DNA from: a virus
DNA: 64,000 bases
Virus record (IMG/VR): IMGVR_UViG_3300012973_000014
Coordinates: 22-64,021 of that record
Strand: one strand, 5' to 3'
Part shown: positions 1 to 64,000 of the stretch, piece after piece
Layout of the letters: every line of letters begins with the position of its first letter
Numbering within the stretch: position 1 is the first letter of the stretch
The notes under the pieces: model-generated
Told to the model about the DNA's origin: nothing
What the model saw: the letters and a program-made list of their open reading frames with translations, nothing else
Databases searched by the model: none
Position numbers and translations under genes: made by a program

Positions 1-2
1 TG

Positions 3-92
3 GAGCAGATGAAGCAGAGAATCATCCAAGCAGATGAGTATCTGAACACGGGGCTGGAACTGGATTTGATAAATGAATATTACAAGAAATGA
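3..92 (+). CDS. C-terminal end of an upstream ORF (partial, runs off the window start)
   Basis: Open frame from the window edge to TGA at 90-92. ATGA overlap with the next gene start. Confidence 0.3.
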   Translation, partial: EQMKQRIIQADEYLNTGLELDLINEYYKK

Positions 93-322
93 GTGCATTA
101 GAACATCAAGAAGGCGGTATCCACTATCTAAAGCGTGAGATACAGCCAATAGAATACATTGCAAAAAACAACCTCAACTTCTCAGAGGGTAATATTGTGA
201 AGTACATCACACGTCACAGAGATAAGAATAGAGACGAGGATATCAGGAAGATAATTCACTATGCTAAGTTTATCCTTCAACTGGAGTATGGTTACACCGA
301 AGAACAATTAAAAGAACTATGA
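89..322 (+). CDS. hypothetical small phage protein (DUF3310-like by memory: 'IQPIEY...GNIVKY' pattern)
   Basis: 77-aa ORF, start overlaps the upstream stop. Motif resemblance only. Confidence 0.45.
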   Translation: MSALEHQEGGIHYLKREIQPIEYIAKNNLNFSEGNIVKYITRHRDKNRDEDIRKIIHYAKFILQLEYGYTEEQLKEL

Positions 323-555
323 GAGGACCTGAAAACATCGTAAAATTTCACCTTTCCCGGCACAAAGACGACGCAAAAGAATGCACACCTAAAGACTGGG
401 ATAGAATTGCCGAGGCTGAAAAGCTGCGCTATATTGACTGGGGCAGAGCTGCAGACCTCGAGGATGAAGCTGAGTCAGAATACGCAAGACGAGTACTGCA
501 CAGTATAAGAACTTACTTGTATCACATGGAAGAAGCATCAGCAGGATTGTTATAA
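319..555 (+). CDS. hypothetical protein
   Basis: 78-aa ORF, ATGA overlap with the upstream gene (translational coupling). Confidence 0.4.
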   Translation: MRGPENIVKFHLSRHKDDAKECTPKDWDRIAEAEKLRYIDWGRAADLEDEAESEYARRVLHSIRTYLYHMEEASAGLL

Positions 556-556
556 T

Positions 557-1201
557 ATGGACCAATCATATCTAATACTGAAAGACTTATACGCCCTCAG
601 TTCAATCTTTTACATTAAGGGTATCGCGGACGCTAACACCGTCTGCGACCCTTATCTTGTAGAAGAGATAATAGAACGGGACGACAACTACACCACACTG
701 CAGATAATAGTTGATGACCAGATATGGGAACAGGAGCCGGACGACTATATCCTGAATGTCACCCAAGCAGCATCTGCTCATAATCTGCTTTATATCCGAA
801 ACTTTATTTTGCATACAGCATCAGGAGTGATGAAAAAAGCATTATGCTGCCTCATGGATTACCTATATAGGCAGGGATTGAAAAAGCACGTGCTTTACGA
901 TGGACATCAGCCCGAAAAAATGCTCCGGGACGTTACCCCAAACTGCGCACAATACCTGACACCAAAAGGCAAGATGACACAAGCGGCATGGCACGACCAA
1001 CTCAGACAGTACATCATGCAGATAAAGCTTGTCCATACCAAAGTAGAACACCCCTCTATAATGCAGAATCTCAATGAGTTTATGGCGGTAGTATTAAAAA
1101 ATAAAACAGAACTTAATGAAGCAAAATTTCTAGAAAATGAAAGAAGATTATTCATCCTCTCGGGCGGAAATATTCCAACTAAACGAAGCGAGAACATCTA
1201 A
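557..1201 (+). CDS. hypothetical protein
   Basis: 214-aa ORF, tightly packed in a + strand operon. Confidence 0.5.
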   Translation: MDQSYLILKDLYALSSIFYIKGIADANTVCDPYLVEEIIERDDNYTTLQIIVDDQIWEQEPDDYILNVTQAASAHNLLYIRNFILHTASGVMKKALCCLMDYLYRQGLKKHVLYDGHQPEKMLRDVTPNCAQYLTPKGKMTQAAWHDQLRQYIMQIKLVHTKVEHPSIMQNLNEFMAVVLKNKTELNEAKFLENERRLFILSGGNIPTKRSENI

Positions 1202-1217
1202 TATCAACAGGGCAATA

Positions 1218-1487
1218 ATGGTCCCATTCGGCTACCCAAAGAACTTTGACCTATGCGATAGAGCCGAACTGGGCGATTTTATTCACTTTAAAGACGGAAA
1301 AGTCTATAAAATCAAGGCCCGAGTAGTGCTATTCGTTCAAAGTCCTATGGCAGAATGCATGGCTCAGATGATATACAACAAGACAATGAAAGAAGTCCTT
1401 CAGGATTTTCAGGAGAAACACAAGAGAGATATACAGTTAGACAAAATAGCAGTTATAATCTACGAAGCAAAGGAGGCAAAATTATGA
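1218..1487 (+). CDS. hypothetical protein
   Basis: In-frame ATG at 1218, just after the upstream stop (ORF track 1137..1487). Confidence 0.4.
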   Translation: MVPFGYPKNFDLCDRAELGDFIHFKDGKVYKIKARVVLFVQSPMAECMAQMIYNKTMKEVLQDFQEKHKRDIQLDKIAVIIYEAKEAKL

Positions 1488-1693
1488 CAACACCTAACGG
1501 ATTTTACATGATTTACGTGGAAGGACAAAATGGTCCTACACGCCAGCACCTAACTTACCATGACGCTAAAAAAGAAGCTGAGAGACTTGCAAGACTAATG
1601 CACAAAAAAACATACATTCTAGGCACGATTGAATGCTTGGAAGTAAATGATATAATCAGTACTAAGTGTAATGTTAGCGAAATACCGTTTTAG
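1484..1693 (+). CDS. hypothetical protein
   Basis: Start ATG at 1484 preceded by AAGGAGG. ATGA overlap with the previous gene. Confidence 0.45.
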   Translation: MTTPNGFYMIYVEGQNGPTRQHLTYHDAKKEAERLARLMHKKTYILGTIECLEVNDIISTKCNVSEIPF

Positions 1694-1696
1694 AGT

Positions 1697-2902
1697 ATGG
1701 AAAAACTAAGAATATTTACCGCCTTCAGTGGCTATGACAGTCAATGTATGGCACTTGACCGACTTCAAATAAACTATGAACTTATCGGGTGGAGCGAGAT
1801 TGACAAATATGCCATTCAAGCCCATAATGCTATCTATCCTCAATGGGCTGATAGAAACTATGGGGACATATCCAAGATAAACTGGGATGAAGTTCCTAAC
1901 TTTGACTTATTCACTTATAGTTTTCCTTGCACAGATATCTCCATAGCCGGCGCTCAAAAAGGATTTGAAGAAAACTCTGGTACAAGAAGCTCTCTACTCT
2001 GGGAGTGCAGAAAAGCCATTCTCACTAAGAAACCTAAATATCTATTATTGGAGAATGTCAAGGCACTGGTTCAAAAGAAAAATATCAGAAGTTTTAACAA
2101 ATGGCTAACTGAACTGGAGTCTTATGGGTATACAAACTTTACCAAAGTCCTTAACGCTAAAGATTATGGGGTTCCACAAAATAGAGAAAGAGTATTTGTA
2201 GTAAGCATTAGAGAGAGAGGTAGTTATGAATATCCTAAACCGTTTAAGTTAAATAAATGTATGGAGGATATTTTAGAAGATAAGGGGTATCCTATAAATA
2301 CCGACAGTATGGGAAACTGTAGGACTATACGAGCACAATACCACAAAAATAGCATTGCAAATTTTTTAGCCAAAGACGGTAAAAGCGCTACAGGAATAAT
2401 TATTAACCCATTAAAAGGTATATCTGGCAAAGGATGGCACTATGAACAAAATGTATATGACCCAAACGGTATATCCAGAGCGATTAAAGTTGGAGGTGGT
2501 AGTGGAAATATTCCCAAGATTATTCAAATCGGCAATATATACCCGGATAAACCAAACTTTAAAAATCGCACATCAGGGAGGATATATGACAAGAGAGGTA
2601 TATCACCAACGAGAAATACTTGCCAAGGCGGTGGACACGAGCCTAAAATATTAGATAAATCCAATATCCGCAAACTAACGCCAAGAGAGTGCTTCCGTCT
2701 TATGGGTGTAAGTGAAGAAAATATTGATAAAATACAATCTGCAGGAATAAGCAACTCTCAACAATATAAGTTAGCCGGTAATTCAATAGTTGTGGATGTT
2801 TTGTATTATATTTTTAAGAATTTATTATGTACGACCTCAGACCATACCAATCAGACCTTATTTTCCGCACAAGGCAATCACTCGCCAAACACAAACGAGT
2901 GA
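1697..2902 (+). CDS. dcm: DNA (cytosine-5)-methyltransferase
   Basis: Motif I 'FTAFSGYDS' (FxGxG), motif IV 'FPCTDIS' (PC catalytic Cys), motif VI 'ENV'. 401 aa. Confidence 0.85.
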   Translation: MEKLRIFTAFSGYDSQCMALDRLQINYELIGWSEIDKYAIQAHNAIYPQWADRNYGDISKINWDEVPNFDLFTYSFPCTDISIAGAQKGFEENSGTRSSLLWECRKAILTKKPKYLLLENVKALVQKKNIRSFNKWLTELESYGYTNFTKVLNAKDYGVPQNRERVFVVSIRERGSYEYPKPFKLNKCMEDILEDKGYPINTDSMGNCRTIRAQYHKNSIANFLAKDGKSATGIIINPLKGISGKGWHYEQNVYDPNGISRAIKVGGGSGNIPKIIQIGNIYPDKPNFKNRTSGRIYDKRGISPTRNTCQGGGHEPKILDKSNIRKLTPRECFRLMGVSEENIDKIQSAGISNSQQYKLAGNSIVVDVLYYIFKNLLCTTSDHTNQTLFSAQGNHSPNTNE

Positions 2903-4314
2903 TTATGCAAGCTCCTACCGGAGCCGGGAAATCTCTGATTATCGGAGAGATGGCCAGACTTTGCTCCCTAAAAGGGAGTAAGGTCTTGGTCGTTGCGCAT
3001 AGGACAGAGATTGTGAACCAGAATGCGGAGGCTATAGAGGAACGTGAAACGCGTTGTAGTATCATTTCTCCTAAAACTCGCTCTATACCAACCACCTCAG
3101 TAAGTTCTGCAATGGCGCAAACACTATTGCGTAGGATAGAGAAAGAGGATTGGGCCTCATATATAGCCAGTGTAGACATGCTCATCATTGATGAGGCTCA
3201 CGATAGCTCAGCAAACTTTCTCTTTGACCATATATCCAAAGACTGCTATGTGATAGGATTCACAGCTACTCCAGTCAGATACGGCAATCAGAGACAGCTG
3301 GGATACGACTACAACGATATTGTGCTGGGGCCACAAGTACAAGAATTGATAAACCTCGGATTCCTGTGTAAGTGTCGTCTTTTTTCGCTTGACGCACCCA
3401 AAATGGATGACGTGGACTTTGATTACGGACGAGGAGACTACTCACTTACTCAGATGGCTAATAAATTCAAATCCAAAGCCAGATACACCGGCACAGTAGA
3501 CAATTGGGAAAGAATTGCAAAAGGGACCAAAACAATCGTTTTTTGCTGTTCTTCCGAACAAACGATAGAGATTACCAAAGAGTTTGTAAAACGAGGATAT
3601 AGGGCTAAATATTGCCTTTCTGGCAGCTTTGATGAGGACGCGGAGTATTCAGGAGAGAGAAAAGAGATTATAGACGCTTTCGCAAGAAATGAATTTGACA
3701 TTCTGGTTAACCTAGGTATCCTAGTCGCAGGGTTTAACGAGAAAAGTGTCAAAACATGTGTTCTCTGTTACTCAACTATAAGCATCACAAAATTTCTACA
3801 GTCAATCGGACGCGCCAGTCGCCCCCACCCATCCAAGAACGGAGAATTTCTACTACTGGATATGGGAGCCAACTTTGAGAAACTGGGCCGTTACGAAGAT
3901 GACCGCAAGTGGTATCTATTCCATAATACAGGGAAAGGAGGAGGACCTGCACCTGTGAAAGAATGCGATATTGAAAAAGGAGGATGCGGACGAATCCTAC
4001 CAATCCAAGTCCAAGACTGTCCATTCTGCGGTTATCATTTTCCAACAAGACAAGAAGAGTATGAGGTAGAACTGCAAGAAATAGTAGCAAAATCCCATAG
4101 TGGCCCAGAGACAATCCAACAGTACGCCGCAAGGAAGAAACTAGAAGGATGGAGCAATCCGCGCATACTAGCATCTCTATGCGCCAAGAACCCTCACAAT
4201 CAGAAGGAGGTATTTATGAAAGCCATAGAGGTACTGAATACTAATCATGGCGCAAAAATTACACCCGCGTATTGGTTTTTCTTCAAAAAGAATATACTTT
4301 CCAAGAAAAAATAA
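2827..4314 (+). CDS. SF2 DEAD/DEAH-box helicase (phage DNA helicase, type III res-like) with C-terminal Zn ribbon
   Basis: 'LRPYQ' Q-motif, Walker A 'APTGAGKS', 'IIDEAHD' (DEAH), C-terminal 'CGRI...CPFCG'. Overlaps the MTase 3' end by 76 nt in another frame. Confidence 0.8.
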   Translation: MYDLRPYQSDLIFRTRQSLAKHKRVIMQAPTGAGKSLIIGEMARLCSLKGSKVLVVAHRTEIVNQNAEAIEERETRCSIISPKTRSIPTTSVSSAMAQTLLRRIEKEDWASYIASVDMLIIDEAHDSSANFLFDHISKDCYVIGFTATPVRYGNQRQLGYDYNDIVLGPQVQELINLGFLCKCRLFSLDAPKMDDVDFDYGRGDYSLTQMANKFKSKARYTGTVDNWERIAKGTKTIVFCCSSEQTIEITKEFVKRGYRAKYCLSGSFDEDAEYSGERKEIIDAFARNEFDILVNLGILVAGFNEKSVKTCVLCYSTISITKFLQSIGRASRPHPSKNGEFLLLDMGANFEKLGRYEDDRKWYLFHNTGKGGGPAPVKECDIEKGGCGRILPIQVQDCPFCGYHFPTRQEEYEVELQEIVAKSHSGPETIQQYAARKKLEGWSNPRILASLCAKNPHNQKEVFMKAIEVLNTNHGAKITPAYWFFFKKNILSKKK

Positions 4315-4380
4315 CTATCTTTGCATTGAAATTCATAACTATTTGTTTTTAGCATATTTGTATTTAAAGTTGGTTAATAA

Positions 4381-4411
4381 AAACCGCTCAGCTGTGAAGC
4401 CCAGCGGTTTT
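4381..4411. terminator. bidirectional intrinsic terminator hairpin
   Basis: aaaCCGCTcagctgtgaagcccAGCGGtttt. A-run and T-run flank the stem. Lies between the convergent + and - operons. Confidence 0.5.
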
Positions 4412-4417
4412 AAAAAC

Positions 4418-4493
4418 AGTCCAGTGGTGTAACGGTGAACACGCCGAGCAAGTCCCGGGGCCGGAGAAATGAGTTCGATTCTTGTCTGGACTA
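4418..4493 (+). tRNA. tRNA-like element (possible degenerate tRNA or tRNA-derived fragment)
   Basis: 76 nt. Perfect 7-bp acceptor AGTCCAG/CTGGACT, D-arm GTGT/ACAC with GG loop, canonical T-loop TTCGATT. The anticodon stem pairs poorly (3 of 5) and position 33 is A. Confidence 0.25.
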
Positions 4494-4695
4494 CTTATTC
4501 CATTATGGGATAAATGTGTCAATTTTTTCTGTCATAGTCGTTCCGTCGGGAGACGCAACTATTCATTCAATTTTTCATAAAGAAACACACGCGAAAGGCT
4601 CCCATAAGGAGCCTTTTCTATTTTACTGCGATACATATTTAAAATTGTAAGTTTTATTTCTTAAACAGAGTAAGTTTAGAGACATTACTCAGGTC

Positions 4696-4995
4696 TTAAC
4701 TAAAAGGCAAATCCCCTCCCTTCGGAGCCTTCTCTGTAACCTCTACCTTCCACGCTCTCACAGTAGTAAACCACTTACCCTGCCACTCACGCGAAGATAC
4801 ATCACACTGAGCTGTAACCTTATCTCCTTCACCTAACTTGCCACAATTATCTCCAGCAACATCGACTGCCACATCTTTCGGAAATTTCTCATCCTCAATA
4901 TGCAACACTACTGTCTGGCTTGACCACTGTCCGCCATCCCTTTTTGCGCCGCTTTTTACTTCCAAAACGGCTTTAACTGTTCCTTTAATTTCCAT
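4696..4995 (-). CDS. DUF3127-like protein (OB-fold, putative ssDNA-binding; Bacteroidota/phage family)
   Basis: 99 aa. 'MEIKGTVKAVLEVKSG...' resembles the DUF3127 N-terminus by memory. Confidence 0.5.
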   Translation of the reverse strand: MEIKGTVKAVLEVKSGAKRDGGQWSSQTVVLHIEDEKFPKDVAVDVAGDNCGKLGEGDKVTAQCDVSSREWQGKWFTTVRAWKVEVTEKAPKGGDLPFS

Positions 4996-5614
4996 CTTCT
5001 TTTTCTATATTAAGTTGTGTTTTATAATCATATTCAATACCTTGTTCCAAACATCGGGCCCTATAGTTACAACACTTACATTCATCCACGGTGTCGTCAG
5101 TTTCCTCAATGGCTACCCTATACCTACAGTTCAAGCAGTTCTCAGGAAGATATATCCTCGGAGGCTCCGGCGCCGAATCAGCTTTCTCATCATAATCCAG
5201 AACCTTATTCATGAACTTCTCAATGATAGCGCCCTGTTTATAATCCAATGTACCATCCTCTATAGACTGCACCAAATCATTACTGATTTTCTTCATGATG
5301 ACCGACTTAATCTCACTGCCATCAAAGCTTTTTCCATCCACTTGCTCACCACCCTCACGAGGCTTACCACCAAAATGAACCTCCAACTGAGCCTTTCTCG
5401 TCTTGATATAGTCAACTGCATCGCTGTTTCTCAATAATCCGGCCATCATAGTATTGGACTCTGCCTGATTCTTACCTGCAGCACACAGGTATCTGAACAG
5501 AATCTTCGGGTCTCCAATTCTCAAAATGTAACAATCCAAGAACACCTGTTGTATTTCCGTGAGCTCAGACGCTCTATTCTTCAACCTTTTAGGCAACACC
5601 AAATCTACTTCCAT
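4985..5614 (-). CDS. terminase-small-subunit-like HTH DNA-binding protein with C-terminal Cys cluster
   Basis: N-terminus 'LTEIQQVFLDCYI...GKNQAESNTMMAGLLRN..VDYI' matches the TerS/P27-family HTH pattern. C-terminus CxxC...CKCC. Sits in the replication module, far from TerL. Confidence 0.4.
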   Translation of the reverse strand: MEVDLVLPKRLKNRASELTEIQQVFLDCYILRIGDPKILFRYLCAAGKNQAESNTMMAGLLRNSDAVDYIKTRKAQLEVHFGGKPREGGEQVDGKSFDGSEIKSVIMKKISNDLVQSIEDGTLDYKQGAIIEKFMNKVLDYDEKADSAPEPPRIYLPENCLNCRYRVAIEETDDTVDECKCCNYRARCLEQGIEYDYKTQLNIEKEDGN

Positions 5615-6036
5615 AATTCATTCCTCCAAACTATACTGCCAGCCCTAACTGTATCCAGATACGCCTTGACTACCTCTGGCCTTGTACCACCCTTTCTTCG
5701 CAGCATAAAGGACTGGAAATCCTCAAAATTATCAATAAATACAGCCCTGTCCGGCAATACATCCATCATCCACCTAGCCTGCTTCCTCAAATGCTCTACC
5801 TTGTGTCCGGCGCCTTCAAATTTCAACTCTATCCCCCATAAATAGCCGTCATCATCCACATACAGCAAGTCACACACACCCGGAGTCATACCTACACCTA
5901 ATTTTAGCGTAACCGCCTGACCCTCATTGATTACCGCAAAAAGCCTCCTGCCCTTCTCAGGGTAAGTATTCTTCCACCACAACACACACTGTTGCTGCAG
6001 CTGGGCCTCACTTCTCGGTTCTTTCATACTCCTCAA
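5605..6036 (-). CDS. VRR-NUC domain nuclease
   Basis: 'CDLLYVDDDGYLWGIELKFEGAGHKVEHLRKQARW' matches PDLxx..G..IE(V/L)K...Q..W. Confidence 0.7.
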   Translation of the reverse strand: MRSMKEPRSEAQLQQQCVLWWKNTYPEKGRRLFAVINEGQAVTLKLGVGMTPGVCDLLYVDDDGYLWGIELKFEGAGHKVEHLRKQARWMMDVLPDRAVFIDNFEDFQSFMLRRKGGTRPEVVKAYLDTVRAGSIVWRNELWK

Positions 6037-6238
6037 GATAATTCAACCACTTGTCTTGTACAGAACACCAGAAAGTTGCACCCTCCCTTGTCCCTTCAAA
6101 CAAAAATAAACTCAAAAGCCAGTCCCTTGGTTCTTCATTATCCAACTCTCCCAAGATAGGCCGCTCGCAATTATCATATACCTTTCCGACTACTCCAGCT
6201 TCGGTTAAAAATCGCAGAAATGCGCCTTTATAGTTCAT
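6008..6238 (-). CDS. hypothetical small protein
   Basis: ORF track 6008..6436. Start placed at a downstream Met to avoid overlap with the upstream gene. Speculative. Confidence 0.25.
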   Translation of the reverse strand: MNYKGAFLRFLTEAGVVGKVYDNCERPILGELDNEEPRDWLLSLFLFEGTREGATFWCSVQDKWLNYLEEYERTEK

Positions 6239-6284
6239 GCCGTTTTTGTTTGCAAATTTACATAAATTAATCGGAAAACCCACC

Positions 6285-7214
6285 CTATTGAGCTTTTTTC
6301 GATAAAATGTAGTCTGCAATATCCCACTTTTCACCAACTTGACCGCATTTTTGCCACCATTTCCACACTTTCCCCATTTTCCCCCACTCTTCAGCTGCGT
6401 CAACATCCGGTACAAGCCACACATCGTACCCATCAAGATTCTTTAACGCGCGAAGTCCATTCTTACCTCCACAGGCAACCCAGTTATACTCCGGATATTC
6501 CAAGTACGCTATAATCGCACTCTTTTCACTCTCCACAACAAAGACCGGCCTACCCTCCACAAGAGAGTCCTCTCCAAACAAACAATCCGCCCTATACCCC
6601 CACTTCCTTTTATACTTTCGCATAGGAGGACAGTCCTTGATACGGTGTCCATCCGGAGCATAAAACATCGTTTTATCAAAACAAATCCTGCCTTGTCGGT
6701 CCTTATACCAAAAACGAGTACCTATAACGCCAGAATTACGCTCTTTTAAGCCCGTAGAGACATTATATCTACCGAAAGCATCTCTTACCTTATCTAGCCC
6801 GTAAAAGCTCGTCAAAAAGCAAAAAAGAGGGCAAAACCATTTTTTATCCGCTCCACCCTGCTCAATGAACATCCAAGGTTCCACATACTTTACCGGTCCG
6901 ATATACTCATCATCACTAAAAACAAGCTCCTTCTTCTCCCGTCCAAGCAAAACCGCCCGAACCTGCTCATTACTCATCCGTCCATACTGGACCATCCAAG
7001 ACCATAACGTCATACCATTACCGCCCTGCTCCATAACCAACGGCATCCTGTCCCGCGTCCCCTGCTTAATGACCATCTTATCCCAACGGTCATGCGGAGA
7101 ACCGTCAAGCCGATAAGGGCCGTACCATAAACGGCCCCTCAGCTTTAACCGCGGCAATCCCATCAAATCCGGCAACTGCGCATAAACACTGTCCCAATCT
7201 ATCTCTTCTCGCAT
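6285..7214 (-). CDS. Toprim domain protein (putative primase or primase-associated)
   Basis: C-terminal 'VFVVESEKSA...ACGG...DVWLVPDVDAAEE' resembles Toprim Glu plus DxD. 309 aa. Confidence 0.45.
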   Translation of the reverse strand: MREEIDWDSVYAQLPDLMGLPRLKLRGRLWYGPYRLDGSPHDRWDKMVIKQGTRDRMPLVMEQGGNGMTLWSWMVQYGRMSNEQVRAVLLGREKKELVFSDDEYIGPVKYVEPWMFIEQGGADKKWFCPLFCFLTSFYGLDKVRDAFGRYNVSTGLKERNSGVIGTRFWYKDRQGRICFDKTMFYAPDGHRIKDCPPMRKYKRKWGYRADCLFGEDSLVEGRPVFVVESEKSAIIAYLEYPEYNWVACGGKNGLRALKNLDGYDVWLVPDVDAAEEWGKMGKVWKWWQKCGQVGEKWDIADYILSKKAQ

Positions 7215-7447
7215 AACTTCTCAACAACTACAGCGACAGCATAGTCATTAATCCATCTCAAGTTATCCTCGCTCGCAAGAGCCAGAGTGGTAGCCTTGTC
7301 CCTATTCAAGTCATACAAGATACCTTGTGCCCCCTGCTGGATAAACTCATCCAAGTCGGCAATCATCGGTCCTTCACAGGTCATGAAGACAACCTTGCCT
7401 TCTTTCGCCTTCTCGCGTACGAAATTTTTTAATTCTCCAAGTTCCAT
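7199..7447 (-). CDS. hypothetical protein
   Basis: 82-aa ORF in an operon. Confidence 0.4.
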   Translation of the reverse strand: MELGELKNFVREKAKEGKVVFMTCEGPMIADLDEFIQQGAQGILYDLNRDKATTLALASEDNLRWINDYAVAVVVEKLCEKR

Positions 7448-7986
7448 AATATCAATTCTTTAGCAAATGGCAATGATTCAACACAAGAGCAGAAAACTCT
7501 CCAATGAGGCAACCTATGATTCTTTCTCTGGTGATATATCCTCCTTAATGTCTGATAACTAAACATCTGGATACGCCTCTGCATAGTACCTTCCTTAAGT
7601 TCAGACTTCATCTTAACTAACTCATCCTCGCTCAAACTCTTGCCTTGTATGTGCATAGTAGATTCCGAACTTAACCTCTCTGTCCCCACCTTATAAGTAT
7701 CCATCTCCTGCCACCAAAAACGCGGTGCGTCAATATCTAAATACACAACAACACCCCTCAAAACCTTAGCGTGTTCATCGCCACGCTTAACAAGAGTCTG
7801 CAAGAGAGCTAAATCTTTATCAGATACCTTAACCTTAGTCAGTGTTCCTACAATAGGCTCATCACATGAGTAATCTTCACTCCAAGTAGAATCAACCTCA
7901 CTTCTACATTCTAAGCCAAAAGGCAAACGCAACGCCTCCAAAGCACTCGCAAAACCTGCTATTTCTATAACATTTACTTTAATCAT
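7429..7986 (-). CDS. hypothetical protein with weak ThyX-like (flavin thymidylate synthase) similarity; RHR motif apparently absent
   Basis: 'GDEHAKVLRGVVVYLDIDAPRFWWQEMDTYKVGTERLSSES' aligns by memory to the ThyX 'GHETPFEH..F.V.API...RQWFRHR..S.NE.SGRY' core, with QEM in place of RHR. Confidence 0.3.
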   Translation of the reverse strand: MIKVNVIEIAGFASALEALRLPFGLECRSEVDSTWSEDYSCDEPIVGTLTKVKVSDKDLALLQTLVKRGDEHAKVLRGVVVYLDIDAPRFWWQEMDTYKVGTERLSSESTMHIQGKSLSEDELVKMKSELKEGTMQRRIQMFSYQTLRRIYHQRKNHRLPHWRVFCSCVESLPFAKELILWNLEN

Positions 7987-8288
7987 TTCTGCTCCTCCTT
8001 AAACTTTTTAACCAAAGCATCAGCGAGACTGAAAGAATAATAAGCAATATCTTTCACGGTCCATCTGTCAAGCGTCTCTTTACGAGCCAATAACCTTTGC
8101 ATAGCCGCCACCGCAGCCTCCCATTTACGAGATTCCCATCCTTTCTCCTGAACCTCTTCCCATGAAAAAGTATACGGAGTAACTTCAGGCTCTTCTTCTA
8201 TATTTCGGATAGTACCCAAACAAACCTTGCCATCATTGGTGCGAATCCCGACACGCATACCCGGTTCTATTTTTACTTTCTCTCCCAT
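7983..8288 (-). CDS. hypothetical protein
   Basis: 101-aa ORF, 4-nt overlap with its neighbour. Confidence 0.45.
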   Translation of the reverse strand: MGEKVKIEPGMRVGIRTNDGKVCLGTIRNIEEEPEVTPYTFSWEEVQEKGWESRKWEAAVAAMQRLLARKETLDRWTVKDIAYYSFSLADALVKKFKEEQK

Positions 8289-8291
8289 ACC

Positions 8292-8660
8292 TTACCTATT
8301 ATCTCCGTTACCATCAATAGTACCACTCACCCTCCTTGCAGCAAGCTTATCAAGGTTTATCTGGCCAATATTCTCTAGTTTCCACCCCATGACTTCACAT
8401 ATACCTGCCACGCCCCATAAAATATCACCACACTCTTTAGCCACCAAGTCTTCCCACTCGTAAACATCGGCACCTGTAGCCTTATTCGTAAAGACAAGCT
8501 CATTACCATCAAAACGCATCTTCCCCTTACGGATAGCTTTTGAGAATTTACCCTGCAACTCACCTATCTCCTCCCCTAACATAAACAACATATAGAGAGG
8601 ATTTGCACTAGTCTCCATACAAGTAGTCATCGCAAGTTTTTGATATTCATTAAGTTCCAT
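8292..8660 (-). CDS. mazG: MazG-like nucleotide pyrophosphohydrolase
   Basis: 'LGEEIGELQ' (EExGE), 'KECGDILWGV'. 122 aa, all-alpha NTP-PPase. Confidence 0.75.
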   Translation of the reverse strand: MELNEYQKLAMTTCMETSANPLYMLFMLGEEIGELQGKFSKAIRKGKMRFDGNELVFTNKATGADVYEWEDLVAKECGDILWGVAGICEVMGWKLENIGQINLDKLAARRVSGTIDGNGDNR

Positions 8661-8669
8661 ATCTCCTCC

Positions 8670-8939
8670 TTATTTTTCGTTAATTTCCTTCCACGCAGTA
8701 TTACCTACTGCTCTTTTAATCTCATTACCGTCCTCATCCACCACCACAAGAGTAGGCAGACTCCTCACGCCAAACTTCTCAGCCATATCAATACCTTCAT
8801 CGGTATCCATATCCATAAACTTAAGTTCATAACCGGCTTCAGGAGCCTCTTTCTCTACAATGGGCTTGATAGCCCTACAAGAACTGCAGTAAGATGCAGT
8901 AAAGAAATACAATAACTTTTTCATAATTCTATAAATCAA
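8670..8939 (-). CDS. thioredoxin-fold protein (CSSC active-site motif)
   Basis: 89 aa. 'FTASYCSSCRAIKP' CxxC near the N-terminus. beta-alpha-beta pattern, cis-Pro context 'LPTLVVVD'. Confidence 0.6.
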   Translation of the reverse strand: MIYRIMKKLLYFFTASYCSSCRAIKPIVEKEAPEAGYELKFMDMDTDEGIDMAEKFGVRSLPTLVVVDEDGNEIKRAVGNTAWKEINEK

Positions 8940-9324
8940 TAATCATTACATTATCCTTGCTTATAACCATAATCTGCTTATCCCCAAGTGTATCCCGGAC
9001 ACCCGTAAACACATCTTTCCATTTCACTTCCTCCACATCTATCTCTATCCCCAAGATATATTCAAGCGACAGACTCTCAAAAGTATGGGTGTCGCAAAAA
9101 ACCTTATCAACATAATCATCATAACCACAATGAGAGATATAACCATTTGAATCAATAAAGAACATACACATATCAGAATATAGCTTCATTATTTCAGGCT
9201 TCTCCATCGTCTGCCATTTATACCCAATCTTGAACAGAAACTCCTGCAACTTAACCTGCTCATCCTCTGTCCTGAGAAGCACTTTACTATTTTTCAAGTG
9301 CTCAAAAGCTTCCTTCTTTGTCAT
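8929..9324 (-). CDS. hypothetical protein
   Basis: 131-aa ORF. Confidence 0.4.
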   Translation of the reverse strand: MTKKEAFEHLKNSKVLLRTEDEQVKLQEFLFKIGYKWQTMEKPEIMKLYSDMCMFFIDSNGYISHCGYDDYVDKVFCDTHTFESLSLEYILGIEIDVEEVKWKDVFTGVRDTLGDKQIMVISKDNVMIIDL

Positions 9325-9361
9325 AATCTACTTATAGTTTTTAATACACGTTGCAATTTCA

Positions 9362-10870
9362 TTAATCTGGTAAATCCTCTCCCCACAAATCCATATCCTC
9401 CTCACCGGCATCAATTTCTATCTTAACCTCTTTCGGTAACTTATACAAGATATATCCACTGCTGACCACTCCGTCTACCTTCATACACTTAACCCAAGTG
9501 AACTTGCTGTTAATCATATCGTTCTTGAAACCTCCAATATGCTTAGGGTCCCTATATCCGTTCTCCAGACACCAGTCGCAGTACTGCTTGTAGATATCCT
9601 TGCTGAGCATCTTCCTGAGCTCACCTTTGCCACTGCTATCCGATGGACTGTAGCAATAGTCAGCAAGAAAACCATACACTCCCGTACTGCCGTTACGCAT
9701 ATCCTCAGTAATCTCATCAATACTCTTACTCTTGGTGAACACACCCCTCTGCTTGATAATCCTCTGCCGGCCAACCAACACCCAGTTGAATATGCCCGGA
9801 ATCTCACTCTTGAGAGTGCCCTTGAAGCTCCTGTCCGCCTTCAACTGTCCCATCCTCGGGTCAGGATTGTCACTAAAAACCTTGTTGAACCAAATGACGA
9901 TATTCCTTCTCCAAAAACCGTCACTACTGTCAGTGGTAATCAGTCCTCTATTGATATTCGCCATAAACATCGGCCAGTCATCACTCTCAAACGGCATCTG
10001 TCGTATAGGCCTCACCGCAATCTTCTCCTTACTGATGAGCTGCTTGAACTTACCACTACCGATATCCTTGGCCTCAGCATCAGAGTTATACGCCAAGAGC
10101 TTGCCTACCAGCGACGCAGTGAAGTAATCACCACCGTTCTTATTGTTCACATTCTCGATACCCACATTGGTAAGGTTGTCACCCAGCATAGCCTGCAGTG
10201 TCTCAAATATCACACTCTTACCGTTACTTCCGGTTCCATAGCAGAACAGCGCCTTCTCGATACTCAGCTCCTCCTTGTCAATCAGCATACAACCCAAGAA
10301 CTCCTGTATCACCTTGATAGCATCACCGTCATCAAGCACAATGCTCAGGAACTTCTCCCACCCCTCACAAGTGGCAAACTCATTGTACGCAAAATCCAAG
10401 TAGATATTGGTCATCAGCTTAGGACTCTTCTCCATCAGCTGCATGTCTCCACCTCTACCCAGCACAAGAGCAGTGTTCCTGAAGAACAGGATACTCCTTG
10501 ACGGCTCAAAGTTACCCATATCCGGAGACCTGAGCACCATCTTGCATATATGCCCCACACTGCGCACCTGATAACACGGAGCCACCTTCATCACCTTGAA
10601 GAATCCGGCCACCACAAGAGCTATCTGCTCGGGGTCTATCAGCTCCCACCGCGACCCGTTGAACACCATTAGCGAGTCATGGAACCGGCGGAACCTCTCT
10701 GCCATCAGCTCCACAAGGACAAGGCCTATCCTGCCTTCCACGTCCGGACTGCACTTCTTATCCTGCTCCGTATCCGGCAGCATCATCTGCTGTACCCCGC
10801 TCTCCACCCTCTTATTATAATCATATACAAGGGAAGAAATGATTCTTGTCACATCCAGCTCCGCCATCAC
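9362..10870 (-). CDS. D5/P4-family primase-helicase (SF3 NTPase)
   Basis: Walker A 'YGTGSNGKS', Walker B 'LLAYNSDAE'. P4-type primase C-terminal helicase architecture. 502 aa. Confidence 0.7.
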   Translation of the reverse strand: MMAELDVTRIISSLVYDYNKRVESGVQQMMLPDTEQDKKCSPDVEGRIGLVLVELMAERFRRFHDSLMVFNGSRWELIDPEQIALVVAGFFKVMKVAPCYQVRSVGHICKMVLRSPDMGNFEPSRSILFFRNTALVLGRGGDMQLMEKSPKLMTNIYLDFAYNEFATCEGWEKFLSIVLDDGDAIKVIQEFLGCMLIDKEELSIEKALFCYGTGSNGKSVIFETLQAMLGDNLTNVGIENVNNKNGGDYFTASLVGKLLAYNSDAEAKDIGSGKFKQLISKEKIAVRPIRQMPFESDDWPMFMANINRGLITTDSSDGFWRRNIVIWFNKVFSDNPDPRMGQLKADRSFKGTLKSEIPGIFNWVLVGRQRIIKQRGVFTKSKSIDEITEDMRNGSTGVYGFLADYCYSPSDSSGKGELRKMLSKDIYKQYCDWCLENGYRDPKHIGGFKNDMINSKFTWVKCMKVDGVVSSGYILYKLPKEVKIEIDAGEEDMDLWGEDLPD

Positions 10871-11127
10871 GCACCCTCCACCATAAGTACACTCCTTCTC
10901 GCACCCTCCTTCCTGACCACACCTTCCCTGAGCCTAACCCTCGGCCTTTTATCACCCTCCACATCCTTCCTCTCTACAAGACCTTGCTCAATCCAATCCC
11001 TGACACACTCGTCAGTAACTCCCAAGTCCTTCGCCAATCCGACTATCCTCCACCATCTCTCTCCGGTTTCATCTAAAAAACTATGTTGCGTTTCCATATC
11101 TTCCTTTTTTTCTGCAAACATACACAC
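10867..11127 (-). CDS. HTH DNA-binding protein (MerR/excisionase-like)
   Basis: 'WRIVGLAKDLGVTDECVRDWI' HTH. Paralogous to the N-terminus of the adjacent 184-aa protein. Confidence 0.45.
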   Translation of the reverse strand: MCMFAEKKEDMETQHSFLDETGERWWRIVGLAKDLGVTDECVRDWIEQGLVERKDVEGDKRPRVRLREGVVRKEGARRSVLMVEGA

Positions 11128-11133
11128 TTTTTC

Positions 11134-11688
11134 TTATTTTGCAAAATTAATTCGGTCCAACTTTTTCTGATACTCGCTTGGGTCCCTGAATACCAAGTGA
11201 TTGCCATGACTTGCAGATGCCCACTTTTTTCTTCTGTATTCTGACAAGTGCTCCCATTCCTCATCAGTCCTGAACATAAACCGGCCATCACGTCGACTCA
11301 AGTATATGCCGTTTCTCATCCGGATATGGAACTCAAGGTCTCCAATACCATCCATTTTCATAATCTCCTGTGCGGTATAAATCTGAAGGTAATCATCATC
11401 TCGCAGCGTCTCTTTCCGCACCTCTCTTTTCCTCAACCTTTCCGAATCCTCCCCGACCTTTGCAATCACCTTCTCACCTTTCTCTACCCTCGTCAAGATA
11501 TAGGAGCTTCGTATCTCCCATCCGACATTCACCCTGAAGTACAGCCCCTTCTCGGTCCGCACCCTTATCAACGCACCCAACCTGCGGTAATACCACAAGG
11601 CGTTATCAGTAACTCCCAAGTACTCCTTAAGAGCCTTCAGTGTCCAGTACTCGACACCATCTTCTTCATAATATCCAAGTTTTGCCAT
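11134..11688 (-). CDS. HTH domain protein; first gene of the leftward replication operon
   Basis: 'WTLKALKEYLGVTDNALWYY' HTH. Adjacent to the iteron region. Candidate origin-binding protein or regulator. Confidence 0.45.
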   Translation of the reverse strand: MAKLGYYEEDGVEYWTLKALKEYLGVTDNALWYYRRLGALIRVRTEKGLYFRVNVGWEIRSSYILTRVEKGEKVIAKVGEDSERLRKREVRKETLRDDDYLQIYTAQEIMKMDGIGDLEFHIRMRNGIYLSRRDGRFMFRTDEEWEHLSEYRRKKWASASHGNHLVFRDPSEYQKKLDRINFAK

Positions 11689-11789
11689 AATTTAAATGCA
11701 AGGAAGCTCTAATCTCATCTCCCTCGTCGCTGCAAAGGTAAAAATAAAACCTTAAATTTTCAAGTTTTTCGCAAAAAGTAGTACGAAAA

Positions 11790-12000
11790 CTACCTATCCA
11801 AACTACCTCACATCCCTTACAAACTGAACAATTTATGAGTCAAGGTAGTAAGGTAGTACAAATTTCGGGCAAAGGTTTGAAAAGTTACATGTGTGCATAT
11901 ACCCTATACACCTATGTACTACCTGTACTACCTTATTATATAAATTATTGATAATCTAAGAGTAGTGAGGTAGTTTTTATGGTAGTTTTGGGGTAGTTCA
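11790..12000. repeat. iteron array: GGTAGT(W)/ACTACC, 11 or more copies in both orientations
   Basis: aactacct, aggtagtaaggtagtac, gtactacctgtactacc, gaggtagtttttatggtagttttggggtagttcaggtagttc. Confidence 0.6.
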
Positions 12001-12300
12001 GGTAGTTCATTTTTTTAAAAAAAAATTTTTCAGGGTCCGATTTGGGGTTTCCGGGTGCTCCCGGCACCCCTCCCCTCCCTAATTTGCTGATATTCAGCTA
12101 CTTACATTTTGGCTGTGCAAGGTACCTATCAAATGTGAGGTTTATTTTGAGGTATTTTTGTTGTAACTTATTGATATACAGATAGTTACGGGTCGTCACC
12201 TAAAGTTTTACTTTAAATAAACCTATCTAACCCGCTGTGTTTTAATACTTTGTATGTAACCCTTTGAAAATCAAAACTTTACAAAATGATACTTTTTTGC

Positions 12301-12350
12301 AGGGGGGTAGCCGTGCCCGTTTTGGCCGTTTTTAGCCGTTTTTAGCCACT
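12301..12350. repeat. 3x direct repeat TTTT(T)RGCCR
   Basis: ccgttttggccgtttttagccgtttttagccac. Confidence 0.5.
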
Positions 12351-12589
12351 TTGGGTCCTTATTGGTACTTGTATACCAGTTAAGGGGAGATAATTTAAAA
12401 CGCTGATACTCAGATAGTTACAAAATGAAGATATAAATATAATGTATTGATAGTCAAGTATTTAGACCTATTTTGATACTATTTTAACAAAGTGATACTA
12501 TTTTGCAAAGTATTGATTTTTAGGTAGTTATAAAAAACTTTTGGTTTAAAAATGTATCTCAGTAGTCCAAAAATACACAACCTTGTAAA

Positions 12590-12720
12590 ATTGTGCAGTC
12601 CCTTGTAAGTAAATGTAAGGTTTTTAGTTATAATTTGTAAGGGTTGCGGGGTTATATGCTTATAAATTGCAAGGTATAAAGTATAAGTTTTTAAAAAGTG
12701 TAAGTTTTTAGGAAAATTAA
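12590..12720. repeat. about 7 copies of TGTAAG/TGCAAG motifs upstream of the first early gene
   Basis: cttgtaaaa, cttgtaagtaaatgtaagg, ttgtaaggg, ttgcaagg, gtataagttttt, gtgtaagttttt. Confidence 0.45.
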
Positions 12721-12795
12721 ATAATTGGTTTTAACTTGCACCCGTAAACGGGAGCCACTCAGGCATACCGATATAACCTATAAATATATAATACA

Positions 12796-13362
12796 ATGAA
12801 AACAAACAACACAACCCGCCCAAATGTAACCGTAAATTTTAACAACGTTGTAAGCGCGTATAAAGCAGACGCACGCACCCTAAACCGCTTATTCAGGGAC
12901 CTCAATGCTCAGGCAGAAGGATGTGAGGATACTAAAAAGGTTCTTGCAATTATCTGCAAGGGGTGCAAAAACAACAACGAGAAGAAGAGCGCATTTGTCG
13001 CGTTCTGCAAACGTTATACAAAGTATGCCAACGACAACGGCCAAATATGCAAAATGCGCAAAGTTGCAGGATATAAAGAGATACAACGCGCGTACATTAA
13101 GGAAACGTTCACTTTTGGCGATTTCCGCGGGGCATGGTTGCTGTGGCTTAAGGATGTCAACGATACATACCAAGCCAAGATTATCAGTTTTGCGACATTC
13201 TATAACACTAAGGGGTTGCCAATGACAGCCGAACACGCTCTTAATATACACCGACTACAGCAACGAGAATTGAGAAGTAAACGCGCCCTTACTAAGGATA
13301 CACGCGCGGAAATTGCAACCCTTCAGGCGCGCATTAAAGAATTGCAAGATACCTTGTTATAG
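12796..13362 (+). CDS. hypothetical protein (first rightward early gene)
   Basis: 188-aa ORF after the control region. Confidence 0.5.
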   Translation: MKTNNTTRPNVTVNFNNVVSAYKADARTLNRLFRDLNAQAEGCEDTKKVLAIICKGCKNNNEKKSAFVAFCKRYTKYANDNGQICKMRKVAGYKEIQRAYIKETFTFGDFRGAWLLWLKDVNDTYQAKIISFATFYNTKGLPMTAEHALNIHRLQQRELRSKRALTKDTRAEIATLQARIKELQDTLL

Positions 13363-14200
13363 GCTTTTTTGCTCCCCGTTATGGGGGGGCGCGTTAATGC
13401 AGGGCCCCATATGGGGCGCGGTTGCAACCCCGCGTAAAATGCAGAGCAACGCAACGTTCATTGATATAACAACCTTACAAGGTTACACGGGGGCGGGTAT
13501 CTTATACCCGTTGCACCGCGGGGGCGGGTATCTTATACCCTTAAGCCTTGCAATCTAGCAACCCGTTAAAATCTGCTGTAAGGACTGAAAACGCGCTAAA
13601 TTGCACCCGTTAATATAAGGTATTAACGCGGTTTAAATAGTCGGTTTAGCGGGGTATTTTGGCACTTTATACGCGTTGTGCAACGCGTTGCCAAATACCC
13701 GTTGCAGGTATCCAATGCCAAACTCCCAACGGGGGGGCGGTAGGGGAGAATTGCACCCGTTTTGAAACGTGCACGGGGCGCAAACGTACTAAACCCAAAC
13801 GGGGGCGGTATGGGTGAGCTATGTCCGTGTGTTTGAGGTTTTCCCGTTATCTTAGGTCTGCAATGACTGAACGGGTGAACGGATACCGAACTATTAAGGG
13901 AGGTAGGGGTACTTTGTGCCCGAACCGAACGAGGATAGTCCGACCTTGCCGAATCGAAGTAGGTGAGGCGCGAGGGTATCGTATAGGAGAGAGTGAGCGA
14001 ACGAAACACAGAGATATAGGGGAGAACTATATCCGGACCGTCTTGAACGGTTGCGATACGCACACTTGAGATAGTGTGAACGGGTTTAGTGTAGACTATA
14101 TCCTGTGTGTTTTTCATAATAATACAAAACAGCAAGGGCATACTGTGCCCGAGCGACAGGTGTACGAACGGCCTGTGGTTAGGAACTGTTCGTTTCGGGG
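13363..14200. other. GC-rich structured noncoding region with G-tract repeats and perfect palindromes (candidate ncRNA or regulatory region)
   Basis: No credible ORF. GGGGGCGGGTATCTTATACCC appears twice. GGGGGCGGTA appears three times. TTGCACCCGT appears three times (12737, 13597, 13751). Palindromes GCCCCATATGGGGC and ACGCGTTGTGCAACGCGT. Confidence 0.5.
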
Positions 14201-14488
14201 GTGGGGTACGAGAGTACTCTGCCCTTTCTAATTTATAAGAGTATGATAAACTTAAGAGAATTACGCAAGAGAGAGCCTGAGCGGTTCTTTATCTTGTGGC
14301 GGCAGCAGGACCCGATAGGATTCGGCTTAGCCAGAATACGTGCGAGTTACGAGGAAGTAACGAGTGCGAAGAAAAACGGAAGTGATGACTATGCCCGTAT
14401 GAGAGCGAATCATATTGCCCTTGTACGGAAGTGGACTGACCTGTGCGGTTTGGAGGCCAAGCAGGTACGAAAATATTATTATGTATAA
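14201..14488 (+). CDS. hypothetical protein
   Basis: 95-aa ORF, start uncertain. Confidence 0.3.
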   Translation: MGYESTLPFLIYKSMINLRELRKREPERFFILWRQQDPIGFGLARIRASYEEVTSAKKNGSDDYARMRANHIALVRKWTDLCGLEAKQVRKYYYV

Positions 14489-14544
14489 CCAGCCCGAATG
14501 CGGACGGGGGCGCACCTGAACGGGTGTATTGGGTCCGAACGATT

Positions 14545-14706
14545 ATGAGAAAAGAGATGCTACTTCTTGTAGCTGTGTTGTGGTCTGGCGAGGTATGCGA
14601 GGCTGCATTGTGTCCGAACGAGAATGTTGAGGATGCGAAGAACGCTGTTATTGTGAACTACTGCTTACCTTGTGGAGCAGTTAAAGAGTGGAGGATTGAA
14701 AAATGA
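14545..14706 (+). CDS. small secreted or membrane Cys-rich peptide (putative)
   Basis: In-frame Met of ORF 14443..14706. 'MRKEMLLLVAVLWSG' hydrophobic N-terminus, 4 Cys. Confidence 0.3.
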   Translation: MRKEMLLLVAVLWSGEVCEAALCPNENVEDAKNAVIVNYCLPCGAVKEWRIEK

Positions 14707-14789
14707 GACGCAGAGAAGTATTGGAGAACATTGCCCTAACTGTGATTTTGTTGGGCGGTATGTACTTAGTATGTTTGGCTGGGTACTTG

Positions 14790-14813
14790 TTTAACTAAAA
14801 ACGATGTATTATG
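14790..14813 (+). promoter_or_regulatory. class-1 conserved leader cassette TTAACtAAAAacgatGTATTATG
   Basis: One of about 20 copies of TTAACCAAwAA-N(4-9)-GTATTATG, placed immediately 5' of a small ORF start. Confidence 0.55.
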
Positions 14814-15020
14814 AGTGAATTTAAGACCCATGCCACCTTGTGCTTGAGTAATTTTGGTGGCGTTGCTATTGAACTATCTGATACGGGGGAGGCCGTCAGA
14901 TACAAATGGTATGATAATAAGCCGAGCCGTTGGTGCAAGGTGTATTACAACCTTAAGGGCGAACCGTATTTCAAGATGGCGGGCAAAAGGTACTACCTGA
15001 GCGAATTTATGCGGGTGTGA
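14811..15020 (+). CDS. hypothetical early protein
   Basis: 69 aa. Preceded by the class-1 cassette. Confidence 0.5.
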   Translation: MSEFKTHATLCLSNFGGVAIELSDTGEAVRYKWYDNKPSRWCKVYYNLKGEPYFKMAGKRYYLSEFMRV

Positions 15021-15084
15021 AGCCGAACCGGGCACGACTTGGGAGAGTTGTGTCTGGACGAATTAACTAAAACTGTATTGTATT

Positions 15085-15321
15085 ATGGAAATGATGAACA
15101 AATGGGTATACTTCTGTTTCAATTACCCGTACGACTTTATTGAGCAGATTTGGGGTGGAGAGTATATTTGCGACCACCTAAAGGGTAAATTTCAGATGTA
15201 CTATGACCTTGTAGGCAGTACCGGCGTGATGAACAAGTTTTATGCGAACTTGGACAAGACTAATCAAAGAAGGCTGCTGCAGTGGGTTATAGATAACTAT
15301 AACGATGAGCAGAAGTTGTAA
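15085..15321 (+). CDS. hypothetical early protein
   Basis: 78 aa. Class-1 cassette at 15062-15087. Confidence 0.5.
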   Translation: MEMMNKWVYFCFNYPYDFIEQIWGGEYICDHLKGKFQMYYDLVGSTGVMNKFYANLDKTNQRRLLQWVIDNYNDEQKL

Positions 15322-15384
15322 AGCAAGGAGGGTGCGTAGTGATACGTGCCCTTTTTCTATTTAACCAAAACGATAAGAAAAGTT

Positions 15385-15612
15385 ATGAAGACAATCAAAA
15401 TTGCTCCGAACCTTGATGAGATTGAGGTAGGGGCGAACTATGTTTCTACAGAGTGGAACGGTGGTATCAGGTACGAGGCTGAGGGATTGGACCGGTACAA
15501 GGAGGACTATCTGAAGCAGTGTTTCAGTACTGCGATAGCTATGAGTGGCCGACCATGGCAGCTTGAGGCTATATTGAACGACCATTTAGGATTGAAGGGA
15601 GTGGTGAAGTAG
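15385..15612 (+). CDS. hypothetical early protein
   Basis: Start placed at the Met after the cassette (TTAAC at 15361). ORF track 15346..15612. Confidence 0.45.
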   Translation: MKTIKIAPNLDEIEVGANYVSTEWNGGIRYEAEGLDRYKEDYLKQCFSTAIAMSGRPWQLEAILNDHLGLKGVVK

Positions 15613-15673
15613 AACGAGGAGCCGAGGCAGGGATGTCTTGGCTCTTGCAATTATTAACCAAAACGATTGTATT

Positions 15674-15937
15674 ATGCTAAACAGAAATGTAATTGAGGGC
15701 GTGGAAGGACTACGCGAACTAATTATGAGAGAGATTAGAGAACATTTGGCGGACGAATGTGAGGGCGGGCCGGTGGATATTGATATAAAGTTTAATTTGG
15801 ACGGTAACGCAGAATATTTGCGTAGTATTCAATTGGACGAGGATGGTGAAAATGTATTGGTAGTAACCGATACGGGAGTAAACGAGTTGTTCTTATATTC
15901 TCTTGATGAGATGATTAAAATTGTGGATGCGCTGTAG
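15674..15937 (+). CDS. hypothetical acidic early protein
   Basis: Start at the Met after the cassette (TTAAC at 15654). Acidic composition. Confidence 0.45.
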   Translation: MLNRNVIEGVEGLRELIMREIREHLADECEGGPVDIDIKFNLDGNAEYLRSIQLDEDGENVLVVTDTGVNELFLYSLDEMIKIVDAL

Positions 15938-15943
15938 TACTGG

Positions 15944-15971
15944 ACCCTACTTGGTGCGAATCAGGTAGGGT
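15944..15971 (+). terminator. conserved hairpin ACCCTAC-N14-GTAGGGT (copy 1)
   Basis: Identical 28-nt element repeated at 16282-16309. Followed by 'TAC..TTAACC'. Confidence 0.5.
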
Positions 15972-15999
15972 TACTATTATTAACCAAAAACGAACTATT

Positions 16000-16275
16000 A
16001 TGAAAGAGATTGAATTAGGTTCCGATGGGGGAACTATTGCTCTTATGGAATGGATTAGGGCGAACAATTACCCAGCCTTAGATACAACATTTTGTCGGTC
16101 AGCAAGCGGATACTATACTCTTATAGTATCTTCTTACGAACCGACCGAATTTGATTTAGACCTTTCCGATGGGGAGTGGTTTGAATGGAAGGGTATGAAG
16201 AGGCACTTTTGTGGTCTTCCACGAATGTGGGTGATGTATATTGACGGGTATTGGTATTACGCAACGCCTTATTGA
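16000..16275 (+). CDS. hypothetical early protein
   Basis: 91 aa. Cassette TTAAC at 15980. Confidence 0.5.
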   Translation: MKEIELGSDGGTIALMEWIRANNYPALDTTFCRSASGYYTLIVSSYEPTEFDLDLSDGEWFEWKGMKRHFCGLPRMWVMYIDGYWYYATPY

Positions 16276-16281
16276 TGAATG

Positions 16282-16309
16282 ACCCTACTTGGTGCGAATC
16301 AGGTAGGGT
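16282..16309 (+). terminator. conserved hairpin ACCCTAC-N14-GTAGGGT (copy 2)
   Basis: Identical to 15944-15971. Confidence 0.5.
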
Positions 16310-16315
16310 TACGAA

Positions 16316-16382
16316 TTTTTAACCAGCGGCGAACGGCTGTGCTGCGCTCCTACGGGAGTTTAATGGGCCGTGTTGTATTATG
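16316..16382 (+). promoter_or_regulatory. class-2 conserved leader (TTTTTAACCAGC...GCGC...TAATGGGCCG...TATTATG)
   Basis: One of 4 copies (16316, 20066, 26780, 28131) of a roughly 65-nt element with three conserved blocks. Confidence 0.5.
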
Positions 16383-17129
16383 ATGGAATATGTTAGACCT
16401 ACAGAGATGATGAGACTTACTGTTATCAATGGTAATGTTTGCGAAGGAACTATCTGCGGAGTTATCTTGACTATCGTGGAGGGTGATATTGTAATGGACG
16501 GTTACCGATTTAAGCACAATGGCAAAGGGATTATCTTGCCGGCGGATCAGGAGTTCTATTTTGATGAGAATACATTCAAGTTAGGGCAACCTATCATTCC
16601 TGACTGCTCTTGGAACGGCCTGTACAGCCTTGTTGGTTGGGACCGTCCGACCTTGTGGTACTACAAGAATGGTAAGGCAGAGCCATGGAAGTGGAAGAAT
16701 GAGCTTATTTCTTGGGAGATATTGCCTAACTATAACGCTAAGTTGTTGAACGGCTTTATCCCGGATGAGTTATTCGGCGAAGAGAAGGATGTCTATAGTT
16801 GGCACGACCTTATCGTACATAAGGATAACGGGGATATTGAGTTTAAGAAGGCTCCGCTATCTGTATTGCGATTGAATGATAATCAGCAGAAGCTGTTTGA
16901 ACAATTTAAGGCGTTACTTAAAGAGATGACCGATGCTGACATGTTGATTGTTGAAGATAGGGACCGCTGCGAACTGGCGGTATTGAACTGCAGTGAATAC
17001 AGAGTAGAGTTCGAGTGCGGCAACGATTTCGAACCGGCATTTCCGACAGATATGCAGGTTGTTATCCGTAATCATACCTATTATTACGGGGATGGTAGTG
17101 AGCGAATGAACATTTACAAGAAGAAGTAG
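16380..17129 (+). CDS. hypothetical protein
   Basis: 249 aa. Behind the class-2 leader. Confidence 0.55.
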   Translation: MMEYVRPTEMMRLTVINGNVCEGTICGVILTIVEGDIVMDGYRFKHNGKGIILPADQEFYFDENTFKLGQPIIPDCSWNGLYSLVGWDRPTLWYYKNGKAEPWKWKNELISWEILPNYNAKLLNGFIPDELFGEEKDVYSWHDLIVHKDNGDIEFKKAPLSVLRLNDNQQKLFEQFKALLKEMTDADMLIVEDRDRCELAVLNCSEYRVEFECGNDFEPAFPTDMQVVIRNHTYYYGDGSERMNIYKKK

Positions 17130-17193
17130 GTAAACGAACGGGGGCTGGTGCAGAGATGTGCCGGCCCTTACTATTAACCAATAAAATGATATT

Positions 17194-18093
17194 ATGAATT
17201 ACGAAGAGATGTACGAACGAGTTAAAGCTGAACTACAGACTGAGTACGACCTGTGCTATGTAGATTACCGGGACTCTTTTAGTGTCAAGATGGTAGCTGA
17301 ATGTCTTGAGCGAAAGAGTCTTCAACCTTTATGGGAGGAAGACTGCTACTGGGAACATCGGTCTGATGCAAGTTTTGATATTTTGGACAAGATAGGTCTG
17401 AAATTATATAAGGATTACGAGTGGCTTGAGTTTAAACAAGAGTCGTATTTGTACAATGACCTGCGTTACTTGATTCAGGAACGTGATGTAAGCGAACCAG
17501 AGAAAGACTGCTGGATGCAAACGAGGGTGGATGGCAGGGTGTTACTATTCAGTAATTATGACTGCTGGGTTCCGCCGTATGATGCCGGTGGGTTGGATGC
17601 TTTTCATGACTACCTTGAGACCGCTATGAGAGTACTATGCTTGAATCCTAAGAAAGTTAAGGAGGTTTGCAGTGAGTGGACGACTTGCAGAGGTAGGTGG
17701 CCGAATTACCATTGGAGAGATGGTAAAGAGGTGGTGAGTTATGAGGGATTTAGCAAGATATTGCGAGAGTCTTGTTCTTACGGCTTACTATGCTTTGTCG
17801 GCAAGATGAATATGAGCGAGTTATGGGATAAGATTGATAAGCAGGATGAGTTAGTTATCCCTAAGGGAACCACTGTAACTATGTTCAACCATTGGAATGG
17901 TGGTGGCAGCATGGATGATTGTAAAACTCTCAGAGATGTATCTTTGGGAGAAATGAACCGCAGAGCGCAAAAATGTCTTGTGGGAACCGAGTATGACTTC
18001 GTTGAGCTTGAGGTAGATGAGAGAGGTTGCTGTAGAGGATATAGTACCGGTGAGGTGTATGGTGGTAGCTTAAGCGATGATGACTTGTTTTAG
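17194..18093 (+). CDS. hypothetical protein
   Basis: 299 aa. Cassette TTAAC at 17174. Confidence 0.55.
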   Translation: MNYEEMYERVKAELQTEYDLCYVDYRDSFSVKMVAECLERKSLQPLWEEDCYWEHRSDASFDILDKIGLKLYKDYEWLEFKQESYLYNDLRYLIQERDVSEPEKDCWMQTRVDGRVLLFSNYDCWVPPYDAGGLDAFHDYLETAMRVLCLNPKKVKEVCSEWTTCRGRWPNYHWRDGKEVVSYEGFSKILRESCSYGLLCFVGKMNMSELWDKIDKQDELVIPKGTTVTMFNHWNGGGSMDDCKTLRDVSLGEMNRRAQKCLVGTEYDFVELEVDERGCCRGYSTGEVYGGSLSDDDLF

Positions 18094-18156
18094 TAAAACG
18101 CGGCTGTAATAGGGATATTGCAGTCGTGGCGAGTTATTAACCAAAATTGATGTATT

Positions 18157-18417
18157 ATGAAAATCAGAGAAATCAAAGCAAAGGACGGTGCAAGAGAGTG
18201 CCGTATTTTCGTGAGCAGTTGTGTAAAGAACGAGATTGATGATGGCCGTATAGTGAAGGGCTATTGGTATATTGTCAAAGGCGGACAGGTCGGACGATTT
18301 GTGCGAGAATATATCAAAAGCGGTAAGCAGCTGGATAACCTTGAGGATTATGATGTGTTCAATATCAACGGGAGCTGTGATACCAAGGAGTATTTTGCGG
18401 AATTGCTTGCTATGTAA
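18157..18417 (+). CDS. hypothetical early protein
   Basis: 86 aa. Cassette at 18137. Confidence 0.5.
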   Translation: MKIREIKAKDGARECRIFVSSCVKNEIDDGRIVKGYWYIVKGGQVGRFVREYIKSGKQLDNLEDYDVFNINGSCDTKEYFAELLAM

Positions 18418-18424
18418 CGAACGG

Positions 18425-18450
18425 GACCCCGGCAGAGATGTACGGGGTTT
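18425..18450 (+). terminator. intrinsic terminator hairpin with conserved loop GCAGAGATGT
   Basis: gaCCCCGgcagagatgtaCGGGGtttt. Confidence 0.55.
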
Positions 18451-18477
18451 TGCAATGTTTAACTAAAAGAATGTATT

Positions 18478-18735
18478 ATGACACACGAAGACCAACAGAG
18501 GTTTATTGAGCTTGCTAAAAAAGCGAGGTATAATGAGGCTATGGATGAGCTGACCACTTTTGTATGTAATCATGTCGGAGAGGGTTTTAGCGGGCCGGAC
18601 GCCGAGCGAATGGCGGACGACTTCGCACTTCTTGCGGCTTGGATATATGACCGGCTGAACGGCGAGAATCCAAGGGCAAGGAGGAGTGTAACGAACAAGA
18701 TTAGGAAGGCGCTGGGGTACATACCTATGCAGTAG
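18478..18735 (+). CDS. hypothetical early protein
   Basis: 85 aa. Cassette at 18459. Confidence 0.5.
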   Translation: MTHEDQQRFIELAKKARYNEAMDELTTFVCNHVGEGFSGPDAERMADDFALLAAWIYDRLNGENPRARRSVTNKIRKALGYIPMQ

Positions 18736-18799
18736 TGAACAAGGAGGATGCGGGGAGGCCGGCATCCTCTTGCTATTAACCAACTAAATTTTATGTATT

Positions 18800-19120
18800 A
18801 TGGAAAAAGAATGGACAGAAGCAGGTATTAAGTATGTATTTGAAACTATCAAGAAGTGGATTAAGACAAGAACCTTCAAGACTCTAAAGAATGGAACCAT
18901 AGGTGGCTCTATGACGATTAAACAAATGGAGAATCTTCTTGGCTTGCCTTACTCGAGTTCCGGTAGACATGCGGGATTATGGATATGTAACGACGTTGTA
19001 TACTTGGACCTTGAGTGTAAGTATCATATCGCTGGGTTCTGTATGGATGTACGAGGATGCGTCTATGCTGAATGTTTTGATAAAGATGAAAACGAGTTGT
19101 TTATACCTATAAATAAGTAA
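18800..19120 (+). CDS. hypothetical early protein
   Basis: 106 aa. Cassette upstream. Confidence 0.5.
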   Translation: MEKEWTEAGIKYVFETIKKWIKTRTFKTLKNGTIGGSMTIKQMENLLGLPYSSSGRHAGLWICNDVVYLDLECKYHIAGFCMDVRGCVYAECFDKDENELFIPINK

Positions 19121-19123
19121 GTT

Positions 19124-19318
19124 ATGACTATCAAGGAATTACGAAAAATGTTCTGGACTGAAGTAGCCACAGATGAGATGCGTAAGGAGTATCGCAGTAG
19201 GAAAACGCAGAATGACTATTCTACCGATGTACGATGTGCTTGGGTGGATTTTACTGACCATGCAGTAAAGAGCGGGTGGATAACACAGAAGCAGTGTGAT
19301 GAACGAGCCACCTTGTAA
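19124..19318 (+). CDS. hypothetical early protein
   Basis: 64 aa, 3-nt spacing after the previous gene. Confidence 0.4.
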   Translation: MTIKELRKMFWTEVATDEMRKEYRSRKTQNDYSTDVRCAWVDFTDHAVKSGWITQKQCDERATL

Positions 19319-19382
19319 CTATGCAGCGACCTCGCAGGGATGTGGGGTTGTTGGCGAGTATTAACTAATTAAAATATGTATT

Positions 19383-19604
19383 ATGAGACGACAAGTAGAG
19401 AAAATCCCTTCTTGGGCTATAAATGCAATTATTAATAATGATTGTACAGGGTTGGAATATAGTGAGATAGATTTAATACAGAGATGGTTTGAGGATACGG
19501 GCTATGACTATGTTTGTACTCCGGATTCGGACCCGTATTTTACTAATTACCCTGCATTTGGACTACCTTGTGATGTTTATGACTGCATCTGTGTAACCTT
19601 GTAG
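19383..19604 (+). CDS. hypothetical early protein (Cys-rich C-terminus)
   Basis: 73 aa. Cassette at 19361. Confidence 0.45.
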   Translation: MRRQVEKIPSWAINAIINNDCTGLEYSEIDLIQRWFEDTGYDYVCTPDSDPYFTNYPAFGLPCDVYDCICVTL

Positions 19605-19661
19605 AGCTGACTCAGCCCGAGTGGTATTGGGTTGGGTTACGAGTATTAACCAATAAAAATT

Positions 19662-20036
19662 ATGAAAATGGAACTAACATTAAAAGAGATGGCTCAGATT
19701 GAGAGAGCTAGAGTAGAGGCAGCTAAGAAAGAAGAGGAGAGAATCCGTGAAGAACGACTTAGGCTAAAGACGGAGGTTGTAGATGTGTTATTCAATGAGA
19801 TTAAGGATTTTATCTCTACTGTGAGAAAAAGTGATAATCCTAACAATCCATACCTTTTTATACCTATAAAAGGTTATCCTCTTGATGGGCTATGGGGGTA
19901 TACAATATACCCCGAGACAACGCTTGACTATTTCATTGTACATTATAGAGATAGTAGTTGTTCTTACGCCTTCGACTATGAGAAACGCATGAATAAAAGA
20001 GAGTTTGCGGAGAAGGTGCTAAGCTTGTATTTGTAG
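19662..20036 (+). CDS. hypothetical early protein
   Basis: 124 aa. Cassette upstream. Confidence 0.5.
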   Translation: MKMELTLKEMAQIERARVEAAKKEEERIREERLRLKTEVVDVLFNEIKDFISTVRKSDNPNNPYLFIPIKGYPLDGLWGYTIYPETTLDYFIVHYRDSSCSYAFDYEKRMNKREFAEKVLSLYL

Positions 20037-20134
20037 AACCAATCGGGCGTCAAACAGGCGCTCACTATTTTTAACCAGCACCGGACAGGGAGCGTGCGCA
20101 TCTTGTGGAAGATGTTAGAGGCCTGTTGAGTATT

Positions 20135-20791
20135 ATGAAAAAAGAGAGCGAGAAGCTATTGAACGAGATTTATGTAATGACCGAGGACCAGAAGATTAAG
20201 GACAAGGTGTTGCAAATTTTAAGGATTGAAGCGCCTCAACCGAACGGTAAGTTTGATTACTTCAAGTATGTAAGCAAGGAACTTGCGAGACCGATTATGA
20301 CTGGTGTATTCCATGATAATGGTTTTAAGGTTGCGAGCGATTGCCATATTATTGTAGCTATTAAGGACTACTACGATATAAGCGAATTGGAAGGCAAGGT
20401 CGTAGGCAAGGACGGCGCATTCATTGAGGGTAATTATCCAAAATGGAGGACTGTTATTCCTGACTTTACCTCTAAGATGCATGATTACAGGACTGAAACG
20501 GTTAAGATTGATTTTGATAAATGGGCCGAGTTCATGAAGGCATATAAGGCTGATAAGAAACTAAATTTAGAAAAGCGTTGGGTTAAGATTGGAGAACAGT
20601 ATTATAGTGTGGATTTGTTCAACTTGCTTACTATCGCCATGAGGAGGATAGGGACGGATGAGATTACTAATTCTTGGAGTCAGTATGGTGGTACTGCCGG
20701 CGTATGCAACGGGAGCGACGGTAGTATTGCACTCTTGATGCCAGCGATGAGAGCGTATGACATAGATGATGACCAGTTTTACGTATTCTAG
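20135..20791 (+). CDS. hypothetical protein
   Basis: Start at the Met after the class-2 leader 'GTATTATG'. ORF track 20105..20791. Confidence 0.5.
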   Translation: MKKESEKLLNEIYVMTEDQKIKDKVLQILRIEAPQPNGKFDYFKYVSKELARPIMTGVFHDNGFKVASDCHIIVAIKDYYDISELEGKVVGKDGAFIEGNYPKWRTVIPDFTSKMHDYRTETVKIDFDKWAEFMKAYKADKKLNLEKRWVKIGEQYYSVDLFNLLTIAMRRIGTDEITNSWSQYGGTAGVCNGSDGSIALLMPAMRAYDIDDDQFYVF

Positions 20792-20857
20792 CAGTATGAG
20801 GGGGCGTTATCCGAGAGGGTGGCGTCTCTGCTATGATTAACTAAAAAAAGAAGTATT

Positions 20858-21382
20858 ATGAAAAAATTTGAAGACCTAACAAGTAGTGAGTTGTGGAAGT
20901 TAAGAGATGAGATTACATTAAACTCTATCTATGTAGCTGACTATGAGAACTCTTTCCGTTTTAATGCAAAATGTATCTGTGCCTTTTTCGATGGTTATGT
21001 AGATTACCTCTTTGAACTAGCTGAGGAGGATAAATTCCCAGTTGACGATGAGTTTGCTGTATTTGATAAATACGACACAGAAGATAATCTTTATAACTGG
21101 TTTTGCTGCTATGACGATTTGTCTTGGGTTGAGAGCGATATCAAGGTATTCCGCTTCTCCCAGACTTACAAAAAGACCGTTACATGGCGCGAGTATTACG
21201 ATATTGAGGCTGAATCATTGGAGGAGGCTTTAGAAAAGGTTGAGGAGTGTGATGGCGACTTGGATGACTGCGAAGATGCTGAGTTTGTTGAGGCCGAACA
21301 GGAGGAGGAGAATGATGTCGATGCATATCAGAGACGAGACATTGATACCATTTATGACCCGGACGGAGAGGAGGTGGAGTAG
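20858..21382 (+). CDS. highly acidic protein, candidate DNA-mimic/anti-restriction
   Basis: 174 aa. C-terminal 70 aa very D/E-rich ('EECDGDLDDCEDAEFVEAEQEEENDVD'). Confidence 0.5.
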   Translation: MKKFEDLTSSELWKLRDEITLNSIYVADYENSFRFNAKCICAFFDGYVDYLFELAEEDKFPVDDEFAVFDKYDTEDNLYNWFCCYDDLSWVESDIKVFRFSQTYKKTVTWREYYDIEAESLEEALEKVEECDGDLDDCEDAEFVEAEQEEENDVDAYQRRDIDTIYDPDGEEVE

Positions 21383-21446
21383 AGCAAAGCAGGACCGAGC
21401 AGTGATGTTTGGTTCTGTGCGATGTTTAACCAAAAAGATGTGTATT

Positions 21447-21704
21447 ATGATAAAAAGAACTGAAATTAAGAAAGCTGTATCTGACTTGGAAGAGATGCTC
21501 TATTTCTATGTAAAAGAACAACTTGAAAAGAACGGTGATATTGATATCTCCGTACAACTTGTTAGTAATGATTTTGATTGTTACGAAGCACAAAGACTCT
21601 TCTTGAGTGAAATCGGCGAACCTATGGTAGCCACTGATATGGAGCACCTTGAGTTTTGGGGTCTTAACCTTGAGGATATGCTGGTGATTTTTGAGAATAT
21701 ATGA
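21447..21704 (+). CDS. hypothetical acidic early protein
   Basis: Start at the Met after the cassette (TTAAC at about 21432). Inside ORF 21240..21704. Confidence 0.45.
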   Translation: MIKRTEIKKAVSDLEEMLYFYVKEQLEKNGDIDISVQLVSNDFDCYEAQRLFLSEIGEPMVATDMEHLEFWGLNLEDMLVIFENI

Positions 21705-21705
21705 T

Positions 21706-21734
21706 AATTAACCCTTACTTGAGCGATTGAGTAA
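21706..21734 (+). terminator. hairpin ACCCTTACT-N10-AGTAAGGGT, same family as 15944/16282
   Basis: Followed by TACGAATTATTAACC. Confidence 0.5.
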
Positions 21735-21769
21735 GGGTTACGAATTATTAACCAAAAAAACGAATTATT

Positions 21770-22126
21770 ATGAGTATTAAAGAAAAAATTGAACAGCAGT
21801 TTATTGCAGATTTTGATTTGGATATCTTCCTGAAATTTGTAGAGGACCAATTAAGGAAGCATGGCAATGCCGAGATAGGATTGGAATTTGATAGGTCGAA
21901 TAAGTCATTAAAATCAGCTCCTTTCCAAACAGAGGGGTATTTTACTTCTAAGAAGTGGCCTACTTTTGAAAGAGCGCGCAAAAATTATTACTGGAACTCT
22001 AATTGCCAAATACCGCATCAGTTAGTCCCGTATGTCAAAAAGCAGTTAACGGAGCAAGGACTTAAAACTTCGTGCAAAGGGGCGTGCGGTTACGATACCT
22101 ATGACATTCTTGTTGTGACTATGTAG
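21770..22126 (+). CDS. hypothetical early protein
   Basis: 118 aa. Cassette upstream. Confidence 0.5.
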   Translation: MSIKEKIEQQFIADFDLDIFLKFVEDQLRKHGNAEIGLEFDRSNKSLKSAPFQTEGYFTSKKWPTFERARKNYYWNSNCQIPHQLVPYVKKQLTEQGLKTSCKGACGYDTYDILVVTM

Positions 22127-22224
22127 CGAACTGGCAGGGATGATGCGAATTATCTCTGCTTACCAATTATTAACCAACCCGAACGCGTGAGGGTGCTCCG
22201 AGAGGAGTTATGGCGCGTATAATT

Positions 22225-22530
22225 ATGAAAAATAGTCAAGATTTGTACGCTATGTACAATGTTTTGGTTTCTGATGCCAAGGAGAGTATTAGGGACATCT
22301 TGAGTAAGCAACCTAAACAGAGGGTTATAGTGGATATGTGGGTTGTTGCGGATTATCACGAAGGAGCTGAAAGGGAAGCTGTTACCGGTATTCAACTAAG
22401 GGATGGTATGATAGAGCTTATCCTTCCCGACGGCGACATTGTGAGAAGCAAAAACGTATTGAACAGCGAATGGCTCTACATCTTAGAATGCGTTGAGTAT
22501 GAACTAGCTGAGAAGGAGGGAAAGTTATGA
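22225..22530 (+). CDS. hypothetical early protein
   Basis: Start after 'TATAATTATG'. ORF track 22210..22530. Confidence 0.45.
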   Translation: MKNSQDLYAMYNVLVSDAKESIRDILSKQPKQRVIVDMWVVADYHEGAEREAVTGIQLRDGMIELILPDGDIVRSKNVLNSEWLYILECVEYELAEKEGKL

Positions 22531-22853
22531 GCAAAGTAACATGTCTCTGCTATGGGCAGGAGCGGACTTTCAAGAGCAGGAAGGCTGCTATAGACTTTTA
22601 CGCTGAGGCGATGTTTGCAACAGAGGGAGCTGAATCGGAGAGGTATAGAACCATCTTGAGTAAACTGTACCGGGGCGATAAGGTGTGTAGTGATGAGGAA
22701 ATCAGTTGGGCTGGATTAGCTGCGGCTGGAGAGGAGTTTTACCAGCAAGTAGAGGAACGGGGAGTTAAGTTTCGTGATGATGAGCACGAGCAGGAAGCTC
22801 TGTTTGACTTTATCGAGCAGGTAAAGATGTACGGAAGAGCGGAGGTGAGGTAG
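22527..22853 (+). CDS. hypothetical early protein
   Basis: ATGA overlap with the upstream gene. 108 aa. Confidence 0.45.
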   Translation: MSKVTCLCYGQERTFKSRKAAIDFYAEAMFATEGAESERYRTILSKLYRGDKVCSDEEISWAGLAAAGEEFYQQVEERGVKFRDDEHEQEALFDFIEQVKMYGRAEVR

Positions 22854-22921
22854 CGTATGCGGAGTCGAGTAGAGATATTCGGCTCTGTACTATGTTTAAC
22901 CAATTAAAAAATGAATGTATT

Positions 22922-23251
22922 ATGAAGAAATGTGAATCATGGAGCGATGTAGAGCAAATTATAGCTCCTTTTGTCAAGAGTTATTTTAGCATGGACGACG
23001 AGGTTGTACCGACATTCAAGGATAGTCTTGCACGGGTAGGAAATTCCTTCACTGGATATGACAGGGTAGTCTCGTTTCAGACTAAAGAGGGTGTTATCGG
23101 CGAGGTTAGGAAACCGGTAACGAATGGCTATGGAGAGGCTTATAGAGATAGATGTAAAGATGGGTTTGTGCTGGGACTTCTTGGTAAGAACAATAAATGG
23201 ATATATGGCCCTGTAGAGCACATTAAGAGTACGATTGAGCTTGCTAAGTAG
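22922..23251 (+). CDS. hypothetical early protein
   Basis: Start at the Met after the cassette. ORF track 22892..23251. Confidence 0.45.
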   Translation: MKKCESWSDVEQIIAPFVKSYFSMDDEVVPTFKDSLARVGNSFTGYDRVVSFQTKEGVIGEVRKPVTNGYGEAYRDRCKDGFVLGLLGKNNKWIYGPVEHIKSTIELAK

Positions 23252-23314
23252 TATTACTCCCTTGAACTCTGACAGGTTCTTGGGGGACGAATAACCAATA
23301 AAAAATTAAGTATT

Positions 23315-23605
23315 ATGATAAAATATGTATGGGTAGATGACCGAATTACTGGTAAACATACCTATGAAGTTGATATTGAGGATTTGCAGGACCTTTTAGA
23401 TTCTCTTAATGCCGTCATATATTATAAAAAGGTTTTTTATGAGAGGCTGTCTGATGTTCCACTAGAGGTTGAGCGTGAGCAAATCTGTAGCTATGGGCTT
23501 CCTACTAATCTTTATATCACAATGGCTCCTACTATAACAATAGTACCAAAGGGTACTACTATAAGGAAATGGTACATTTTTGAGGAGTTTGTGTTTCCTA
23601 GATAA
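23315..23605 (+). CDS. hypothetical early protein
   Basis: 96 aa. Cassette variant ATAACCAAT. Confidence 0.45.
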   Translation: MIKYVWVDDRITGKHTYEVDIEDLQDLLDSLNAVIYYKKVFYERLSDVPLEVEREQICSYGLPTNLYITMAPTITIVPKGTTIRKWYIFEEFVFPR

Positions 23606-23714
23606 GATATAGCCCGCCTGAGCTTTATCAGGCTTGTTTGTTTGTTTGTTTTCATAGCCCCGTACCGCTGGGAAGTGTTGCGGGGTACAATTATTAACCA
23701 TTAAAAGAAGTATT

Positions 23715-24011
23715 ATGGAAAGACCTAAATTTAAAGAAGAGCGGATTATGTTTTATACTAAAGCTGAGTTGAATAGAGAACTCTTGTGGTGGGAATGTCG
23801 ACTCTCTAATCTTAAATCTGGGATAAAAGATTATCGAGACCAGAAAGACTGGGAAGTTAATCAGGCTATAATGATGGCTAAGCATGCCATACAAAACACA
23901 CGGGCTTTGTTAAACTTAAATTTAGATGAGTATTATTTGCAAGGTTCAAAGGTGGTAGCTATTACCACTATAGCAGAGAAGCGTGATGACTTAAAGTATT
24001 ACTTCACATGA
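23715..24011 (+). CDS. hypothetical early protein
   Basis: 98 aa. Cassette upstream. Confidence 0.5.
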   Translation: MERPKFKEERIMFYTKAELNRELLWWECRLSNLKSGIKDYRDQKDWEVNQAIMMAKHAIQNTRALLNLNLDEYYLQGSKVVAITTIAEKRDDLKYYFT

Positions 24012-24054
24012 AGTGGGGTAATGCACTGATTGTTAACTAATTAAAAAAAGTATT

Positions 24055-24333
24055 ATGAATAGAAAACCATGCGTGTTTATAAAGGAGACACAAGAAAACC
24101 CTACAGCTGCGGTGTTGGTTGTACGGTTTGATGATTTAGACAAGATAGGTCATACTAGATTTGAAATAGATGGTAAGTTACACATTCTTACCCATCCTAC
24201 TACTGCCGGTATAGAGTCTATCCTACTCAGGAATATCTTGGCTATTAAAGGATATTCTATTATAGATGAGAGAGATTTTGTGTGGGAAGATGGAGCCATA
24301 GATGTTGAATTTGTAACTGATATGCCTTATTGA
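24055..24333 (+). CDS. hypothetical early protein
   Basis: 92 aa. Cassette upstream. Confidence 0.5.
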   Translation: MNRKPCVFIKETQENPTAAVLVVRFDDLDKIGHTRFEIDGKLHILTHPTTAGIESILLRNILAIKGYSIIDERDFVWEDGAIDVEFVTDMPY

Positions 24334-24349
24334 TAAAGGAGGACGAGTA

Positions 24350-24700
24350 ATGGATAAACAATTTTTAGACTTAAAGACGCGGATAGAAAACATGTCCACT
24401 GAGAAGTTCGTGCAGTGGATGAACGAGGTGTTCTTGAATCGTAATGACCACGGGTATTACTGCAAAATTCACGAGGTAGATGATGATAAATATTGGTCGG
24501 ACTATATGCGACCTATAGGGGCTGAGATTGCCATTGGCATCGCGAATGGTGTCGAATGGGGCCGTTTTAATCGCGGAGAGAGATATGTTATGTATGTAGA
24601 ATATGATGATAATTTCATCACTTTTGACACCAAGGAGCAGTTCTTTAACGAGATTTGGCCCTTGGATGATATTATTTATGAAATGAATTGTAGGAGGTAA
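24350..24700 (+). CDS. hypothetical protein
   Basis: 116 aa. Shine-Dalgarno-like AAGGAGGA upstream instead of the cassette. Confidence 0.5.
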   Translation: MDKQFLDLKTRIENMSTEKFVQWMNEVFLNRNDHGYYCKIHEVDDDKYWSDYMRPIGAEIAIGIANGVEWGRFNRGERYVMYVEYDDNFITFDTKEQFFNEIWPLDDIIYEMNCRR

Positions 24701-24779
24701 TATGAACAGAGCCGGATGCATACAGTTTACCAAGGGGTATCAGGATGATATCTTCTTGGATATAGGTAGTTAGGTCCAG

Positions 24780-25190
24780 ATGAAATCATTTAAGCTGGGC
24801 CTTGCTTTTGATATCCTGAATAACTTGCCTCTGCAGGCATATAACTTTGATTACGGGTATCATACAGACTTGTCTCCTTGCGCCCTATTCTTCAATCCTA
24901 TGATGCTGTACCAAGCCATTCAAACAGTAATGACGAGTGTGCAGATACGTTCAGGTGTTGGGGAAGACGGCGTTCTGGTCCGTAACAAGAAGGAACTTAC
25001 CAAGGCGATAATTGCCGGACACAAGGTGATATACACCGTCAAGCCTAAGTGTAAATCTCTGGCAGAACAGGCTGAGTTTTATATGGAATTATGCGAGTAT
25101 ACGGCGGTGATTGAACGGTATATATACAAGGTGGCAAGGAAGAGGATGTTCAAGATGTTTAAAGTTATGATGAGTGGGTCGGAGCAGTGA
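24780..25190 (+). CDS. hypothetical protein
   Basis: 136-aa ORF. Confidence 0.45.
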   Translation: MKSFKLGLAFDILNNLPLQAYNFDYGYHTDLSPCALFFNPMMLYQAIQTVMTSVQIRSGVGEDGVLVRNKKELTKAIIAGHKVIYTVKPKCKSLAEQAEFYMELCEYTAVIERYIYKVARKRMFKMFKVMMSGSEQ

Positions 25191-25229
25191 TGTTCCTTCC
25201 CTTCCAATTTTTAACTAAAATGAAGTATT

Positions 25230-25424
25230 ATGGAAACGAAAGAATGCAAGCAATGCCGAATAACACGCCCTTTGAGCGACTTTTGTATAAGGTTTGGTGT
25301 TATATCCAACACATGTAAACATTGTGGAAAAGCGTTAAGGAGGGAACGAAAGGAGTTTATTAAATCTATTATGCCAGCTGTGCTAAAATTAAGGGAGGAC
25401 TTAAGAAATGCCATCAGGAGATAG
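25230..25424 (+). CDS. small zinc-ribbon protein (paralog of 27213..27527 N-terminus)
   Basis: 'METKECKQC...CKHC'. Cassette upstream. Confidence 0.45.
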   Translation: METKECKQCRITRPLSDFCIRFGVISNTCKHCGKALRRERKEFIKSIMPAVLKLREDLRNAIRR

Positions 25425-26475
25425 ACCTGCAAAGAAGGTTGTTTGCGCTATTTGTGGCGTAGAGTTTTGGACTACGGGTACTAATACAAGGTACTGCGAT
25501 AATATCGCTTGTCGTAATGAAGCATCCCGGATTTCTGCTAAGAGGTGTTCTGAGAAGAAAGACGCAGATAAGATGAAGTACAAAGATTTGTATGACAAGG
25601 TTATAAAGGACGGTATAGACTGGGATTTACCAGCGACTTTGGATAAAATTACTGAAGCGATTAAACTCGTAGACGATTTATCTAAAATGATTAATGGTAA
25701 GTATTTAAACATGTCTATTACAGAACTAAAAGAAGCTTTGGTCATCTATAAGACAAAAAGATGTAATAGCGGTACATTAGAAACGGGTATTCCTGAAGTA
25801 GATGATTATGTAAGAGATAATATAATGGGTTTTATCGACTCATTATTTGATTACCAACGCTATTCATTGAAAGATATGGTTGATTGTTGCAGCCGTTTAT
25901 ATTTAGACAATACCCCTAACTATACATTATCAGAGGAAGATGCTAATTCTGGTAAGCCTTATAAATACTATGAGATTGTATATTTGAGCGAATTAGGTAA
26001 ATACCGTTTTCGTCAACTCAACGCTGGCGGACTTATAGAGGACTATTCGGGTAAGTGTTGTAATAAAGAGTGCCCATATAATTTTGAACCTTCTTATAAA
26101 TATTCATGGGAAAGGGGTCGTGGATGTTCTCTCATCTGCAACCAAGATGGCTCCCGCAGGTCATCTATTACACAAGGACGTTGTTCTTTATTTATAAGGT
26201 GTGAGTATAGAAGGCTGGTGGATGATAAGCAGAGAGCTATGAAAGCCTGTAGATATCATATTGCGAGAAGGTATTTAAAATACACCGTAGATTTTGAAAT
26301 TGTGAGAGCTTTACGAGAGTTATTCTTTTTAGAAAAGCTTCCTAATAAGAATGTTTCATCTCGTATGGTAAAACTGATTAGAGAAAATTGTGAAACTTTT
26401 ATAAAGAAAGATTTTTATTCTAAAAATAAGAAACTCATTGATAGATATAATTACTTACACAAAAAAACATTCTGA
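25408..26475 (+). CDS. hypothetical protein with N-terminal zinc ribbon
   Basis: 355 aa. 'CAICGVEF...YCDNIACRNE'. AAGGGAGGA upstream. Confidence 0.5.
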   Translation: MPSGDRPAKKVVCAICGVEFWTTGTNTRYCDNIACRNEASRISAKRCSEKKDADKMKYKDLYDKVIKDGIDWDLPATLDKITEAIKLVDDLSKMINGKYLNMSITELKEALVIYKTKRCNSGTLETGIPEVDDYVRDNIMGFIDSLFDYQRYSLKDMVDCCSRLYLDNTPNYTLSEEDANSGKPYKYYEIVYLSELGKYRFRQLNAGGLIEDYSGKCCNKECPYNFEPSYKYSWERGRGCSLICNQDGSRRSSITQGRCSLFIRCEYRRLVDDKQRAMKACRYHIARRYLKYTVDFEIVRALRELFFLEKLPNKNVSSRMVKLIRENCETFIKKDFYSKNKKLIDRYNYLHKKTF

Positions 26476-26478
26476 ATT

Positions 26479-26739
26479 ATGAAACCAGTAAACGAAAAAT
26501 CACTATTACATCACTTGTTTGAGCAGATGGATAAATTAGACAAGGGTGAAATTACTACCGAGCGAGCTGTTGCTCATGCTAAATTAGCAAATGAAGCCAC
26601 GAAATTATTCAAGCAGGAAATGGACCGAGCAAGGTTGTTTATGGATTTGCAAGACCATGCAGCCAAGACTGGTCAAATGATTGGGCTTAGAGAGTTAGCG
26701 TCAAAAGGATTTGATGATACGACCAAGGTGATTGGGTAG
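26479..26739 (+). CDS. hypothetical protein
   Basis: 86-aa ORF. Confidence 0.45.
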   Translation: MKPVNEKSLLHHLFEQMDKLDKGEITTERAVAHAKLANEATKLFKQEMDRARLFMDLQDHAAKTGQMIGLRELASKGFDDTTKVIG

Positions 26740-26835
26740 AACAAAGAGACTGGGACCTAATCGTCCCTTTCTCTGCCATTTTTAACCAGCACGGAGCCGG
26801 TGTAGTGCGCCTAAATAGGTAATGGCCGGATGATT

Positions 26836-26979
26836 TATGAGACAACAATTTGTGCAGTGCAGGTATCGCTACCAAGCATTAAAGGAATGCCCTTGGAGTA
26901 GTAGGGTTGCAAAAGTGAACGGTGGCTATATGTGCTTTGAATCAATTAGTGATTATTATACATGGAGGAATCAGAAATG
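26836..26979 (+). CDS. hypothetical small protein (47 aa)
   Basis: Read by hand behind the class-2 leader at 26780. Below the ORF-track size cutoff. Confidence 0.3.
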
Positions 26980-27210
26980 AACAAACAAAGAAGAAAGCGT
27001 TTAGAAGATGTTGTGTCCCGCCTTGAGGAATGCATGTCCGACTTGGAGTTTATCAAGGAAGAGGAGCAGGAGGCTTATGATAACCTACCTGAGTCAATCC
27101 AGTACTCAGAAAGGGGCGAGTTAATGCAGGAGATTGCTGATGATATAGATTATGCCATTAGCGATTTGGACCAAGTAATCGATAGTGTTAATGAAATAAT
27201 AAATAAATAG
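26962..27210 (+). CDS. small acidic helical protein
   Basis: 82 aa, D/E-rich. Confidence 0.45.
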   Translation: MEESEMNKQRRKRLEDVVSRLEECMSDLEFIKEEEQEAYDNLPESIQYSERGELMQEIADDIDYAISDLDQVIDSVNEIINK

Positions 27211-27212
27211 TT

Positions 27213-27527
27213 ATGGAAACAAAAGTATGTTCAGTGTGCGGTCAAGAGTTACCTCTTGAGGATTTCGTGAAAAATAGTAGATGCAAGGATGGGTATGGGG
27301 CTCATTGCAAGAAGTGTCATAACAAGAAATACCCTTATCATTATAAGGATAAAGCGAATAAGAAGGTTGAAGTTAAGGATGCTCCGGTTGTCTCTGATTA
27401 TGTAAAGAGAGAACTTGAGCAGAATAATCTGCTCGTCATTCCTCCACGCTTACTTATAGCAGCGTTGAGGTATCACGGTTATCGTGGTGAACTGCAGAAA
27501 GTGACAGTAGAGACTGTCGTTATTTAG
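27213..27527 (+). CDS. zinc-ribbon protein (paralog of 25230..25424)
   Basis: 'METKVCSVCGQELPLEDF...CKKCHNKK'. Confidence 0.45.
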   Translation: METKVCSVCGQELPLEDFVKNSRCKDGYGAHCKKCHNKKYPYHYKDKANKKVEVKDAPVVSDYVKRELEQNNLLVIPPRLLIAALRYHGYRGELQKVTVETVVI

Positions 27528-27577
27528 CAAGGGCTGGTGCGACGGCTTACAAGTATTAACCTTAAAAGATAAATGAT

Positions 27578-28093
27578 ATGGAATTATTGGAAACTATTGC
27601 TTACGAGCATGGATTGGATTTGATTGAAACGACTTCGGATGGAACCGGTTATCCTCGTGATTTGAAGTATGCTGTTATCGGTTTTGAAACCTTTGACGAG
27701 GCTCAGGAGTTGGCGGACAGGTATGGATTGACTGTTCGGGAGTTTACCAGACGTGATGGTTGGCAGCTTTGGGTGAGAGGTGGAAAGATGTTCGGGGAGT
27801 ATGATTATGAGAAAGTAATGGGCGAGGGGTATCCAAACGAAGTTATTAGAACGTATCGTCATACTGATGCTGAAGATGTTATATCCGATTTGAGAGAGCA
27901 CCTGCAGTATGCCAGCTTGCGTGATATGAAAATCCTGATTGAGAACGCTGAGGAGGTCTTAGAGAAGTTAGATGGCTGTCAACCGGATGAGTTTATTGTA
28001 ACATGCGCCGGAGAGTATGACGGCACTTATCATTGCAAAACCATGTCCTTCGCCTACGACTCTTCCCGATACGCAATCGGAATTGCGGAGTAA
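27578..28093 (+). CDS. hypothetical protein
   Basis: 171 aa. Cassette at 27559. Confidence 0.5.
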   Translation: MELLETIAYEHGLDLIETTSDGTGYPRDLKYAVIGFETFDEAQELADRYGLTVREFTRRDGWQLWVRGGKMFGEYDYEKVMGEGYPNEVIRTYRHTDAEDVISDLREHLQYASLRDMKILIENAEEVLEKLDGCQPDEFIVTCAGEYDGTYHCKTMSFAYDSSRYAIGIAE

Positions 28094-28187
28094 AAATAGG
28101 GCCGAGATGGCGAAAGCTGTCTCAGCCCACTTTTGTTAACCAGTGCCAAGCGGGGTGCGCACGCCCTTTTAGGGTTAATGGCCCGTA

Positions 28188-28637
28188 TTGCCTATGCAAG
28201 TATTCATTCCTTATGCAAGTCCGTTTGATACGGCAATGGCATTAAAAGGAGATAGACGCTTCTTAAAACAGATTCAAGAAACAAGACAGATTCTCTCTGC
28301 TATCTACGACCCGACAAGAGGATACGCTAATCATCCTGTGACTAAGATGTACAAGAATCATACTCAATGGCTTTATCTGTATCTCATGGTGTTTGAGTTT
28401 GTCAGAGACAACAATCTGATATCAGCCCGGTTCACTTCATTCTGCGCTGACAGATGCAGACCCGAGTGGATGACTGATGAGCTATGTGACCAGCATAAGA
28501 GACGCCTGTATACCAAGAATCCGCAGCGTTACCCACATTGGGCTCATCTTGGTACATCGCTGGAAAATTGGTATGTAGTGAACGGGGAGGTAAAAAAGTA
28601 CATTAATGGCAAAATAATTTTGCAAAATAAAAACTAA
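28188..28637 (+). CDS. hypothetical protein
   Basis: 149 aa. Behind the class-2 leader. Confidence 0.5.
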   Translation: MPMQVFIPYASPFDTAMALKGDRRFLKQIQETRQILSAIYDPTRGYANHPVTKMYKNHTQWLYLYLMVFEFVRDNNLISARFTSFCADRCRPEWMTDELCDQHKRRLYTKNPQRYPHWAHLGTSLENWYVVNGEVKKYINGKIILQNKN

Positions 28638-28736
28638 CCTATTAACTTTGTAAGAAAATTTGAGATATGACACTATTGTTTATTATATGGGGAATCGCGT
28701 ATTTCTGCGAGGAACTGATAAATGGAGGTAAATAGT

Positions 28737-29498
28737 ATGGTTTACGCGTATTATCGTTATTCTACAGGCAAGCAGACTGAGATGCAACAGGAGCATAGAG
28801 TTCGGGAATACTGCCATAACCGAGGCATAACTATCGACGCTGTGGTTATAGATAGAGCCGTAAGTGGAGCCATATCTATAGAAAACAGGAATCTCGCAGC
28901 GCTGATTGGAAAGATGAAGCCGGGGGATACATTGATTGTTTCAGAGGTATCACGTATATCCCGTTCTATTGGGGACTTCTGCGAGTTTATATTGGTTGCC
29001 ATGCCTAAGCTTAAAGCGAGGCTAATCGTCTGCAGTATGGGTCTGGATATAGATTGTGCTAATATGTCCGGTATGACGCAGATGCAGCTGATGATGTTTT
29101 CATGCTTCGCTCAGATAGAGCGAGAGCTTATTACGGACCGTATTCAGGCGGCAATAGACGCTCGCAAGGAAGCCGCTAAGGTTAACGGTGGTTGGACATC
29201 CAAGTCCGGCAATTACTGCACTCATTTGGGACGGGATTCGTTCAACGACCCTTCAGCAGCCGGTAAGAAATCGGCATTCAACAAGAAGAAGAAGTTTATG
29301 AAGGGTATGCGCCCGGTAGCGGAGCATATAAGGTTATTAAAAAGCACTACAGATTTGGATAATCTACGAATAGCTATTGCCCTTAATAATGCCGGATTCA
29401 GAACTGGCAACGGAGGTAAGTTCCATCATTCACATATACCTAAAATACTGAAATATGACGAAGAAGGTATCTATTACGAAGAAGCAGACTTCATGTAA
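28737..29498 (+). CDS. small serine recombinase (resolvase/invertase family)
   Basis: 'VYAYYRYSTGKQ' catalytic Ser motif, 'SEVSRISRS', C-terminal HTH. Start placed at the Met before the motif (ORF track 28722). Confidence 0.75.
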   Translation: MVYAYYRYSTGKQTEMQQEHRVREYCHNRGITIDAVVIDRAVSGAISIENRNLAALIGKMKPGDTLIVSEVSRISRSIGDFCEFILVAMPKLKARLIVCSMGLDIDCANMSGMTQMQLMMFSCFAQIERELITDRIQAAIDARKEAAKVNGGWTSKSGNYCTHLGRDSFNDPSAAGKKSAFNKKKKFMKGMRPVAEHIRLLKSTTDLDNLRIAIALNNAGFRTGNGGKFHHSHIPKILKYDEEGIYYEEADFM

Positions 29499-29556
29499 GA
29501 AATGTAAGGACTGCTATTGGGTTATCCCTGACATGAGCAACTTGTCAATACCGACA

Positions 29557-29579
29557 CAGGAACCTATAATGGGTTCCTG
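29557..29579. promoter_or_regulatory. 23-bp perfect palindrome CAGGAACC-TATAATG-GGTTCCTG (candidate recombinase site or operator)
   Basis: Seen directly in the sequence, 58 nt downstream of the recombinase stop. Confidence 0.35.
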
Positions 29580-29623
29580 CCGGTTCCAAAAATATAAAGT
29601 ATTACTTAATCAAAACGCATGCA

Positions 29624-30067
29624 ATGAGAACTTTAAGAAGAGAGATGAACGATAAGGAGAAAAATGAAATAAACTCCCTTATTAACAGCTATTTTGTCCT
29701 TATGGAGGGTGCTGATATGCTCATAAGGAGAAGTGAAGCTTTGTTTAACAATTTTGGACAAGGATGGGATGGTAATCGAAAGATGAGACACAACCGTATA
29801 ATGCGCCATGTGTCCGCATTAAAGCTGGAGCTGGATTCATTCTTCAAAGACTATGAGTGCTTCGGTAAGGGCGAGAACTATGTAACCAAGTATGACATGA
29901 TGCGTGATGCAGCTTCATATATAACAAGATTGACACTCCTTATAGGAGATAGGACCTGCAGGGAAGATGAGAAGAGAGTTAGGCAGAATATCTGGGATTA
30001 CATCTATTACTTGCCTGAGCAAGGGTTGATTACTGATGAGGCTTTGGATAAACTTAAAATGAGGTAG
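29624..30067 (+). CDS. hypothetical protein
   Basis: 147-aa ORF. Start may be Met-8. Confidence 0.45.
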   Translation: MRTLRREMNDKEKNEINSLINSYFVLMEGADMLIRRSEALFNNFGQGWDGNRKMRHNRIMRHVSALKLELDSFFKDYECFGKGENYVTKYDMMRDAASYITRLTLLIGDRTCREDEKRVRQNIWDYIYYLPEQGLITDEALDKLKMR

Positions 30068-30091
30068 CGCAACAGGTGGAAATAAAATTGA

Positions 30092-30427
30092 TTGAAGATA
30101 AAGAGAGCAGTAATGAATAGTGAATTATCAGAAGGTATATACATTATCCCAAAGCAATATAAGGTTATTGTTAGTGGAAATGAAGTTCACGTCCTTCCTC
30201 GCAAAGTGCTTAAAGAATATCGTTGTAAGGACTGCGAGTACAGACAGGAGGGGTATGCCACGATAAACGCATATCATAAGTCTTGGGTATGTAAACAACG
30301 CCCCAAAGAGATACTTAACCCAAATTATTGCAATCAAACTATATTCTATTGTGCTCCATATTATGGGAGGCCCTGTAAGGAGTTCAAATTGAAAGGAGGT
30401 GATAGTCATGAAAGAAGAAAGAGGTAA
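30092..30427 (+). CDS. Cys-rich zinc-finger-like protein
   Basis: 'CKDCEY...WVCKQRP...YCNQ'. Confidence 0.4.
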   Translation: MKIKRAVMNSELSEGIYIIPKQYKVIVSGNEVHVLPRKVLKEYRCKDCEYRQEGYATINAYHKSWVCKQRPKEILNPNYCNQTIFYCAPYYGRPCKEFKLKGGDSHERRKR

Positions 30428-30562
30428 AGAATATCTGCTACACCCTATAGACCAGTTGCAGATGTTGGAAATGCAAAAGATGGATGCAGTGCTGAAGCAG
30501 CGCAAAGCAGAACTTGCGAGAGAGTTCCCGTTCAAGAAAAGAGGATTCAGGAAACATGTAAG

Positions 30563-30961
30563 ATGATTATGAAAAACTTTGAATTTAAGAGTCAAGTGGC
30601 AACGAGCGTAGAACAAAGTAAACGCTTGTTAGAATTAGGTCTCAAGAAGGAGACTGCGGATATGACAATCCATATCAAGAAAGATAACTCTTGGTATGTG
30701 ACCGCAGAACCTTTCTACGAATGGGAAGATGATATGAACACTCTTCCGAGTTGGGAAGAACCAGAGTTGATAATCCCCGCTTGGAGCCTGCACAGGTTGG
30801 TTGAAATGATAAATTATCCTTCTAATATAGATGCTATTAAAGAATTACTTGCTGCAAAAACTATGTTTAATGATAGATTATATGATAGGGTAATTGATAT
30901 AATTGAATATCTTATTAGTAATAATAATTTTAACAAAGATTATCTGGAGGAGAGGAAATGA
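30563..30961 (+). CDS. hypothetical protein
   Basis: 132-aa ORF. Confidence 0.45.
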   Translation: MIMKNFEFKSQVATSVEQSKRLLELGLKKETADMTIHIKKDNSWYVTAEPFYEWEDDMNTLPSWEEPELIIPAWSLHRLVEMINYPSNIDAIKELLAAKTMFNDRLYDRVIDIIEYLISNNNFNKDYLEERK

Positions 30962-31258
30962 TAAAAGACCAAATCATAAACAAAGAACTACAAGACATTC
31001 TAAAGCAATACCCAGATGATGCGATAGTGAGTATTGAGTATTGCAACATTAGAGAGTTGAAGTATTACGAAGATAAGAACTTAATTGTAATTAATTAGTT
31101 ATGACTGCAAATGAAGTTATACACTATATGAGGTATGGCGTATTGATGAACACTCTTGATATACCTGTCAAAGTAAATGGTAAGGAGATAACTGATATTA
31201 AGTTGGTAGGGAGCAATGAGGATGGTAACTTTTATTTTAATCTTAAAACTGAATAGAA

Positions 31259-31447
31259 ATGAAATATAGGATTATAAAAAGGTCTTTTGGTTCCATAAAT
31301 GAATATATGCCTCAAAGAAAATGGTTAGGCATCTGGTGGAATATATCTACTTTTTGGTGTAAGTGTTACTCAACTGCTGAAGATAGAATTTTGGAATCAA
31401 AAGCAAGTAGACAAAAAAAGATATACGAAGTTATTTGGGAGGAATAA
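31259..31447 (+). CDS. hypothetical protein
   Basis: 62-aa ORF. Confidence 0.3.
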   Translation: MKYRIIKRSFGSINEYMPQRKWLGIWWNISTFWCKCYSTAEDRILESKASRQKKIYEVIWEE

Positions 31448-31863
31448 AAATGAACGGAGAAATACAAGAAAGACCAACAAATAAAACACCTATGATATAT
31501 ACAGGTGGAGATTTTATTACTCCTTATCCTATGACTGAGGAGTTTATTAGAGAACTTGCAGACCTATACAATAAGTACGGGATAGATTCAAAGTTGAATA
31601 TGCGAGATTTCTTACTTGCAGAAATGTCTTACAACTTCCTTGCTGTAATGCACAATACAATGCGAAAAGAGAGTGAGATGCAAGAATCCAACGAAGGTCG
31701 TGCACTACTATACGCAGTTGAAAAGACCGCAGAGAGGACTAAGAGGGAGATGATTGAAAAGGCGGCGGAGTGGATGCGAAATTTTAAAGATGGTCAAGGT
31801 AATTTTCCACTATACGATTATGTCGGGAATCTTAAACAAGCAATGGAAGATGAAAGCAAGTGA
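31435..31863 (+). CDS. hypothetical protein
   Basis: 142-aa ORF. Confidence 0.45.
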   Translation: MGGIKMNGEIQERPTNKTPMIYTGGDFITPYPMTEEFIRELADLYNKYGIDSKLNMRDFLLAEMSYNFLAVMHNTMRKESEMQESNEGRALLYAVEKTAERTKREMIEKAAEWMRNFKDGQGNFPLYDYVGNLKQAMEDESK

Positions 31864-32071
31864 TTGGATTAAGGTAGAGGATAGGTTGCCAGAGATATGT
31901 GAGGATGTGCTTTTCTCTTGGGTTGGTAATAGTAATGTAAGGGAGTATGGAGTTGGGTATTATACGAATCTTTACATAAATAAAGAAGGGTTTATCTTAA
32001 AATACAAAGGTATCATACCATTAAAGTTTGTTGATTATTGGATGCCTATCGTACCACCAAAGGAAGATTGA
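31850..32071 (+). CDS. hypothetical protein
   Basis: Start at Met 'MKASDW', overlapping the previous stop. ORF track 31754..32071. Confidence 0.35.
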   Translation: MKASDWIKVEDRLPEICEDVLFSWVGNSNVREYGVGYYTNLYINKEGFILKYKGIIPLKFVDYWMPIVPPKED

Positions 32072-32380
32072 GTATGAAAGACTGCATAGCATACGATAAC
32101 GGTTGTTGTAAGACCGAAGAAGCACGATGGGGATTCCCTTGTGAGTGCTTGAATGAATATTACAAGGACGGTAAAAATTATTGTGTGGAGTATGAGCCGA
32201 ACAAAGAGACATAAACTAAAGTAAAGGAGAATGAGTTATGAACATCACGTCTTTTGCTATCCGTCTCTATTGGTTCCTTAAAGATATTGAGGTCCCGGAT
32301 GATATCAGTAGGGACGAAAAGGAATATTTAATGGATATTGCATTACAATTAATATCTGGAAAATCCCAATGACACCATTT

Positions 32381-32388
32381 TTATCTTA
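32381..32388 (+). promoter_or_regulatory. Bacteroidota-type -7 promoter element TATATTTG (TAnnTTTG) upstream of the HU gene
   Basis: Motif match. Established Bacteroides sigma-AB consensus TAnnTTTG. Confidence 0.3.
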
Positions 32389-32492
32389 TATTTGCACCGT
32401 AGTATTTTTGCTGATTATGCTGGCCGGTGCAGCGGCTATACTAACCGTAATATTCAGCATAGCAGCGTTTATTTTTAATTTAATTTCAAAAG

Positions 32493-32768
32493 ATGAAGAA
32501 AGCAGATTTGAAAAGTAGAGTAGCTAAGGCTACCGGCGTAGAGCATCACATCGTAGGTGCTATTGTTGACGCAGTTTTTCACGAACTAAAAGAAGGATTT
32601 GTTACCGGCGAGAAAATGGAGTTCCGAGGGTTCGGGACTTTCACCAAACGCACCTCTGGAGCTAAGGTCGGTAGAGTTATTGCCACCGGAGAATCTATCA
32701 ATATCCCTGCCCGTAATACTATTAAGTTCAAGGTGAGCAAGGAGATTTTAAACGAGATGAATAAATAG
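32493..32768 (+). CDS. hup: HU/IHF-family DNA-binding protein
   Basis: 'GFGTFTKRTSGAKVGRVIATGESINIPARNTIKFK'. Classic HU beta-arm and signature. Confidence 0.85.
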   Translation: MKKADLKSRVAKATGVEHHIVGAIVDAVFHELKEGFVTGEKMEFRGFGTFTKRTSGAKVGRVIATGESINIPARNTIKFKVSKEILNEMNK

Positions 32769-32771
32769 TTG

Positions 32772-32805
32772 AAGAGGACTCATTTAGAGTCCTCTTTCTC
32801 TTTGT
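32772..32805 (+). terminator. intrinsic terminator
   Basis: aaGAGGACTCatttaGAGTCCTCtttctctttg. Confidence 0.6.
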
Positions 32806-32871
32806 TTTCACATGCGCAGCCGGGGCATCCACCACAGCAATGTTCGCAACAGCAATCATGATTTTCCATGG

Positions 32872-33282
32872 TCAACATTCGTTTTCAAGCACACAATAAA
32901 TTTTCTGTGTCAAATCTCCAACCAAGTAGGAAGCCTCTTCGGAGAATACATCTATACCGTTAGCCTCAACGATATGTTTTGCTAAGTGGTCTATCTCATG
33001 GGCCGAGGAGTTCATCAGTTCATCAAATGAGCTCGCCTGACCTACAACAAGCACGCTCACTCTCTTTATGTAATTAGAATACGTCAAACCCTCGTTTTTT
33101 CGCCCATTTTTAAGACTTCTCTTTGCGTTGTATAGATTATCCCCTTTACATCCGAAACTCCTTAAATAAGCCAGAATTTCATCCGAATCCGATGGGCGGC
33201 TATAAAAGAATATATACACCGTCCAGTCGTATTCCCTCAAGTCAATCTTTGCTTTTTTCATAATTAAAGCATATCCTCCCAC
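32872..33282 (-). CDS. putative zinc metallopeptidase (HExxH; ImmA/IrrE- or minimal-zincin-like)
   Basis: 'SAHEIDHLAKH' HExxH. 136 aa. Confidence 0.45.
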   Translation of the reverse strand: MGGYALIMKKAKIDLREYDWTVYIFFYSRPSDSDEILAYLRSFGCKGDNLYNAKRSLKNGRKNEGLTYSNYIKRVSVLVVGQASSFDELMNSSAHEIDHLAKHIVEANGIDVFSEEASYLVGDLTQKIYCVLENEC

Positions 33283-33686
33283 ATAATAGGGATGCCTTTT
33301 GCGATACAGTCTGCATAGAAATGAGTAAAAGTCTTAGAGTCATACCCATCCACATCGCAGATATTATCTTTTATATGCAAAGCCGCCTGTTGCTCATCCT
33401 TAATAGAGGACCCGTAATAGTCGGCTTTTATCATATTGTAAAGATAAACCGCATCGTAGCCATTAATATCTTCTATCTCTACACTGTGCTTTTTGAGAAG
33501 TTCATCCACATGGTCTTTACTCGCAGGTTGGATTTTGACCATTTTCTCAGAACCCTCTGCTTTCTTCTTCATATTGGATACTGCCCATTTGCACATCTTA
33601 GGGCTGAAATGCCAGCCATATATGGAAAGGTAATCTTCCATTCCCGAAGGGAACACATCCCTCGCATCAAGTCTTTGCCTACACAT
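33264..33686 (-). CDS. hypothetical protein
   Basis: 140 aa. Overlaps the downstream peptidase-like gene by 19 nt. Confidence 0.45.
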   Translation of the reverse strand: MCRQRLDARDVFPSGMEDYLSIYGWHFSPKMCKWAVSNMKKKAEGSEKMVKIQPASKDHVDELLKKHSVEIEDINGYDAVYLYNMIKADYYGSSIKDEQQAALHIKDNICDVDGYDSKTFTHFYADCIAKGIPIMWEDML

Positions 33687-33728
33687 AACTCTAAATGTTT
33701 TAAGAGAGGGGCGAACCCCTCTCCGGTT

Positions 33729-33947
33729 CTAAATGTATCTTCCACGAGAGTCCCTACGTCTTCTCTCACCCATATAGTCCATATCGTCCCAGTCTTCTTT
33801 CATACCGTAACGATTACCATATCTAGAGCCACCTCTGTGGCCCATCTCTTCCATGGCTTTCTGGTATCCGTGCTCACATCCTTCCTCGTAAGCCTCTTCA
33901 ACCTCGTCTTTTCGGCCATAGCCTTCTCTGATTTCCCACATTCTCAT
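33729..33947 (-). CDS. small R/G/Y/E-rich protein
   Basis: 72 aa. 'GHRGGSRYGNRYG...RRRRDSRGRY'. Confidence 0.35.
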   Translation of the reverse strand: MRMWEIREGYGRKDEVEEAYEEGCEHGYQKAMEEMGHRGGSRYGNRYGMKEDWDDMDYMGERRRRDSRGRYI

Positions 33948-33951
33948 AACA

Positions 33952-34485
33952 TTACTCTTTTTTAGGATTAGAACTACGCTTTTCAGCCCTCAAGTCAGCA
34001 ATCAGACCAGCAAGCTCTGTCATACTCTTGCTGAACACTTGCATCTGGTCTTTCAAGCTGTTTATCTCAGCTTGCTGCTGCTGTTTCTCAGCATACTCAG
34101 GATTCAAGGTCTGCAAGATAGTGTCGCATCCGGCAATCATTTCCTGATGGAACCCTACACTATTGATAAGGTCGATGCTCTTTTGCTTCATGGACATCAC
34201 CTCTGCGTTCATAGCATCCCTACTTGTGGATATCACCTGCATTCCTGCCCCGCCAAAGTCTGCTATGTCTTGGTTAGCCGGAAGCTTTTGATATGTGATA
34301 TTCTGTTCCCCTACCCTGACAACCAAATCCACCACCATCTCCGGAGCCTGTCCGAACTGCTGAGGAACTGGATATTTCGGAGTAGGCATAGAAACGCTTA
34401 CTACGGTCGCTTTCTCAACAAAAGGTTTGTTGTCCTTGTGCAAAATATAAATCTGATTACTTGGTCTTAAATTCTGAAAAGCCAT
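33952..34485 (-). CDS. hypothetical protein with C-terminal coiled coil
   Basis: 177-aa ORF. Q/E-rich heptads at the C-terminus. Confidence 0.5.
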   Translation of the reverse strand: MAFQNLRPSNQIYILHKDNKPFVEKATVVSVSMPTPKYPVPQQFGQAPEMVVDLVVRVGEQNITYQKLPANQDIADFGGAGMQVISTSRDAMNAEVMSMKQKSIDLINSVGFHQEMIAGCDTILQTLNPEYAEKQQQQAEINSLKDQMQVFSKSMTELAGLIADLRAEKRSSNPKKE

Positions 34486-34507
34486 AGTTCTAAATGTTTG
34501 TTAATAA

Positions 34508-34861
34508 TTAAAATGAACTTGTTGCATCAGCCGCCGCTGCTGCCGCAGGTGCTTCATAAGTCCCTACTAATTGCAATCTTCCTGTACGGCTATTGTAATA
34601 AACAAGTACTAAACTTGATGTACCTACCCCTCCTATATCGGCTACGGTAGCCTGCCCTCCTATTGAGTTAAGAAGTTGTACCGAGCCGAAAAGAATAGGC
34701 AGTTCATCTGTAGCAGTCGTCGGGATTGGCTGCTGTAAATCCACGAGCAGCAAACCTGTAAAAGCTGTATTACGGAAAGCCTCAAATGTGTATGTTACAT
34801 TTGTTGCAGTCGCAGTAACACCTATACTCTCAATCCCTATCGTTCTGTTCAAGATAAACAT
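34508..34861 (-). CDS. hypothetical beta-rich protein with C-terminal poly-Ala
   Basis: 117 aa. T/V/G-rich. Confidence 0.45.
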   Translation of the reverse strand: MFILNRTIGIESIGVTATATNVTYTFEAFRNTAFTGLLLVDLQQPIPTTATDELPILFGSVQLLNSIGGQATVADIGGVGTSSLVLVYYNSRTGRLQLVGTYEAPAAAAAADATSSF

Positions 34862-34872
34862 AGTCTCAGAAA

Positions 34873-35811
34873 TTAAAATGCGTTATTAAAGCCATTGCAG
34901 AAGTTTCCGTAAGGGAAACCATAACCGGCTCCGAAGCCATAACCACAGTAAGGAGCATAAGCTACATTAATACTGCGATTTACTGGAACATACTCAGGAG
35001 TCGCAGTGATTACCTCAGTCTTAGGAAGACGGCATTTAATACTCTCAAGCTCAGCCGCAATAGGGTTTGTAGCTGCGGCAATCATATTGCCAAGCTTATA
35101 AGTCTGTTTCTCCTCCTGAAGAGTAGCAATCTCTCTCTGAAGCTCTCTCTTCTCGATAGCAGCCTGACCAGCAAGAATCTGAGCAGTAGAATCCTTAATC
35201 GCATTCTCAAGAGCACAAGTCTGGTCTTTCTGAGCATAAGCTACTGATGAAAAACCTTGGCTCAAAATCTGATTGGTATTACAAAAACCTCTTTCTGTTA
35301 GGTAATTAGACTCAAGAATACCCTTCTCTATTGAACAGCAACAAGAAGCAATCTGGCTTGCTAGAGCGTTATTACCCTGCATCAATGAAGTGATAATCTG
35401 GTTAGTACTCTGACCCATCTGAGTACCAAGGTTACAAATCTGGGTTGATACCTGACCGATAGCGTCTCTTACGCGGTCTACTGAACAGTTAATTGACTGA
35501 GCCAACTGTGAAAGGTCTACACCGTTTCTCTGGATGGCTGACATAAGCATCTCACGCTCTGCATTAGCAGCTGCGTAATTACCATTGCCATTGTTACCAA
35601 AACCGAAGTTACCGTTGCCGAAGATGGCTGCTACTACGATTAGAGCCAAGATATCTTGGAACCCGTTACCGCCCCAAAAACCATTGCCACCACCATTGTT
35701 CATAATACCCATCAAGTAAGCTGGGTCAATACCTTTGCTCTGGAGCAAAGAAGGAAGCATAGCGCTTAGATTGCCGGCTCCCGAGTCAAAAACATAAGTT
35801 TTGTCTGACAT
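34873..35811 (-). CDS. glycine-rich, Cys-cluster protein of unknown function
   Basis: 312 aa. 'GGGNGFWGGNGFQD', hydrophobic 'ILALIVVAAIFGNGNFGFGNNGNGNY', 'SCCCS', C-terminal 'CGYGFGAGYGFPYGNFCNGF'. Confidence 0.5.
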   Translation of the reverse strand: MSDKTYVFDSGAGNLSAMLPSLLQSKGIDPAYLMGIMNNGGGNGFWGGNGFQDILALIVVAAIFGNGNFGFGNNGNGNYAAANAEREMLMSAIQRNGVDLSQLAQSINCSVDRVRDAIGQVSTQICNLGTQMGQSTNQIITSLMQGNNALASQIASCCCSIEKGILESNYLTERGFCNTNQILSQGFSSVAYAQKDQTCALENAIKDSTAQILAGQAAIEKRELQREIATLQEEKQTYKLGNMIAAATNPIAAELESIKCRLPKTEVITATPEYVPVNRSINVAYAPYCGYGFGAGYGFPYGNFCNGFNNAF

Positions 35812-36034
35812 AATGTTTTTTCGTTATAACAAAATTGAGTGCGCTTTATGGGAGGCACTGTTGTCCCTTGTTGCAACAATACGAAGGTATAACAAGGCAA
35901 ATCGGGAAAAGTTCATTCTATCAAGAAAAAATTATTGTACTGAATATGTGAGTGTTACCTGATAGGTGTGAAGATAATTTTGCAAAATAGGAGTTAAATA
36001 CCTTACTTTGTAGAAATTTTAAAAGAAAGCGGAT

Positions 36035-36277
36035 ATGAAAAAATTGTTTATTCTTATGCTCGGAGTGGTTCTGCTCGCGAGTTGTTGCGCCAGCGACCCA
36101 AGTAATTACAAGAAGTATGAAGTCAAATTACCGGATGGCTCTGTGGAGTATGTCAGAGCAGCGTATTGTCATGAACACGGTAGCGGAGTAGTAGAGTTTG
36201 GACCGGGACGCATCGTTATCTACAAAAATTTTGTTTCAATCAGAAAAGTGGAGATAAGAGCTCATGAGAGACGATAA
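36035..36277 (+). CDS. small lipoprotein
   Basis: Signal peptide plus lipobox 'VLLASCCAS'. 80 aa. Confidence 0.55.
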   Translation: MKKLFILMLGVVLLASCCASDPSNYKKYEVKLPDGSVEYVRAAYCHEHGSGVVEFGPGRIVIYKNFVSIRKVEIRAHERR

Positions 36278-36506
36278 CAACTGGATGTTTGTTGCAGTAG
36301 CTTGTCTTGGGAGTTTTTTAATAGCCGTGGCAATGAGCTACCTTATAACACAAAGCGAACTGCAGCCTTATATGAAGCTCAAGGAGGAGCTAGAAGTTAT
36401 TAAAGACAGTCTGGCTATCCAACACAACCATTTTCACATCACTATAGAGAAAGACACAATAATAACACAGAAAGTATGTATAGACTTATCATCACTCTCG
36501 CAATAG
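36264..36506 (+). CDS. small membrane protein
   Basis: TM helix 'MFVAVACLGSFLIAVAMSYLI'. Confidence 0.4.
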   Translation: MRDDNNWMFVAVACLGSFLIAVAMSYLITQSELQPYMKLKEELEVIKDSLAIQHNHFHITIEKDTIITQKVCIDLSSLSQ

Positions 36507-36637
36507 CATGCCTTATCGTTTACTACATAGTATGCTTCGCTGAGATTTTCGGGCTCATGAAGATTACCAAAAAGGGTAGTATCAAGCCATCAAAACTGTT
36601 AATCCCATTTTATTACTTATTTAAAAACTAAAACATT

Positions 36638-37816
36638 ATGAACAAAAAACAATTAGGCTCCATCATTCTTGGAGCGGCTGTAATCCTTATGCTTTGCTTT
36701 GTAGGCAAGTTCGGAGAGGATGTGTCAAATGAGAAAATCGTTGTTAACCAGTTTCCATTCTCAGGTAAGATGGCGTACTGGACCACTCCGGGTTGGAAAT
36801 GGCAAGGCTGGGGTTCCACCACCGAGTACTACAAGACTCAGCAGTATTGGTTCGGAGGTAAGGATGCGGACGGAAATGAGCATGGTACTCCAATTAGAGT
36901 TATCTTCAATGACGCGTCGGTAGGATATATCTATGGCTCCTTGCGAATCAAGCTCCCTACAAGCGAGGATAAGTTGGCCAAGATTCATACAGACTACAAC
37001 GGAATGGACCGCTTGATGAATGACCTTGTATCACAAACTGTAGTAAAAGTAGTATACGCTTCCGGTCCGCTAATGTCAGCGTTTGAGTCTTACGCAGAAA
37101 AGAAAAACGACCTTATCGCTTATGTTGATGACCAGCTGACCAACGGTGTATACAAGACCTCAGTAAAAGAGATTGTAACCGTAGATTCATTTACCGGAGA
37201 GGAGAAGAAAATCAAAGTGGCGTCGCTATTCGCTGACGAGAACGCTCCGGGCGGATACAAACGTTCAGAGACCTCACCATTCGCGTATTACGGCATTGAG
37301 ATTGGTCAGGTAGCTATCTCAGAGATTCAGTATGACGAGAAGGTAACCAAGCAGATTGAGACTCAGCAACAGGCTAACATGTCTATCCAGACCAAGAAAT
37401 CAGAGGCATTGGCAGCACAGCAGGATGCTATCAAAGCCGAGGCTGAAGGTAAAGCTGCTGCAGCAAAAGCCAAGTGGGAGCAGGAGAGAATCAAGGCTAC
37501 GGAGGTAACTAAAGCGGAGCAGGAGTTTGAGGTTGCAAGACTAGCTGCTCTTAAAGCGAAGGAGGAGGCTAAGAGAATTGAAGCTGAAGGTGCTGCTAAG
37601 GCTGCCGCTAACAGAGCATTGGTAAGTGCAGGTCTTACTCCACTTGAGAAAGCGACTATTGAGAAAGAGACCAAGATTGGCGTAGCTCAAGCTCTTTCAC
37701 AAATCAAACTCCCTACTATCGTAAGCGCAGGAGGTCAGGGCGGAAACGGCAACACAGCCATGGACGCTATGGGCCTTAAAATGATGAAATCACTGGTAGA
37801 TGAGATGAGTAAATAA
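36638..37816 (+). CDS. SPFH/band-7 (flotillin/HflK-like) membrane protein
   Basis: N-terminal TM, central SPFH-like domain, C-terminal A/K/E-rich coiled coil 'AEAEGKAAAAKAKWEQERIKA...'. Confidence 0.6.
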   Translation: MNKKQLGSIILGAAVILMLCFVGKFGEDVSNEKIVVNQFPFSGKMAYWTTPGWKWQGWGSTTEYYKTQQYWFGGKDADGNEHGTPIRVIFNDASVGYIYGSLRIKLPTSEDKLAKIHTDYNGMDRLMNDLVSQTVVKVVYASGPLMSAFESYAEKKNDLIAYVDDQLTNGVYKTSVKEIVTVDSFTGEEKKIKVASLFADENAPGGYKRSETSPFAYYGIEIGQVAISEIQYDEKVTKQIETQQQANMSIQTKKSEALAAQQDAIKAEAEGKAAAAKAKWEQERIKATEVTKAEQEFEVARLAALKAKEEAKRIEAEGAAKAAANRALVSAGLTPLEKATIEKETKIGVAQALSQIKLPTIVSAGGQGGNGNTAMDAMGLKMMKSLVDEMSK

Positions 37817-37820
37817 AAAG

Positions 37821-37847
37821 AGGGACCATTAAGGTCCCTTTATTTTT
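37821..37847. terminator. bidirectional terminator hairpin
   Basis: AGGGACCattaAGGTCCCTttattttt, with an A-run on the 5' side. Confidence 0.55.
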
Positions 37848-38133
37848 GCAATATCCTCTTGAAATCTCGAAAGCGAAAGAACGCCTTGGCAGTTACTTTC
37901 TTCTCTTTAGGAAGCTTGCGCGACACATCATTCATCAGGACTCTCTTATCCTTATTGAAATACTTCGCCGCAGTATCATAATCAACCAAAGGATTCATAA
38001 GTGTCATCAGGAAATTACTGGCTGTTTCAGCCGTATTGGAATCTATATTGTCGAAAGCACCTGCCTCTGACATTTGGTACAGCTCTTTAATCAGGCCGCG
38101 GGACCTATCGTTTTGTTCTGACATATCTAACAA
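37840..38133 (-). CDS. hypothetical protein
   Basis: 97-aa ORF. Confidence 0.4.
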   Translation of the reverse strand: MLDMSEQNDRSRGLIKELYQMSEAGAFDNIDSNTAETASNFLMTLMNPLVDYDTAAKYFNKDKRVLMNDVSRKLPKEKKVTAKAFFRFRDFKRILQK

Positions 38134-38506
38134 AGTCTTTAATTTGTATTCCGAAATGGATTAAGCATCCTATTATACCGGCTAAGATAAGTAAAATTGC
38201 TAATATGTTGGTAATATTGTAGAATGCAATGGAAGGGAAGGAGTCGTAGAAATAGCAAGAAAGTGAGGCGTAAAGCACGCTGAGTATGACTAAACGGTAA
38301 TAGATACAGAAGTGTTCGTATAAAGAGATGATGAAGCAGAGGGCGAGAGTGAAATAACTGAAAAGACAAAAGTTGGCCATCCATTTTAAGTCAATCTCCA
38401 GTTCAAGTAACCAGTTTAAGAAATGAATGACTTGATAAACACCAAGCAAAATAGGGATAACTGCTATCAAGGGTAAGTATATAAATGCTAACACAGACCG
38501 TTTCAT
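38105..38506 (-). CDS. polytopic membrane protein (4 predicted TM; holin candidate)
   Basis: 133 aa. Hydrophobic segments. Near the lysis genes. Confidence 0.4.
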   Translation of the reverse strand: MKRSVLAFIYLPLIAVIPILLGVYQVIHFLNWLLELEIDLKWMANFCLFSYFTLALCFIISLYEHFCIYYRLVILSVLYASLSCYFYDSFPSIAFYNITNILAILLILAGIIGCLIHFGIQIKDFVRYVRTKR

Positions 38507-38742
38507 TTAACTCTTACTTTTATAACTTGCTTCAAACTATCGTTTTCTATTTGTAGAGAATCATTTTGCTCACTAAGAGAATCATTTTGCTCACTAAGAG
38601 AATCAACTTGTTTCTCTAATTCTTTCACTTTTCTATCCATCTCCTCATTCCTATTCCCCACATACACCTTTCCCTTGATTTTCTTCTTAAGTTCTTCAAG
38701 TGAAGGTAACTTTTTCAGCTTTTTCCTTTGCTTTTTCGCCAT
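38503..38742 (-). CDS. small coiled-coil protein with an in-frame 21-bp tandem repeat
   Basis: 'DSLSEQNDSLSEQNDSL'. The DNA 'aagagaatcattttgctcact' is duplicated at 38559-38600. Confidence 0.4.
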   Translation of the reverse strand: MAKKQRKKLKKLPSLEELKKKIKGKVYVGNRNEEMDRKVKELEKQVDSLSEQNDSLSEQNDSLQIENDSLKQVIKVRVK

Positions 38743-39055
38743 AACTAACTATATTTGCACCGAACAATGCAGGTTAAATAGTTTTTTAAGTTATCCCCGC
38801 CGTTTTCGCAACGGTGGGGTTTTTATTTATAAAGAACGGCCCTCAAGTGACAAGCCTGAGAGCCTTATTTAAGTAGTCTATATGGCTATTTCCATTTTGG
38901 AAACACCCACTAAATCATCTCCCATTGAGGTATTCCATCCTTCTTGCCAATACATCTCAACTTCTCGCCTTTTTCTGTCTCAATGATGTCGCCAATCTCA
39001 GTAACAGCATTAAGTTCTTCCTGTGTCATTTCAATCTTTTCCATACTATTATTAA

Positions 39056-39535
39056 CTAAAATTGTATAAAATTATAACTTATTCCTATTCCTATATACGG
39101 GTAAAATCCTTCACCACTTATAGCGTATCCTCCTTGTATGCCTATTCCCCATTTTTTCGGCCTCTCCCGCACATATTCGGTTTGGGTAATATATTTAGTC
39201 GTAATTCGTGGATAGATTCTTATTTCTTCCAAGTAAGCGTTAATACCGCTAATCTTTGCGTAGTAGGTGCTATCCTTGTACTCCTTAACCTCTTGGAACA
39301 ACATCTGACCGGCTAAATAAATAGTGTCTTTCAATATAACTGTATCTCTTACCTCCACCCTATACGGCACAGGCTTGGGAAAATATTGCGTATCAATCTG
39401 CACATCAATCACTGTATCCCTCACTATTTTCATCTCTGGCCCCTTTACTGGGCTCTGGCACGATTTCATTAGCATCATACCGAGCAAGGCCCCAACAAAG
39501 AGTAGCAGCAAATATATACCCCCAGTCCTTACCAT
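39056..39535 (-). CDS. putative lipoprotein / o-spanin-like protein
   Basis: N-terminal signal 'LLLLFVGALLGMMLMKSC'. Sits in the lysis cassette. Confidence 0.4.
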   Translation of the reverse strand: MVRTGGIYLLLLFVGALLGMMLMKSCQSPVKGPEMKIVRDTVIDVQIDTQYFPKPVPYRVEVRDTVILKDTIYLAGQMLFQEVKEYKDSTYYAKISGINAYLEEIRIYPRITTKYITQTEYVRERPKKWGIGIQGGYAISGEGFYPYIGIGISYNFIQF

Positions 39536-39927
39536 TCTCTGATTGCATTCTTAAGAGCCTCCTCAGCTTTATTTACCGCATCCTTAAGACGCTCTATTTC
39601 CCGCAGCTGCTCTTCGCTTTTAACCGGTGCTCCTCTAAGCCAATTGTTATAATTGCAGTGTACTACACCTAACATACTGCATCGTAAAGCGTAATCATAA
39701 TACTTCCAATATTCACCGCGTGGAGCATCCTTCTCGATATCTACCATCATATCTGCAAGAGAGACGTAGTAGTCACAGATATTAGCTACCCCGCCAATAT
39801 CTATCCATTCAGCATCTCTTACATCAAACTCATGTTTCTTACAAAACTCAGCGAGATATGCATTACAAGCATTCTCGTAATTACTTCTTAATGACTGAAC
39901 CATTGAAATCCTTTTTAAATAATTCAA
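39529..39927 (-). CDS. hypothetical protein
   Basis: 132-aa ORF. Confidence 0.4.
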   Translation of the reverse strand: MNYLKRISMVQSLRSNYENACNAYLAEFCKKHEFDVRDAEWIDIGGVANICDYYVSLADMMVDIEKDAPRGEYWKYYDYALRCSMLGVVHCNYNNWLRGAPVKSEEQLREIERLKDAVNKAEEALKNAIREW

Positions 39928-40336
39928 ATTCTGCTGCTCGGCGCCTCTCGAGGCCTTTAAGTTTCTTACCTCTGGATTTAACCCACATCATCCACGCCTT
40001 GCGATACTCGTTAATATCACTGATTTTATAGTTAATAACCTTACGGATTGTAGATGTACAGAAATTACCTGAGCCTATATTGTATACCAGAGACACAAGA
40101 GCATCAAACTGACTTTGTCTAAGAGGTGTGCTGACAAGATGTGATACAGCCTCCTCAGCTTCTCGTAAATCTTCCTTGAGGAGGTCTTCTGCCTCCGACT
40201 CCAATATGGAATCTCCAGCCCTAACGCCACGAGTATGACCATAGCCTATAGTCCATACACCTCCGGGGCACAGATAAGCATTCTTTCGGAAGCCTTCAAA
40301 CTCCTTAATTAAATCAATTCCTTCCTTACTTGTTTT
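39881..40336 (-). CDS. GH24 lysozyme (endolysin)
   Basis: 'EGIDLIKEFEGFRKNAYLCPGGVWTIGYGHT' T4-lysozyme signature. Start placed at 'MKTSKEG' (ORF track extends to 40414). Confidence 0.85.
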   Translation of the reverse strand, partial: KTSKEGIDLIKEFEGFRKNAYLCPGGVWTIGYGHTRGVRAGDSILESEAEDLLKEDLREAEEAVSHLVSTPLRQSQFDALVSLVYNIGSGNFCTSTIRKVINYKISDINEYRKAWMMWVKSRGKKLKGLERRRAAEFELFKKDFNGSVIKK

Positions 40337-40757
40337 CATCCTTTCGTAAACAATGTGGTTTATAAGTTCCTTTTTCTGGCTTTCTATTAGGACAAGGGTC
40401 CACAAAGCATACATTCACACTGGTAAACCCAAGAGCTTCCTCAAGCGCCTCCATCCTGTTTTCCAATTTCAATAAACGCCTACTGAGTTCATAGTTCTCG
40501 GACTCCTTCTCTAAGTTCTCCTTTCTAGAATCAGCAAGACGCTCCAAAGCCTGAGAAGCTATCTCCTCCGATGCCCCGATACGCCTATGGTCCAAATCAA
40601 AATCCTTCTCCTGTGTCGATATATGCTCCTGAACAGTATGCTCTTTCTCCTGTCTAACTCCCTCTCTATCCATGCGCGTTTTATAACGCTCCTGACGGAC
40701 CTTGTCCCAGAAGGTAAAAAGCGCAAGTACTACAACTAGTATCTGTTCCCAATCCAT
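40326..40757 (-). CDS. membrane/coiled-coil protein (holin or i-spanin candidate)
   Basis: N-terminal TM 'ILVVVLALFTFW', then a charged coiled coil. Overlaps the lysozyme start. Confidence 0.4.
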   Translation of the reverse strand: MDWEQILVVVLALFTFWDKVRQERYKTRMDREGVRQEKEHTVQEHISTQEKDFDLDHRRIGASEEIASQALERLADSRKENLEKESENYELSRRLLKLENRMEALEEALGFTSVNVCFVDPCPNRKPEKGTYKPHCLRKDENK

Positions 40758-40852
40758 GCAATAAAGAGTAAATTATTATACAACAAAGGTAATAATTTTT
40801 TACGGCTAGGCAAATTATTACTATCTTTGTGATAATAATAATTTTATACTGT

Positions 40853-41320
40853 ATGAAAATCACAAATAATCAAGTGTTTGTTGTACACAATTTCCTGTCT
40901 GGCTTGAAACTCGGCAAGTTTGATAAGGATATTCGTGTCGCTATCTACAAGAATGTAGGCGAATTGACAACTGCGGTTAAAGCAGTTCAAGAGAAAATGG
41001 AGGCTTCCAAAAAAGAGCTTTTCAAGGATTTGGAAAAGGATGCACAAAAAGTGGGTGCTTTGCGTGAGGAATTTAACAAAGAGGAAACTACCAAAGAAAG
41101 ACGAGAGGCTATCGTAAAAGAGATTATGACCTATGAGGCTTTCCTTAACGCAGAGAACGAATTTAACAAAGTAGCCATAGAGTTCGGTCAAGATGAGGTT
41201 GAGATAAAACTTATTGCCGTAGACTTCGGCAAATTCATAGATGGTTTGGTAGATAGTGAAGTTGATTTCACTGCACCACAACTGCAAATGATATCATTTC
41301 TTTTTAACAAAATAAAATAA
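40853..41320 (+). CDS. hypothetical protein
   Basis: Start at 'MKITNN'. ORF track 40829..41320. Confidence 0.4.
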   Translation: MKITNNQVFVVHNFLSGLKLGKFDKDIRVAIYKNVGELTTAVKAVQEKMEASKKELFKDLEKDAQKVGALREEFNKEETTKERREAIVKEIMTYEAFLNAENEFNKVAIEFGQDEVEIKLIAVDFGKFIDGLVDSEVDFTAPQLQMISFLFNKIK

Positions 41321-41321
41321 T

Positions 41322-41615
41322 ATGGTTGGAATTTTGATTAACAGTAACTACAAGTACGAGAATGTTGTACTTGAGGGCGGTGAGAAAGTATCCGCAAATC
41401 AAGTGACCGTTGAGAAAGATAAAGTCGCAAGAGTAGAGGGCGGTAATGTTACCATTAAAGATGGCGACAATACTCTTTCATTCTCTTTCTCTATCTACAA
41501 TTACGGTGTTGATGGTCGTAAAACTTACAACCTGAGCGGTGTGCCAGAGGGCGTAGATGGTCAGGCTATCGTTAAGGAATTTGTAGAGTTCGTTGAGAAC
41601 GATATAGTTTCATAA
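41322..41615 (+). CDS. hypothetical protein
   Basis: 97 aa. Convergent with the tail genes. Confidence 0.4.
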   Translation: MVGILINSNYKYENVVLEGGEKVSANQVTVEKDKVARVEGGNVTIKDGDNTLSFSFSIYNYGVDGRKTYNLSGVPEGVDGQAIVKEFVEFVENDIVS

Positions 41616-41630
41616 TGGTTTTTAAAAAAG

Positions 41631-41667
41631 AAAAGGGGAGTCTTAATTGATTCCCCTTTTTTTTTCG
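41631..41667. terminator. bidirectional terminator
   Basis: aaaaGGGGAGtcttaattgattCCCCttttttttt. Confidence 0.6.
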
Positions 41668-41678
41668 TTTTGTAACTA

Positions 41679-42857
41679 TCAATATGTTACTGTTACACTC
41701 GAACTGAATGATGTTGCAGTCCACGCTGAACCACTTGATGATTGATACTCAAATGTACCCGTAACAACAAATTGGTCTTGGCCTGTTGGGAATTGCACAT
41801 AATTACCAATCAACTCAAACAAAGCAGGACCATCATAAGTGCCATCTGCCGTAGTCTTTGCAATAGAAGACACCGAATTACAAGGAACAACTGTCCCAGA
41901 AGCAGTTTTAACAGACCATCTCACTTGATATGCTGCTGCACTATCCCAACTATCCCCCCTAGCAAATGTATATTGCACTTGGTCTTGATTTCTGTATGTG
42001 TATTTAGTTACAGAGAAAGACTTGATATACTCCATCAACTGCCTTACAAACTTGACTTGTTTATTTACTTGCTCAGGGCAACTTATAAGGGGGTGACTAA
42101 AGTTAATACCAAAAGGATTTACCCATTCTGTCTTCATTGCAGGTGTCAGTGTTAATGCTGTTTCGTTCGCAAAAAACAATGTTACTGGCCTTAAAGTATC
42201 CTCATTGTATCCATAGATTGGAGATACTGCTGGTATAGTAAATGATGTGCAATATGTACCATTATATAAGATAGGATATATTCCACCTGCGGTATTGTTA
42301 ATACAGCATCTAATATAACTGCCAACCATTACACATAGGTATATCTTACTATAATCAGCGGAGCCTTGATAAGCGGAGATAACCTCTGCTAAATCAACAA
42401 CAGTTGTAAGGTCTGTCCTCCATATAAGATTGACAACTTTATTATCGGTATCATATCTTATTCTTTCCCCATCAACTAAGCCATATCCCTTTAGTGTTGG
42501 ACCATCATACTCATATTCGTATCCCCAAAAATCATCCACTCTGCGAGGAGATGTGCCGATAATACCTTTCGGTTTACCGACATACTCCCAATTCGCAGTA
42601 TGGAGTTCTTCGGGCCGTTGCAATGCTGCTCCAGCCCTAAGACCATATATAATACCATCACCATTTTGCTCTTTTGTACCTTTGAATTGAGCGTGTGATA
42701 ATGGCGCATTCTGGGGATAATCTATTGGTTTATGGATACTCCACTTGTTGACTTTATTACTTAATACGCTATCACTAAATATTTCATCGGTGCTTTGCCC
42801 CACTTGAAAGAATGATGCTAACTGTGCTATTGTTACGCTTGTGCCGAATGTTGCCAT
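41679..42857 (-). CDS. tail fibre / putative receptor-binding protein
   Basis: 392 aa. Last gene of the tail operon. S/T/G/Y-rich, beta-rich. Confidence 0.45.
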   Translation of the reverse strand: MATFGTSVTIAQLASFFQVGQSTDEIFSDSVLSNKVNKWSIHKPIDYPQNAPLSHAQFKGTKEQNGDGIIYGLRAGAALQRPEELHTANWEYVGKPKGIIGTSPRRVDDFWGYEYEYDGPTLKGYGLVDGERIRYDTDNKVVNLIWRTDLTTVVDLAEVISAYQGSADYSKIYLCVMVGSYIRCCINNTAGGIYPILYNGTYCTSFTIPAVSPIYGYNEDTLRPVTLFFANETALTLTPAMKTEWVNPFGINFSHPLISCPEQVNKQVKFVRQLMEYIKSFSVTKYTYRNQDQVQYTFARGDSWDSAAAYQVRWSVKTASGTVVPCNSVSSIAKTTADGTYDGPALFELIGNYVQFPTGQDQFVVTGTFEYQSSSGSAWTATSFSSSVTVTY

Positions 42858-42858
42858 A

Positions 42859-45800
42859 TTATGCCCTCCTATATTGTGCTAATTCTTGTTCTAATTGATT
42901 AACTTTTTCTCTTAATAGTTGCACCTCAGTCTTAACTCCTTTAACCTCTCTCGCAACGGAAATGCCTATACCAACTGCCAAAGCACCATAATCAAGATGG
43001 TAGAAGTCTTTATTGGTTGTATTAACAGCATCCTTGAACTGAGTATCCAACCAATACTGAGCAGATGTACCTAAGTGTTGTTCCTTATCATCTCTGTCAG
43101 TCCATTTGAATGTAAACAACGGAGCATTGACTATTGTTTCAAGGTCTATCTGCTTGTATGAGGTAATATCCTTGTAGCGGATATCCGAACCAAATGCACC
43201 ACCACCTGTGGCCACAAGATTGCCGTTCCCATCTATATAAGCAATATCTGTATTAACGCCATTGGCTGACCGGTAGAATGTTAGTCCTTTTGTTGTTTGG
43301 GCATAAAGACCATAATCCCAATAGTCATCACTTTCTGTTCTTCTTAAAAATTTGAGTTTTCTTGAAATACTTGATGTTCCTGTAGTATCGTTTAGTATAA
43401 TATCTCCATTTGTATGTATATTAGAACTTACTGTAAGGGTATGCGACATTGTTACATCTCCAGACTGAGCAATCACAACACCTATTCCAGCATTTGCACT
43501 ACCACTATTAGGCCTTAGATATATACCTTCAGCAGCATATATACCGAGACCTCCAGCACTTGATAAGCCTATTCTCGCTAAATGACTGCTTCCGAATAAA
43601 ATTCCAACATCATTAAAAGCACTGCTACTCGCATTGTTTAGTACAAGTCCGTTACTTACATTAAGAGACTTAATAGTTCCTGTCCCATAATAATCAATCT
43701 TAAAAGCTGTAGTCCACCCTCCGTAATTATGCTGCAAATACCAATCTCCTCCGCTAACAAAGGTTTTCCAATCAAAAGTGGTAGTATAATCATCAATAGC
43801 TCCTCGTTGAAAAATCAAAGCTGGAGAATCTCCACTCTCTGAATAAAGAGTTAAATCACCTGTGGCGTAATTTACTAATGCTTTAGGAGCATACCATAAA
43901 CTATTACTCTTATTAGTTAGCACAATGGGCCTATTGATATTATCTGTACCAGCTTGACAAAGAACTGTATTTACCGTAGGAATATCAGCAGCCACCAATG
44001 CTCTAAATGTAGCAGCCCCATTGCCACCATTTGGGGCTGCAAGGACAGTATTCGCTGTTCTTGAAACACTCGCATCATACCAAGAAATAGTTTCCCAGAT
44101 AGGTGCTCCTGTACCAGAACTTCTTAAAAATTGACCGCTACTTCCTTTTGTTATAGGTGCATAAATATCAAATGTTGTTGGAGTGTTGGTTGTACCAGCT
44201 ATATTCCACGATGTGCCATTAACAGTGGCGGTTCTTGCATATACCCCCAAAGCCTCCTTTGTAAGATTTCCGCTATCGTATATCTTATATTGCTTTCCTG
44301 CTGAGAGGTTGTAGTGATATAAATTATCAGCATTTGTTCTTATGACAGTTTTATGAGCAGAAGAACCGACAGCCACAACAGCTTCACCAGATACGCCTGT
44401 CCAAGTATTTGAAGCACTTAAAGGAGCAAGAATACCATTGCCAGCATTATCATATATGCCAATATTACCGCTTGTAATATTTAGATTTCCTGTTATTGTA
44501 CCTCCTGTAAGCTGTAAATACCTATTATCTACAGTGGTTGAATAATTCCCAGTATGTAATACTTCCCAAGTTCTAGGAATACTAGACGCACTATTACAAT
44601 ACCATAACTTGCCATCATTACCTAACATTAACGCTTTATCTGATTGTATGTTTGTAATAAACACGCCAAAAGCTGCAGCAGAGTTATGCCCTATTAGGGA
44701 CGTATTTACTCCTTTAGTCCTAAATGAAAGGGTAGTGCCTATTGTTCCGTCGGTATCTAAAAATAAAGCCTCACGACTAGTACCATCTTTTACAGTACCA
44801 CCAGACAATTTTAGATATCTATTATCAGTAGTAGTTGAATAGTTACCTTCATGGATAATAGCATTAGCATTAAAAGATAGCCAGTCTTTATATATAACAA
44901 CGCCATTCGTGCTTCTTTCTCCTAAAGTAACATTACCTCTTAAATAAATATTACCAACAGAATACACTCCTATCCCTCCACTAGAATCTGTACCTATTCT
45001 CGCTTGTTCTACGCTATTTAAGGTTCTAATAAAAGACAATGCTGTCTTATCATAAGCAGCATCTGTTCCCGATGAAAGAGTTAGAGGACCTGTAAGAGTG
45101 CCACCACTCAACGGCAAATACCCTGCTAATTTACTATCAAGAGTAACACCATTTTGATAAATGGTAGTTGCATTGAGAGTGCCGTTGACGTCTAACTTAT
45201 AACCATTATCATCAGTAGTGCCTATAAGGACATTGCCATCTTGTGTAATTTGCATTAAATCAGATGCACTTGTTACCCCTCCTCTAAATCTCAAACTACC
45301 TGAATTTGACGCAGAAATACCCCACATCCCTGCATCATACCCATATGAATTTACAGTGGCTAACCATATACTTGCCACATTTGAAACACTAACTTGGTTA
45401 ATTCTTATGCCTTGAGTGTATGAATTTACATTATCTTCTGTTATATGTAAACAACCATTAACTGCAGCACTACCATCAAAACTCTGACCCCAAATGGTTC
45501 TTGCAGTTTGTAGTTTGGTTGCACTACCAGCATTGTATGAGCCTATGTTGCCAGAGTGTATGAGAGTGTTAGTATTATATACAGGAGTACCATCATCTTT
45601 TATGCTCAAATATGATGAAGAAGCAAAGCTATATAGATATGTTCCAATGCTACTATCCCATCCCATCTCAACTTTGTTTGCACTCTTACACTCTATGCGC
45701 ATTGCAACTGCATATGTAGTTGCATTTGAGTTAATTACTAAAGGAGTAATAGCACTGTTATTACTAATCGTTCCCCCACTCAAAGGCAAATACTTCCCAC

Positions 45801-48800
45801 TCAAATCTGGGATATGGCTACTATGGATTGTCTGAGTGCCACTCGCACCCAAGATATTCCATAGCTGTGTTTCATCAATACCTCCACCGCTCGGCACATC
45901 TCCACCGCCACCAGAGCCTTTACCGAATGCACCGCCACCATCAACTATAAGGTTCAATGTCGTATGAACCGCTTTATTCTCCTCGTCATAAGACCACAGT
46001 TTTCGCAATTCATTGACATACTCCAGAATACTACCAAGTGTTGCATCTACATCTCCACTAATCTTTATGGCGCCGCCCAGTGTAATCACACCATCCTTAT
46101 CCCAACTTATGTCTCCACCGGCAACGCTACCAGCTCCATCCTTATCCCAAGTGATATTACCCCCGGCAAGGTATCCGGAGCCATCAAACCTGAATAGAGA
46201 CTGAGCATATTTTGCAAGCGTATTGTCAGCTTCAATATCAGCCATAGGACCACCGTACCATGCAGCTATGCCACCACCCTTCTTGGTTGCATCGTATAAT
46301 CCATTGGTTCCACTCATGACGTTGAATACACCATTTTCGGTATAACCAAGCATCAAGAGTGAAGATTGTATCAGACCGCCCTCTGTAATCGTGCTTTCTC
46401 CTAAAGCTCTGCGTAGGTAGTCATAACCAGCAATCAAATCACTTGCATCCTCAAAAGCTTCTTTCGCTTTATCTTCTGCATATTTTTTTGCTTCCTTAAG
46501 ATTCTTCTCAGCCTGTTCTATACGAGCCTTTTCCTCTTCTGTTACAATTCCGTCCGCGTATGCTCTTGTTTTCTCATCAGCTAGTGCAATTGCGGCATCT
46601 GCAGCTTTCTGAGCAGCATCAATAGCATCTTGCTCCGCTCTGGTTATCTGCTTGTCAGCTTCTGCCTTCGAATAAACATCATCTATATTAGCTTTAGCTT
46701 TTTCAAGTTCACTAATTGTATCCTGTATGGCAATTTTCGCGTCATCTGTATATTTTTCACTTGCAGCCTTAGTATCAGAAATACTCTTATCTAAAGCCGT
46801 CTTGGTTGTAAGTATACTCTCCTCCAATTCAGCTTTAACGGCGTCACTATACGCATGAGAATCATCAGCCAAAGCCCAATCACTAGCAGCATAGCTACCA
46901 TTCTCGCCTTTAGCTTTCACGCATCGTTTCAACGGACTATTTTCTCCTCCGGCCCAAAGGTCTCCCAAGTCATAGGGAGGATAAGGCGTATCAATGAATA
47001 CTCTACGTTTGCCGTCAGCCGTATCCAGAGCCTTCTGGGCGAGTTCTAGAGCTTTAACTACTTCTGAATCCTCTATTACAGCCCAATAATAACCATCAGC
47101 CAAGGTATACTGAAACCTGAAAGCCTTACCATCATTAGTATAAAACAAGTCTCCAAGATGAGAATCCTTATCAGTATCCGTTACCCAGTCTGAAGCGGGA
47201 TAATTGTTCAATGTAGGAACCTCCTCGCCAAACCAAGTATCAATAGCTCCATCCATCTCGTTACGGATATTCTCAAACTCCTTAGTAACCTGCTCTACAA
47301 ACTCCTCATAACCCTCCGGTGTAGCCTCATTGATAGCCTGTTCCAAATCTCGTCCGTCACTCAGTTTAGTCCCAACTTCCAAGCGACCTTTTACTTGAAG
47401 AACACCGTTCTCATACTTAATGTACTGAGTCTGCTCTCTATCTCCTATATAACCAGCGCCATACACCTGAAGCCAAGTCTTACCACCAACACGACCTATA
47501 TTTACACTATCTTTGTTAGAAAGTGTAAAATCAGTTATATCATCATACCAAGTGACCAGACCGCCGCCATCATGTGTCTCATCAATCATCAGAGCTGCTT
47601 GTCTTGACTTGTCAGCACTGTTACCCAACTGCGCGATATTATCACCTACAACAGGGTCAAACGAACCCTGCATACGGTCGGTTTTGCTTATATCAATATA
47701 ATCTGCCCCAATTGCAGTAACACGAGCCCAATACTGACGTATACCGGCATCGGTGAACCTTTGAGAGAATGCACCATCATTTACCGCAAAATAATTACGG
47801 ACAGTACCGTTCTTAGTATCAAAGTAACACCTCCAGCTTGTCCCGGCATCTTCCACTCTACTTACGACCATACCCGCTGCAGAGAAAACTTGCTTGCCGG
47901 CGCTGTAAGAAACTTGATTGATAACAACTTCATTAAACCTTGCTCCTATACGACCGACAAGAACATCAGCCTCAATAACTCTGTTTCCATCATCGTCGGT
48001 ATACACGCCAAAACCTTGACCTTGGATATCTCCGGCACGGAACCCTTTATCGGCGATTCCTTCACCTAACTTTATATTCTTTTTAAACTCCGTAGGAGAG
48101 TAAGACACATCAGCAATACCATCTTTGCGTACAAATGTACTACTCAAAGAACGCACAGCTTCCTGTACTGCGCTTCTATTGCTATATACCCTTTGAGTCA
48201 GCACATTTACTTGACCTTCCAAAACCTCCACCGGATTACCGCTGGCAACAACAAGGTCGGAGAGTGTCAAATTCCACTCTGGATTGAGAGAATTGGCGTT
48301 ATAACGCTTAGTTAATGATTGAATATATAGTGAGATATACGAATCCCCAATAAGAGCAACATTTCGAACCCTTATCTTAGCTCCTGCTTTAATCTTGTCA
48401 ACCTCTCCGAATGAGCTACAGAATATCTTACTCGGAGTAATTGTAAATGATGGGAACTCCTCATCCTTCATCGCCAGCTGCTCTTCCAAGTAAGCATTGA
48501 GACGAGCCTCCGCATCATACACATACGGGTCATAAGGCATAGAGATATTGATAAAGAAGAAGTGGTCTCCGGGCTTAGCGTTCTGTTGAGTATTAGGAAG
48601 ATAGGTGTTAGACGCCTCCAATTCAGCCTCAGACTTCTGAAGCGTTAGCCTCCAGCCTCCTTCGATAGGTTTAATTGCAGTAGTAATGACTTGGTATAAG
48701 TTATCCGAATCAGAACTGAAACCTACAATTCTGAACTCATAATCTTCGCCGGCAAGTAATCCATCAGAGAACATTACCGTCATATCCTCACTGACCGCAC

Positions 48801-50463
48801 GAGGCTCCCAAACCCTATAAGTATAATCCTCATCAGACTCATCAGCATTGCGAGCAATACCCCACACATCGCGTATCTCGATATCAAATGTCTCCTTCCA
48901 TTCACCTTTATCTGTTGCTCGGGCATACTCTTTAACTGTGGCTCCAGTCAACCTTGTATCAACATTTACCACCACATCACTAGCCGTAGGGTCGTACTCA
49001 GCCCTCTGTATATTGGCACTCCACACAACATTAGCCTTAAAGCGATAATCGCCGGAAGGAATATCATCCAATTCCCAAAGGTAAGAATCAGTATCAGAGA
49101 TAGTTTGCGTGCGGACAACCTCACCAGTAACACTGTTAGCAAAATCTACAAGTTGCAACTCGGCTGAGCTGCGAACAGTACTGGTAGCACCAAACTCTAC
49201 CGGCACAGGAAAACCGTCATCTCCGATATATGAAGGCGACATAGTAATACGAATCTGCGCAGTGTTGATAGGATTCGTCACTTGGAAGCGGTCAGTAAAG
49301 ATAGTGAACTCTATACCACCACGACAATCCTCAAGATAGTTATTTTTTGGACTATTGCCGCACTTACCTGAAGACGACTCCTGCCCTGCAGCGTCTATGC
49401 CGATAGCAATGGTATTCTGCGGCTCCTTCACTCCGTCAACCAACACTTTCTCCACCGCAAGAACCTCATCTAGCCTAACACCGTTACGAGTAGCACCTTG
49501 CAGTGTCGGGAATATCTTCTCATTAGGTTCTATTGCACCATAAGAAATACCCCACAAGTCCTCCTTATCCGACAAAGCATAATCTATCGGAGCTATATGC
49601 CTTCCAGCAGCCTTATCCGATACACCCTGATTATAAGCCCAAGTACCTGAACCGGAACCTGCATTGTAACCGCGAACATAATCACGATATACCTTAGGCA
49701 TCAAATTCTTAAAGAAAACAGCCTGTAAGGAAGAGTTGGTATCCGGGTCGCCAGCATGGAAATAATCCGGCGGTAAGTTTTTCTCGGAACCACGGCCCCT
49801 CAAACGTGTGATAATACGCTCAAGAGGATTGTTTCGTTCCACGCTAACTAAACCATTATCCTTGCCGTACTCAAATACATGCTCTATTTCTATTTCCTGA
49901 AAGCCTACCTGAATCTGTAGCACATTACCGGCACTGCGGATAACCCATCGTACACCGTACATCTCATAAACCTTGATAAGCACGTCCCAAAGCGTAGCAT
50001 TATCAAAAGATATTGAGATAGCATTACCATCTTCGGTATAATCCTGAGGCAGTACCATTCGCCACCTATCACCCATATAATGGCGCAAGTTAAGATTGAA
50101 GCGGTCTACAAACTCAGAAAGGGTAGCATACAAAGGAACATTGTATGAACTAGGCTGCGGATTGCCACTACCAAGCTCTACAAAATCCATAAAGGTATAC
50201 CTTTTCAAATCCTCACGCTCCGATTTGAATACAAGGGTATATGTCGTAGAGAGCGAAGATGTATCCTTCTTACCGGTAGGTTTGCGCACCCCAAGGTAAA
50301 ACTTCTCGCCGTTATACACCACATACCAGTCTGGGTGGAAATCCTGTTCCTCGCTAAAAGAAACAGTAGCTGATATAGAACTCTCGCCCATATCAGCATC
50401 ATTAAACTCAAACACACTGATAAGCTTGAGCTTCTCGTTTTTCTCGTTGTATAATGTAATCAT
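42859..50463 (-). CDS. giant tail fibre / tail-tip protein (2534 aa) with phage-fibre repeats and C-terminal S74-type intramolecular chaperone domain
   Basis: 4 or more repeats of 'YLPLSGGT(I/L)TG.L' (Phage_fiber_2-like). C-terminal 'GSDIRYKDI...' matches the SDxRxK autoproteolytic chaperone signature. Long coiled coil mid-protein. Confidence 0.75.
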   Translation of the reverse strand: MITLYNEKNEKLKLISVFEFNDADMGESSISATVSFSEEQDFHPDWYVVYNGEKFYLGVRKPTGKKDTSSLSTTYTLVFKSEREDLKRYTFMDFVELGSGNPQPSSYNVPLYATLSEFVDRFNLNLRHYMGDRWRMVLPQDYTEDGNAISISFDNATLWDVLIKVYEMYGVRWVIRSAGNVLQIQVGFQEIEIEHVFEYGKDNGLVSVERNNPLERIITRLRGRGSEKNLPPDYFHAGDPDTNSSLQAVFFKNLMPKVYRDYVRGYNAGSGSGTWAYNQGVSDKAAGRHIAPIDYALSDKEDLWGISYGAIEPNEKIFPTLQGATRNGVRLDEVLAVEKVLVDGVKEPQNTIAIGIDAAGQESSSGKCGNSPKNNYLEDCRGGIEFTIFTDRFQVTNPINTAQIRITMSPSYIGDDGFPVPVEFGATSTVRSSAELQLVDFANSVTGEVVRTQTISDTDSYLWELDDIPSGDYRFKANVVWSANIQRAEYDPTASDVVVNVDTRLTGATVKEYARATDKGEWKETFDIEIRDVWGIARNADESDEDYTYRVWEPRAVSEDMTVMFSDGLLAGEDYEFRIVGFSSDSDNLYQVITTAIKPIEGGWRLTLQKSEAELEASNTYLPNTQQNAKPGDHFFFINISMPYDPYVYDAEARLNAYLEEQLAMKDEEFPSFTITPSKIFCSSFGEVDKIKAGAKIRVRNVALIGDSYISLYIQSLTKRYNANSLNPEWNLTLSDLVVASGNPVEVLEGQVNVLTQRVYSNRSAVQEAVRSLSSTFVRKDGIADVSYSPTEFKKNIKLGEGIADKGFRAGDIQGQGFGVYTDDDGNRVIEADVLVGRIGARFNEVVINQVSYSAGKQVFSAAGMVVSRVEDAGTSWRCYFDTKNGTVRNYFAVNDGAFSQRFTDAGIRQYWARVTAIGADYIDISKTDRMQGSFDPVVGDNIAQLGNSADKSRQAALMIDETHDGGGLVTWYDDITDFTLSNKDSVNIGRVGGKTWLQVYGAGYIGDREQTQYIKYENGVLQVKGRLEVGTKLSDGRDLEQAINEATPEGYEEFVEQVTKEFENIRNEMDGAIDTWFGEEVPTLNNYPASDWVTDTDKDSHLGDLFYTNDGKAFRFQYTLADGYYWAVIEDSEVVKALELAQKALDTADGKRRVFIDTPYPPYDLGDLWAGGENSPLKRCVKAKGENGSYAASDWALADDSHAYSDAVKAELEESILTTKTALDKSISDTKAASEKYTDDAKIAIQDTISELEKAKANIDDVYSKAEADKQITRAEQDAIDAAQKAADAAIALADEKTRAYADGIVTEEEKARIEQAEKNLKEAKKYAEDKAKEAFEDASDLIAGYDYLRRALGESTITEGGLIQSSLLMLGYTENGVFNVMSGTNGLYDATKKGGGIAAWYGGPMADIEADNTLAKYAQSLFRFDGSGYLAGGNITWDKDGAGSVAGGDISWDKDGVITLGGAIKISGDVDATLGSILEYVNELRKLWSYDEENKAVHTTLNLIVDGGGAFGKGSGGGGDVPSGGGIDETQLWNILGASGTQTIHSSHIPDLSGKYLPLSGGTISNNSAITPLVINSNATTYAVAMRIECKSANKVEMGWDSSIGTYLYSFASSSYLSIKDDGTPVYNTNTLIHSGNIGSYNAGSATKLQTARTIWGQSFDGSAAVNGCLHITEDNVNSYTQGIRINQVSVSNVASIWLATVNSYGYDAGMWGISASNSGSLRFRGGVTSASDLMQITQDGNVLIGTTDDNGYKLDVNGTLNATTIYQNGVTLDSKLAGYLPLSGGTLTGPLTLSSGTDAAYDKTALSFIRTLNSVEQARIGTDSSGGIGVYSVGNIYLRGNVTLGERSTNGVVIYKDWLSFNANAIIHEGNYSTTTDNRYLKLSGGTVKDGTSREALFLDTDGTIGTTLSFRTKGVNTSLIGHNSAAAFGVFITNIQSDKALMLGNDGKLWYCNSASSIPRTWEVLHTGNYSTTVDNRYLQLTGGTITGNLNITSGNIGIYDNAGNGILAPLSASNTWTGVSGEAVVAVGSSAHKTVIRTNADNLYHYNLSAGKQYKIYDSGNLTKEALGVYARTATVNGTSWNIAGTTNTPTTFDIYAPITKGSSGQFLRSSGTGAPIWETISWYDASVSRTANTVLAAPNGGNGAATFRALVAADIPTVNTVLCQAGTDNINRPIVLTNKSNSLWYAPKALVNYATGDLTLYSESGDSPALIFQRGAIDDYTTTFDWKTFVSGGDWYLQHNYGGWTTAFKIDYYGTGTIKSLNVSNGLVLNNASSSAFNDVGILFGSSHLARIGLSSAGGLGIYAAEGIYLRPNSGSANAGIGVVIAQSGDVTMSHTLTVSSNIHTNGDIILNDTTGTSSISRKLKFLRRTESDDYWDYGLYAQTTKGLTFYRSANGVNTDIAYIDGNGNLVATGGGAFGSDIRYKDITSYKQIDLETIVNAPLFTFKWTDRDDKEQHLGTSAQYWLDTQFKDAVNTTNKDFYHLDYGALAVGIGISVAREVKGVKTEVQLLREKVNQLEQELAQYRRA

Positions 50464-50930
50464 TATCTTATATCAGTTAAAGATGTTGGGTCATTGACAT
50501 ACAGAACAAAGTCAAATACGAGCAGACCTTTCTCACCTTCTATGGTATAGGTTTTCTCGTCCCATTTCTTCGCAAATCCCTTCATTCGCACGTTCTTATA
50601 ATTATTGAACAGCTCTACTTCTTTAGCAACCATAACGTCCGAACCTTTCTCTTGAGTAAATAGACTGCTAAAGAAATCACGGATATTCTTATTCACAGTG
50701 TCCTCATTAGCCCAACACCCCAAAGAAATCTGATAATCAAAAGGCTGCTTAACAGTTCGGCGGTCAATCTCGGGAGCCGCAGACTCCGGGAACTCCTGCT
50801 TATCGTAATCCCTTATAGGGGCCGTCACACGAGCCGGAGATTCCAATAAATGAAAGTCATAAGTATCTATCAGGTCAACCTTCTCGCCTCCTTCAATACT
50901 TATCTCTATGCTACATAATCTTCTTACCAT
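50463..50930 (-). CDS. tail protein (distal tail protein candidate)
   Basis: 155 aa. Lies between the TMP and the fibre. Confidence 0.35.
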   Translation of the reverse strand: MVRRLCSIEISIEGGEKVDLIDTYDFHLLESPARVTAPIRDYDKQEFPESAAPEIDRRTVKQPFDYQISLGCWANEDTVNKNIRDFFSSLFTQEKGSDVMVAKEVELFNNYKNVRMKGFAKKWDEKTYTIEGEKGLLVFDFVLYVNDPTSLTDIR

Positions 50931-50941
50931 GACATAATATA

Positions 50942-51442
50942 TTAGTGTTTATGCTTTTCTCTTATTTTAAAGTTCTTGGAGCCTGTTATATTTATCTCGT
51001 AATCACCACGCTTATAAACAATGCAACGCGCCGAGCCTCGCAATTCTATATTTATCTTACCATGGTCATAGCAATCAATAACCAAGTCACCACCATCCTC
51101 TACGATTATATGAGCCTCAGTCTCCAATCCAAAATATAACCTCGTAACAGCATTGGTAATTATACCAGCCTTGCAATTGTTGAATATATAACAAAGGCCA
51201 GTTGCTCGTAAGGTTACGAAAGAGTCAATATAAACACCCTGTTGCCGGGTATCATCATCATTAAAATACTCTTTGAGAATAGTAAGAGCCGGGTAATGAC
51301 GCTCTAAACACCAATCCGGATTAGCTTTATAGTATTCTACCAATGCAGCTTTATTCCACCCGGTATTCCACCTGTCGGTATGCTCGGCACACAACCCAGC
51401 TCCCACTGCTTCTGTTTTTAGTTTTATGTTCAAGTCACCCAT
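50942..51442 (-). CDS. tail protein, unknown role
   Basis: 166 aa. Immediately downstream of the TMP. Confidence 0.35.
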   Translation of the reverse strand: MGDLNIKLKTEAVGAGLCAEHTDRWNTGWNKAALVEYYKANPDWCLERHYPALTILKEYFNDDDTRQQGVYIDSFVTLRATGLCYIFNNCKAGIITNAVTRLYFGLETEAHIIVEDGGDLVIDCYDHGKINIELRGSARCIVYKRGDYEINITGSKNFKIREKHKH

Positions 51443-51490
51443 AGGACAAAGTTAATAAAATTTAAGAGAGGGGCAAAAAACCCCTCTCAG

Positions 51491-54400
51491 TTAATTGGAT
51501 AATCTGGTATTCACCACTTTGCGTGACGAAGTGCCAGCAGTAGAGATTATAGAGTCAATCTTGCCGTTTAGAGTCTGGAGTTGTGATACCGTGTTACCAG
51601 TATTGGCGTTAATCGCCTGCAACTGGCTCAGCGACTGCTGTTGCAATGTCACAAGTTGTCCGACATTGAATCCGTTATCCCCGCCAGTCGCCGGAGCAAC
51701 CGCCGCAGCCTTACCCTCAAGGATAGCCCTGATAGCAGCCACGTCATCCTTAATCCATACCTGATAATACAAGATGGAGTTGGCATAACCAGCAAGAGTA
51801 AGCACTGTCTCCTCTGACGCCTGAGCAACACCCTTGGCGATACCGGTGAGATTACTTGTATCTTGCTCCCCTAACTGACTACGTAACCCAAGCATCTCAG
51901 CCAAATGAGTCAAGTCCTCATCAATAAACTCGATAGCCTTGTTACCCATATCCATGATACTCTGCCATTCAGCCGGAGTGAGCTCAGCATCCTCATAAGC
52001 CTTATCAATAGCTGCGAAGACTGGCTCCAACCTTTTCTGCACCAGCTTGGCCATCATAGAGTTCTGGACCATAGTCTTCATCATATCTTTGAATGAAGCT
52101 TTGAGAGCACCCATAGTATCATCAAACGACAGATAAGCATCCAACCACGATTGTGCGAAATCTTTTGCGGCGTCAGGGAGTCCGGTTCCAACCATTTCCT
52201 CAGTTACACTGCGTTGCAACTCTCGTATTTGCTTCTGAGCATCAAGAATCTTGTCGGTGTAATCCTCAATAGCATCATCATCCCTCTTCTTGCCTTTACT
52301 CTGCTCAGCGGCTCTCTGTTTCTCAAACGCGGAAATCTGACTCTGAAGGTTAGCAATTTGTTGTTGCTGATTCCTTATCCAATCAGTGCCCACCAATCCT
52401 TCCTGAACCTCCTCAAGTCGCTCATAAGCGCGCTCAAGGCCTTTCAATAGCTTCTCCTGCCTCTCAATTTCCTTATTAGCAGCACGAACTTTCTTGTTAG
52501 AAAACCAGTTAATAGCAGCAAAGGCGGCGCCTAAAGCTAACCCGACAGCCAACAAAGGAGCCATCTCTGCCTCAAGAATAGCCACTACGGCAACCATAGC
52601 TGACAATACAGACGTCATAGTACTAAATCCAGCCTGAAAAGCTTTAATAGCCTCTTCTGTTTCAGGAGAGAATGCTATACCCAGCGATTCCGCTACTCCG
52701 GTTGCTGCATCAATAACACCATTGATAGCTGACTCCACTTTCTGAGACCTCTGCTGAATAACTCCAAGTGACTTCTCTAAATTATCCATAGCAGCAGCCT
52801 TGGCGACCTTGTCACCTTTCTTTATCGCATCGATGAGATTTTTCCAAGCATCCTTAAACTCTACAATAGGTTGCTTATCGAATTTAATATTCCTGAGCTT
52901 TTCAATCAAATCCACAAGCGACTTGAGATTAGTGGCATCAAACTGTCCCGACGCAAGCATCCCTTGCAGTTCAGTAAGCATCTGCTCCACCACATCCACC
53001 GCAACTGCATCAAGGTTTTCCAATTCCTTGGCAAATCTTTCCTGAAAATCAGTAAGGTCAAGCTTCGCAAATTCCTGATTATACTTACGCTGAATAGCAG
53101 CTACAGCATCAGCAATATAAGCATTCCATTCGGCTTGGTCAACGCCATCTGGAGCCTTAAGCTTAGTCACAGCGTCCATTTCTGATTGCATTTGCTGCCC
53201 CAATAGCTTTACTTGTGTATCAAAATCCCCGAACTTATCAATAGTCTTGAATAGACTCTCAACTTGCTGCTTATTAAAATCAACAAACGAAGCTAAGGCT
53301 TCTTTAAACTTAGGCTGGACATCTTTAGGAAGTGCATCCGCCAATGATTGCAACTTCCGTACGCTAATCTCACCATTACTGATAGCCTCTTCCAAATCAG
53401 AAGCATTCCAGTCTCCGGTCAAATCTATCTCAGTCGCAATGGCAGCTTTCGTAGGTTCGTTAGAAACAAGAATCTCAGACAACTGTCTCGACAATAACTG
53501 TCCCACATTCCCACTCTGTAACTCTACGCCAGTCACACCTAATGTAAGATTTGTAGACAATTCTACATCACCTGTAAGACCCAACATCTTTTCAAAGAAC
53601 TCAGAAGCATCACGTTGCTGCCTTATCTGACCTGAAAGTTTATCAAGCGCAGCTTCAAGTTTTTCCTTAGCAGTTGCAAGGTCTACATCTTGAATTTTAA
53701 GAGCAATCTGCATAGCAAGACTATCATCCTTCAAATCCTGAGCCTTCTTAAGCATCTGCTGCAATCTCGCCTTGAAAGCAGCCGGGTCAAGGAAATCCAC
53801 ATCAGTAAGATTACCGTAAATCTCCTCAATATCAGCTTTAGCAGCTTCATCCGACATTAGTCTACGCAACTCGCCATATCTCTTATAAATCTTCTCTACA
53901 AGAGAGAGCTCAGATTTGAGATTATCAAGAGGAGTGGTGTCTACCTTGCCGCCAGTCTGAAGAGAGAACCCAGCAAACTTAGCATAACTCTCAGCATTCT
54001 TAATTATCTGTTGCTGAGTAGCCAACTGCTTCTGATAAGCCTCGACATTCTTACGAACTTCATCCGTCTGCTTTTGACTCTTTGCAGAAGCAATAGCATC
54101 TTGATATTCTTTTGCCCTATCGGTAGCATCTTTCCACGCATCGCGAGTTTCTTTGATAGTATCGGAAAAATTCAACGCAGCAAGCTCAGCATCCTTTAGA
54201 TTACCAGCCTTCATAAATTTATTATACTCCTTTCGCCATAAAAGTTGAGCGGCAGCAGCGTCATCTGTAGCCTTCTTAAGAGCCTCTAATTCACGATTAT
54301 ACCCAGCTAAATCCTTCTCTAACCCTTCAATCTTTTTCTCTTCAGCCTCCATCATGGCATTCCATATACGTTGCTGGTCAACATCACTGGTAGAGTCTCT

Positions 54401-56377
54401 TCTCTCCTGCCATGATATCAAATTCCGCTTAGCAGTGGCTATCAAAGCTTCAGTATTAGACTTCTTAGCCTTTATAGCCTCTACCTCATTATCTCTCATA
54501 GCTTGAGTAACATTACCCCATGCGTCTGCAAGTTGCTGGACAGTAGCTTTTTCCGAGTCTACAGCCGACAATAATTCTGGACTCAAGGCTTTCAATTCCT
54601 CTATCGCCGCAACACGCTTCTTAGTAGCCTCTGTTACAGCATTCTGCCTCTCCTCATCAGTTTTATATTGAGAAAAAAGTTCTGGATAAATACGCTTCAA
54701 ATCAGAAAGAGATTTATCTTGAGTCTTAAGGAGTATGTCGTATTCCTTGATTTTTTTAATAATACGCTCATAACTTTTATCAGCATCCAGTAAAGGTTTC
54801 TGAATCTCCTCTACCGACTTAGCTACCCTCTTGTTAGACTCTGCTGAAGAAGAAAGAGTCTCCTTATACTTGTTCCACAGGGTAATTGAACCAGCCAAAA
54901 TTGCAGCAGTACCCGTAAACACTGCTATTAATGGATTCGCAATCAATGCAGCTTGAATCTTATAAAGAGAACGGGCAAAAACATTGTTAGCAGCAGCAGC
55001 TTTCAATAACGCCAAACTGTATCTATCATTAGCGACTCTCGCTTTATGTACTAAAGCGGCATGTAAATGAGCAGCCCTATTAGTCCTATCCATAGATGCT
55101 TTTAAGGACATTTCTGCCTTTTGTAATAAAGCCGTTGAAATAGCAGTACGGCTAGTGAGAGTACCTCCGAGTTTTACAGCAATAGCATACGCGCCCCAAG
55201 TAGCCAGCAACGGGTTTAACGAAGCAGCAACAATATCCAGATTCTTTGCGAGAAATGTAGCAGCCTTACCAAAAGTAACAAGGAACCCCATATTACTCTG
55301 ACCAATCTCATCAAAGGAGTTCTGAATATTATCAGCCAAGTTCTCATAAATACCATATACTGACTCTGCCAACTTCTTCTGCATCTCGTAGAATCGTCCA
55401 CCTTCTGCAGTCATCTCTTTGAAGATATCAGCAACCATCTCAAACGGAACCTGACGGGTAGAGATAAGGTCAAACACCTCTCCGGTGCTCACTACTTCTC
55501 CACGCAACTGACTAAATTTCTTAGCCAACTCATCCACAAGCGGAATACCAGCCTCAGTAAACTGCCTAAGCTCAGTACCACGCAATACCGAAGCCGCCTT
55601 AACCTGACCATAAGCTAAGATTAGCCTATCCATACTTACGCCCAATCCGGCAGATACGTCCGCCAGCATATTCATAGTACCATACAACTGCTCATTTTCT
55701 ATACGATATGCAGCGAGTTGTTTTGTGTAAGTCACCAAATCCTTAGTACTAAAAGGAGATTCAGTTGCACTCACCTTAATTTTCGCAAACAAAGCGTCTG
55801 CAAAAGCAGCATCCTGAGTAATAGCCCTCAATGATACTCTCTGTTTCTCAAATTCAAGAGTTAGGTCTTTGATATTGTTCAACAACCTATAACCTCCTAG
55901 CAAACTCAAATAAGAGTTAGTGAACTGCTTAAGTCCATTGAGAACGCCAGACTGAGTTCGATAAGCTTGAGTTTGACGATTCGTCGCAGATATTCCTCGC
56001 TCTTGAGCAGTAGCCAACGATAACAGCCTCTTCTCTTTTAATGCAGCAGCAGCAGCAGTTTTTTCCATCTCTGTTCTCTTACGCTGCTCCTCAATAGCCG
56101 CCTTTTTATTCACGAGAATCATTCGTTCAGCGTGTAGATTCTGCTCTCGTAAAGCTCTACCAGCAGTCAACTTAGTACCAGAGCCTTTTTGCAACTGCTG
56201 TATTTCCTTTAACTGGTCACGTATCTTATCCAACCCTTCAACGCCTTCAAGTTTTATTTTAAAGGCGCTATCGTCAATCATTTTTTGAATATCCTTTTCC
56301 TTATCCTCCCACTCTTTTTTTAGGGCATCCATATCTATCCCTAATCGTAAGCCAAATTCCAAATTATCATTAGCCAT
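51491..56377 (-). CDS. tail tape measure protein
   Basis: 1628 aa. Extensive coiled coil, internal hydrophobic segments. Position after the chaperone genes. Confidence 0.75.
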   Translation of the reverse strand: MANDNLEFGLRLGIDMDALKKEWEDKEKDIQKMIDDSAFKIKLEGVEGLDKIRDQLKEIQQLQKGSGTKLTAGRALREQNLHAERMILVNKKAAIEEQRKRTEMEKTAAAAALKEKRLLSLATAQERGISATNRQTQAYRTQSGVLNGLKQFTNSYLSLLGGYRLLNNIKDLTLEFEKQRVSLRAITQDAAFADALFAKIKVSATESPFSTKDLVTYTKQLAAYRIENEQLYGTMNMLADVSAGLGVSMDRLILAYGQVKAASVLRGTELRQFTEAGIPLVDELAKKFSQLRGEVVSTGEVFDLISTRQVPFEMVADIFKEMTAEGGRFYEMQKKLAESVYGIYENLADNIQNSFDEIGQSNMGFLVTFGKAATFLAKNLDIVAASLNPLLATWGAYAIAVKLGGTLTSRTAISTALLQKAEMSLKASMDRTNRAAHLHAALVHKARVANDRYSLALLKAAAANNVFARSLYKIQAALIANPLIAVFTGTAAILAGSITLWNKYKETLSSSAESNKRVAKSVEEIQKPLLDADKSYERIIKKIKEYDILLKTQDKSLSDLKRIYPELFSQYKTDEERQNAVTEATKKRVAAIEELKALSPELLSAVDSEKATVQQLADAWGNVTQAMRDNEVEAIKAKKSNTEALIATAKRNLISWQERRDSTSDVDQQRIWNAMMEAEEKKIEGLEKDLAGYNRELEALKKATDDAAAAQLLWRKEYNKFMKAGNLKDAELAALNFSDTIKETRDAWKDATDRAKEYQDAIASAKSQKQTDEVRKNVEAYQKQLATQQQIIKNAESYAKFAGFSLQTGGKVDTTPLDNLKSELSLVEKIYKRYGELRRLMSDEAAKADIEEIYGNLTDVDFLDPAAFKARLQQMLKKAQDLKDDSLAMQIALKIQDVDLATAKEKLEAALDKLSGQIRQQRDASEFFEKMLGLTGDVELSTNLTLGVTGVELQSGNVGQLLSRQLSEILVSNEPTKAAIATEIDLTGDWNASDLEEAISNGEISVRKLQSLADALPKDVQPKFKEALASFVDFNKQQVESLFKTIDKFGDFDTQVKLLGQQMQSEMDAVTKLKAPDGVDQAEWNAYIADAVAAIQRKYNQEFAKLDLTDFQERFAKELENLDAVAVDVVEQMLTELQGMLASGQFDATNLKSLVDLIEKLRNIKFDKQPIVEFKDAWKNLIDAIKKGDKVAKAAAMDNLEKSLGVIQQRSQKVESAINGVIDAATGVAESLGIAFSPETEEAIKAFQAGFSTMTSVLSAMVAVVAILEAEMAPLLAVGLALGAAFAAINWFSNKKVRAANKEIERQEKLLKGLERAYERLEEVQEGLVGTDWIRNQQQQIANLQSQISAFEKQRAAEQSKGKKRDDDAIEDYTDKILDAQKQIRELQRSVTEEMVGTGLPDAAKDFAQSWLDAYLSFDDTMGALKASFKDMMKTMVQNSMMAKLVQKRLEPVFAAIDKAYEDAELTPAEWQSIMDMGNKAIEFIDEDLTHLAEMLGLRSQLGEQDTSNLTGIAKGVAQASEETVLTLAGYANSILYYQVWIKDDVAAIRAILEGKAAAVAPATGGDNGFNVGQLVTLQQQSLSQLQAINANTGNTVSQLQTLNGKIDSIISTAGTSSRKVVNTRLSN

Positions 56378-56380
56378 ACA

Positions 56381-56638
56381 TTATCCTCCAATATTATCCT
56401 GCACAATAGCAGGGGATTGTTCCAATCTTTGTCTGATTCTCTCAGCCCTTATATCATCCACTTCTTTCTTATACTGGTTATAACCTATGCCGAATCTAAG
56501 CGCCATCTGAATAGCCTTCTCACGTTGTTGCTCCTCAGTCAAAGCTTTGCTACCCGACTTTTTCTTGCCAGCACTAACCTTCTCAGGCTTACCCTTGCGT
56601 AATCCGGTCTTATCCATCAACATCAACGTCTGTTTCAA
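56381..56638 (-). CDS. tail assembly chaperone (second ORF; possible frameshift partner)
   Basis: 85 aa. Between the 178-aa chaperone-like ORF and the TMP. Different frame from the upstream ORF. Confidence 0.35.
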   Translation of the reverse strand: MKQTLMLMDKTGLRKGKPEKVSAGKKKSGSKALTEEQQREKAIQMALRFGIGYNQYKKEVDDIRAERIRQRLEQSPAIVQDNIGG

Positions 56639-56700
56639 GATACTATCCCTATGCCAGTAGCACCATTCAGTCCACCAGTTAACAGAACCATATAAGGCAA

Positions 56701-57237
56701 TTATGATGTCGTTTCTTGCTCCGATTTTAGTCTTGCTGCGATATTCGTAATAGTCTCCTTGGTTATCTCTGTCTCCATCATCGCAGCCATGTGGAGAGAT
56801 GCCAAGTTCTTGGAAAAAAAAGCCATGTCGGAGTTATCTATGATTTTACTGATAATCGGCAGAAAATCCTCCTGACTGTACTTCCTATCCAACTTACGCC
56901 ATAGATACCAGTGGAACAGCTTTATCTTCCAAGGATACTTCAAGATAGCCAGCGATATCACTTTTGGAACCAGCAATCTATCCTCATCGCTCTCCCTAAT
57001 ATCTTCCTCGCTTCTCGCTCTCTGAATATCAAATACGAGCCTGTTAATTTTACGCGAAGTCCACTGACCCAACCTCGCAATTTTATATATCTTTTTGCCT
57101 AGCTGGAAAGTGAGTTTTTCATTCTCCTCCAGCTCCTGCAGTTTCTCTCTAATCTCTATTATTTTATCCATATCTAAAAATAACAAAGGGGAGAGTTTAA
57201 CACCCTCCCCCACCGTTAATAAATCTTGCTGCTTCAA
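56701..57237 (-). CDS. tail assembly chaperone candidate
   Basis: 178 aa. Position between the major tail protein and the TMP. Confidence 0.4.
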   Translation of the reverse strand: MKQQDLLTVGEGVKLSPLLFLDMDKIIEIREKLQELEENEKLTFQLGKKIYKIARLGQWTSRKINRLVFDIQRARSEEDIRESDEDRLLVPKVISLAILKYPWKIKLFHWYLWRKLDRKYSQEDFLPIISKIIDNSDMAFFSKNLASLHMAAMMETEITKETITNIAARLKSEQETTS

Positions 57238-57240
57238 AGA

Positions 57241-57819
57241 TTATGCTGCGTAATCAAGAGCACCGTTAAGAATCATACCGGTTTTCAAGTTGGCAGTGTC
57301 GATAGCCTGAGCTGTGATTGACATGTGGATAGCAAACATCTTATCCTCATAAGTCAAAGCAGAAACGATTTTCGCTTTAGGGAAGATAAGGGTTTTGTTC
57401 TTCGCATCATTGGTTACTGCAACAGGACACTCAATTACAGGAAGTGCCACTCCAAAACCTACAGCGGTAGCGGTAGACTCCTGTTTAATCCAATCAGCAT
57501 CCAAGCCTGAAACCTGAATATCTGTTCCAGCCAACAGTAGTTTTACCAAAGCGTTGTCCATATCAGCCAAAGTAGCCTCAAATGCAAGAGTACCTGCAGT
57601 TGAAGTAGTGGTAATAACGTTACCCTGCTCATTTCTCACAACGGTGTCAGTAATATCCTCGCCGGTCCAAGAAGTAGTGTCCTCCTTAATATTACCGAAA
57701 GACTTACCATTTGTGAATGAAGCAAGTGTTGCAGTCGCGTAATTCGCAATAGCATCCCAGTAAATCATATCACCCTGACCAATGAAAAAGTCACCAAGAG
57801 ATTGTCTAGTAATACTCAT
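57241..57819 (-). CDS. major tail (tube) protein
   Basis: 192 aa. T/A/G-rich beta protein immediately upstream of the chaperones. Confidence 0.5.
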   Translation of the reverse strand: MSITRQSLGDFFIGQGDMIYWDAIANYATATLASFTNGKSFGNIKEDTTSWTGEDITDTVVRNEQGNVITTTSTAGTLAFEATLADMDNALVKLLLAGTDIQVSGLDADWIKQESTATAVGFGVALPVIECPVAVTNDAKNKTLIFPKAKIVSALTYEDKMFAIHMSITAQAIDTANLKTGMILNGALDYAA

Positions 57820-57821
57820 AC

Positions 57822-58292
57822 TTAATAAATTTTTACGTTAATATTTATAATTTTAGTTGAATAACCGTCCGTCAAACTCTTTCCTGAGTAGACCATGTTA
57901 TTTTTATCTATAGAATAGTGAAATTGACCCAAAACGAGTTGGTCACCAATATACTTATCCAGCAAACCTAATAAGTAATTCTCGCGAATTGTATTCACTG
58001 AACCAACGCTTAATAGTTTAGTGTTAACAATAAGCATTAAAGCGTAATCTTTAACACCTCCTTGCGAAACCCTAGTGTAAAGAGGCCCATTCCCCAATAT
58101 TTCCAAATAACTATCTGGAAGATTTGAAGCGGGAGTAGTATCATTAGGGTAAATGGCATCAAAACCATCACCTTCAGCGACACCATCTTGACCTATTAGA
58201 TATAAGGCAAGCTCCTCAGAGATACTATTGATTATTTTTAAGTTCATTTGCGATTCGTCTAAATTCTTTTTCAATTTGCGGAACAAGTTCAT
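57822..58292 (-). CDS. tail/neck protein
   Basis: 156-aa ORF. Confidence 0.35.
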   Translation of the reverse strand: MNLFRKLKKNLDESQMNLKIINSISEELALYLIGQDGVAEGDGFDAIYPNDTTPASNLPDSYLEILGNGPLYTRVSQGGVKDYALMLIVNTKLLSVGSVNTIRENYLLGLLDKYIGDQLVLGQFHYSIDKNNMVYSGKSLTDGYSTKIININVKIY

Positions 58293-58740
58293 TACTCCAC
58301 CAACCGTATCCTTTCTTAGCAGGATTACCTGACCCCATCTTATCAGGTCCTAATCCGTATTCAAGAAAGAATCCGTAATTCAAAGGACATCTAAATACGA
58401 TATGTGTTCCGGGCGCTGTATAAGGACGCTGCAAAAAGACTGATTTTACCAATCTGGCTCCATCTGCAGACATCCTCATTTTATGGTAAGTATATGTTTT
58501 TGGAGTACCTTTTGCCGGTTCCATGGTAAATAATCTTACCAACATTCCGTCCTGATATACGCCACAAGCAATACTATCCCTCAAATTGTAAGTATCATTA
58601 TCCCAAGATAGATTTCCGGCATCTATCCAAGAAGCGATTGAACTCCACAATCTTGACGCTAATTCCTCAGCGCCCGACGCAGGTACTCCAATACCCATCT
58701 TAGCCAATCTTGCCCTAATCTTATCCCAGTTGGAAGCCAT
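58225..58740 (-). CDS. head-tail joining protein candidate
   Basis: 171-aa ORF. Confidence 0.35.
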   Translation of the reverse strand: MASNWDKIRARLAKMGIGVPASGAEELASRLWSSIASWIDAGNLSWDNDTYNLRDSIACGVYQDGMLVRLFTMEPAKGTPKTYTYHKMRMSADGARLVKSVFLQRPYTAPGTHIVFRCPLNYGFFLEYGLGPDKMGSGNPAKKGYGWWSNELVPQIEKEFRRIANELKNNQ

Positions 58741-59057
58741 TACTGATACACCTCCAAATCTTGTCCGCCAAAATCACTATCCTTAATAGGATAAGCCTGT
58801 TTGACCGTAGCTTTATATACGCTCCCGTTTTCCAGTGTAACTTCAACCATATCGCCTTTCATTACAACCAACTCTGAGTTGTCCAACATAACAGTGTTCT
58901 CCACACTGTACCTATTACCTCGGAACCAAGTCTGACCTTTGGTAAGGTAGCATCTACCGCGATAATACTCATTAGGCTTCTCTTTTCCACTTACTTTATC
59001 TAAGGTAGAGCCTCTGTAGAGCACGCATGTATGTGGGTAAAACTCAAAATTATCCAT
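58740..59057 (-). CDS. head-tail connector/closure protein candidate
   Basis: 105-aa ORF. Confidence 0.35.
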   Translation of the reverse strand: MDNFEFYPHTCVLYRGSTLDKVSGKEKPNEYYRGRCYLTKGQTWFRGNRYSVENTVMLDNSELVVMKGDMVEVTLENGSVYKATVKQAYPIKDSDFGGQDLEVYQ

Positions 59058-59058
59058 A

Positions 59059-59418
59059 TTACCAGAAAAGTGATTGGTCCATAATTATCGGAGCATAAGC
59101 CTCAGTCACCTCTTCGCCCCATTTAGCGCGAAGTTGCGCCGCCTTAGCGCTCCAAGCTGAGCGGTCCTGTTGCGAGGTTTGCAGGTTAGCCGTAGTGATA
59201 CTCCTATCGCCAATCTGTTTGCGGTAAGCACCGCCATTTACCAGACCGGCAGCAGAGTCCCACATCATAGCCTCTGCCAAGTCACGCTCTTTTTCGGGAA
59301 CATCAAAAGCAGGGGTCCCCGGCTCAATTTTGTAGAAACCTAAAGCTCTCGCCACAATCCTATCCGGGAAAGTGTAGTTAGGTAAAACTTGTAGATAATC
59401 TTCAATCAATAGTGCCAT
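59059..59418 (-). CDS. head-tail adaptor candidate
   Basis: 119 aa. Immediately after the MCP gene. Confidence 0.35.
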   Translation of the reverse strand: MALLIEDYLQVLPNYTFPDRIVARALGFYKIEPGTPAFDVPEKERDLAEAMMWDSAAGLVNGGAYRKQIGDRSITTANLQTSQQDRSAWSAKAAQLRAKWGEEVTEAYAPIIMDQSLFW

Positions 59419-59435
59419 AACCCCTGCGTTTTAAA

Positions 59436-60545
59436 TTACGATTCAACAGCCTGTGTATCCAAAGACACAATCTTCCTTGGGTCTTTGAATGAAGGGAATG
59501 TCCAAGACTCCATGTTGGTTACAACCTCAATAGGGTCTGAACCGAATATCTCAATAGCACCAATCAAACCACCCTCAAATGTAGTTTTTACAGTCGCAGG
59601 GTTCTGGTCCTTCAAGTAGTCTGAAGGTGAGTTGTGCATATTAAACAACTTAGAAGTAGGGATAAGAGAAACCTTATTCTCATTGAATTTAGCAGAATCC
59701 AATGTAGGAACGCCGTCAATCTCAATCCTGCTCTTCTCGTCAATAGCAACCATTGGAGGAAGACCCAACGCTCTAAGGCCAGCAAGAATCTCGTTATCAG
59801 TCAAGATAGCAAGAGTACTGTTCATCAAAGGCATACGAGCCTTTATAGCCTCAATAACACCAGCGTCAGCAAGAATCTTATCGTATAGAGATTTTGCAAC
59901 AACAAATACTCTGTCTGATGACATATTAACATCGTCATCATCAGCACGTTTGCTCATTTTACGAAGGTCACCTATGATGTCATAACCACCATCTGCTGCA
60001 AACCACTTAGCTTTGGAAGCTTTAAGCTTATTCTTAGCAGGAGTACGAAGGTCAATGGTATAAGCCAATTTGCCCTGATTGTACAGTTTAATGGTCTGGT
60101 CTGACAAACCTTGGAAAATCCAATCATTCCATGTAGCATGGAAACCACCAATAATCATATTGGCACGGTTAATGTATTTCTTAACCATCTCGGCAGCCAT
60201 ATCTACATTAACGAGGTTCATCTCCTCAATAGCATTCAAGTCAGACTGGTCAACTTTGAAACCATGACCAATTTTATGGATAGAGTCGCTGTAGCTCTGT
60301 CCACCCTCTACTGAGCGCAAAGGTTTCTTACCCATAGAGCCAAGCACTGAAGCTTTAACAACGATACCGGTCTCCTCAACGATAGTAGAGAACTTCTTAC
60401 TACGTGAAGCAGGAAGAACCTCTGTGAAAGCTCTCCAAAGAGAGTTATTATACTTACTGTTTACAGTATCAAGCATGTACTGCAACTCGCCCTGATTACC
60501 GGGAACACCCACGAGGGCCTGATAAACTGATAGATGTCTTTCCAT
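59436..60545 (-). CDS. major capsid protein
   Basis: 369 aa. Position after scaffold and decoration genes. Composition typical of HK97-fold MCPs. Confidence 0.6.
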   Translation of the reverse strand: MERHLSVYQALVGVPGNQGELQYMLDTVNSKYNNSLWRAFTEVLPASRSKKFSTIVEETGIVVKASVLGSMGKKPLRSVEGGQSYSDSIHKIGHGFKVDQSDLNAIEEMNLVNVDMAAEMVKKYINRANMIIGGFHATWNDWIFQGLSDQTIKLYNQGKLAYTIDLRTPAKNKLKASKAKWFAADGGYDIIGDLRKMSKRADDDDVNMSSDRVFVVAKSLYDKILADAGVIEAIKARMPLMNSTLAILTDNEILAGLRALGLPPMVAIDEKSRIEIDGVPTLDSAKFNENKVSLIPTSKLFNMHNSPSDYLKDQNPATVKTTFEGGLIGAIEIFGSDPIEVVTNMESWTFPSFKDPRKIVSLDTQAVES

Positions 60546-60558
60546 ATCTTATTCCTCC

Positions 60559-61218
60559 TTACTCTCTAGAATTAGAATATCTTACATAAACATCATTCTC
60601 CCTCATATACTGACGGACTGCAGGAGCGATAGGCGGAACCCTTCTAGTAAGAAGAACGCCGTCAACCTGAGCGAACAGTGCATCCACACCCCACATATTG
60701 ATAGCGTTAGGGTCTTTTACAACATCGTAGAAAAGGAATGCGTTAGGAAGAACTTTAATTTTTGCTGAATCAGCGCTGGCTGCATCAGCTTCCACCAAGA
60801 TAGTACCGGCCTCAAGAGTACCAAGAGTAGGGATAGTCAATACATCATACTCCTCATTAGACCTGTCAACAGCAGTAATAGCAACTGCCTTGCCTGTACC
60901 ATCAATAGTCGCTGGCATAACCATGATAGCCATGCCGGCTCTTGCTCTTGAACCCTCAAAGCCTTTCTTGACTCTGACAGCAGTAGTTGTACCACCAGCT
61001 ACAACCTCAAAAGCATAGTGAACTTTAATAGTTCTTGCATCTGGAGCATCATCAACAGCAACCGGAGTACCAGCAGGAACGAAACCATTGGCAACCTCTG
61101 GAAGAGTAGCCAAGTCTACATCGTACTGTCCGCTAGTAACACCTTTTACTGTACCTGTGAACACGACTCTTGCTCCACCGTAGTTTCTAGAGGCTCGTGT
61201 CATCTGATAATTCTGCAT
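60559..61218 (-). CDS. head decoration protein candidate
   Basis: 219 aa. A/G/V/T-rich. Lambda-like order scaffold, decoration, MCP. Confidence 0.4.
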   Translation of the reverse strand: MQNYQMTRASRNYGGARVVFTGTVKGVTSGQYDVDLATLPEVANGFVPAGTPVAVDDAPDARTIKVHYAFEVVAGGTTTAVRVKKGFEGSRARAGMAIMVMPATIDGTGKAVAITAVDRSNEEYDVLTIPTLGTLEAGTILVEADAASADSAKIKVLPNAFLFYDVVKDPNAINMWGVDALFAQVDGVLLTRRVPPIAPAVRQYMRENDVYVRYSNSRE

Positions 61219-61245
61219 AATACGAATCTGTTTTTAATTAATACT

Positions 61246-61983
61246 TTATTTATCAAGGCCGAGAGCGGCTTTCACTCCACTCTGACCGCTTTCTTGCGAT
61301 TTATTCGCATTATCCACCAATGCCTTAAATCCGGCAGATGCGCTGCCATCACCAATATTTGACTCAAGAGGTTTAGTATTAACACCGAACATCTCCGCCA
61401 ATTCATGAAACTTCTTATACGCAGCATCATGCAACTGGTCAGCAGTAGCGTCATTACCCAAGTCTTTCTGTACAAACAGCATTGCTTGGTCAAAGACTTT
61501 CAACTGCTGCTGAGAGAAATTCAAACCAGCTCTTTTCTCGCTAAGTTGTGCAGCTCTGGCTTTTACACTATTCTCCTGCTCCAACTGTGCAATCTTTGCA
61601 GTCAAAGGTGAAAGGGCAGCCTCCATACTAGCTTTCTGTGTCTCAGAAATCTGTTTTAGGAAATCCTCCATATTAAAAGGCTGTGGTGTAGGTGCTGGCT
61701 CAACAGGCTTAGGAGCCGGGGTAGGCTCTGTAGGTTTAGGAGGCTGATAATTCTTTACAAAATCTGTAGTGTCTTTGATATAGTTCTTATTCATAGACTC
61801 AATGGTCTTGAAAGCAAACTTATCAACAAAGTCAGCCAACTCCATCTCTTCACCAGCAATAGGCAGTAACGACTCAAGGGTCTCTTTAACCGTTCTGTCA
61901 CTAACCTGAAGAGATGTCTTCCCTTCAGCGTTCATAAATTTTGCCTTGATGGCTTCAAGGACTTGTTCAATAGTAAACTTCAT
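61246..61983 (-). CDS. scaffolding protein
   Basis: 245 aa. Helical, Pro-rich linker 'PPKPTEPTPAPKPVEPAPTPQP', coiled coil. Confidence 0.5.
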   Translation of the reverse strand: MKFTIEQVLEAIKAKFMNAEGKTSLQVSDRTVKETLESLLPIAGEEMELADFVDKFAFKTIESMNKNYIKDTTDFVKNYQPPKPTEPTPAPKPVEPAPTPQPFNMEDFLKQISETQKASMEAALSPLTAKIAQLEQENSVKARAAQLSEKRAGLNFSQQQLKVFDQAMLFVQKDLGNDATADQLHDAAYKKFHELAEMFGVNTKPLESNIGDGSASAGFKALVDNANKSQESGQSGVKAALGLDK

Positions 61984-62075
61984 AGTGTCTCTATGTTTTA
62001 TTAAAAAAAAAAGAGCCGGTCATCCCCGTCGGGACAATCGGCTCAAAGGCTCTATATGTATAATGGTAAAAAAGT

Positions 62076-62258
62076 CTATTTATTCCAAGTTTCTAGTATC
62101 GTCACCATCTTGCAATGCTTACAGAATATCGCTATTGACGCGCCACCACGAATATCCATAATCTGCACTGGTAACTTCTTGCCACAATTTCCACAGGTCA
62201 CTTGCTCTGTAAAAACCATTTCCAAAACTTTCTTTGCTTCCATAATGCAAATATACAA
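62076..62258 (-). CDS. small zinc-ribbon protein (uncertain)
   Basis: 60 aa. 'CGNCG...CKHC'. Lies between divergent operons. Confidence 0.25.
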   Translation of the reverse strand: MYICIMEAKKVLEMVFTEQVTCGNCGKKLPVQIMDIRGGASIAIFCKHCKMVTILETWNK

Positions 62259-62306
62259 AGAGTTTCGTAAAATACAAATTCATTGTATATTTGTAAAAAT
62301 TTTATT

Positions 62307-64000
62307 ATGAGGCTTAGATTCAAAGACCCTAAAAAGATACCAGAAAAGTACCCTACCGTAGTAAGGCAAGACCCAACTATGGATGACCCCGGCTTCGTGG
62401 AAGTCGGCGGATACCGTCTGCGCCCCAATGTAGACCTGATACCACAAAGGGGGATGCAGGAGGAGTTGTCACACTCCGACTGTAACCTTATATTTCTAAC
62501 TGGCTCGGCAACAGGAGGCAAGATGCAACCGTATGACGCAGATATAATTACCCCAAGTGGTATAAGAAAGATGGGAGACCTTCAAGTAGGTGATATTATA
62601 TCGTCGGTGGACGGAAATATGCAAACTGTGGAAGAAATCTACGAGCATGGAATGCAGGATGTGTATGAGGTAATATTTGATGATGGGCGCAAGACAGAGT
62701 GCGGACTTGAGCATCTCTGGGAAGTAAGTATAAAACGTAATTCTTGGACTAACTACTCAGAATGGACTACTATAACAGCGAGAGAGATGTTTGACGAGTT
62801 CGACAAAGGACATGGTATAGTAATTCCCTACTGTAACCCAGTTCAGTTTGCTCAAAACAAAGAACTTCCTATTGGTCCATATACCTTGGGATGTATCTTA
62901 GGAGACGCATATTTCAATCCTTATCATGTCCCTATTCTATTCAGTGAACATTCAGACATGTTAGATAAAGTTAAAGCAGAAGGTTACTTATGCAAAGAAT
63001 ACCCTTCTGCGCCAAGATATTTCCATATACAAGGTAGGGATATTCGCAATGCTATAAAAGCAGTAGGTTTGCACGGAAAGCATTCTTGGGATAAATTCGT
63101 ACCCGATATCTTCAAATACACATCAGTGGAAAACAGGCTTGCACTTATACAAGGGCTTATGGATACCGATGGTACAGTATCTGGAAAATGGAAGGAAAGT
63201 ACTTTTAGTACCGTAAGTGGACAATTAGCTTTAGACTTACAATGGTTAATTAGGTCAATAGGAGGTAGGGCAACAGTAAAAAGACATAAAAATATACGAG
63301 GATATACTGACGGGAAAGACAATGCGCGAGACTACTACAAAGTCTGTATCAAAACTCCTTGCAATAAAAATCTTTACCATATAGCCTATAAAAAAGATAA
63401 AGCACTAGGGACTTACAGGAACGGCAAATGGCCGATGAGAAATAAAATAACAGGATACAGATACATCGGTAAAAAACAATGCCGTTGTATCCGCGTATCA
63501 TCCCCAGATAGGCTCTATCTTACCGATGATTTTATCGTAACGCACAACACTTTTGGTGGGCTTCTTGCATCCATGAAGGGTATAGGCAAACAAAACTACA
63601 CAGGCCGTATTATCACAATGCAATCTAAAGACGGCGAAGGAGGTACATCAATGGCTCGTGATGCAGAACAGATTTATGGTAGTTTTGCCGGATGTAAACT
63701 AAGTAAGAGCGGTGGTATTACAGCCGAATGGCCTCAATGGAATAACGCTATTAAGTTTATACACGTTAACTTTAATCCTGATAACCCAAAGGAATGGAAT
63801 GACTTCAAGCAACACGCGAAAGCTAATACAGCTATTTTCATGTACGGCGATGAAGCCTCGGGTATAGAGACTTGGAAGAAATTTGCATACTTGTTTTCCC
63901 GAAACCGTGACTCTTCTGGTGCGATGAGACCAAAGATGATAATATCGTTCAATCCAGAGCATGAACACTGGACCACAGCTTTCCTAAAGAGAGCAGGATA
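62307..64000 (+). CDS. terL: terminase large subunit, intein-containing (partial; continues past the window end)
   Basis: Read by hand; absent from the ORF track because no stop falls in the window. Walker A 'GSATGGK|T' is split by the intein. Walker B 'AIFMYGDEA'. Divergent from the head operon. Confidence 0.6.
   Translation, partial: MRLRFKDPKKIPEKYPTVVRQDPTMDDPGFVEVGGYRLRPNVDLIPQRGMQEELSHSDCNLIFLTGSATGGKMQPYDADIITPSGIRKMGDLQVGDIISSVDGNMQTVEEIYEHGMQDVYEVIFDDGRKTECGLEHLWEVSIKRNSWTNYSEWTTITAREMFDEFDKGHGIVIPYCNPVQFAQNKELPIGPYTLGCILGDAYFNPYHVPILFSEHSDMLDKVKAEGYLCKEYPSAPRYFHIQGRDIRNAIKAVGLHGKHSWDKFVPDIFKYTSVENRLALIQGLMDTDGTVSGKWKESTFSTVSGQLALDLQWLIRSIGGRATVKRHKNIRGYTDGKDNARDYYKVCIKTPCNKNLYHIAYKKDKALGTYRNGKWPMRNKITGYRYIGKKQCRCIRVSSPDRLYLTDDFIVTHNTFGGLLASMKGIGKQNYTGRIITMQSKDGEGGTSMARDAEQIYGSFAGCKLSKSGGITAEWPQWNNAIKFIHVNFNPDNPKEWNDFKQHAKANTAIFMYGDEASGIETWKKFAYLFSRNRDSSGAMRPKMIISFNPEHEHWTTAFLKRAG
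62523..63548 (+). mobile_element. intein (342 aa) with LAGLIDADG homing endonuclease, inserted in the TerL P-loop
   Basis: Hint N-block 'DADIITPSG...LQVGD.I.S.DG'. LAGLIDADG motifs 'LGCILGDAYF' and 'LIQGLMDTDGTV'. C-terminal 'FIVTHN' followed by +1 Thr. Splicing out restores GSATGGKT. Confidence 0.7.

What the first reader, a model, noticed from the sequence alone, without database searches (positions are those of the whole stretch)
15619..25200. Recurrent GCAGWGATGT element, usually in the loop of a terminator-like hairpin 17-30 nt upstream of the TTAACC cassette
GCAGGGATGT at 15627, GCAGAGATGT at 17151, GCAGAGATGT at 18431, GCAGGGATGT at 19334, GCAGTGATGT at about 21395, GCAGGGATGA at 22129, GTAGAGATAT at about 22870 and GCAGTGATGT at about 25183. 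Looser versions, AGGGATATTG at 18110 and GGAGGATGCGGGG at 18745, also occur. Several sit as loops of G/C stems followed by T-runs (for example CCCCGgcagagatgtaCGGGGtttt at 18425-18450). A conserved loop sequence argues for sequence-specific recognition by an antiterminator, an RNase or a phage sigma-like factor. Alternatively it may be a -35-like upstream promoter element spaced about 17 nt from TTAACC.
Basis: seen in the sequence. Interest (0 to 1): 0.6.

Follow-up and report, generated by a model that had tools for sequence, protein, structure and literature searches.

The report
GNRA-capped hairpins in phage gene cassettes
The repeated GCAGNGATGT word is the top of a very stable RNA hairpin (three base pairs plus a GNRA four-base loop) that sits in a uniform ~63-base linker repeated between some 25 small genes of a gut Bacteroidales phage; the linker, not the word, is the interesting unit.

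Summary
The motif is real. GCAGNGATGT occurs 7 times against 0.32 expected, and 6 copies lie on the + strand in intergenic spacers, 24-27 nt before TTAAC. It is not a loop sequence. It is the top three base pairs (G.U, C-G, A-U) plus a GNGA tetraloop of a 13-bp hairpin.

About 25 such hairpins lie between 14.2 and 28.1 kb, and 61 in five related metagenomic phages. All 13 stem pairs covary. G.U pairs outnumber A.C 66 to 3, so the structure forms in + sense RNA. 50 of 61 loops are GNRA, and the closing pairs vary.

Each hairpin belongs to a fixed linker: stop codon, ~5 nt, hairpin, TRCNATKW, TTAACY, A-rich stretch, (G)TATTATG start codon. The hairpins lack U-tracts and the linkers lack the Bacteroidetes promoter consensus, although canonical promoters and terminators occur elsewhere in the same genome. 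Homology breakpoints between relatives fall at the linkers.

Best reading: an RNA-level punctuation hairpin within a PeSL-like mobile regulatory cassette. A sequence-specific loop-binding factor and a -35 element are both poorly supported. Whether TTAACC marks a transcription start or a processing site cannot be settled without 5'/3'-end mapping.

The parts
14197..28196 (+). Array of about 25 repeated intergenic cassettes separating small ORFs. Each cassette is: stop codon, ~5 nt, 13-bp GNRA hairpin, TRCNATKW, TTAACY, A-rich stretch, (G)TATTATG start codon.
15617..15646 (+). Hairpin with GCA[GGGA]TGT apex (exact decamer at 15627).
   Evidence: -21.1 kcal/mol, z -5.4
17140..17169 (+). Hairpin with GCA[GAGA]TGT apex (decamer at 17150).
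   Evidence: -22.1 kcal/mol, z -5.2
18422..18452 (+). Hairpin with GCA[GAGA]TGT apex and one bulged A (decamer at 18432).
19324..19353 (+). Hairpin with GCA[GGGA]TGT apex (decamer at 19334).
21389..21418 (+). Hairpin with GCA[GTGA]TGT apex (decamer at 21399).
25172..25204 (+). Hairpin with GCA[GTGA]TGT apex and an internal loop in the lower stem (decamer at 25184).
15325..15356 (+). Hairpin with variant apex GTA[GTGA]TAC.
18099..18128 (+). Hairpin with variant apex ATA[GGGA]TAT.
22858..22889 (+). Hairpin with variant apex GTA[GAGA]TAT.
22133..22160 (+). Hairpin whose loop is GCGA.
18743..18770 (+). Hairpin whose stem is GAGGATGC/GCATCCTC.
15943..15972 (+). Family member without the decamer: GGT[GCGA]ATC apex. 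A near-identical copy lies at 16280-16311.
20800..20829 (+). Family member without the decamer: TCC[GAGA]GGG apex, 6 G.U pairs.
21709..21740 (+). Family member without the decamer: TGA[GCGA]TTG apex.
23657..23686 (+). Family member with GCT[GGGA]AGT apex. It is preceded by a separate canonical U-tract terminator-like hairpin at 23616-23633.
28099..28128 (+). Last family member of the array, GGC[GAAA]GCT apex.
15647..15676 (+). Representative 3' half of a cassette: GCAATTA-TTAACC-AAAACGATT-GTATTATG. The ATG is the start codon of the next ORF.
16319..16382 (+). Long-leader cassette. A pseudoknotted ~40-nt element (P1, PK, embedded hairpin P3) is inserted between TTAACCA and GTATTATG. Other copies: 20071-20137, 22170-22227, 26782-26839, 28136-28196.
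14748..14777 (+). The only intergenic match to the canonical Bacteroidetes promoter (TTG-N19-TATGTTTG) within the array. It lies just upstream of the cassette at 14791 and is not conserved in relative L129.

Best explanation
GCAGNGATGT is the apex of a strand-specific RNA hairpin: three base pairs plus a GNRA tetraloop, on a 13-bp stem of about -19 kcal/mol. The hairpin is one fixed component of a ~63-nt linker cassette repeated between the small ORFs of the phage's accessory (probably early) gene array.

Committed mechanism.
- The array is transcribed as read-through + strand RNA.
- The hairpins have no U-tract, so they do not terminate efficiently.
- Instead they punctuate the RNA. After cleavage in the conserved single-stranded spacer that follows (UURCNAUKW-UUAACY), each hairpin acts as a 3'-to-5' exonuclease barrier for the upstream cistron.
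- Each hairpin also keeps the standardised translation start of the next cistron (A-rich stretch, GUAUU-AUG) free of upstream pairing.

Why the decamer recurs. GNRA is selected as a stabilising cap, and cassette copies are paralogues kept alike by descent and by recombination between cassettes. Those cassettes also serve as the junctions for gene-cassette shuffling, as PeSLs do in T4-like phages.

Shown: the structure, its strand specificity, GNRA enrichment, the fixed cassette geometry, the absence of canonical promoter and terminator features, and breakpoints at the cassettes.
Inferred: read-through transcription, cleavage in the spacer, and the barrier and insulator roles.
For: Structure.
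- 20 window copies: 91.9% of cells paired against 49.6% in shuffles, and 45-51% when the register is slid by one column. All 13 pairs show compensatory changes.
- 62 copies in five genomes: 96% paired.
- z-scores run from -3.1 to -7.4.

RNA sense.
- 66 G.U against 3 A.C among 260 stem cells.
- Mean dG is -18.9 kcal/mol in sense and -8.4 in antisense.

Loops.
- 50 of 61 are GNRA, against 4.6% expected from base composition.

Geometry.
- Loop to TTAAC is 24-25 nt in 44 of 61 modules.
- Stop codon to TTAAC is 39-45 nt in 19 of 25 window cassettes.

Not canonical terminators.
- Most modules have 3-4 T in the 8 nt after the stem, and a C three nt after the stem is invariant across the 20 aligned window copies.
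- U-tract terminators with 7-11-bp stems and non-GNRA loops exist at 32771, 37819, 38795 and 41626.

Not canonical promoters.
- TTG-N17-22-TAnnTTTG occurs at other intergenic sites (-11763, -40813, -51476, +28620 and others) but in none of the cassettes.
- The related Parabacteroides phage PF672P1 uses such promoters in its equivalent array and has no cassette.

RNA processing as a theme.
- A twister-like ribozyme, conserved with covariation, lies just upstream on the same strand.
- Sequence directly after TTAACCA forms a covarying pseudoknot, so it is transcribed.

Shuffling.
- 12 of 17 (L128) and 12 of 21 (L129) homology end-points lie within 45 nt of a TTAAC, against 17% expected. P is 1e-6 and 3e-5.
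Against: - No RNA 5' or 3' ends are available, so read-through, cleavage and barrier function are all inference.
- A canonical U-tract terminator at 23616-23633 directly precedes one cassette. That suggests transcription may need to restart at cassettes.
- TTAACC stays with the hairpin, and regulatory leaders are inserted just downstream of it. This is also what a transcription start site would look like.
- No upstream promoter for a >13-kb read-through transcript was identified. The single canonical promoter match at 14748 is not conserved in L129.
- No candidate endoribonuclease was found among the ORFs scanned.
Confidence: 0.45

Rival explanations
1. A true PeSL-type terminator-promoter cassette. 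The hairpin is a (partial) transcription terminator or attenuator for the upstream gene. TRCNATKW-TTAACY is a non-canonical promoter or initiator, recognised by host RNA polymerase with an unidentified host or phage factor, so each cassette starts a new transcript near TTAACCA.
For: - The architecture matches PeSLs: stop codon, stem-loop with G.T pairs, conserved element, start codon, in an ORFan-rich region, with indel breakpoints at the cassettes (PMC2839356 read).
- A contiguous ~18-nt conserved block lies next to the hairpin.
- Pseudoknot leaders begin right after TTAACCA, as expected just downstream of a start site.
- A canonical terminator at 23616 is followed by a cassette.
- The relative PF672P1 has ordinary promoters where this clade has cassettes.
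Against: - There is no match to the Bacteroidetes TTG/TAnnTTTG consensus or to a sigma-70-type promoter in correct geometry.
- No sigma factor or RNA polymerase gene was detected, and no DFDxD motif is present.
- The hairpins lack the U-tract that this genome's evident terminators have.
Confidence: 0.3
2. The conserved apex is read sequence-specifically by a protein, such as an N/boxB-like antiterminator, a loop-measuring RNase or a translational regulator, that acts on all array genes.
For: - GNGA is strongly preferred over GNAA in the window: 17 of 18 GNRA loops.
- The GCA...TGT top recurs even where the lower stems differ, for example w15654 against L128:834.
- Stem length is uniform at 13 bp and the distance to TTAACC is fixed, which would suit a ruler-type enzyme.
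Against: - The closing pair and the two pairs below it vary with compensation across the family.
- Relatives use GGAA, GAAA and GTAA, and occasionally non-GNRA loops.
- GNRA is explained by thermodynamic stability alone.
- nut-type sites occur once or twice per genome, not at every gene (my knowledge of lambda N/boxB).
- No candidate RNA-binding protein was identified.
Confidence: 0.1
3. The motif is a -35-like DNA promoter element about 17 bp upstream of a TTAACC -10 box.
For: - Spacing is fixed: the motif ends 17 nt before TTAACC in 6 of 8 copies.
Against: - Only a subset of cassettes carries the decamer, and the others have unrelated sequence at that position.
- The stems covary and are 25% G.U, which is an RNA signature and not that of a duplex-DNA site.
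- A -10 box at TTAACC would place the start inside the conserved P1 helix of the leader.
- It does not resemble the host consensus.
Confidence: 0.03
4. A DNA-level element. The inverted repeats act as cruciforms or recombinase sites that drive cassette exchange, for example through the conserved serine recombinase encoded at 28722-29498, with no RNA role.
For: - Breakpoints fall at the cassettes.
- A resolvase-family gene is conserved at the end of the array in all three long relatives.
Against: - The G.U against A.C asymmetry of 66 to 3 means the complementary strand cannot form the structure, and the duplex repeat is imperfect.
- Breakpoints cluster at TTAAC and its flanks rather than in the stems.
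- No dimeric, palindromic recombinase-type site surrounds TTAACC (read directly from the sequence).
- Ordinary homologous recombination between ~60-nt repeats suffices.
Confidence: 0.05

Closest known systems
PeSLs (promoter-early stem-loops) of T4-type phages RB49, phi1, PST and nt-1 (Arbiol et al. 2010, PMC2839356; Comeau et al. 2014, PMC4122927)
   Same: - Short composite intergenic cassettes repeated many times in ORFan-rich plastic regions.
[quoted passage not shown]
- They contain a stable stem-loop with G.T pairs.
- Indels and replacements between close relatives have their junctions at the cassettes.
   Different: - PeSLs carry a recognisable host sigma-70 consensus promoter and a Shine-Dalgarno sequence. 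These cassettes carry neither the Bacteroidetes nor the sigma-70 consensus.
- PeSL stem-loops sit at five different positions relative to the promoter and often have polyG/polyC stems. Here the position is fixed (24-25 nt), the stem is 13 bp and the cap is GNRA.
- The host phylum and phage type (a tape-measure-bearing tailed phage of Bacteroidales) are different.
- About a quarter of these cassettes carry an extra pseudoknot leader.
Intercistronic C(UUCG)G hairpins of phage T4 and tetraloop-capped hairpins in bacterial terminators (Tuerk et al. 1988; from my own knowledge, not re-read here)
   Same: Extra-stable tetraloop hairpins are enriched between phage cistrons. The loop is conserved because of its stability, not because a factor reads it.
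   Different: - The loop class here is GNRA (mostly GNGA), not UNCG.
- Stem length and spacing to the next gene's signals are uniform.
RNase III processing hairpins between T7 early genes, and REP elements as 3' exonuclease barriers in E. coli operons (my knowledge)
   Same: Hairpins lie between cistrons of a read-through transcript and end up as protective 3' stem-loops of the upstream message.
   Different: - T7 sites are about 20 bp or longer, with internal loops; these stems are 13 bp.
- No cleavage data exist here.
- REP elements are chromosomal and spread by a RAYT transposase.
Lambda/P22 boxB-N antitermination hairpins (my knowledge)
   Same: A short hairpin whose loop adopts a GNRA(-like) fold.
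   Different: - boxB sites occur once or twice per genome, next to boxA, on 5-bp stems.
- Here there are about 25 copies, one per gene, on 13-bp stems.
- No N-like protein has been identified.
Intrinsic (Rho-independent) terminators
   Same: A G+C-rich hairpin immediately downstream of a stop codon, on the coding strand.
   Different: - There is no U-tract.
- The conserved sequence directly after the stem is RC-N-AU.
- The genome's evident terminators look different.

Membership tests
GNRA-tetraloop hairpin | Four-base loop G-N-R-A closed by a standard pair on a helical stem | tested here: met
   All 6 exact decamers and 3 variants fold with a GNGA loop. 50 of 61 family members in five genomes have GNRA loops. 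All 16 perfect stems of 12 bp or more with a tetraloop in the window have GNGA loops.
Intrinsic (Rho-independent) terminator | Stable G+C-rich hairpin downstream of a stop codon on the transcribed sense strand | tested here: met
   Stop codon to TTAAC is 39-45 nt in 19 of 25 cassettes, so the hairpin starts about 5 nt after the stop. Mean dG is about -19 kcal/mol, and the structure is sense-strand specific.
Intrinsic (Rho-independent) terminator | Run of U directly after the stem | tested here: not met
   Mode is 3-4 T in the 8 nt after the stem. A C three nt after the stem is invariant in the 20 aligned window copies. Of the six exact GCAGNGATGT hairpins none passes the loose T-tail scan; only the GTAGAGATAT variant does. 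Canonical terminators elsewhere in the window have 5-7 T.
Intrinsic (Rho-independent) terminator | RNA 3' ends at the hairpin in vivo or in vitro | not testable with these tools
   No transcript data are available.
PeSL-type regulatory cassette | Composite motif repeated in intergenic spacers of an ORFan-rich region, spanning stop codon to start codon and containing a stem-loop | tested here: met
   About 25 copies in the window and 61 in five genomes. Most flanking ORFs have no Pfam or PHROG family.
PeSL-type regulatory cassette | Host-consensus early promoter inside the cassette | tested here: not met
   No TTG-N17-22-TAnnTTTG lies within cassettes, although it is present elsewhere. Sigma-70-like matches are not enriched: 24 found against 33 expected.
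PeSL-type regulatory cassette | Insertions, deletions and replacements between close relatives bounded by the cassettes | tested here: met
   12 of 17 and 12 of 21 homology end-points lie within 45 nt of a TTAAC, against 17% expected. Single-gene indels are flanked by cassettes: the L128 177-aa gene, and the window 85-aa gene at 21447-21704.
PeSL-type regulatory cassette | Promoter and terminator activity in reporters; excised mini-circles | not testable with these tools
   Experimental.
Sigma-70-family -35 element | Conserved duplex-DNA hexamer at fixed distance from a -10 element upstream of the start site | tested here: not met
   The sequence at that position is conserved only in a subset and otherwise covaries as a stem. 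TTAACC cannot be a -10 box, because the leader's P1 helix starts right after TTAACCA.
boxB/N-type antitermination site | One or two nut sites per genome, consisting of boxA plus a short GNRA-like hairpin, with a cognate arginine-rich N protein | tested here: not met
   There are about 25 copies, one per gene, on 13-bp stems. boxA and an N protein were not specifically searched for.
RNase III site (T7 early type) | About two helical turns (~20 bp) of double-stranded RNA | tested here: not met
   Stems are 12-14 bp.
Any Rfam family | Covariance-model match | tested here: not met
   No hit to the hairpins or cassettes at gathering threshold or at E <= 5.

The most novel reading that the evidence does not exclude
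The hairpin, its 7-8-nt spacer and UUAACC together form a dedicated punctuation signal. It would be read by a still unidentified factor: either a structure-plus-sequence-specific endoribonuclease, or a non-sigma-A transcription initiation system. Together with the twister-like ribozyme upstream and the pseudoknot leaders, it would make up an RNA-processing-based expression programme for a mobile gene-cassette array. That organisation has not been described for Bacteroidetes phages.
Probability: 0.25. Interest if true: 0.75.

Novelty: new variant of a known kind. Interest (0 to 1): 0.45.

Why it matters
The decamer itself is ordinary: it is a GNRA-capped stem top.

The unit it belongs to is less ordinary. 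It is a uniform linker, restricted to one clade, that standardises the boundary between about 25 fast-shuffling accessory genes of a gut Bacteroidales phage. It uses none of the host's known promoter or terminator signals.

If the cassette is a promoter, it defines an unknown recognition system in a phylum whose phage transcription is barely studied. If it is a processing site, it is a natural 'insulator plus standard start' design for polycistronic RNA.

Either way, the cassettes mark where new genes enter these phages, extending the PeSL concept beyond T4-like phages.

Tried and rejected
- crAss-like phage with a virion RNA polymerase. I suspected this at first because of the 2534-aa ORF and read the phi14:2 paper. 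I rejected it: the ORF is a fibre or tail protein with an S74 chaperone end, there is a tape-measure protein, and no DFDxD motif exists anywhere in six frames.
- Megablast of the region against phage genomes found no hit.
- DNA pattern scans of IMG/VR for the cassette and for motif plus cassette gave only single chance hits.
- Close-relative protein scans of IMG/VR with the 299-aa protein and with the primase found nothing.
- Distant homologues of the 299-aa protein (45% identity or less; L130-135, L139, and 80 metagenome loci totalling 1.1 Mb) lack the cassette. They served as negative controls.
- Parabacteroides phage PF672P1, the closest cultured relative by capsid protein at 53% identity, lacks the cassette.
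- A search for a sigma factor, RNA polymerase or RNase among about 35 ORFs with Pfam and PHROGs found nothing.
- Other readings of the cassette were checked by eye against consensus sequences recalled from memory and did not fit: a sigma-54 promoter, an ECF-type promoter, leaderless promoter geometry, integron attC core sites (GTTRRRY), invertase hix/gix-like sites, and T4 gene-60-type bypassing.
- One DNA search failed on pattern syntax and one script failed on a typing error; both were repeated.

Full report
Context. The window is essentially a whole ~64-kb tailed-phage genome assembled from gut-type metagenomes.
- It encodes a tape-measure protein (51491-56377, - strand), a 2534-aa fibre-like protein, a major head protein, a D5/P4-type primase, a helicase and a methyltransferase.
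- An identical 299-aa protein is found on contigs of up to 64,021 nt.
- G+C content is 41.7%.
- The closest cultured relatives by capsid protein (53% identity) are Parabacteroides phages PF672P1 and PF672P2.
- Canonical Bacteroidetes promoters (TTG-N17-22-TAnnTTTG) stand in front of several operons. The host is therefore almost certainly a Bacteroidales bacterium.
- No phage RNA polymerase or sigma factor was detected.

The observation.
- GCAGNGATGT occurs 7 times against 0.32 expected, and no shuffle out of 100 reaches 7.
- Six copies are on the + strand at 15627, 17150, 18432, 19334, 21399 and 25184. All are intergenic and lie 24-27 nt before a TTAAC. The seventh is on the - strand inside the giant ORF and is probably chance.
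Its variants exist at 22869, 22134, 18111 and 18743.

What the motif is. In every copy the outer bases pair (G.U, C-G, A-U) and only GNGA is unpaired.
- The decamer is therefore the apex of a 13-bp hairpin with a GNRA-class tetraloop, not a 10-nt loop. Free energies run from -14 to -22 kcal/mol and z-scores from -3.1 to -7.4.
- A scan of the whole window for perfect stems with 4-nt loops shows that all 16 stems of 12 bp or more lie on the + strand between 14210 and 22872. All have 12-14 bp and all have GNGA loops: GAGA 5, GGGA 5, GCGA 4, GTGA 2.
- The decamer hairpins are thus a sub-family of a larger, very uniform hairpin family.

The hairpin is a real, strand-specific RNA structure.
- In an alignment of 20 window copies, 91.9% of stem cells pair, against 49.6% in shuffles and 45-51% when the register is slid by one column. 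All 13 pairs show changes on both sides.
- A covariance model built from these copies finds 61 genuine copies, all on the + strand. They occur only in the window and in four related metagenomic phages whose 299-aa protein is 51-81% identical (L128, L129, L136, L138).
- Across those copies 96% of cells pair.
- The model finds nothing in more distant relatives or in phage PF672P1.
- Stems contain 66 G.U but only 3 A.C among 260 cells. The sense strand folds at -18.9 kcal/mol on average and the antisense at -8.4. The structure therefore exists in + sense RNA and not as a symmetric DNA site.
- The + strand of the array is C-poor (15% C, 26% G), which fits the heavy use of G.U pairs.

What is conserved in the hairpin.
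- Only the loop's G, G/A and A are conserved. 50 of 61 loops are GNRA: GAGA 16, GTGA 11, GCGA 9, GGGA 6, GGAA 5, GAAA 2, GTAA 1. Composition alone predicts 4.6%.
- The closing pair is A-U, U-A, C-G or G-C, and the next pair is C-G or U-A.
- This pattern points to selection for a stable cap. It does not point to a factor that reads ten bases.
- The GCA...TGT top shared by about ten copies is best explained by paralogy and exchange between cassette copies.

The cassette. The hairpin is one element of a fixed linker. Its order is: stop codon (TAG in 15 of 25), ~5 nt (often AACGR), the 30-nt hairpin, TRCNATKW, TTAACY, an A-rich stretch, and (G)TATTATG, whose ATG is the start codon of the next ORF.
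- Loop to TTAAC is 24-25 nt in 44 of 61 copies.
- Stop to TTAAC is 39-45 nt in 19 of 25 window cassettes.
- TTAAC to ATG falls into two classes: 12-26 nt, and about 55-64 nt.
- In the long class a ~40-nt element is inserted directly after TTAACCA. It forms a pseudoknot (P1, PK and an embedded hairpin). In 14 copies there are nine distinct helices for each stem, with 100% pairing to the copy's own partner against 54-55% to partners from other copies.
- Hairpin and TTAACC therefore stay together, while the translation start is a separable element. Sequence immediately after TTAACCA is functional RNA.

Neither a canonical terminator nor a canonical promoter.
- Most hairpins are followed by UURC-N-AU rather than a U-tract, with 3-4 T in 8 nt. 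Of the six exact decamer hairpins none passes a loose terminator scan; only the GTAGAGATAT variant does.
- The same genome has ordinary terminators at operon ends, with 7-11-bp stems, 5-6-nt non-GNRA loops and 5-7 T.
- No cassette contains the TTG/TAnnTTTG consensus. Sigma-70-type matches are not enriched.
- PF672P1, by contrast, has repeated ...TTG-N19-TAtcTTTG promoters in its equivalent array and no cassettes.
- TTAACC cannot be a -10 box with the decamer as -35. A start 5-9 nt downstream would fall inside the conserved P1 helix, and the '-35' position covaries as a stem.

Cassettes are recombination junctions.
- Alignment of the window with L128 and L129 gives blocks whose ends fall at the cassettes. 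Examples are 16281 (hairpin start), 18463, 20071 (exactly at TTAACC), 20829/20864, 21436, 21739, 24029 and 25215.
- 12 of 17 and 12 of 21 end-points lie within 45 nt of a TTAAC, against 17% expected. P is 1e-6 and 3e-5.
- Single genes are present or absent between two cassettes.
- This is the behaviour described for PeSLs, the promoter-early stem-loop cassettes of T4-type phages (PMC2839356; PMC4122927).

Mechanism. The following is shown:
- the structure and its RNA sense;
- the GNRA selection;
- the fixed geometry;
- the lack of canonical transcription signals;
- the junction role of the cassettes.

What the hairpin does is inferred. I commit, at about 0.45, to a punctuation role on read-through RNA.
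- The hairpin does not terminate, because it has no U-tract.
- The conserved single-stranded spacer and UUAACC are a cleavage or recognition site.
- The hairpin then protects the 3' end of the upstream cistron and shields the standard start region of the next one.

Support for an RNA-processing logic comes from a twister-like self-cleaving ribozyme 29 nt after the first + strand ORF. It is conserved with compensatory changes in relative L129.

The main rival, at about 0.3, is a true terminator-promoter cassette with a non-canonical promoter. It is favoured by the PeSL analogy, by the canonical terminator at 23616 that directly precedes one cassette, and by the leader insertion point.

A loop-reading protein is given about 0.1, a DNA-level site about 0.05 and a -35 element about 0.03.

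Novelty and verdict. The decamer is an ordinary GNRA hairpin apex.

The cassette family is a new, clade-restricted variant of PeSL-like regulatory cassettes, found in a Bacteroidales phage. Its unusual features are the uniform 13-bp GNRA hairpin, the absence of host-consensus signals and the optional pseudoknot leader. No Rfam family matches it. Interest is moderate. 5'/3'-end mapping would decide between the two leading mechanisms.

Noticed in passing
window 13391-13452 (+); L129 1637-1695 (+): There is a sub-threshold match to the type-P1 twister self-cleaving ribozyme: 40.6 and 44.1 bits against a gathering score of 67.2, with E about 5e-6 and 2e-6. It lies 29 nt after the stop of the first rightward ORF. 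P1 and P4 differ between the two phages by compensatory changes. A UUGC/GCAA pairing replaces the consensus CCC/GGG tertiary pairing in both.
   Followed up: partly
window 16319-16382, 20071-20137, 22170-22227, 26782-26839, 28136-28196, probably 14485-14548; copies in L128, L129, L136: A conserved ~40-nt pseudoknotted 5' leader is inserted between TTAACCA and (G)TATTATG in about a quarter of the cassettes. It has P1 and PK helices of 4-5 bp, an embedded hairpin P3 and a UAAUGG-like junction. Its 14 copies show nine different helix sequences and perfect covariation. It matches no Rfam family. It could be an operator for a regulator or a small riboswitch-like element.
   Followed up: partly
window 38728-38819 (+): A canonical Bacteroidetes promoter (TTG-N19-TATATTTG) is followed about 40 nt later by a strong U-tract terminator (CCCCGCCGTTTTCGCAACGGTGGGG-TTTTT). 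This may be a small non-coding RNA gene.
   Followed up: no
window 14.2-28.2 kb: Upstream stop codons of the cassettes are TAG in 15 of 25 cases, and intergenic length is nearly constant at about 61-66 nt. Genes without a cassette inside the array (starts at 22527, 24350 and about 24713) are preceded by AGGAGG-like sequences instead.
   Followed up: partly
window 11700-12790 and 13450-14200: There are two long non-coding stretches between the leftward replication operon and the rightward array. The first is AT-rich with GGTAGT-type repeats and may be an origin of replication. The second is G+C-rich with a direct repeat GGGGGCGGGTATCTTATACCC at about 13490 and 13520, and several CCCGTT/AACGGG words.
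   Followed up: no
window 4418-4493 (+): Rfam reports a tRNA match (42 bits, above gathering threshold) that ARAGORN does not report.
   Followed up: no
window 28722-29498 (+); L128 12038-12796; L129 12859-13602: A small serine recombinase (resolvase N-terminal domain) with its own conserved canonical promoter sits at the end of the cassette array in all three long relatives. It is preceded by a pyrimidine-dimer excision (Pyr_excise) gene.
   Followed up: no
L130 20124-21428; L132 1352-2584; L134 2429-3508: Distant phages that carry homologues of the 299-aa protein encode a Cas12a/Cpf1-like protein and IS605 OrfB/Cas12f-like (TnpB) proteins next to that gene.
   Followed up: no

Follow-up and report, generated by a model that had tools for sequence, protein, structure and literature searches.

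A predicted H-type pseudoknot in the leaders of unrelated early genes of Bacteroidales-type gut phages

The Escherichia coli rpsO (S15) pseudoknot sits on the 30S platform and lets the protein trap the initiation complex (reviewed in PMC10931766). Among the translation-regulating preQ1 riboswitches, preQ1-I is an H-type pseudoknot and preQ1-II (RF01054) an HLout pseudoknot with helices P1-P4 (PMC11625349). In phage T4, the gene 32 leader pseudoknot is an autogenous translational operator, and RegA is a single repressor of many early mRNAs (PMC3014915, PMC535899, PMC10690425). PeSL (promoter-early stem-loop) cassettes of T4-like phages are hairpin-plus-signal motifs that lie between small early genes and provide joints for gene shuffling (PMC2839356, PMC4122927). 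Translation initiation and post-transcriptional control are poorly understood in Bacteroidota and their very abundant gut phages, since these hosts largely do without Shine-Dalgarno (SD) pairing. Here we compare with these systems the long leader of a subset of early genes in an uncultured gut phage of Bacteroidales type, whose nearest isolates infect Parabacteroides. Covariation shows this 5' untranslated region to be a cis-acting structured RNA, predicted to fold as an H-type pseudoknot.

Six leaders with one predicted fold

The window (the whole 64-kb stretch of DNA analysed) contains six full-length matches to an nhmmer profile of the whole element (E = 1.5e-7 to 2.5e-10), all on the + strand and starting at 14485, 16319, 20071, 22170, 26782 and 28136; the - strand of the window gave zero matches to this profile. 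A first-pass annotation had described four long leaders sharing three blocks (TTAACCA, GTGCGC and TAATGG). Those four lie where it placed them and share the blocks, but it missed the copies at 14485-14547, where the box is degenerate, and 22170-22227. The whole-element profile is decisive for the reality of the element, unlike a search with the 12-mer of block 1 by itself, which was weakly above chance (6 matches vs 2.0 expected; at least six in 2/100 shuffles).

The element occupies ~50 nt just 5' of the start codon. The strands of helices S1 and S2 interleave, and a hairpin, P3, is embedded in the third loop. S1 (4-6 bp) starts without a gap after the TTAACCA box in all 41 copies collected from this and related phages, and its loop of 12-13 nt holds the 5' strand of S2 (5-6 bp), which begins R-C. 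P3 (4-7 bp), placed between the 3' strands of S1 and S2, opens with a near-invariant G.U pair (present at its base in 38/41 copies) and then C-G; a linker of 4-6 nt with the consensus UAAUG follows. From the end of the S2 3' strand to the AUG there are 5-10 nt in 41/41 copies, mostly 6-8 nt. The three blocks belong to a single RNA fold: block 1 is the box, block 2 the 3' strand of S1 plus the first two bases of P3, and block 3 the linker plus the start of the S2 3' strand. L1 (2-4 nt) spans the 5-6-bp S2, L2 measures 2-3 nt and the linker spans the 4-6-bp S1, lengths that should be sterically compatible with simultaneous formation of S1 and S2. The linker is of a suitable length to lie in the groove of S1, and it lengthens with S1, a correlation that is not phylogenetically independent.

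Copy 1 (14485-14547; + strand, as for all copies; E = 1.5e-7) has the degenerate box ATAACCA at 14485-14491, S1 at 14492-14495/14508-14511, S2 at 14500-14505/14533-14538 and the P3 hairpin at 14512-14527. Its AUG at 14545 opens a 53-aa ORF belonging to a gene family (52-53 aa) in which 7 of the 8 members found in the window and at related loci have the pseudoknot. Copy 2 (16319-16382; E = 2.5e-10, and 73 bits with a box-free covariance model) comprises the box at 16319-16325, S1 at 16326-16329/16342-16345, S2 at 16333-16338/16366-16371 and P3 at 16346-16359 (GCTCC-TACG-GGAGT), followed by the AUG of a 249-aa ORF at 16380; in orthologous leaders P3 is altered to GCTCTT/GAGAGT and GCCC/GGGT. In copy 3 (20071-20137, an nhmmer match) the box lies at 20071-20077, S1 at 20078-20081/20094-20097, S2 at 20085-20090/20121-20126 and P3 at 20098-20115. 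The AUG at 20135 starts a 218-aa ORF, equal in length to its homologues; 12/12 members of the family carry the element, and the leaders of two of them (contigs L026 and L029) have different sequences in all three helices.

Copy 4 (22170-22227, TTAACCAAC...; E = 4.7e-10) has its box at 22170-22176, S1 at 22177-22180/22191-22194, S2 at 22183-22188/22213-22218, P3 at 22195-22208 (GCTCC-GAGA-GGAGT) and the AUG at 22225. Copy 5 (26782-26839, an nhmmer match) shows the box at 26782-26788, S1 at 26789-26792/26805-26808, S2 at 26796-26801/26825-26830 and P3 at 26809-26820, before the AUG of a 47-aa ORF at 26837; this leader type precedes different genes in contigs L020 and L023. Copy 6 (28136-28196, an nhmmer match; E = 2.3e-9 with the box-free model) consists of the box at 28136-28142, S1 at 28143-28146/28159-28162, S2 at 28150-28155/28181-28186 and P3 at 28163-28175, and the AUG at 28194 begins a pyrimidine-dimer glycosylase gene (PF03013). 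A GC-rich hairpin, GGGTGCGCACGCCC at 28155, cited at first pass as an example, can form in this single copy, and the conserved structure differs from it. Two of the first-pass gene sizes, 228 aa and 149 aa, were counted from GTG/TTG codons that lie further upstream, within the leader; conservation points instead to starts at ATG 20135 (218 aa) and ATG 28194.

Evolutionary support for the helices

The comparison drew on 41 distinct copies (~19 sequence types) found in the window and in 9 contigs of related metagenomic phages. One topology fits all 41, with 95.2% of 624 cells paired vs 36-53% with slid partners, and 146 double-change cells were counted vs 40 +/- 4 in shuffles. Pairing stands at 99.4% in S1, where 4/4 pairs covary, and at 90-93% in S2, where 4-5 of 6 do so; in P3, 6/8 pairs covary. 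These pair counts are not independent events, because the structure guided the hand-fitting of the alignment and orthologues make up many of its rows. With the anchor fixed, just 0.56% of dinucleotide shuffles reached the real fit score. On plain, unfitted MAFFT alignments, RNAalifold predicted S1 and P3, and after removal of the S1 5' strand it predicted S2 and P3, so that each of the two interleaved helices of an H-type pseudoknot is found separately as well as through covariation. Nested MFE folding of single leaders was unremarkable (z = -0.97, -0.53, -2.4 for copy 4, +0.55 and +0.77).

A covariance model built from 7 seed sequences with the box excluded recovered 43 pseudoknot leaders, all on the + strand, among them copy 4, which was outside the seed (E = 2.6e-5); it had no match in two outgroup phages. 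The G.U pairs are conserved on one strand only (the other would carry C.A mismatches), which fits a sense-strand RNA. The first-pass proposal of a structured leader holds in a stronger form than it was made: all three helices of a sense-strand pseudoknot covary and are conserved in related phages, and the predicted structure is well supported.

A gathering-score scan of the whole window against Rfam 15 found a tRNA alone. In permissive scans (E <= 10) of 14-30 kb, 20020-20145 and 16270-16390, the leaders matched only chance-level snoRNA/miRNA fragments. No leader came near the covariance-model threshold of an Rfam 15 family, preQ1-I/II/III, SAM-II/V, fluoride, guanidine-III, pistol, twister and HDV-like RNAs included, and the pseudoknot appears to match no described RNA family.

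A shared scaffold and an exchangeable module

The TTAAC(C/T)A box is not specific to the long leaders: each of the ~24 intergenic spacers in the + strand array (14.2-28.2 kb) has one, every short class 1 leader included. A hairpin of 12-14 bp lies upstream of 24/24 boxes between 14.4 and 28.2 kb (mean z = -3.9 vs shuffles), and terminator-like sites exceed expectation (26 vs 10.3 +/- 3.8). The 14-bp, terminator-like hairpin upstream of copy 2 (16280-16311, + strand) exemplifies the type that precedes nearly every box; others lie at 14439-14466 (weak), 20045-20063, 22133-22160, 26745-26774 and 28099-28128. Related phages have the same layout of hairpin and box. Both leader classes also have the (G)TATTATG start context in common, and long leaders differ from short ones in having the pseudoknot where the others have the A-rich spacer; the distinction drawn at first pass between the two classes is thus correct for the pseudoknot but not for the rest of the leader. 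The box and its flanks fit neither TTGACA-N17-TATAAT nor the Bacteroidetes TTTG/TAnnTTTG consensus.

In L020 the sequence left of box 25211 continues directly into that right of box 26782 and the intervening 1.57 kb is missing, an indel whose limits coincide exactly with two boxes. The box region is a recombination joint, and the scaffold serves as one for indels and gene swaps among related phages. Each genome carries six to ten elements, which altogether precede ~21 unrelated gene families that mostly lack Pfam/PHROG matches. Some families have the pseudoknot without exception (12/12, 8/8 and 6/6), in others it alternates with the short leader (4 vs 6 and 2 vs 3), and a given leader type can stand before different, unrelated genes. 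Comparison of orthologues shows the element as a plug-in module, swapped with the short A-rich leader.

Candidate functions and relation to known systems

The 3' edge of the pseudoknot abuts the ribosome-binding window, and the fold replaces an unstructured A-rich tract; the leader therefore most likely controls translation initiation. We regard such control, perhaps exerted via a common trans-acting factor, as the best explanation and put its probability at roughly 0.45. The folded pseudoknot could dampen initiation intrinsically. We rate it likelier that it is a common operator of one putative RNA-binding protein of phage or host, which would place a single post-transcriptional signal over about six unrelated early genes per genome. 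Because one leader type occurs on different genes, a common factor or an intrinsic role is favoured over autogenous control. An autogenous operator of the T4 gene 32 or r-protein type was rejected on this ground and because orthologues occur with or without the pseudoknot. The conserved unpaired and junction bases (A14, C17-G65, G29.U54, UAAUG and G61) look like a recognition surface. Orthologues led by the pseudoknot and by the short leader provide a natural on/off comparison, making the role of leader structure directly testable.

Neither the AUG nor its 6-8-nt context is part of the pseudoknot, and no SD sequence is sequestered, so that occlusion would be no more than a hypothesis. The array genes have a (G)UAUUAUG start context without an SD, and the S2 3' strand, which varies between copies (GCCGU, CCUGU, CGCGU...), shows no conserved purine-rich SD. 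The close spacing to the AUG could also be a simple by-product of how the cassette is built, the pseudoknot having been placed between two elements that are themselves fixed.

Unlikely is a new functional class of RNA rather than a passive structure, either a multi-copy riboswitch or ribozyme or an SD-independent ribosome-docking or positioning element of Bacteroidales phages. In the docking version, folding of the pseudoknot would place the TTAACCA box at a distance from the AUG at which it could work. A new functional class could allow the phage to switch a whole group of early genes by one signal.

We are similarly doubtful that the pseudoknot acts as a stabiliser of a defined 5' end, in which case transcripts would begin or be processed at the box, 0-3 nt from the pseudoknot, and be protected from 5'-end-dependent decay, outliving short-leader mRNAs. 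The gapless junction of box and S1 agrees with this, as does the absence of canonical host TAnnTTTG promoters from the array spacers. Covariation of S1 requires an RNA start no further downstream than the end of the box, so that the box would not act as a classical -10 element preceding its start site. AU-rich single strands between two structures resemble endonuclease entry sites, and the order of hairpin, UUUUUAACCA and pseudoknot provides such a strand. A simple hairpin would be enough for protection, however, and the elaborate pseudoknot with its conserved junction bases and linker exceeds that need.

It is improbable that the leaders are small-molecule or ion riboswitches of a new class, several copies of which would make a set of early genes respond to a metabolite or signal of the host. 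At ~50 nt the compact pseudoknot is of the size usual for the preQ1, SAM-II, fluoride and guanidine-III aptamers (PMC11625349), its ~12 near-invariant core positions sit at helix junctions, and it lies directly 5' of start codons. Yet the genes that follow it have no relation to one another, few have an assigned function and short-leader versions can take their place, a search for conserved alternative pairing (an expression platform) came up empty, and Rfam offers no match.

Quite improbable, too, is an element of the HK022 put type, in which the nascent pseudoknot would modify RNA polymerase for read-through of the array's terminator-like hairpins. A 12-14-bp hairpin follows every array gene, some with T-rich tails, and the pseudoknots, which are not gene-specific, recur along the array every 1.4-4.6 kb. 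Most of these hairpins nevertheless lack a proper U-run, and an antiterminator would not need so tightly kept a position by the AUG. Moreover, put RNAs are two stem-loops rather than a pseudoknot.

HDV-like ribozymes cleave at their own 5' edge, and their P1/P2/P4 strand order is resembled here by S1, the S2 5' strand in its loop and the hairpin before the S2 3' strand. Cleavage of a polycistronic early transcript at the box into monocistronic mRNAs, by a ribozyme or a mimic of a host RNase substrate, would also suit the conserved G.U wobble, the invariant junction bases and the exact start of the element at a conserved boundary. We consider it very improbable nonetheless: the 12-13-nt S1 loop is too small for the HDV P3/L3 core, no Rfam ribozyme family matches even at E <= 10, and ~18 short leaders have the same box without such a structure. 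With strand order its one point of likeness to the HDV-like fold, a nested double pseudoknot of P1, P1.1, P2, P3/L3 and P4 with a catalytic C, an HDV-like ribozyme was rejected.

Least probable of all are a DNA-level signal, a classical attenuator or a small mobile insert that persists as a relic without function, since, although the element is repeated in intergenic DNA beside a recombination joint, compensatory changes in three helices and one-strand G.U pairs largely refute these readings, sigma-70-like matches fall below shuffles (27 vs 44), and ~19 sequence types reached by divergence with the fold kept are unexpected for a relic. The attenuator and alternative promoter suggested at first pass both lack support: none of the six leaders contains a hairpin plus U-run or any terminator-like site (P3, 4-7 bp, is followed by UAAUG), a terminator model leaves S1/S2 covariation unexplained, and what is conserved is base-pairing, not fixed hexamers.

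Set against the known systems, the element is like the preQ1 riboswitches in being a small 5'-leader pseudoknot whose 3' strand adjoins the start codon and whose hairpin loop pairs with a downstream tail, with an extra hairpin between. It differs in matching no Rfam model, in having no SD in its 3' strand and no queuosine-gene link, and in its at least six copies per phage genome before unrelated genes. PreQ1-II was rejected since no SD lies in a pseudoknot helix and no genes for queuosine/preQ1 transport or synthesis lie downstream, where one of the ~21 families is the pyrimidine-dimer glycosylase. As in T4 gene 32, the pseudoknot lies in a phage early-gene leader, but the gp32 operator is single-copy, serves one gene and is bound by its own product, whereas the leaders here are swapped among unrelated genes. 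RegA parallels the idea of one factor for many messages, with sites that are unstructured, AU-rich and around the AUG instead of pseudoknots. The rpsO pseudoknot, likewise immediately upstream of or around the start site, serves a single cellular operon autogenously, with SD and AUG inside its structure. A compact leader RNA that covaries this strongly is a candidate family for RNA motif catalogues.

PeSL is the closest match for the scaffold, though not for the pseudoknot, which PeSL cassettes lack. PeSL carries a sigma-70 early promoter, whereas the TTAACCA box fits neither sigma-70 nor Bacteroidetes TAnnTTTG. With a repeated stem-loop and linear motif between small early genes, acting as a joint for indels and swaps, the array shows PeSL-like modular shuffling in a phage that lies outside the T4-like group.

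Array organization and leader classes

Between ~14.2 and 28.2 kb, the + strand of the window carries an array of small genes with a strong skew of G over C. Nearly every spacer in this array shares one layout, consisting of an upstream stop codon, a hairpin, the box TTAAC(C/T)A, an A-rich spacer, and a start context. Examples lie at 15627-15680, 18432-18482, and 21399-21450 (all +), with hairpin, box, A-rich spacer, and GTATTATG. A 12-14-bp hairpin was detected before the box at 24/24 sites (mean z = -3.9 relative to shuffles); the gap between them is 0-9 nt at 23/24 sites and 18 nt at box 14485. Many array hairpins (14200-28200, +) have the inner sequence GCAGNGATGT or GGTGCGAAT in common. 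In class 1, the short leaders, about 8-14 nt of A-rich spacer separate the box from the start context. The latter, (G)TATTATG, is array-specific; late-gene contexts are varied, with AGGAGG in some. AGGAGG-like Shine-Dalgarno sequences, which the host clade seldom uses, precede some late genes, including that for the capsid (60546-60570, 42858-42875, and 7987-8005, all -), and none was found at the array genes.

Elsewhere in the phage, intergenic regions contain canonical Bacteroidetes promoters (TAnnTTTG, alone or with TTTG upstream); none was found in the array spacers. One such promoter (TTTG, 20 nt, TAACTTTG) lies at 28615-28650, right after the last pseudoknot-led gene and upstream of the resolvase gene, and its return marks the end of the array's special expression regime. 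A Bacteroidetes-type TATCTTTG promoter box is also seen at 4316, about 100 nt upstream of a tRNA at 4418-4493 (+; Rfam, 42 bits, above the gathering score; not reported by ARAGORN). The divergent intergenic region at 11770-12010 is dense in GGTAGT(A/T) repeats, which look like an iteron set, and contains a 51-nt imperfect inverted repeat. The ~880 nt from the first + strand ORF to the array (13363-14240) are G+C-rich and non-coding; they hold an exact 22-nt repeat, CGGGGGCGGGTATCTTATACCC, at 13488 and 13519, together with recurring TTGCACCCGT motifs, and may serve as an origin, contain regulatory sites, or encode a non-coding RNA.

The first-pass annotation had described four copies of a second, longer leader class with three conserved blocks: the box, GTGCGC, and TAATGG. 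All four are present in the window where and as described, and a profile of the whole element raises the number to six, all on the + strand, with boxes starting at 14485, 16319, 20071, 22170, 26782, and 28136 (E-values 1.5e-7 to 2.5e-10; zero matches on the other strand). The first block had been taken as a mark of the long class. This distinction does not hold, as the same box occurs in all leaders, short ones included. The long class is therefore class 1 with its A-rich spacer exchanged for about 45 G+C-rich nucleotides.

The fold of the long leader

Comparison with leaders from related contigs resolves in the exchanged segment two helices, S1 and S2, and a hairpin, P3. S1 (4-6 bp) has as its 5' strand the four bases immediately 3' of the box and as its 3' strand the GTGC of the second block, located before an invariant GC. 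The 5' strand of S2 (5-6 bp) starts with R-C within the 12-13-nt S1 loop, and its 3' strand comes after the TAATGG block. P3 (4-8 bp) lies between the 3' strands of S1 and S2 and opens with a G.U pair in 38/41 copies, followed by C-G in 39/41. The strands of S1 and S2 interleave, which makes the fold an H-type pseudoknot whose third loop carries a hairpin; this assignment is well supported. A further 3-bp helix between CCA of the box and UGG of UAAUGG is possibly part of the fold; it is 85% paired and is picked up by RNAalifold, and the invariance of the box places it beyond assessment by covariation.

Pairing was counted in a segment-wise, N-padded alignment of 41 distinct sequences (about 19 sequence types) fitted by hand; aligning the whole set of paralogous leaders with plain MAFFT left the 3' half out of register, and the result was set aside for this purpose. 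Pairing was observed in 95.2% of 624 cells, compared to 36-53% with partners slid 1-3 columns and 68.7% after shuffling. Changes on both sides of a pair numbered 146 cells versus 40 +/- 4 in shuffles, and covariation was detected for all pairs of S1, 5/6 of S2, and 6/8 of P3. Orthologous leaders of a single gene may differ in all three helices: between the window copy at 20071 and its counterpart at 9946 in L026, a related metagenomic contig, S1 changes from GCAC/GTGC to CCCC/GGGG, S2 from ACAGG/CCTGT to ACGAGC/GCTCGT, and P3 from CATCTT/AAGATG to CAC/GTG.

Because the counting alignment was hand-fitted, RNAalifold was run on plain MAFFT alignments, where it returned S1 and P3; with the 5' strand of S1 removed, it returned S2 and P3, compensatory changes included. 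A structure-only descriptor is informative only with its anchor fixed. When anchored after the box, just 0.56% of dinucleotide shuffles reached the fit of the real sequences to the topology; unanchored, the descriptor gave 524 + strand matches across the whole window and is hence non-specific. A covariance model built from seven seed sequences, box excluded, yielded 47 matches, 43 of which are pseudoknot leaders, all of these +, and found no pseudoknot leaders in the outgroups L028 and PF672P1. Nested MFE folding of single leaders was unremarkable, as expected for a pseudoknot, and constitutes neutral evidence.

Modularity and phage relatives

The last pair of S2 lies 5-10 nt from the AUG in 41/41 copies and 6-8 nt in most. 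The genes downstream belong to about 21 unrelated families. Several always carry the element (218 aa, 12/12; 249 aa, 8/8; 101 aa, 6/6; glycosylase, 3/3), and others have either leader across phages (pseudoknot vs short: 174 aa, 4 vs 6; 299 aa, 2 vs 3; 53 aa, 7 vs 1). Conversely, a single leader type, that of 26782, precedes 47-, 77-, or 70-aa ORFs. We also considered a conserved upstream ORF starting at the AUG of TAATGG. It was rejected, as frame and length vary among copies and about 40% of them have GAG, UAG, or AUA in place of this AUG.

In the related contig L020, the 1.57 kb between boxes 25211 and 26782 are missing, the left flank of the former being fused to the right flank of the latter. 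The box region is therefore a recombination joint. In this respect it resembles the PeSL cassettes of T4-like phages, which act as recombination joints in modular shuffling (PMC2839356, PMC4122927). The indel (window 25211-26781 vs L020 10140-10290) ends exactly at two TTAAC(C/T)A boxes and comprises a 355-aa HNH-like gene and two small ORFs; a second joint lies at the start codon that follows the pseudoknot.

The window is from a tailed phage and encodes a major head protein, tape measure, P4-type primase, C5 methylase, helicase, resolvase, and pyrimidine-dimer glycosylase. A crAss-type virion RNA polymerase identity for the 2534-aa virion protein was rejected, the DFDxD motif being missing. 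The closest isolates are the Parabacteroides phages PF672P1 and PF672P2 (53% identity for capsid, 34% for primase), so that the host very probably belongs to the Bacteroidales. Relatives closer than these are all metagenomic contigs. Those designated L020-L032, retrieved via homologues of the 218-aa protein (49-89% protein identity), show the same scaffold as the window and many additional long leaders, at most 10 per 20 kb. Both box and pseudoknot are absent from the nearest isolate, PF672P1, and from L028. Megablast of 13 kb of the window against GenBank phages gave no match. In IMG/VR, the 249-aa protein retrieved no relatives, and the DNA pattern of the short leaders produced only single chance-level matches, none from a related phage. 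Scanning genome contigs with the 218-aa protein revealed neither prophage nor host match.

Possible roles and known RNAs

Given that S1 has to be in the RNA, the transcript starts no later than the box's end; the box is therefore not a classical -10 element, for which the start would lie several bases downstream. Two possibilities follow: the array is transcribed from upstream, with the hairpin-box units acting at the RNA level, or transcripts start right where the box ends. The pseudoknot takes the place of an unstructured A-rich tract and ends at the ribosome-binding position, and about a dozen of its junction and linker bases are near-invariant. We propose as the most likely reading, with a probability of roughly 45%, that it controls translation initiation of early genes. 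Control could be intrinsic damping or, more likely, could involve a single trans-acting RNA-binding factor, common to all the copies, that would use the pseudoknot as its operator.

Service as a 5'-terminal stabiliser is a rather unlikely role. A new riboswitch is more doubtful still. The architecture is similar to that of the preQ1 classes, pseudoknot riboswitches at ribosome-binding sites (PMC11625349). However, the element sequesters no Shine-Dalgarno, shows no association with queuosine genes, and matches no model, and preQ1 membership was therefore rejected. A put-like antiterminator acting on downstream hairpins appears slightly less probable again, and we give little credence to a ribozyme or RNase signal. 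The structured leader envisaged by the first-pass annotation is borne out by covariation in three helices across related phages; its attenuator and alternative-promoter readings fared poorly, these and other DNA-level or relic explanations being largely excluded by that covariation and by the absence of a hairpin-plus-U-run.

The element is a real, conserved leader pseudoknot, uncatalogued as judged against Rfam 15, where no family matches it even at permissive thresholds; a catalogue derived from IMG/VR lists >8,000 candidate structured RNAs (PMC10690425). With a well-supported structure and an inferred function, it would belong among the cis-regulatory 5'-UTR pseudoknots, where its multiple copies, its modularity, and its Shine-Dalgarno-poor host set it apart. 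By analogy, control through a common factor would unite two principles known from T4, the gene 32 pseudoknot and the RegA regulon (PMC3014915), and the array-specific start context GTATTATG resembles the T4 RegA SELEX consensus AAAAUUGUUAUGUAA (quoted in PMC3014915).

Follow-up and report, generated by a model that had tools for sequence, protein, structure and literature searches.

A stretch of viral DNA of 64,000 nucleotides (hereafter the window) carries a gene for a small serine recombinase that is followed, 58 nt past its stop codon, by a perfect 23-bp palindrome. The locus raises two questions: whether the palindrome is a site on which the enzyme acts, and what such an enzyme does for the phage. 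The reading that we favour, with somewhat better than even confidence, is that of a phage-family serine recombinase, the palindrome being coding sequence of a small four-cysteine gene and not a crossover site; a role of the enzyme on replicating phage DNA is a more tentative guess. The features of the locus are as follows.

28188-28637, + strand: gene of a DenV / T4 endonuclease V-like pyrimidine-dimer glycosylase (Pfam Pyr_excise, E=8.8e-11)
28617-28650, + strand: predicted Bacteroidota-type promoter before the recombinase cassette (consensus match)
28667-28735, + strand: hydrophobic mini-ORF of 22 aa, MTLLFIIWGIAYFCEELINGGK, past the promoter and ahead of the recombinase ATG
28737-29498, + strand: serine recombinase gene, 253 aa (ATG at 28737, TAA at 29496-29498)
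29455-29655, + strand: small overlapping gene, 66 aa, with conserved C17, C20, C42 and C56
29557-29579, + strand: 23-bp palindrome, CAGGAACC-TATAATG-GGTTCCTG, with 8-bp arms and a 7-bp spacer
29624-30067, + strand: 147-aa gene, overlapping the end of the small four-Cys gene

The recombinase and its family

As judged from alignments and a structural model, the gene at 28737-29498 encodes a serine recombinase with its catalytic residues intact. The Pfam Resolvase model (PF00239) matches residues 2-148 with 87.1 bits against a cut-off of 23.3 (E=1.5e-24), the best PHROG is PHROG 125 'DNA invertase' (E=4e-28), and the PDB sequence matches are gamma-delta and Tn3 resolvase and Gin. Four residues that are invariant in a 30-sequence family alignment (R7, S9, R73 and R76) align to R8, S10, R68 and R71 of gamma-delta resolvase, while the equivalent of its D67 is a serine (S72) in this family, which departs from the resolvases. 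The AF2 model (pLDDT 82) has Bxb1, TP901-1 and gamma-delta resolvase as its top Foldseek matches, with a probability of 1.00 against the catalytic domains of TP901-1, gamma-delta and Sin. All these lines agree with the assignment made in an earlier note, which had recognized a serine recombinase from its catalytic motif in the sequence; the catalytic Ser/Arg set is present. The position of the reading frame given there also stands; the length of 254 aa does not, as we count 253. The N-terminus reads MVYAYYRYSTGKQ, and the same start methionine is found in the homologues.

The catalytic domain and a long alpha-E helix occupy residues 1-150 and are followed by a conserved GGWTSKxGNxCTHLG motif and a four-helix C-terminal domain (about 174-242) that ends in KYDEEGIYY. 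The chain terminates at residue 253, about ten residues past the last modelled domain helix (H233-242), with one short terminal helix. The helical prediction for this domain bears out one part of the earlier description of a C-terminal helix-turn-helix. Small resolvases and invertases, of about 180-200 aa in all, have a short three-helix HTH (HTH_7) immediately behind the E helix; here HTH_7 matched neither the whole protein (E<=0.1) nor the C-terminal domain alone (E<=10), and the C-terminal region takes up about 100 aa in a protein of 253 aa. Compared on its own with PDB and Pfam profiles, the domain gave weak PF07508 and HTH_62 signals and no PDB sequence match. In the window the PF07508 match is below threshold (E=0.19, 12.4 bits, cut-off 21.1), and weak matches occur in 7 out of 13 family members (best E=1.2e-5). 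Neither a zinc ribbon nor a coiled coil nor a Cys cluster could be found by Pfam, in the family alignment or in the AF2 model. Family members couple the catalytic domain to a short helical DNA-binding domain of a degenerate 'Recombinase' type and are devoid of zinc ribbon and coiled coil. A large serine integrase had been discounted for shortness, rightly so, since the protein is about half the size. We also considered and rejected an IS607-type serine transposase. Transposases of that type begin with a MerR-like HTH and have the catalytic domain at the C-terminus, whereas here it is N-terminal, and the score with NF033518 is 17 bits (cut-off 110).

The gene is under purifying selection in all related contigs examined (dN/dS 0.04-0.14). 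Its 49 homologues are all metagenomic (Logan, ENA, JGI), none coming from NCBI or UniRef, and the contigs fetched for them do not exceed 85 kb. The family comprises 95 representatives at 50% identity (E<=1e-30) and has 144 relatives in IMG/VR, including a subfamily of 352-368 aa with an N-terminal Cys-rich extension. Megablast against phage isolates yielded no match to the recombinase, and tblastn only two unannotated faecal-metagenome phage records (35% identity). A scan of 185,579 species genomes, limited in sensitivity because a single peptide pattern served as the query, revealed no close relative or prophage copy, only ~30%-identical proteins in unrelated bacteria. Overall, these ~250-aa proteins form an uncharacterised family found so far only in phage-like metagenomic contigs.

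Genomic neighbourhood and promoter

In 12 out of 12 related contigs the recombinase gene comes after the DenV-like glycosylase gene, either intact or decayed. All close relatives have the glycosylase gene, or what remains of it, in synteny with the recombinase (remnants in the loci designated L004, L006 and L009). Within the window's own phage group the position of the recombinase is fixed, and the gene persists where some 11 kb of adjacent genes are absent. Across the wider family the early-gene contexts differ, and distant members adjoin homing endonucleases, TnpB and an IS1595 transposase.

Directly upstream of the recombinase we identified by its consensus a putative Bacteroidota-type promoter of the same class as that of the primase gene, with an extended -33 element, ATTTTGCAAAAT (28617-28628), and a -7 element, TAACTTTG (28643-28650). 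The pattern TTTG-N17-22-TAnnTTTG occurs 10 times versus 1.8 expected, one of the occurrences being 28619-28650, and ATTTTGCAAAAT occurs four times versus 0.4 expected, always in promoter regions. L001, L004 and L005 share the predicted promoter, and L002 has it in part. The host is probably a member of the Bacteroidota. The final codons of the hydrophobic mini-ORF provide a GGAGG just upstream of the recombinase ATG, and its peptide is conserved, with diverged nucleotides, in L001, L002, L004 and L005. On the downstream side, L100 and L102 have a called gene of 147 aa in the corresponding place, and L002 can be aligned with part of the window's gene. The block formed by Pyr_excise, the recombinase and the small ORF has a GC skew of 0.03-0.15 versus 0.25 +/- 0.07 in the surrounding early genes. 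An iteron array lies at the GC-skew minimum, adjoining primase/helicase genes.

The palindrome is part of a conserved small gene

The palindrome is exact at 29557-29579, as the earlier note had it. It is not intergenic: it makes up eight codons (35-42) of the independently conserved four-Cys gene, CAG GAA CCT ATA ATG GGT TCC TG (Q E P I M G S C). This coding status (ORF 29455-29655) had been missed in that note. Out of 16 bases in the two arms, 12 sit at codon position one or two of Q-E-P and G-S-C. The symmetry is for the most part a consequence of the peptide QEP..GSC.

The small gene starts inside the 3' end of the recombinase gene in another frame. Conserved versions of it are present in L001-L009 and L100-L102; an alignment of five sequences has 24 invariant residues, dN/dS is 0.06-0.27 in the non-overlapping part, and the family comprises 21 clusters. 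Members of the family also occur away from any adjacent recombinase, after an RNA ligase gene in L103 and between DUF5758 and a DNA methylase in L104. In L102 the recombinase is only 62% identical to that of the window while the small ORF is nearly identical (dN 0.06), and the two genes have therefore been exchanged separately. A Cys-rich small ORF beside the recombinase is not a consistent trait across the subfamilies. The idea that the four-Cys ORF is the detached Cys-rich N-terminal extension of the 352-368-aa subfamily was tried and dropped, the hhalign probability of 4.6% leaving such a link unsupported.

The earlier note had proposed the palindrome as a crossover or binding site of the recombinase or as an operator, in which case an enzyme dimer on the 8-bp arms would recombine the site with a partner or repress through the TATAAT core. 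Recombinase sites often adjoin their genes, and this one is 58 nt from the stop codon, a perfect 8-bp-arm repeat; L002 has a different palindrome, with 9-bp arms, at the same place, L100 and L102 have imperfect ones, and TTGTCA-17-TATAAT scores 11 out of 12 as a sigma-70 promoter. However, the palindrome lies within a selected coding gene whose family also exists without the recombinase, and it is absent from L004-L009 and L101, with no hairpin at its position in L004/L005, L006/L008 and L101, although the recombinases of relatives without it keep the DNA-binding motifs LNxxGFxTGNGGK...KYDEEGIYY. No second copy with up to 3 mismatches is present in the 64-kb window (the genome may extend beyond it). 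The 8-mer half-site occurs there only as the two arms (1.5 expected), and in 11 related loci we found one stray 8-mer in L100 and a few scattered 7-mers at chance level. The second, inverted half-site that had been suggested as a check is thus found neither in the window nor in the related loci. Palindromes of this kind are, moreover, about as frequent as chance predicts: the window has 12 perfect ones with arms of at least 8 bp and spacers of 3-10 nt, versus 7.4 +/- 2.4 in Markov-1 simulations.

The geometry also argues against a crossover site. In known crossover sites (res site I of 28 bp, hix/gix of 26 bp) the dyad falls between two central base pairs. Here the axis of symmetry (8+7+8) lies on a base pair, the central A of TATAATG, and a spacer of odd length misfits a 2-bp staggered crossover. 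The left arm in L002 is, by our own reading of the alignment, displaced by about 3 nt relative to that of the window. As for the promoter-like core, the sigma-70 consensus is not used in Bacteroides and the inferred Bacteroidota host would not use TATAAT, its promoter type being TTTG/TAnnTTTG and not -35/-10. Sigma-70-like sites in the region number 13 versus 19.8 in shuffles, and the TTGTCA and TATAAT hexamers are not conserved in L002 or L006. We therefore infer that the palindrome is not a credible crossover site for the recombinase and consider a role as its crossover site, binding site or operator very unlikely. The proposal of a crossover site 58 nt downstream of the gene fails, and the palindrome would be a by-product of the peptide or, at the most, a hairpin in the mRNA that is linked with the small gene.

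A possible hairpin in the small gene

The latter option, an RNA (or single-strand DNA) hairpin selected within the four-Cys gene independently of the recombinase, is one that we hold only tentatively; such a hairpin might affect how stable the mRNA is or how it is processed, or might control translation of the overlapping genes. Folded as RNA, the palindrome gives a stem of about 10 bp (-19.1 kcal/mol), and the small gene folds more stably, by its lowest energy over 40 nt, than do synonymous recodings of it. With a null model that preserves codon usage only, the fraction of synonymous shuffles reaching the observed energy is 0/200 for the window (a value biased by the fact that the site was picked for being a palindrome), 0.005 for L002, 0.010 for L101, 0.015 for L104 (which has no recombinase nearby) and a borderline 0.05 for L100. 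A Fisher combination over six lineages excluding the window clade gives p of about 0.001, and the stems fall at different codons in different lineages. In about half of the small-gene lineages, the hairpin thus exceeds in strength what synonymous recoding predicts. This excess is unexplained, and the palindrome may hence be more than a mere by-product.

On the other hand, four out of nine lineages (L004, L006, L102 and L103) show nothing of the kind, and the position of the hairpin floats. No T-run follows it, and it falls outside the phage's intergenic hairpin family. An intrinsic terminator was rejected on the same account, the palindrome being unlisted in a consensus scan and its stem being followed by CCGGTTCCAAAAATATAAAG. 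A covariance model of the early intergenic hairpin family (R1, built from 18 copies) matches the window 22 times at E<=0.05, always within 14.7-27.6 kb, and does not match over 29500-29650 even at E<=10 with filters off. Rfam gave no match in 28500-29900. A candidate covariation at the palindrome, GAA/GGT in the window versus GAG/GGC in L100, amounts to one compensatory synonymous pair that is broken in L102 (GAG/GGG) and L006 (GAG/GGA); for this reason we do not count it as evidence.

Inversion, integration and mobility

Inversion in the manner of Gin or Cin had also been suggested; an enzyme like these or Hin might flip part of the phage genome, be it a tail-fibre segment, the minus-strand island at 32.9-35.8 kb or a promoter. 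The names of the best-matching families point that way, both the PHROG ('DNA invertase') and the NCBIfam model, which is that of the Bacteroides Mpi invertase family (NF009949, E=2e-23). The Mpi score, however, is 83 bits against a cut-off of 272, and the window has no segment flanked by significant inverted repeats. Around the gene and in the window, neither a res-like set of repeated subsites nor inverted 26-bp sites exceed chance, and within +/-6 kb of 65 related loci a search for inverted or direct repeats returned only about 2.6 chance-level 13-16-mers per locus. None of 117 alignments between 12 related contigs and the window (5.3-38.3 kb) is inverted, the minus-strand island keeps the same orientation in all 12, and the large structural genes are 13 kb away. 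Gin/Cin-like inversion therefore finds no footing here, nor does the suggested control of the minus-strand island, and we regard an invertase function as highly improbable.

A recombinase of this type could also be the integrase of a phage that is temperate, or that occasionally integrates, in uncultured Bacteroidota, with an attP somewhere in the genome. Its C-terminal domain shows a weak relationship to the 'Recombinase' domain found in large serine integrases, Bxb1 integrase is the top Foldseek match, and some phages are integrated by small serine recombinases, as are the filamentous phiRSM phages of Ralstonia (PMC3816273). Against this stand the exclusively metagenomic origin of the 49 homologues, on contigs none of which exceeds 85 kb, so that none resembles a host-flanked prophage; the single-pattern genome scan, which turned up nothing closer than ~30%-identical proteins; and the absence of a repressor, an excisionase or a second integrase among the ORFs scanned. 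The gene lies within an array of small early genes and not in a lysogeny module, and the protein is without the zinc ribbon and coiled coil which give large serine integrases their att-site selectivity. Altogether, integration appears unlikely. The phage had been described as apparently lytic, and the finding that none of roughly 40 ORFs matches a lysogeny or partition family (Pfam, PHROGs or NCBIfam; Pfam on 25) is consistent with this description, albeit does not prove it.

We consider it quite improbable that the gene is selfish or host-directed, that is, a cassette moving between phages or an enzyme that rearranges host DNA such as the phase-variable invertons by which the host controls capsule receptors. 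Mobile elements adjoin distant members of the family, the Pyr_excise-recombinase-small-ORF block has a lower GC skew than the early genes around it, and the recombinase has its own predicted promoter of the early type. Yet its position is fixed in the window's phage group, where it is retained even without some 11 kb of adjacent genes. The cassette is not surrounded by terminal repeats or target duplications, and no sequence links it to any host site.

A possible role on replicating phage DNA

Our best guess for the job of the enzyme, which we put forward tentatively and on grounds of analogy, is work on replicating phage DNA. The recombinase would act on DNA as serine recombinases usually do, cutting and rejoining it as a tetramer with 2-bp staggered cuts and rotation of subunits, and might resolve or monomerise circular multimers arising from an iteron-type origin, or else cyclise incoming genomes. 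A weak link to replication is seen in the iteron array beside the primase/helicase genes and in the -33 promoter class shared by primase and recombinase. Several observations weigh against such a role: no recombination site of any kind was found, phages that package concatemers have no obvious need of a resolvase, and resolvase genes usually adjoin their res site whereas no res-like subsites surround this gene. The serine in place of gamma-delta D67 likewise counts against this best explanation.

A bolder version, which we deem rather improbable, would have a minimal phage-restricted recombinase of the large-serine lineage kept by non-integrating Bacteroidota phages for a job as yet undescribed for serine recombinases in virulent phages, together with a floating hairpin that is a selected RNA element. 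The job might then be the rearrangement of host DNA, such as capsule invertons, or the processing of replicating phage DNA. Such a family would number about 95 clusters at 50% identity.

Matches to PF00239, the model used for small serine recombinases in PMC12823448, commonly serve to call metagenomic phages temperate. Here, a conserved and, by its sequence, catalytically intact family occupies early-gene arrays of gut phages in which we saw no other lysogeny trait and no integrated copies. If this holds true, PF00239 matches would be unreliable lifestyle markers for these gut phages.

Comparison with known systems

The role that we favour, on replicating phage DNA, would resemble that of plasmid and plasmid-prophage resolvases, or of Cre/lox in P1. 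With the resolvases of Tn3/gamma-delta and of plasmid multimer systems (ParA of RP4, Sin, beta) the enzyme shares the fold, the equivalents of R8, S10, R68 and R71, the long E helix and a helical C-terminal domain. In contrast to Tn3/gamma-delta resolvases of about 185 aa with a three-helix HTH_7, it has 253 aa with a PF07508-like C-terminal domain of about 100 aa; its gene lacks an adjacent array of res-like subsites, and the D67 equivalent is Ser. Gin, Cin and Hin (of Mu, P1 and Salmonella) are likewise small serine recombinases, phage-borne as here, the PHROG label and a PDB match to Gin adding to the likeness; on the other hand, neither an invertible segment nor inverted 26-bp sites like gix/hix were seen, and the gene is not adjacent to tail-fibre genes but belongs to an early-gene array of a phage without lysogeny genes among the ORFs scanned. 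The Bacteroides Mpi master invertase provides the best NCBIfam model and shares the probable host phylum, but only the catalytic domain (residues 1-149) aligns, and at 83 versus 272 bits the protein is not a member. The phiRSM filamentous phages also encode a small serine recombinase and integrate into the host chromosome (PMC3816273), whereas for the window we saw neither an integrated copy nor an att-like repeat. Large serine integrases (Bxb1, TP901-1, phiC31, SPbeta SprA) differ in having about twice the size, a zinc ribbon and a coiled coil, and no evidence of integration was found for the window protein; nevertheless, in the predicted model they provide its best whole-length structural match, with 264 aligned columns for Bxb1.

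The recombinase and its family

The gene that an earlier note had read as encoding a small serine recombinase of 254 aa keeps that assignment but is one residue shorter:

28737-29498, plus strand: recombinase ORF, ATG at 28737 to TAA at 29496-29498, 253 aa, N-terminus MVYAYYRYSTGKQ

The family alignment places the start Met at ATG 28737 in all homologues, not at the upstream ATG 28722. Residues 2-148 match Pfam Resolvase (E=1.5e-24; 87 bits, cut-off 23), the top PHROG family is 'DNA invertase', and a PDB sequence search returned gamma-delta resolvase, Tn3 resolvase, Gin and the TP901-1 catalytic domain. The best NCBIfam model, that of the Bacteroides Mpi invertase, was rejected, its 83 bits being far under the cut-off of 272. 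Residues R7, S9, R73 and R76, the counterparts of gamma-delta R8, S10, R68 and R71, are invariant in a 30-sequence family alignment, and the position of gamma-delta D67 is taken by Ser. In the AF2 model (pLDDT 82) the alpha/beta catalytic domain is followed by a long E helix (112-150) and then by a C-terminal domain of four helices; the best full-length Foldseek matches of this model are Bxb1 (a large serine recombinase) and gamma-delta resolvase. Alignment and model show an intact catalytic core and a DNA-binding domain predicted to be helical.

The Pfam profile search found no HTH_7 in the C-terminal domain, and zinc ribbon and coiled coil are absent from the protein. Of 13 family C-terminal domains, 7 gave weak matches to the 'Recombinase' domain found in large serine recombinases (best E=1.2e-5; E=0.19 for that of the window). 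This combination suggests a small protein whose DNA-binding domain looks like a trimmed version of the large serine recombinase type. Within the phage group of the window, dN/dS values of 0.04-0.14 (comparisons with unsaturated dS) show purifying selection on the predicted protein.

An indexed search returned 49 homologues of 246-274 aa and one distant match of 206 aa, all from Logan, ENA or JGI assemblies (isolate genomes contributed none), and scanning the full set of 1.84 billion cluster representatives produced 95 matches at E<=1e-30, mostly whole-length. The 144 relatives in IMG/VR lie on contigs of 9-86 kb, mostly 40-86 kb, and none of the fetched contigs exceeds 85 kb. Among 185,579 species genomes, searched with one peptide pattern of limited sensitivity, no close relative was detected, only ~30%-identical proteins of unrelated bacteria. 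The recombinase belongs to an uncharacterised, phage-restricted serine recombinase subfamily.

A separate subfamily of 352-368 aa carries an N-terminal Cys-rich extension of ~60 aa (CKDCPYC...C...C; IMG/VR loci L062, L065, L067 and L069-L099, gene at ~9821-10885). The four-Cys ORF of the window was considered as a counterpart of this extension, a match left unsupported by hhalign (probability 4.6%). Several of its members (L069, L077, L078, L079, L088, L091, L093) share the 13-bp inverted repeat TAATGCGAGAAAA, with one arm at 10797-10809 inside the recombinase 3' end and its partner 1.9-4.4 kb downstream; the recurrence may be plain inheritance among close relatives.

The palindrome and the small four-Cys gene

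The palindrome CAGGAACC-TATAATG-GGTTCCTG, proposed in the earlier note as a crossover or binding site or an operator, is exact and located as described there:

29557-29579: 23-bp palindrome, 58 nt from the recombinase stop codon
29455-29655, plus strand: small gene, 66 aa with four Cys, palindrome inside

Palindromes of this class are not rare in the window: counting perfect ones with an arm length of 8 bp or more and a 3-10 nt spacer gives 12, where Markov-1 simulations yield 7.4 ± 2.4. The small ORF starts in another frame within the conserved KYDEEGIYY codons of the recombinase, and its end overlaps the following gene. On comparative evidence it is a real gene, since it is found in 12/12 related loci, has 24 invariant residues including the four Cys (5-sequence alignment), shows a dN/dS of 0.06-0.27 in its non-overlapping part, and belongs to a family of 21 clusters, two members of which stand on phage contigs without an adjacent recombinase (L103, where the gene follows an RNA ligase, and L104, where DUF5758 and a DNA methylase flank it).

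Read in the frame of this gene, the palindrome corresponds to codons 35-42, CAG GAA CCT ATA ATG GGT TCC TG (QEPIMGSC). Codon positions one and two account for 12 of its 16 arm bases, so that the peptide by itself would yield most of the symmetry, and the palindrome is best described as coding sequence of the neighbouring gene. No hairpin exists at its position in L004/L005, L006/L008 or L101, related loci whose recombinases keep the C-terminal motifs LNxxGFxTGNGGK...KYDEEGIYY. Its 8+7+8 layout puts the dyad on a base pair, whereas in known crossover sites such as res site I, hix and gix it separates the two base pairs at the centre of the 2-bp stagger. A search for another copy of the half-site 8-mer, which the earlier note had suggested, found none elsewhere in the window. 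For all its exactness and its place behind the gene, the palindrome is most improbable as the site of the recombinase. It was also rejected as a terminator (no T-run after the stem), as a known RNA family (no match) and, by the covariance model, as a member of the phage's own intergenic hairpin family. Homology of the window with L002, L003 and L007 stops at 29579, the final palindrome base.

The small gene has stronger hairpins than its protein sequence would lead one to expect: in several lineages its lowest 40-nt folding energy beats that of synonymous recodings.

Synonymous shuffles of the small gene reaching the observed folding energy (fraction)
Window: 0/200
L002: 0.005
L101: 0.010
L104 (no recombinase nearby): 0.015
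L100: 0.05

The same shuffles gave no signal in L004, L006, L102 and L103, and the stems lie at differing codons between lineages. Fisher's method over the six lineages outside the clade of the window gave p ~0.001 (our own calculation), under a null model that keeps codon usage only. Should the signal be real, it would be a property of the small gene or of its mRNA rather than of the recombinase.

Locus order, promoters and host

The phage group of the window comprises 12 loci with recombinases 56-96% identical. All share a fixed order: a DenV-like pyrimidine-dimer glycosylase (whole or decayed to a remnant), promoter and mini-ORF, recombinase, overlapping small ORF. Promoter and mini-ORF were identified by direct reading in the window and in L001, L002, L004 and L005:

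28619-28650, plus strand: Bacteroides-type promoter, TTTG-N17-22-TAnnTTTG match directly upstream of the recombinase cassette
28667-28735, plus strand: mini-ORF, 22 aa, hydrophobic, MTLLFIIWGIAYFCEELINGGK, between promoter and recombinase start

The mini-ORF peptide is kept despite nucleotide changes in the four relatives. An extra 75-aa ORF precedes the recombinase in L006-L009, and the order holds in L006 and L009, both without ~11 kb of early genes of the window (17.2-28.5 kb). Both loci retain promoter and recombinase, with the extra ORF inserted directly before the recombinase; of the glycosylase gene they keep a 3' remnant.

The GC skew of the glycosylase-recombinase-small-ORF block (28194-29655) is 0.03-0.15, against a mean of 0.25 (sd 0.07) in the surrounding early genes, which hints at a separate origin. 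A mosaic junction is seen between L102 (4060-4966) and the window (28737-29655): the recombinases are only 62% identical (dN 0.32), next to near-identical four-Cys proteins (dN 0.06, dS 0.95), indicating that the two genes were swapped independently of each other.

The Bacteroides-type pattern occurs 10 times in the window (1.8 expected), and only 25% of genes have a Shine-Dalgarno-like motif ahead of them (background 13%); together these make a Bacteroidota host likely. With such a host, the TATAAT of the palindrome would be no meaningful -10 element; the sigma-70-like TTGTCA-17-TATAAT there is unconserved in relatives. The 12-bp palindromic motif ATTTTGCAAAAT, which includes the -33 element, has four copies in the window (0.4 expected):

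11136-11147, minus strand: upstream of the primase gene
12500-12511
28617-28628: upstream of the recombinase
35977-35988: upstream of the Band_7 gene

The three copies assigned to genes have a common promoter layout. As an extended -33 element the motif may serve as an operator or mark a class of promoters, and the layout shows a predicted promoter dedicated to the recombinase and of a class common with that of the primase gene.

A different intergenic element is present in at least 22 plus-strand copies within 14699-27580, each before small early genes, for example:

15610-15676, plus strand
18092-18159, plus strand
19317-19385, plus strand
21703-21772, plus strand

Its layout is a variable GC-rich stem, a conserved loop GCAGRGATGT, TTRCnA, TATTAAC(C/T)AAAA, ~8 nt and GTATT-ATG. 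RNAalifold of 18 copies gave 12 pairs, every one with a compensatory change in at least one sequence; the covariance model added four copies, and no Rfam family matched. Rfam also places a tRNA at 4418-4493 (plus strand; 42 bits, gathering score 29), unreported by ARAGORN.

Substrate search and possible roles

The recombinase would act by ordinary serine recombination; our analysis did not locate its site. Gin/Cin-like inversion and control of the minus-strand island (32.9-35.8 kb) were among the roles that the earlier note had suggested. No inverted or direct repeats beyond chance flank the recombinase or any window segment; ±6-kb neighbourhoods of 65 wider-family loci hold ~2.6 exact 13-16-bp inverted pairs each, estimated to be about chance level; and 117/117 alignments of window 5.3-38.3 kb with 12 related contigs run in the same orientation, the island included. 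Inversion is accordingly the least probable of the roles considered, and control of the island is likewise not supported. Integration, to which an 'integrase-like' marker might point, is unlikely, though less so: such a conserved marker occurs in phages without other signs of lysogeny, and ~40 ORFs compared with Pfam, PHROGs or NCBIfam include no tyrosine integrase, repressor, excisionase or ParAB, the functions found including helicase, methyltransferase, primase, lysozyme, major head protein and Band_7 protein. A selfish or host-directed enzyme seems slightly less probable than an integrating one. In more distant family members the gene occupies different arrays of early genes, adjoining HNH endonucleases, TnpB, IS1595 transposase or a beta-clamp gene. 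None of these roles, nor the replication-linked one, requires the palindrome.

Our tentative preference is for work on replicating phage DNA. The relevant region is:

11789-12008: probable iteron-type origin within a 1.1-kb divergent intergenic region (11689-12795), ~11 GGTAGT(T)/ACTACC repeats in both orientations

The same intergenic region holds a triplet of GCCGTTTTT-like repeats at 12310-12349. The iterons lie at the cumulative GC-skew minimum, adjoining primase/helicase genes, and are probably the replication origin. An origin of this type at the skew minimum would fit circular, plasmid-like replication, in which resolvases are the usual answer to multimers.
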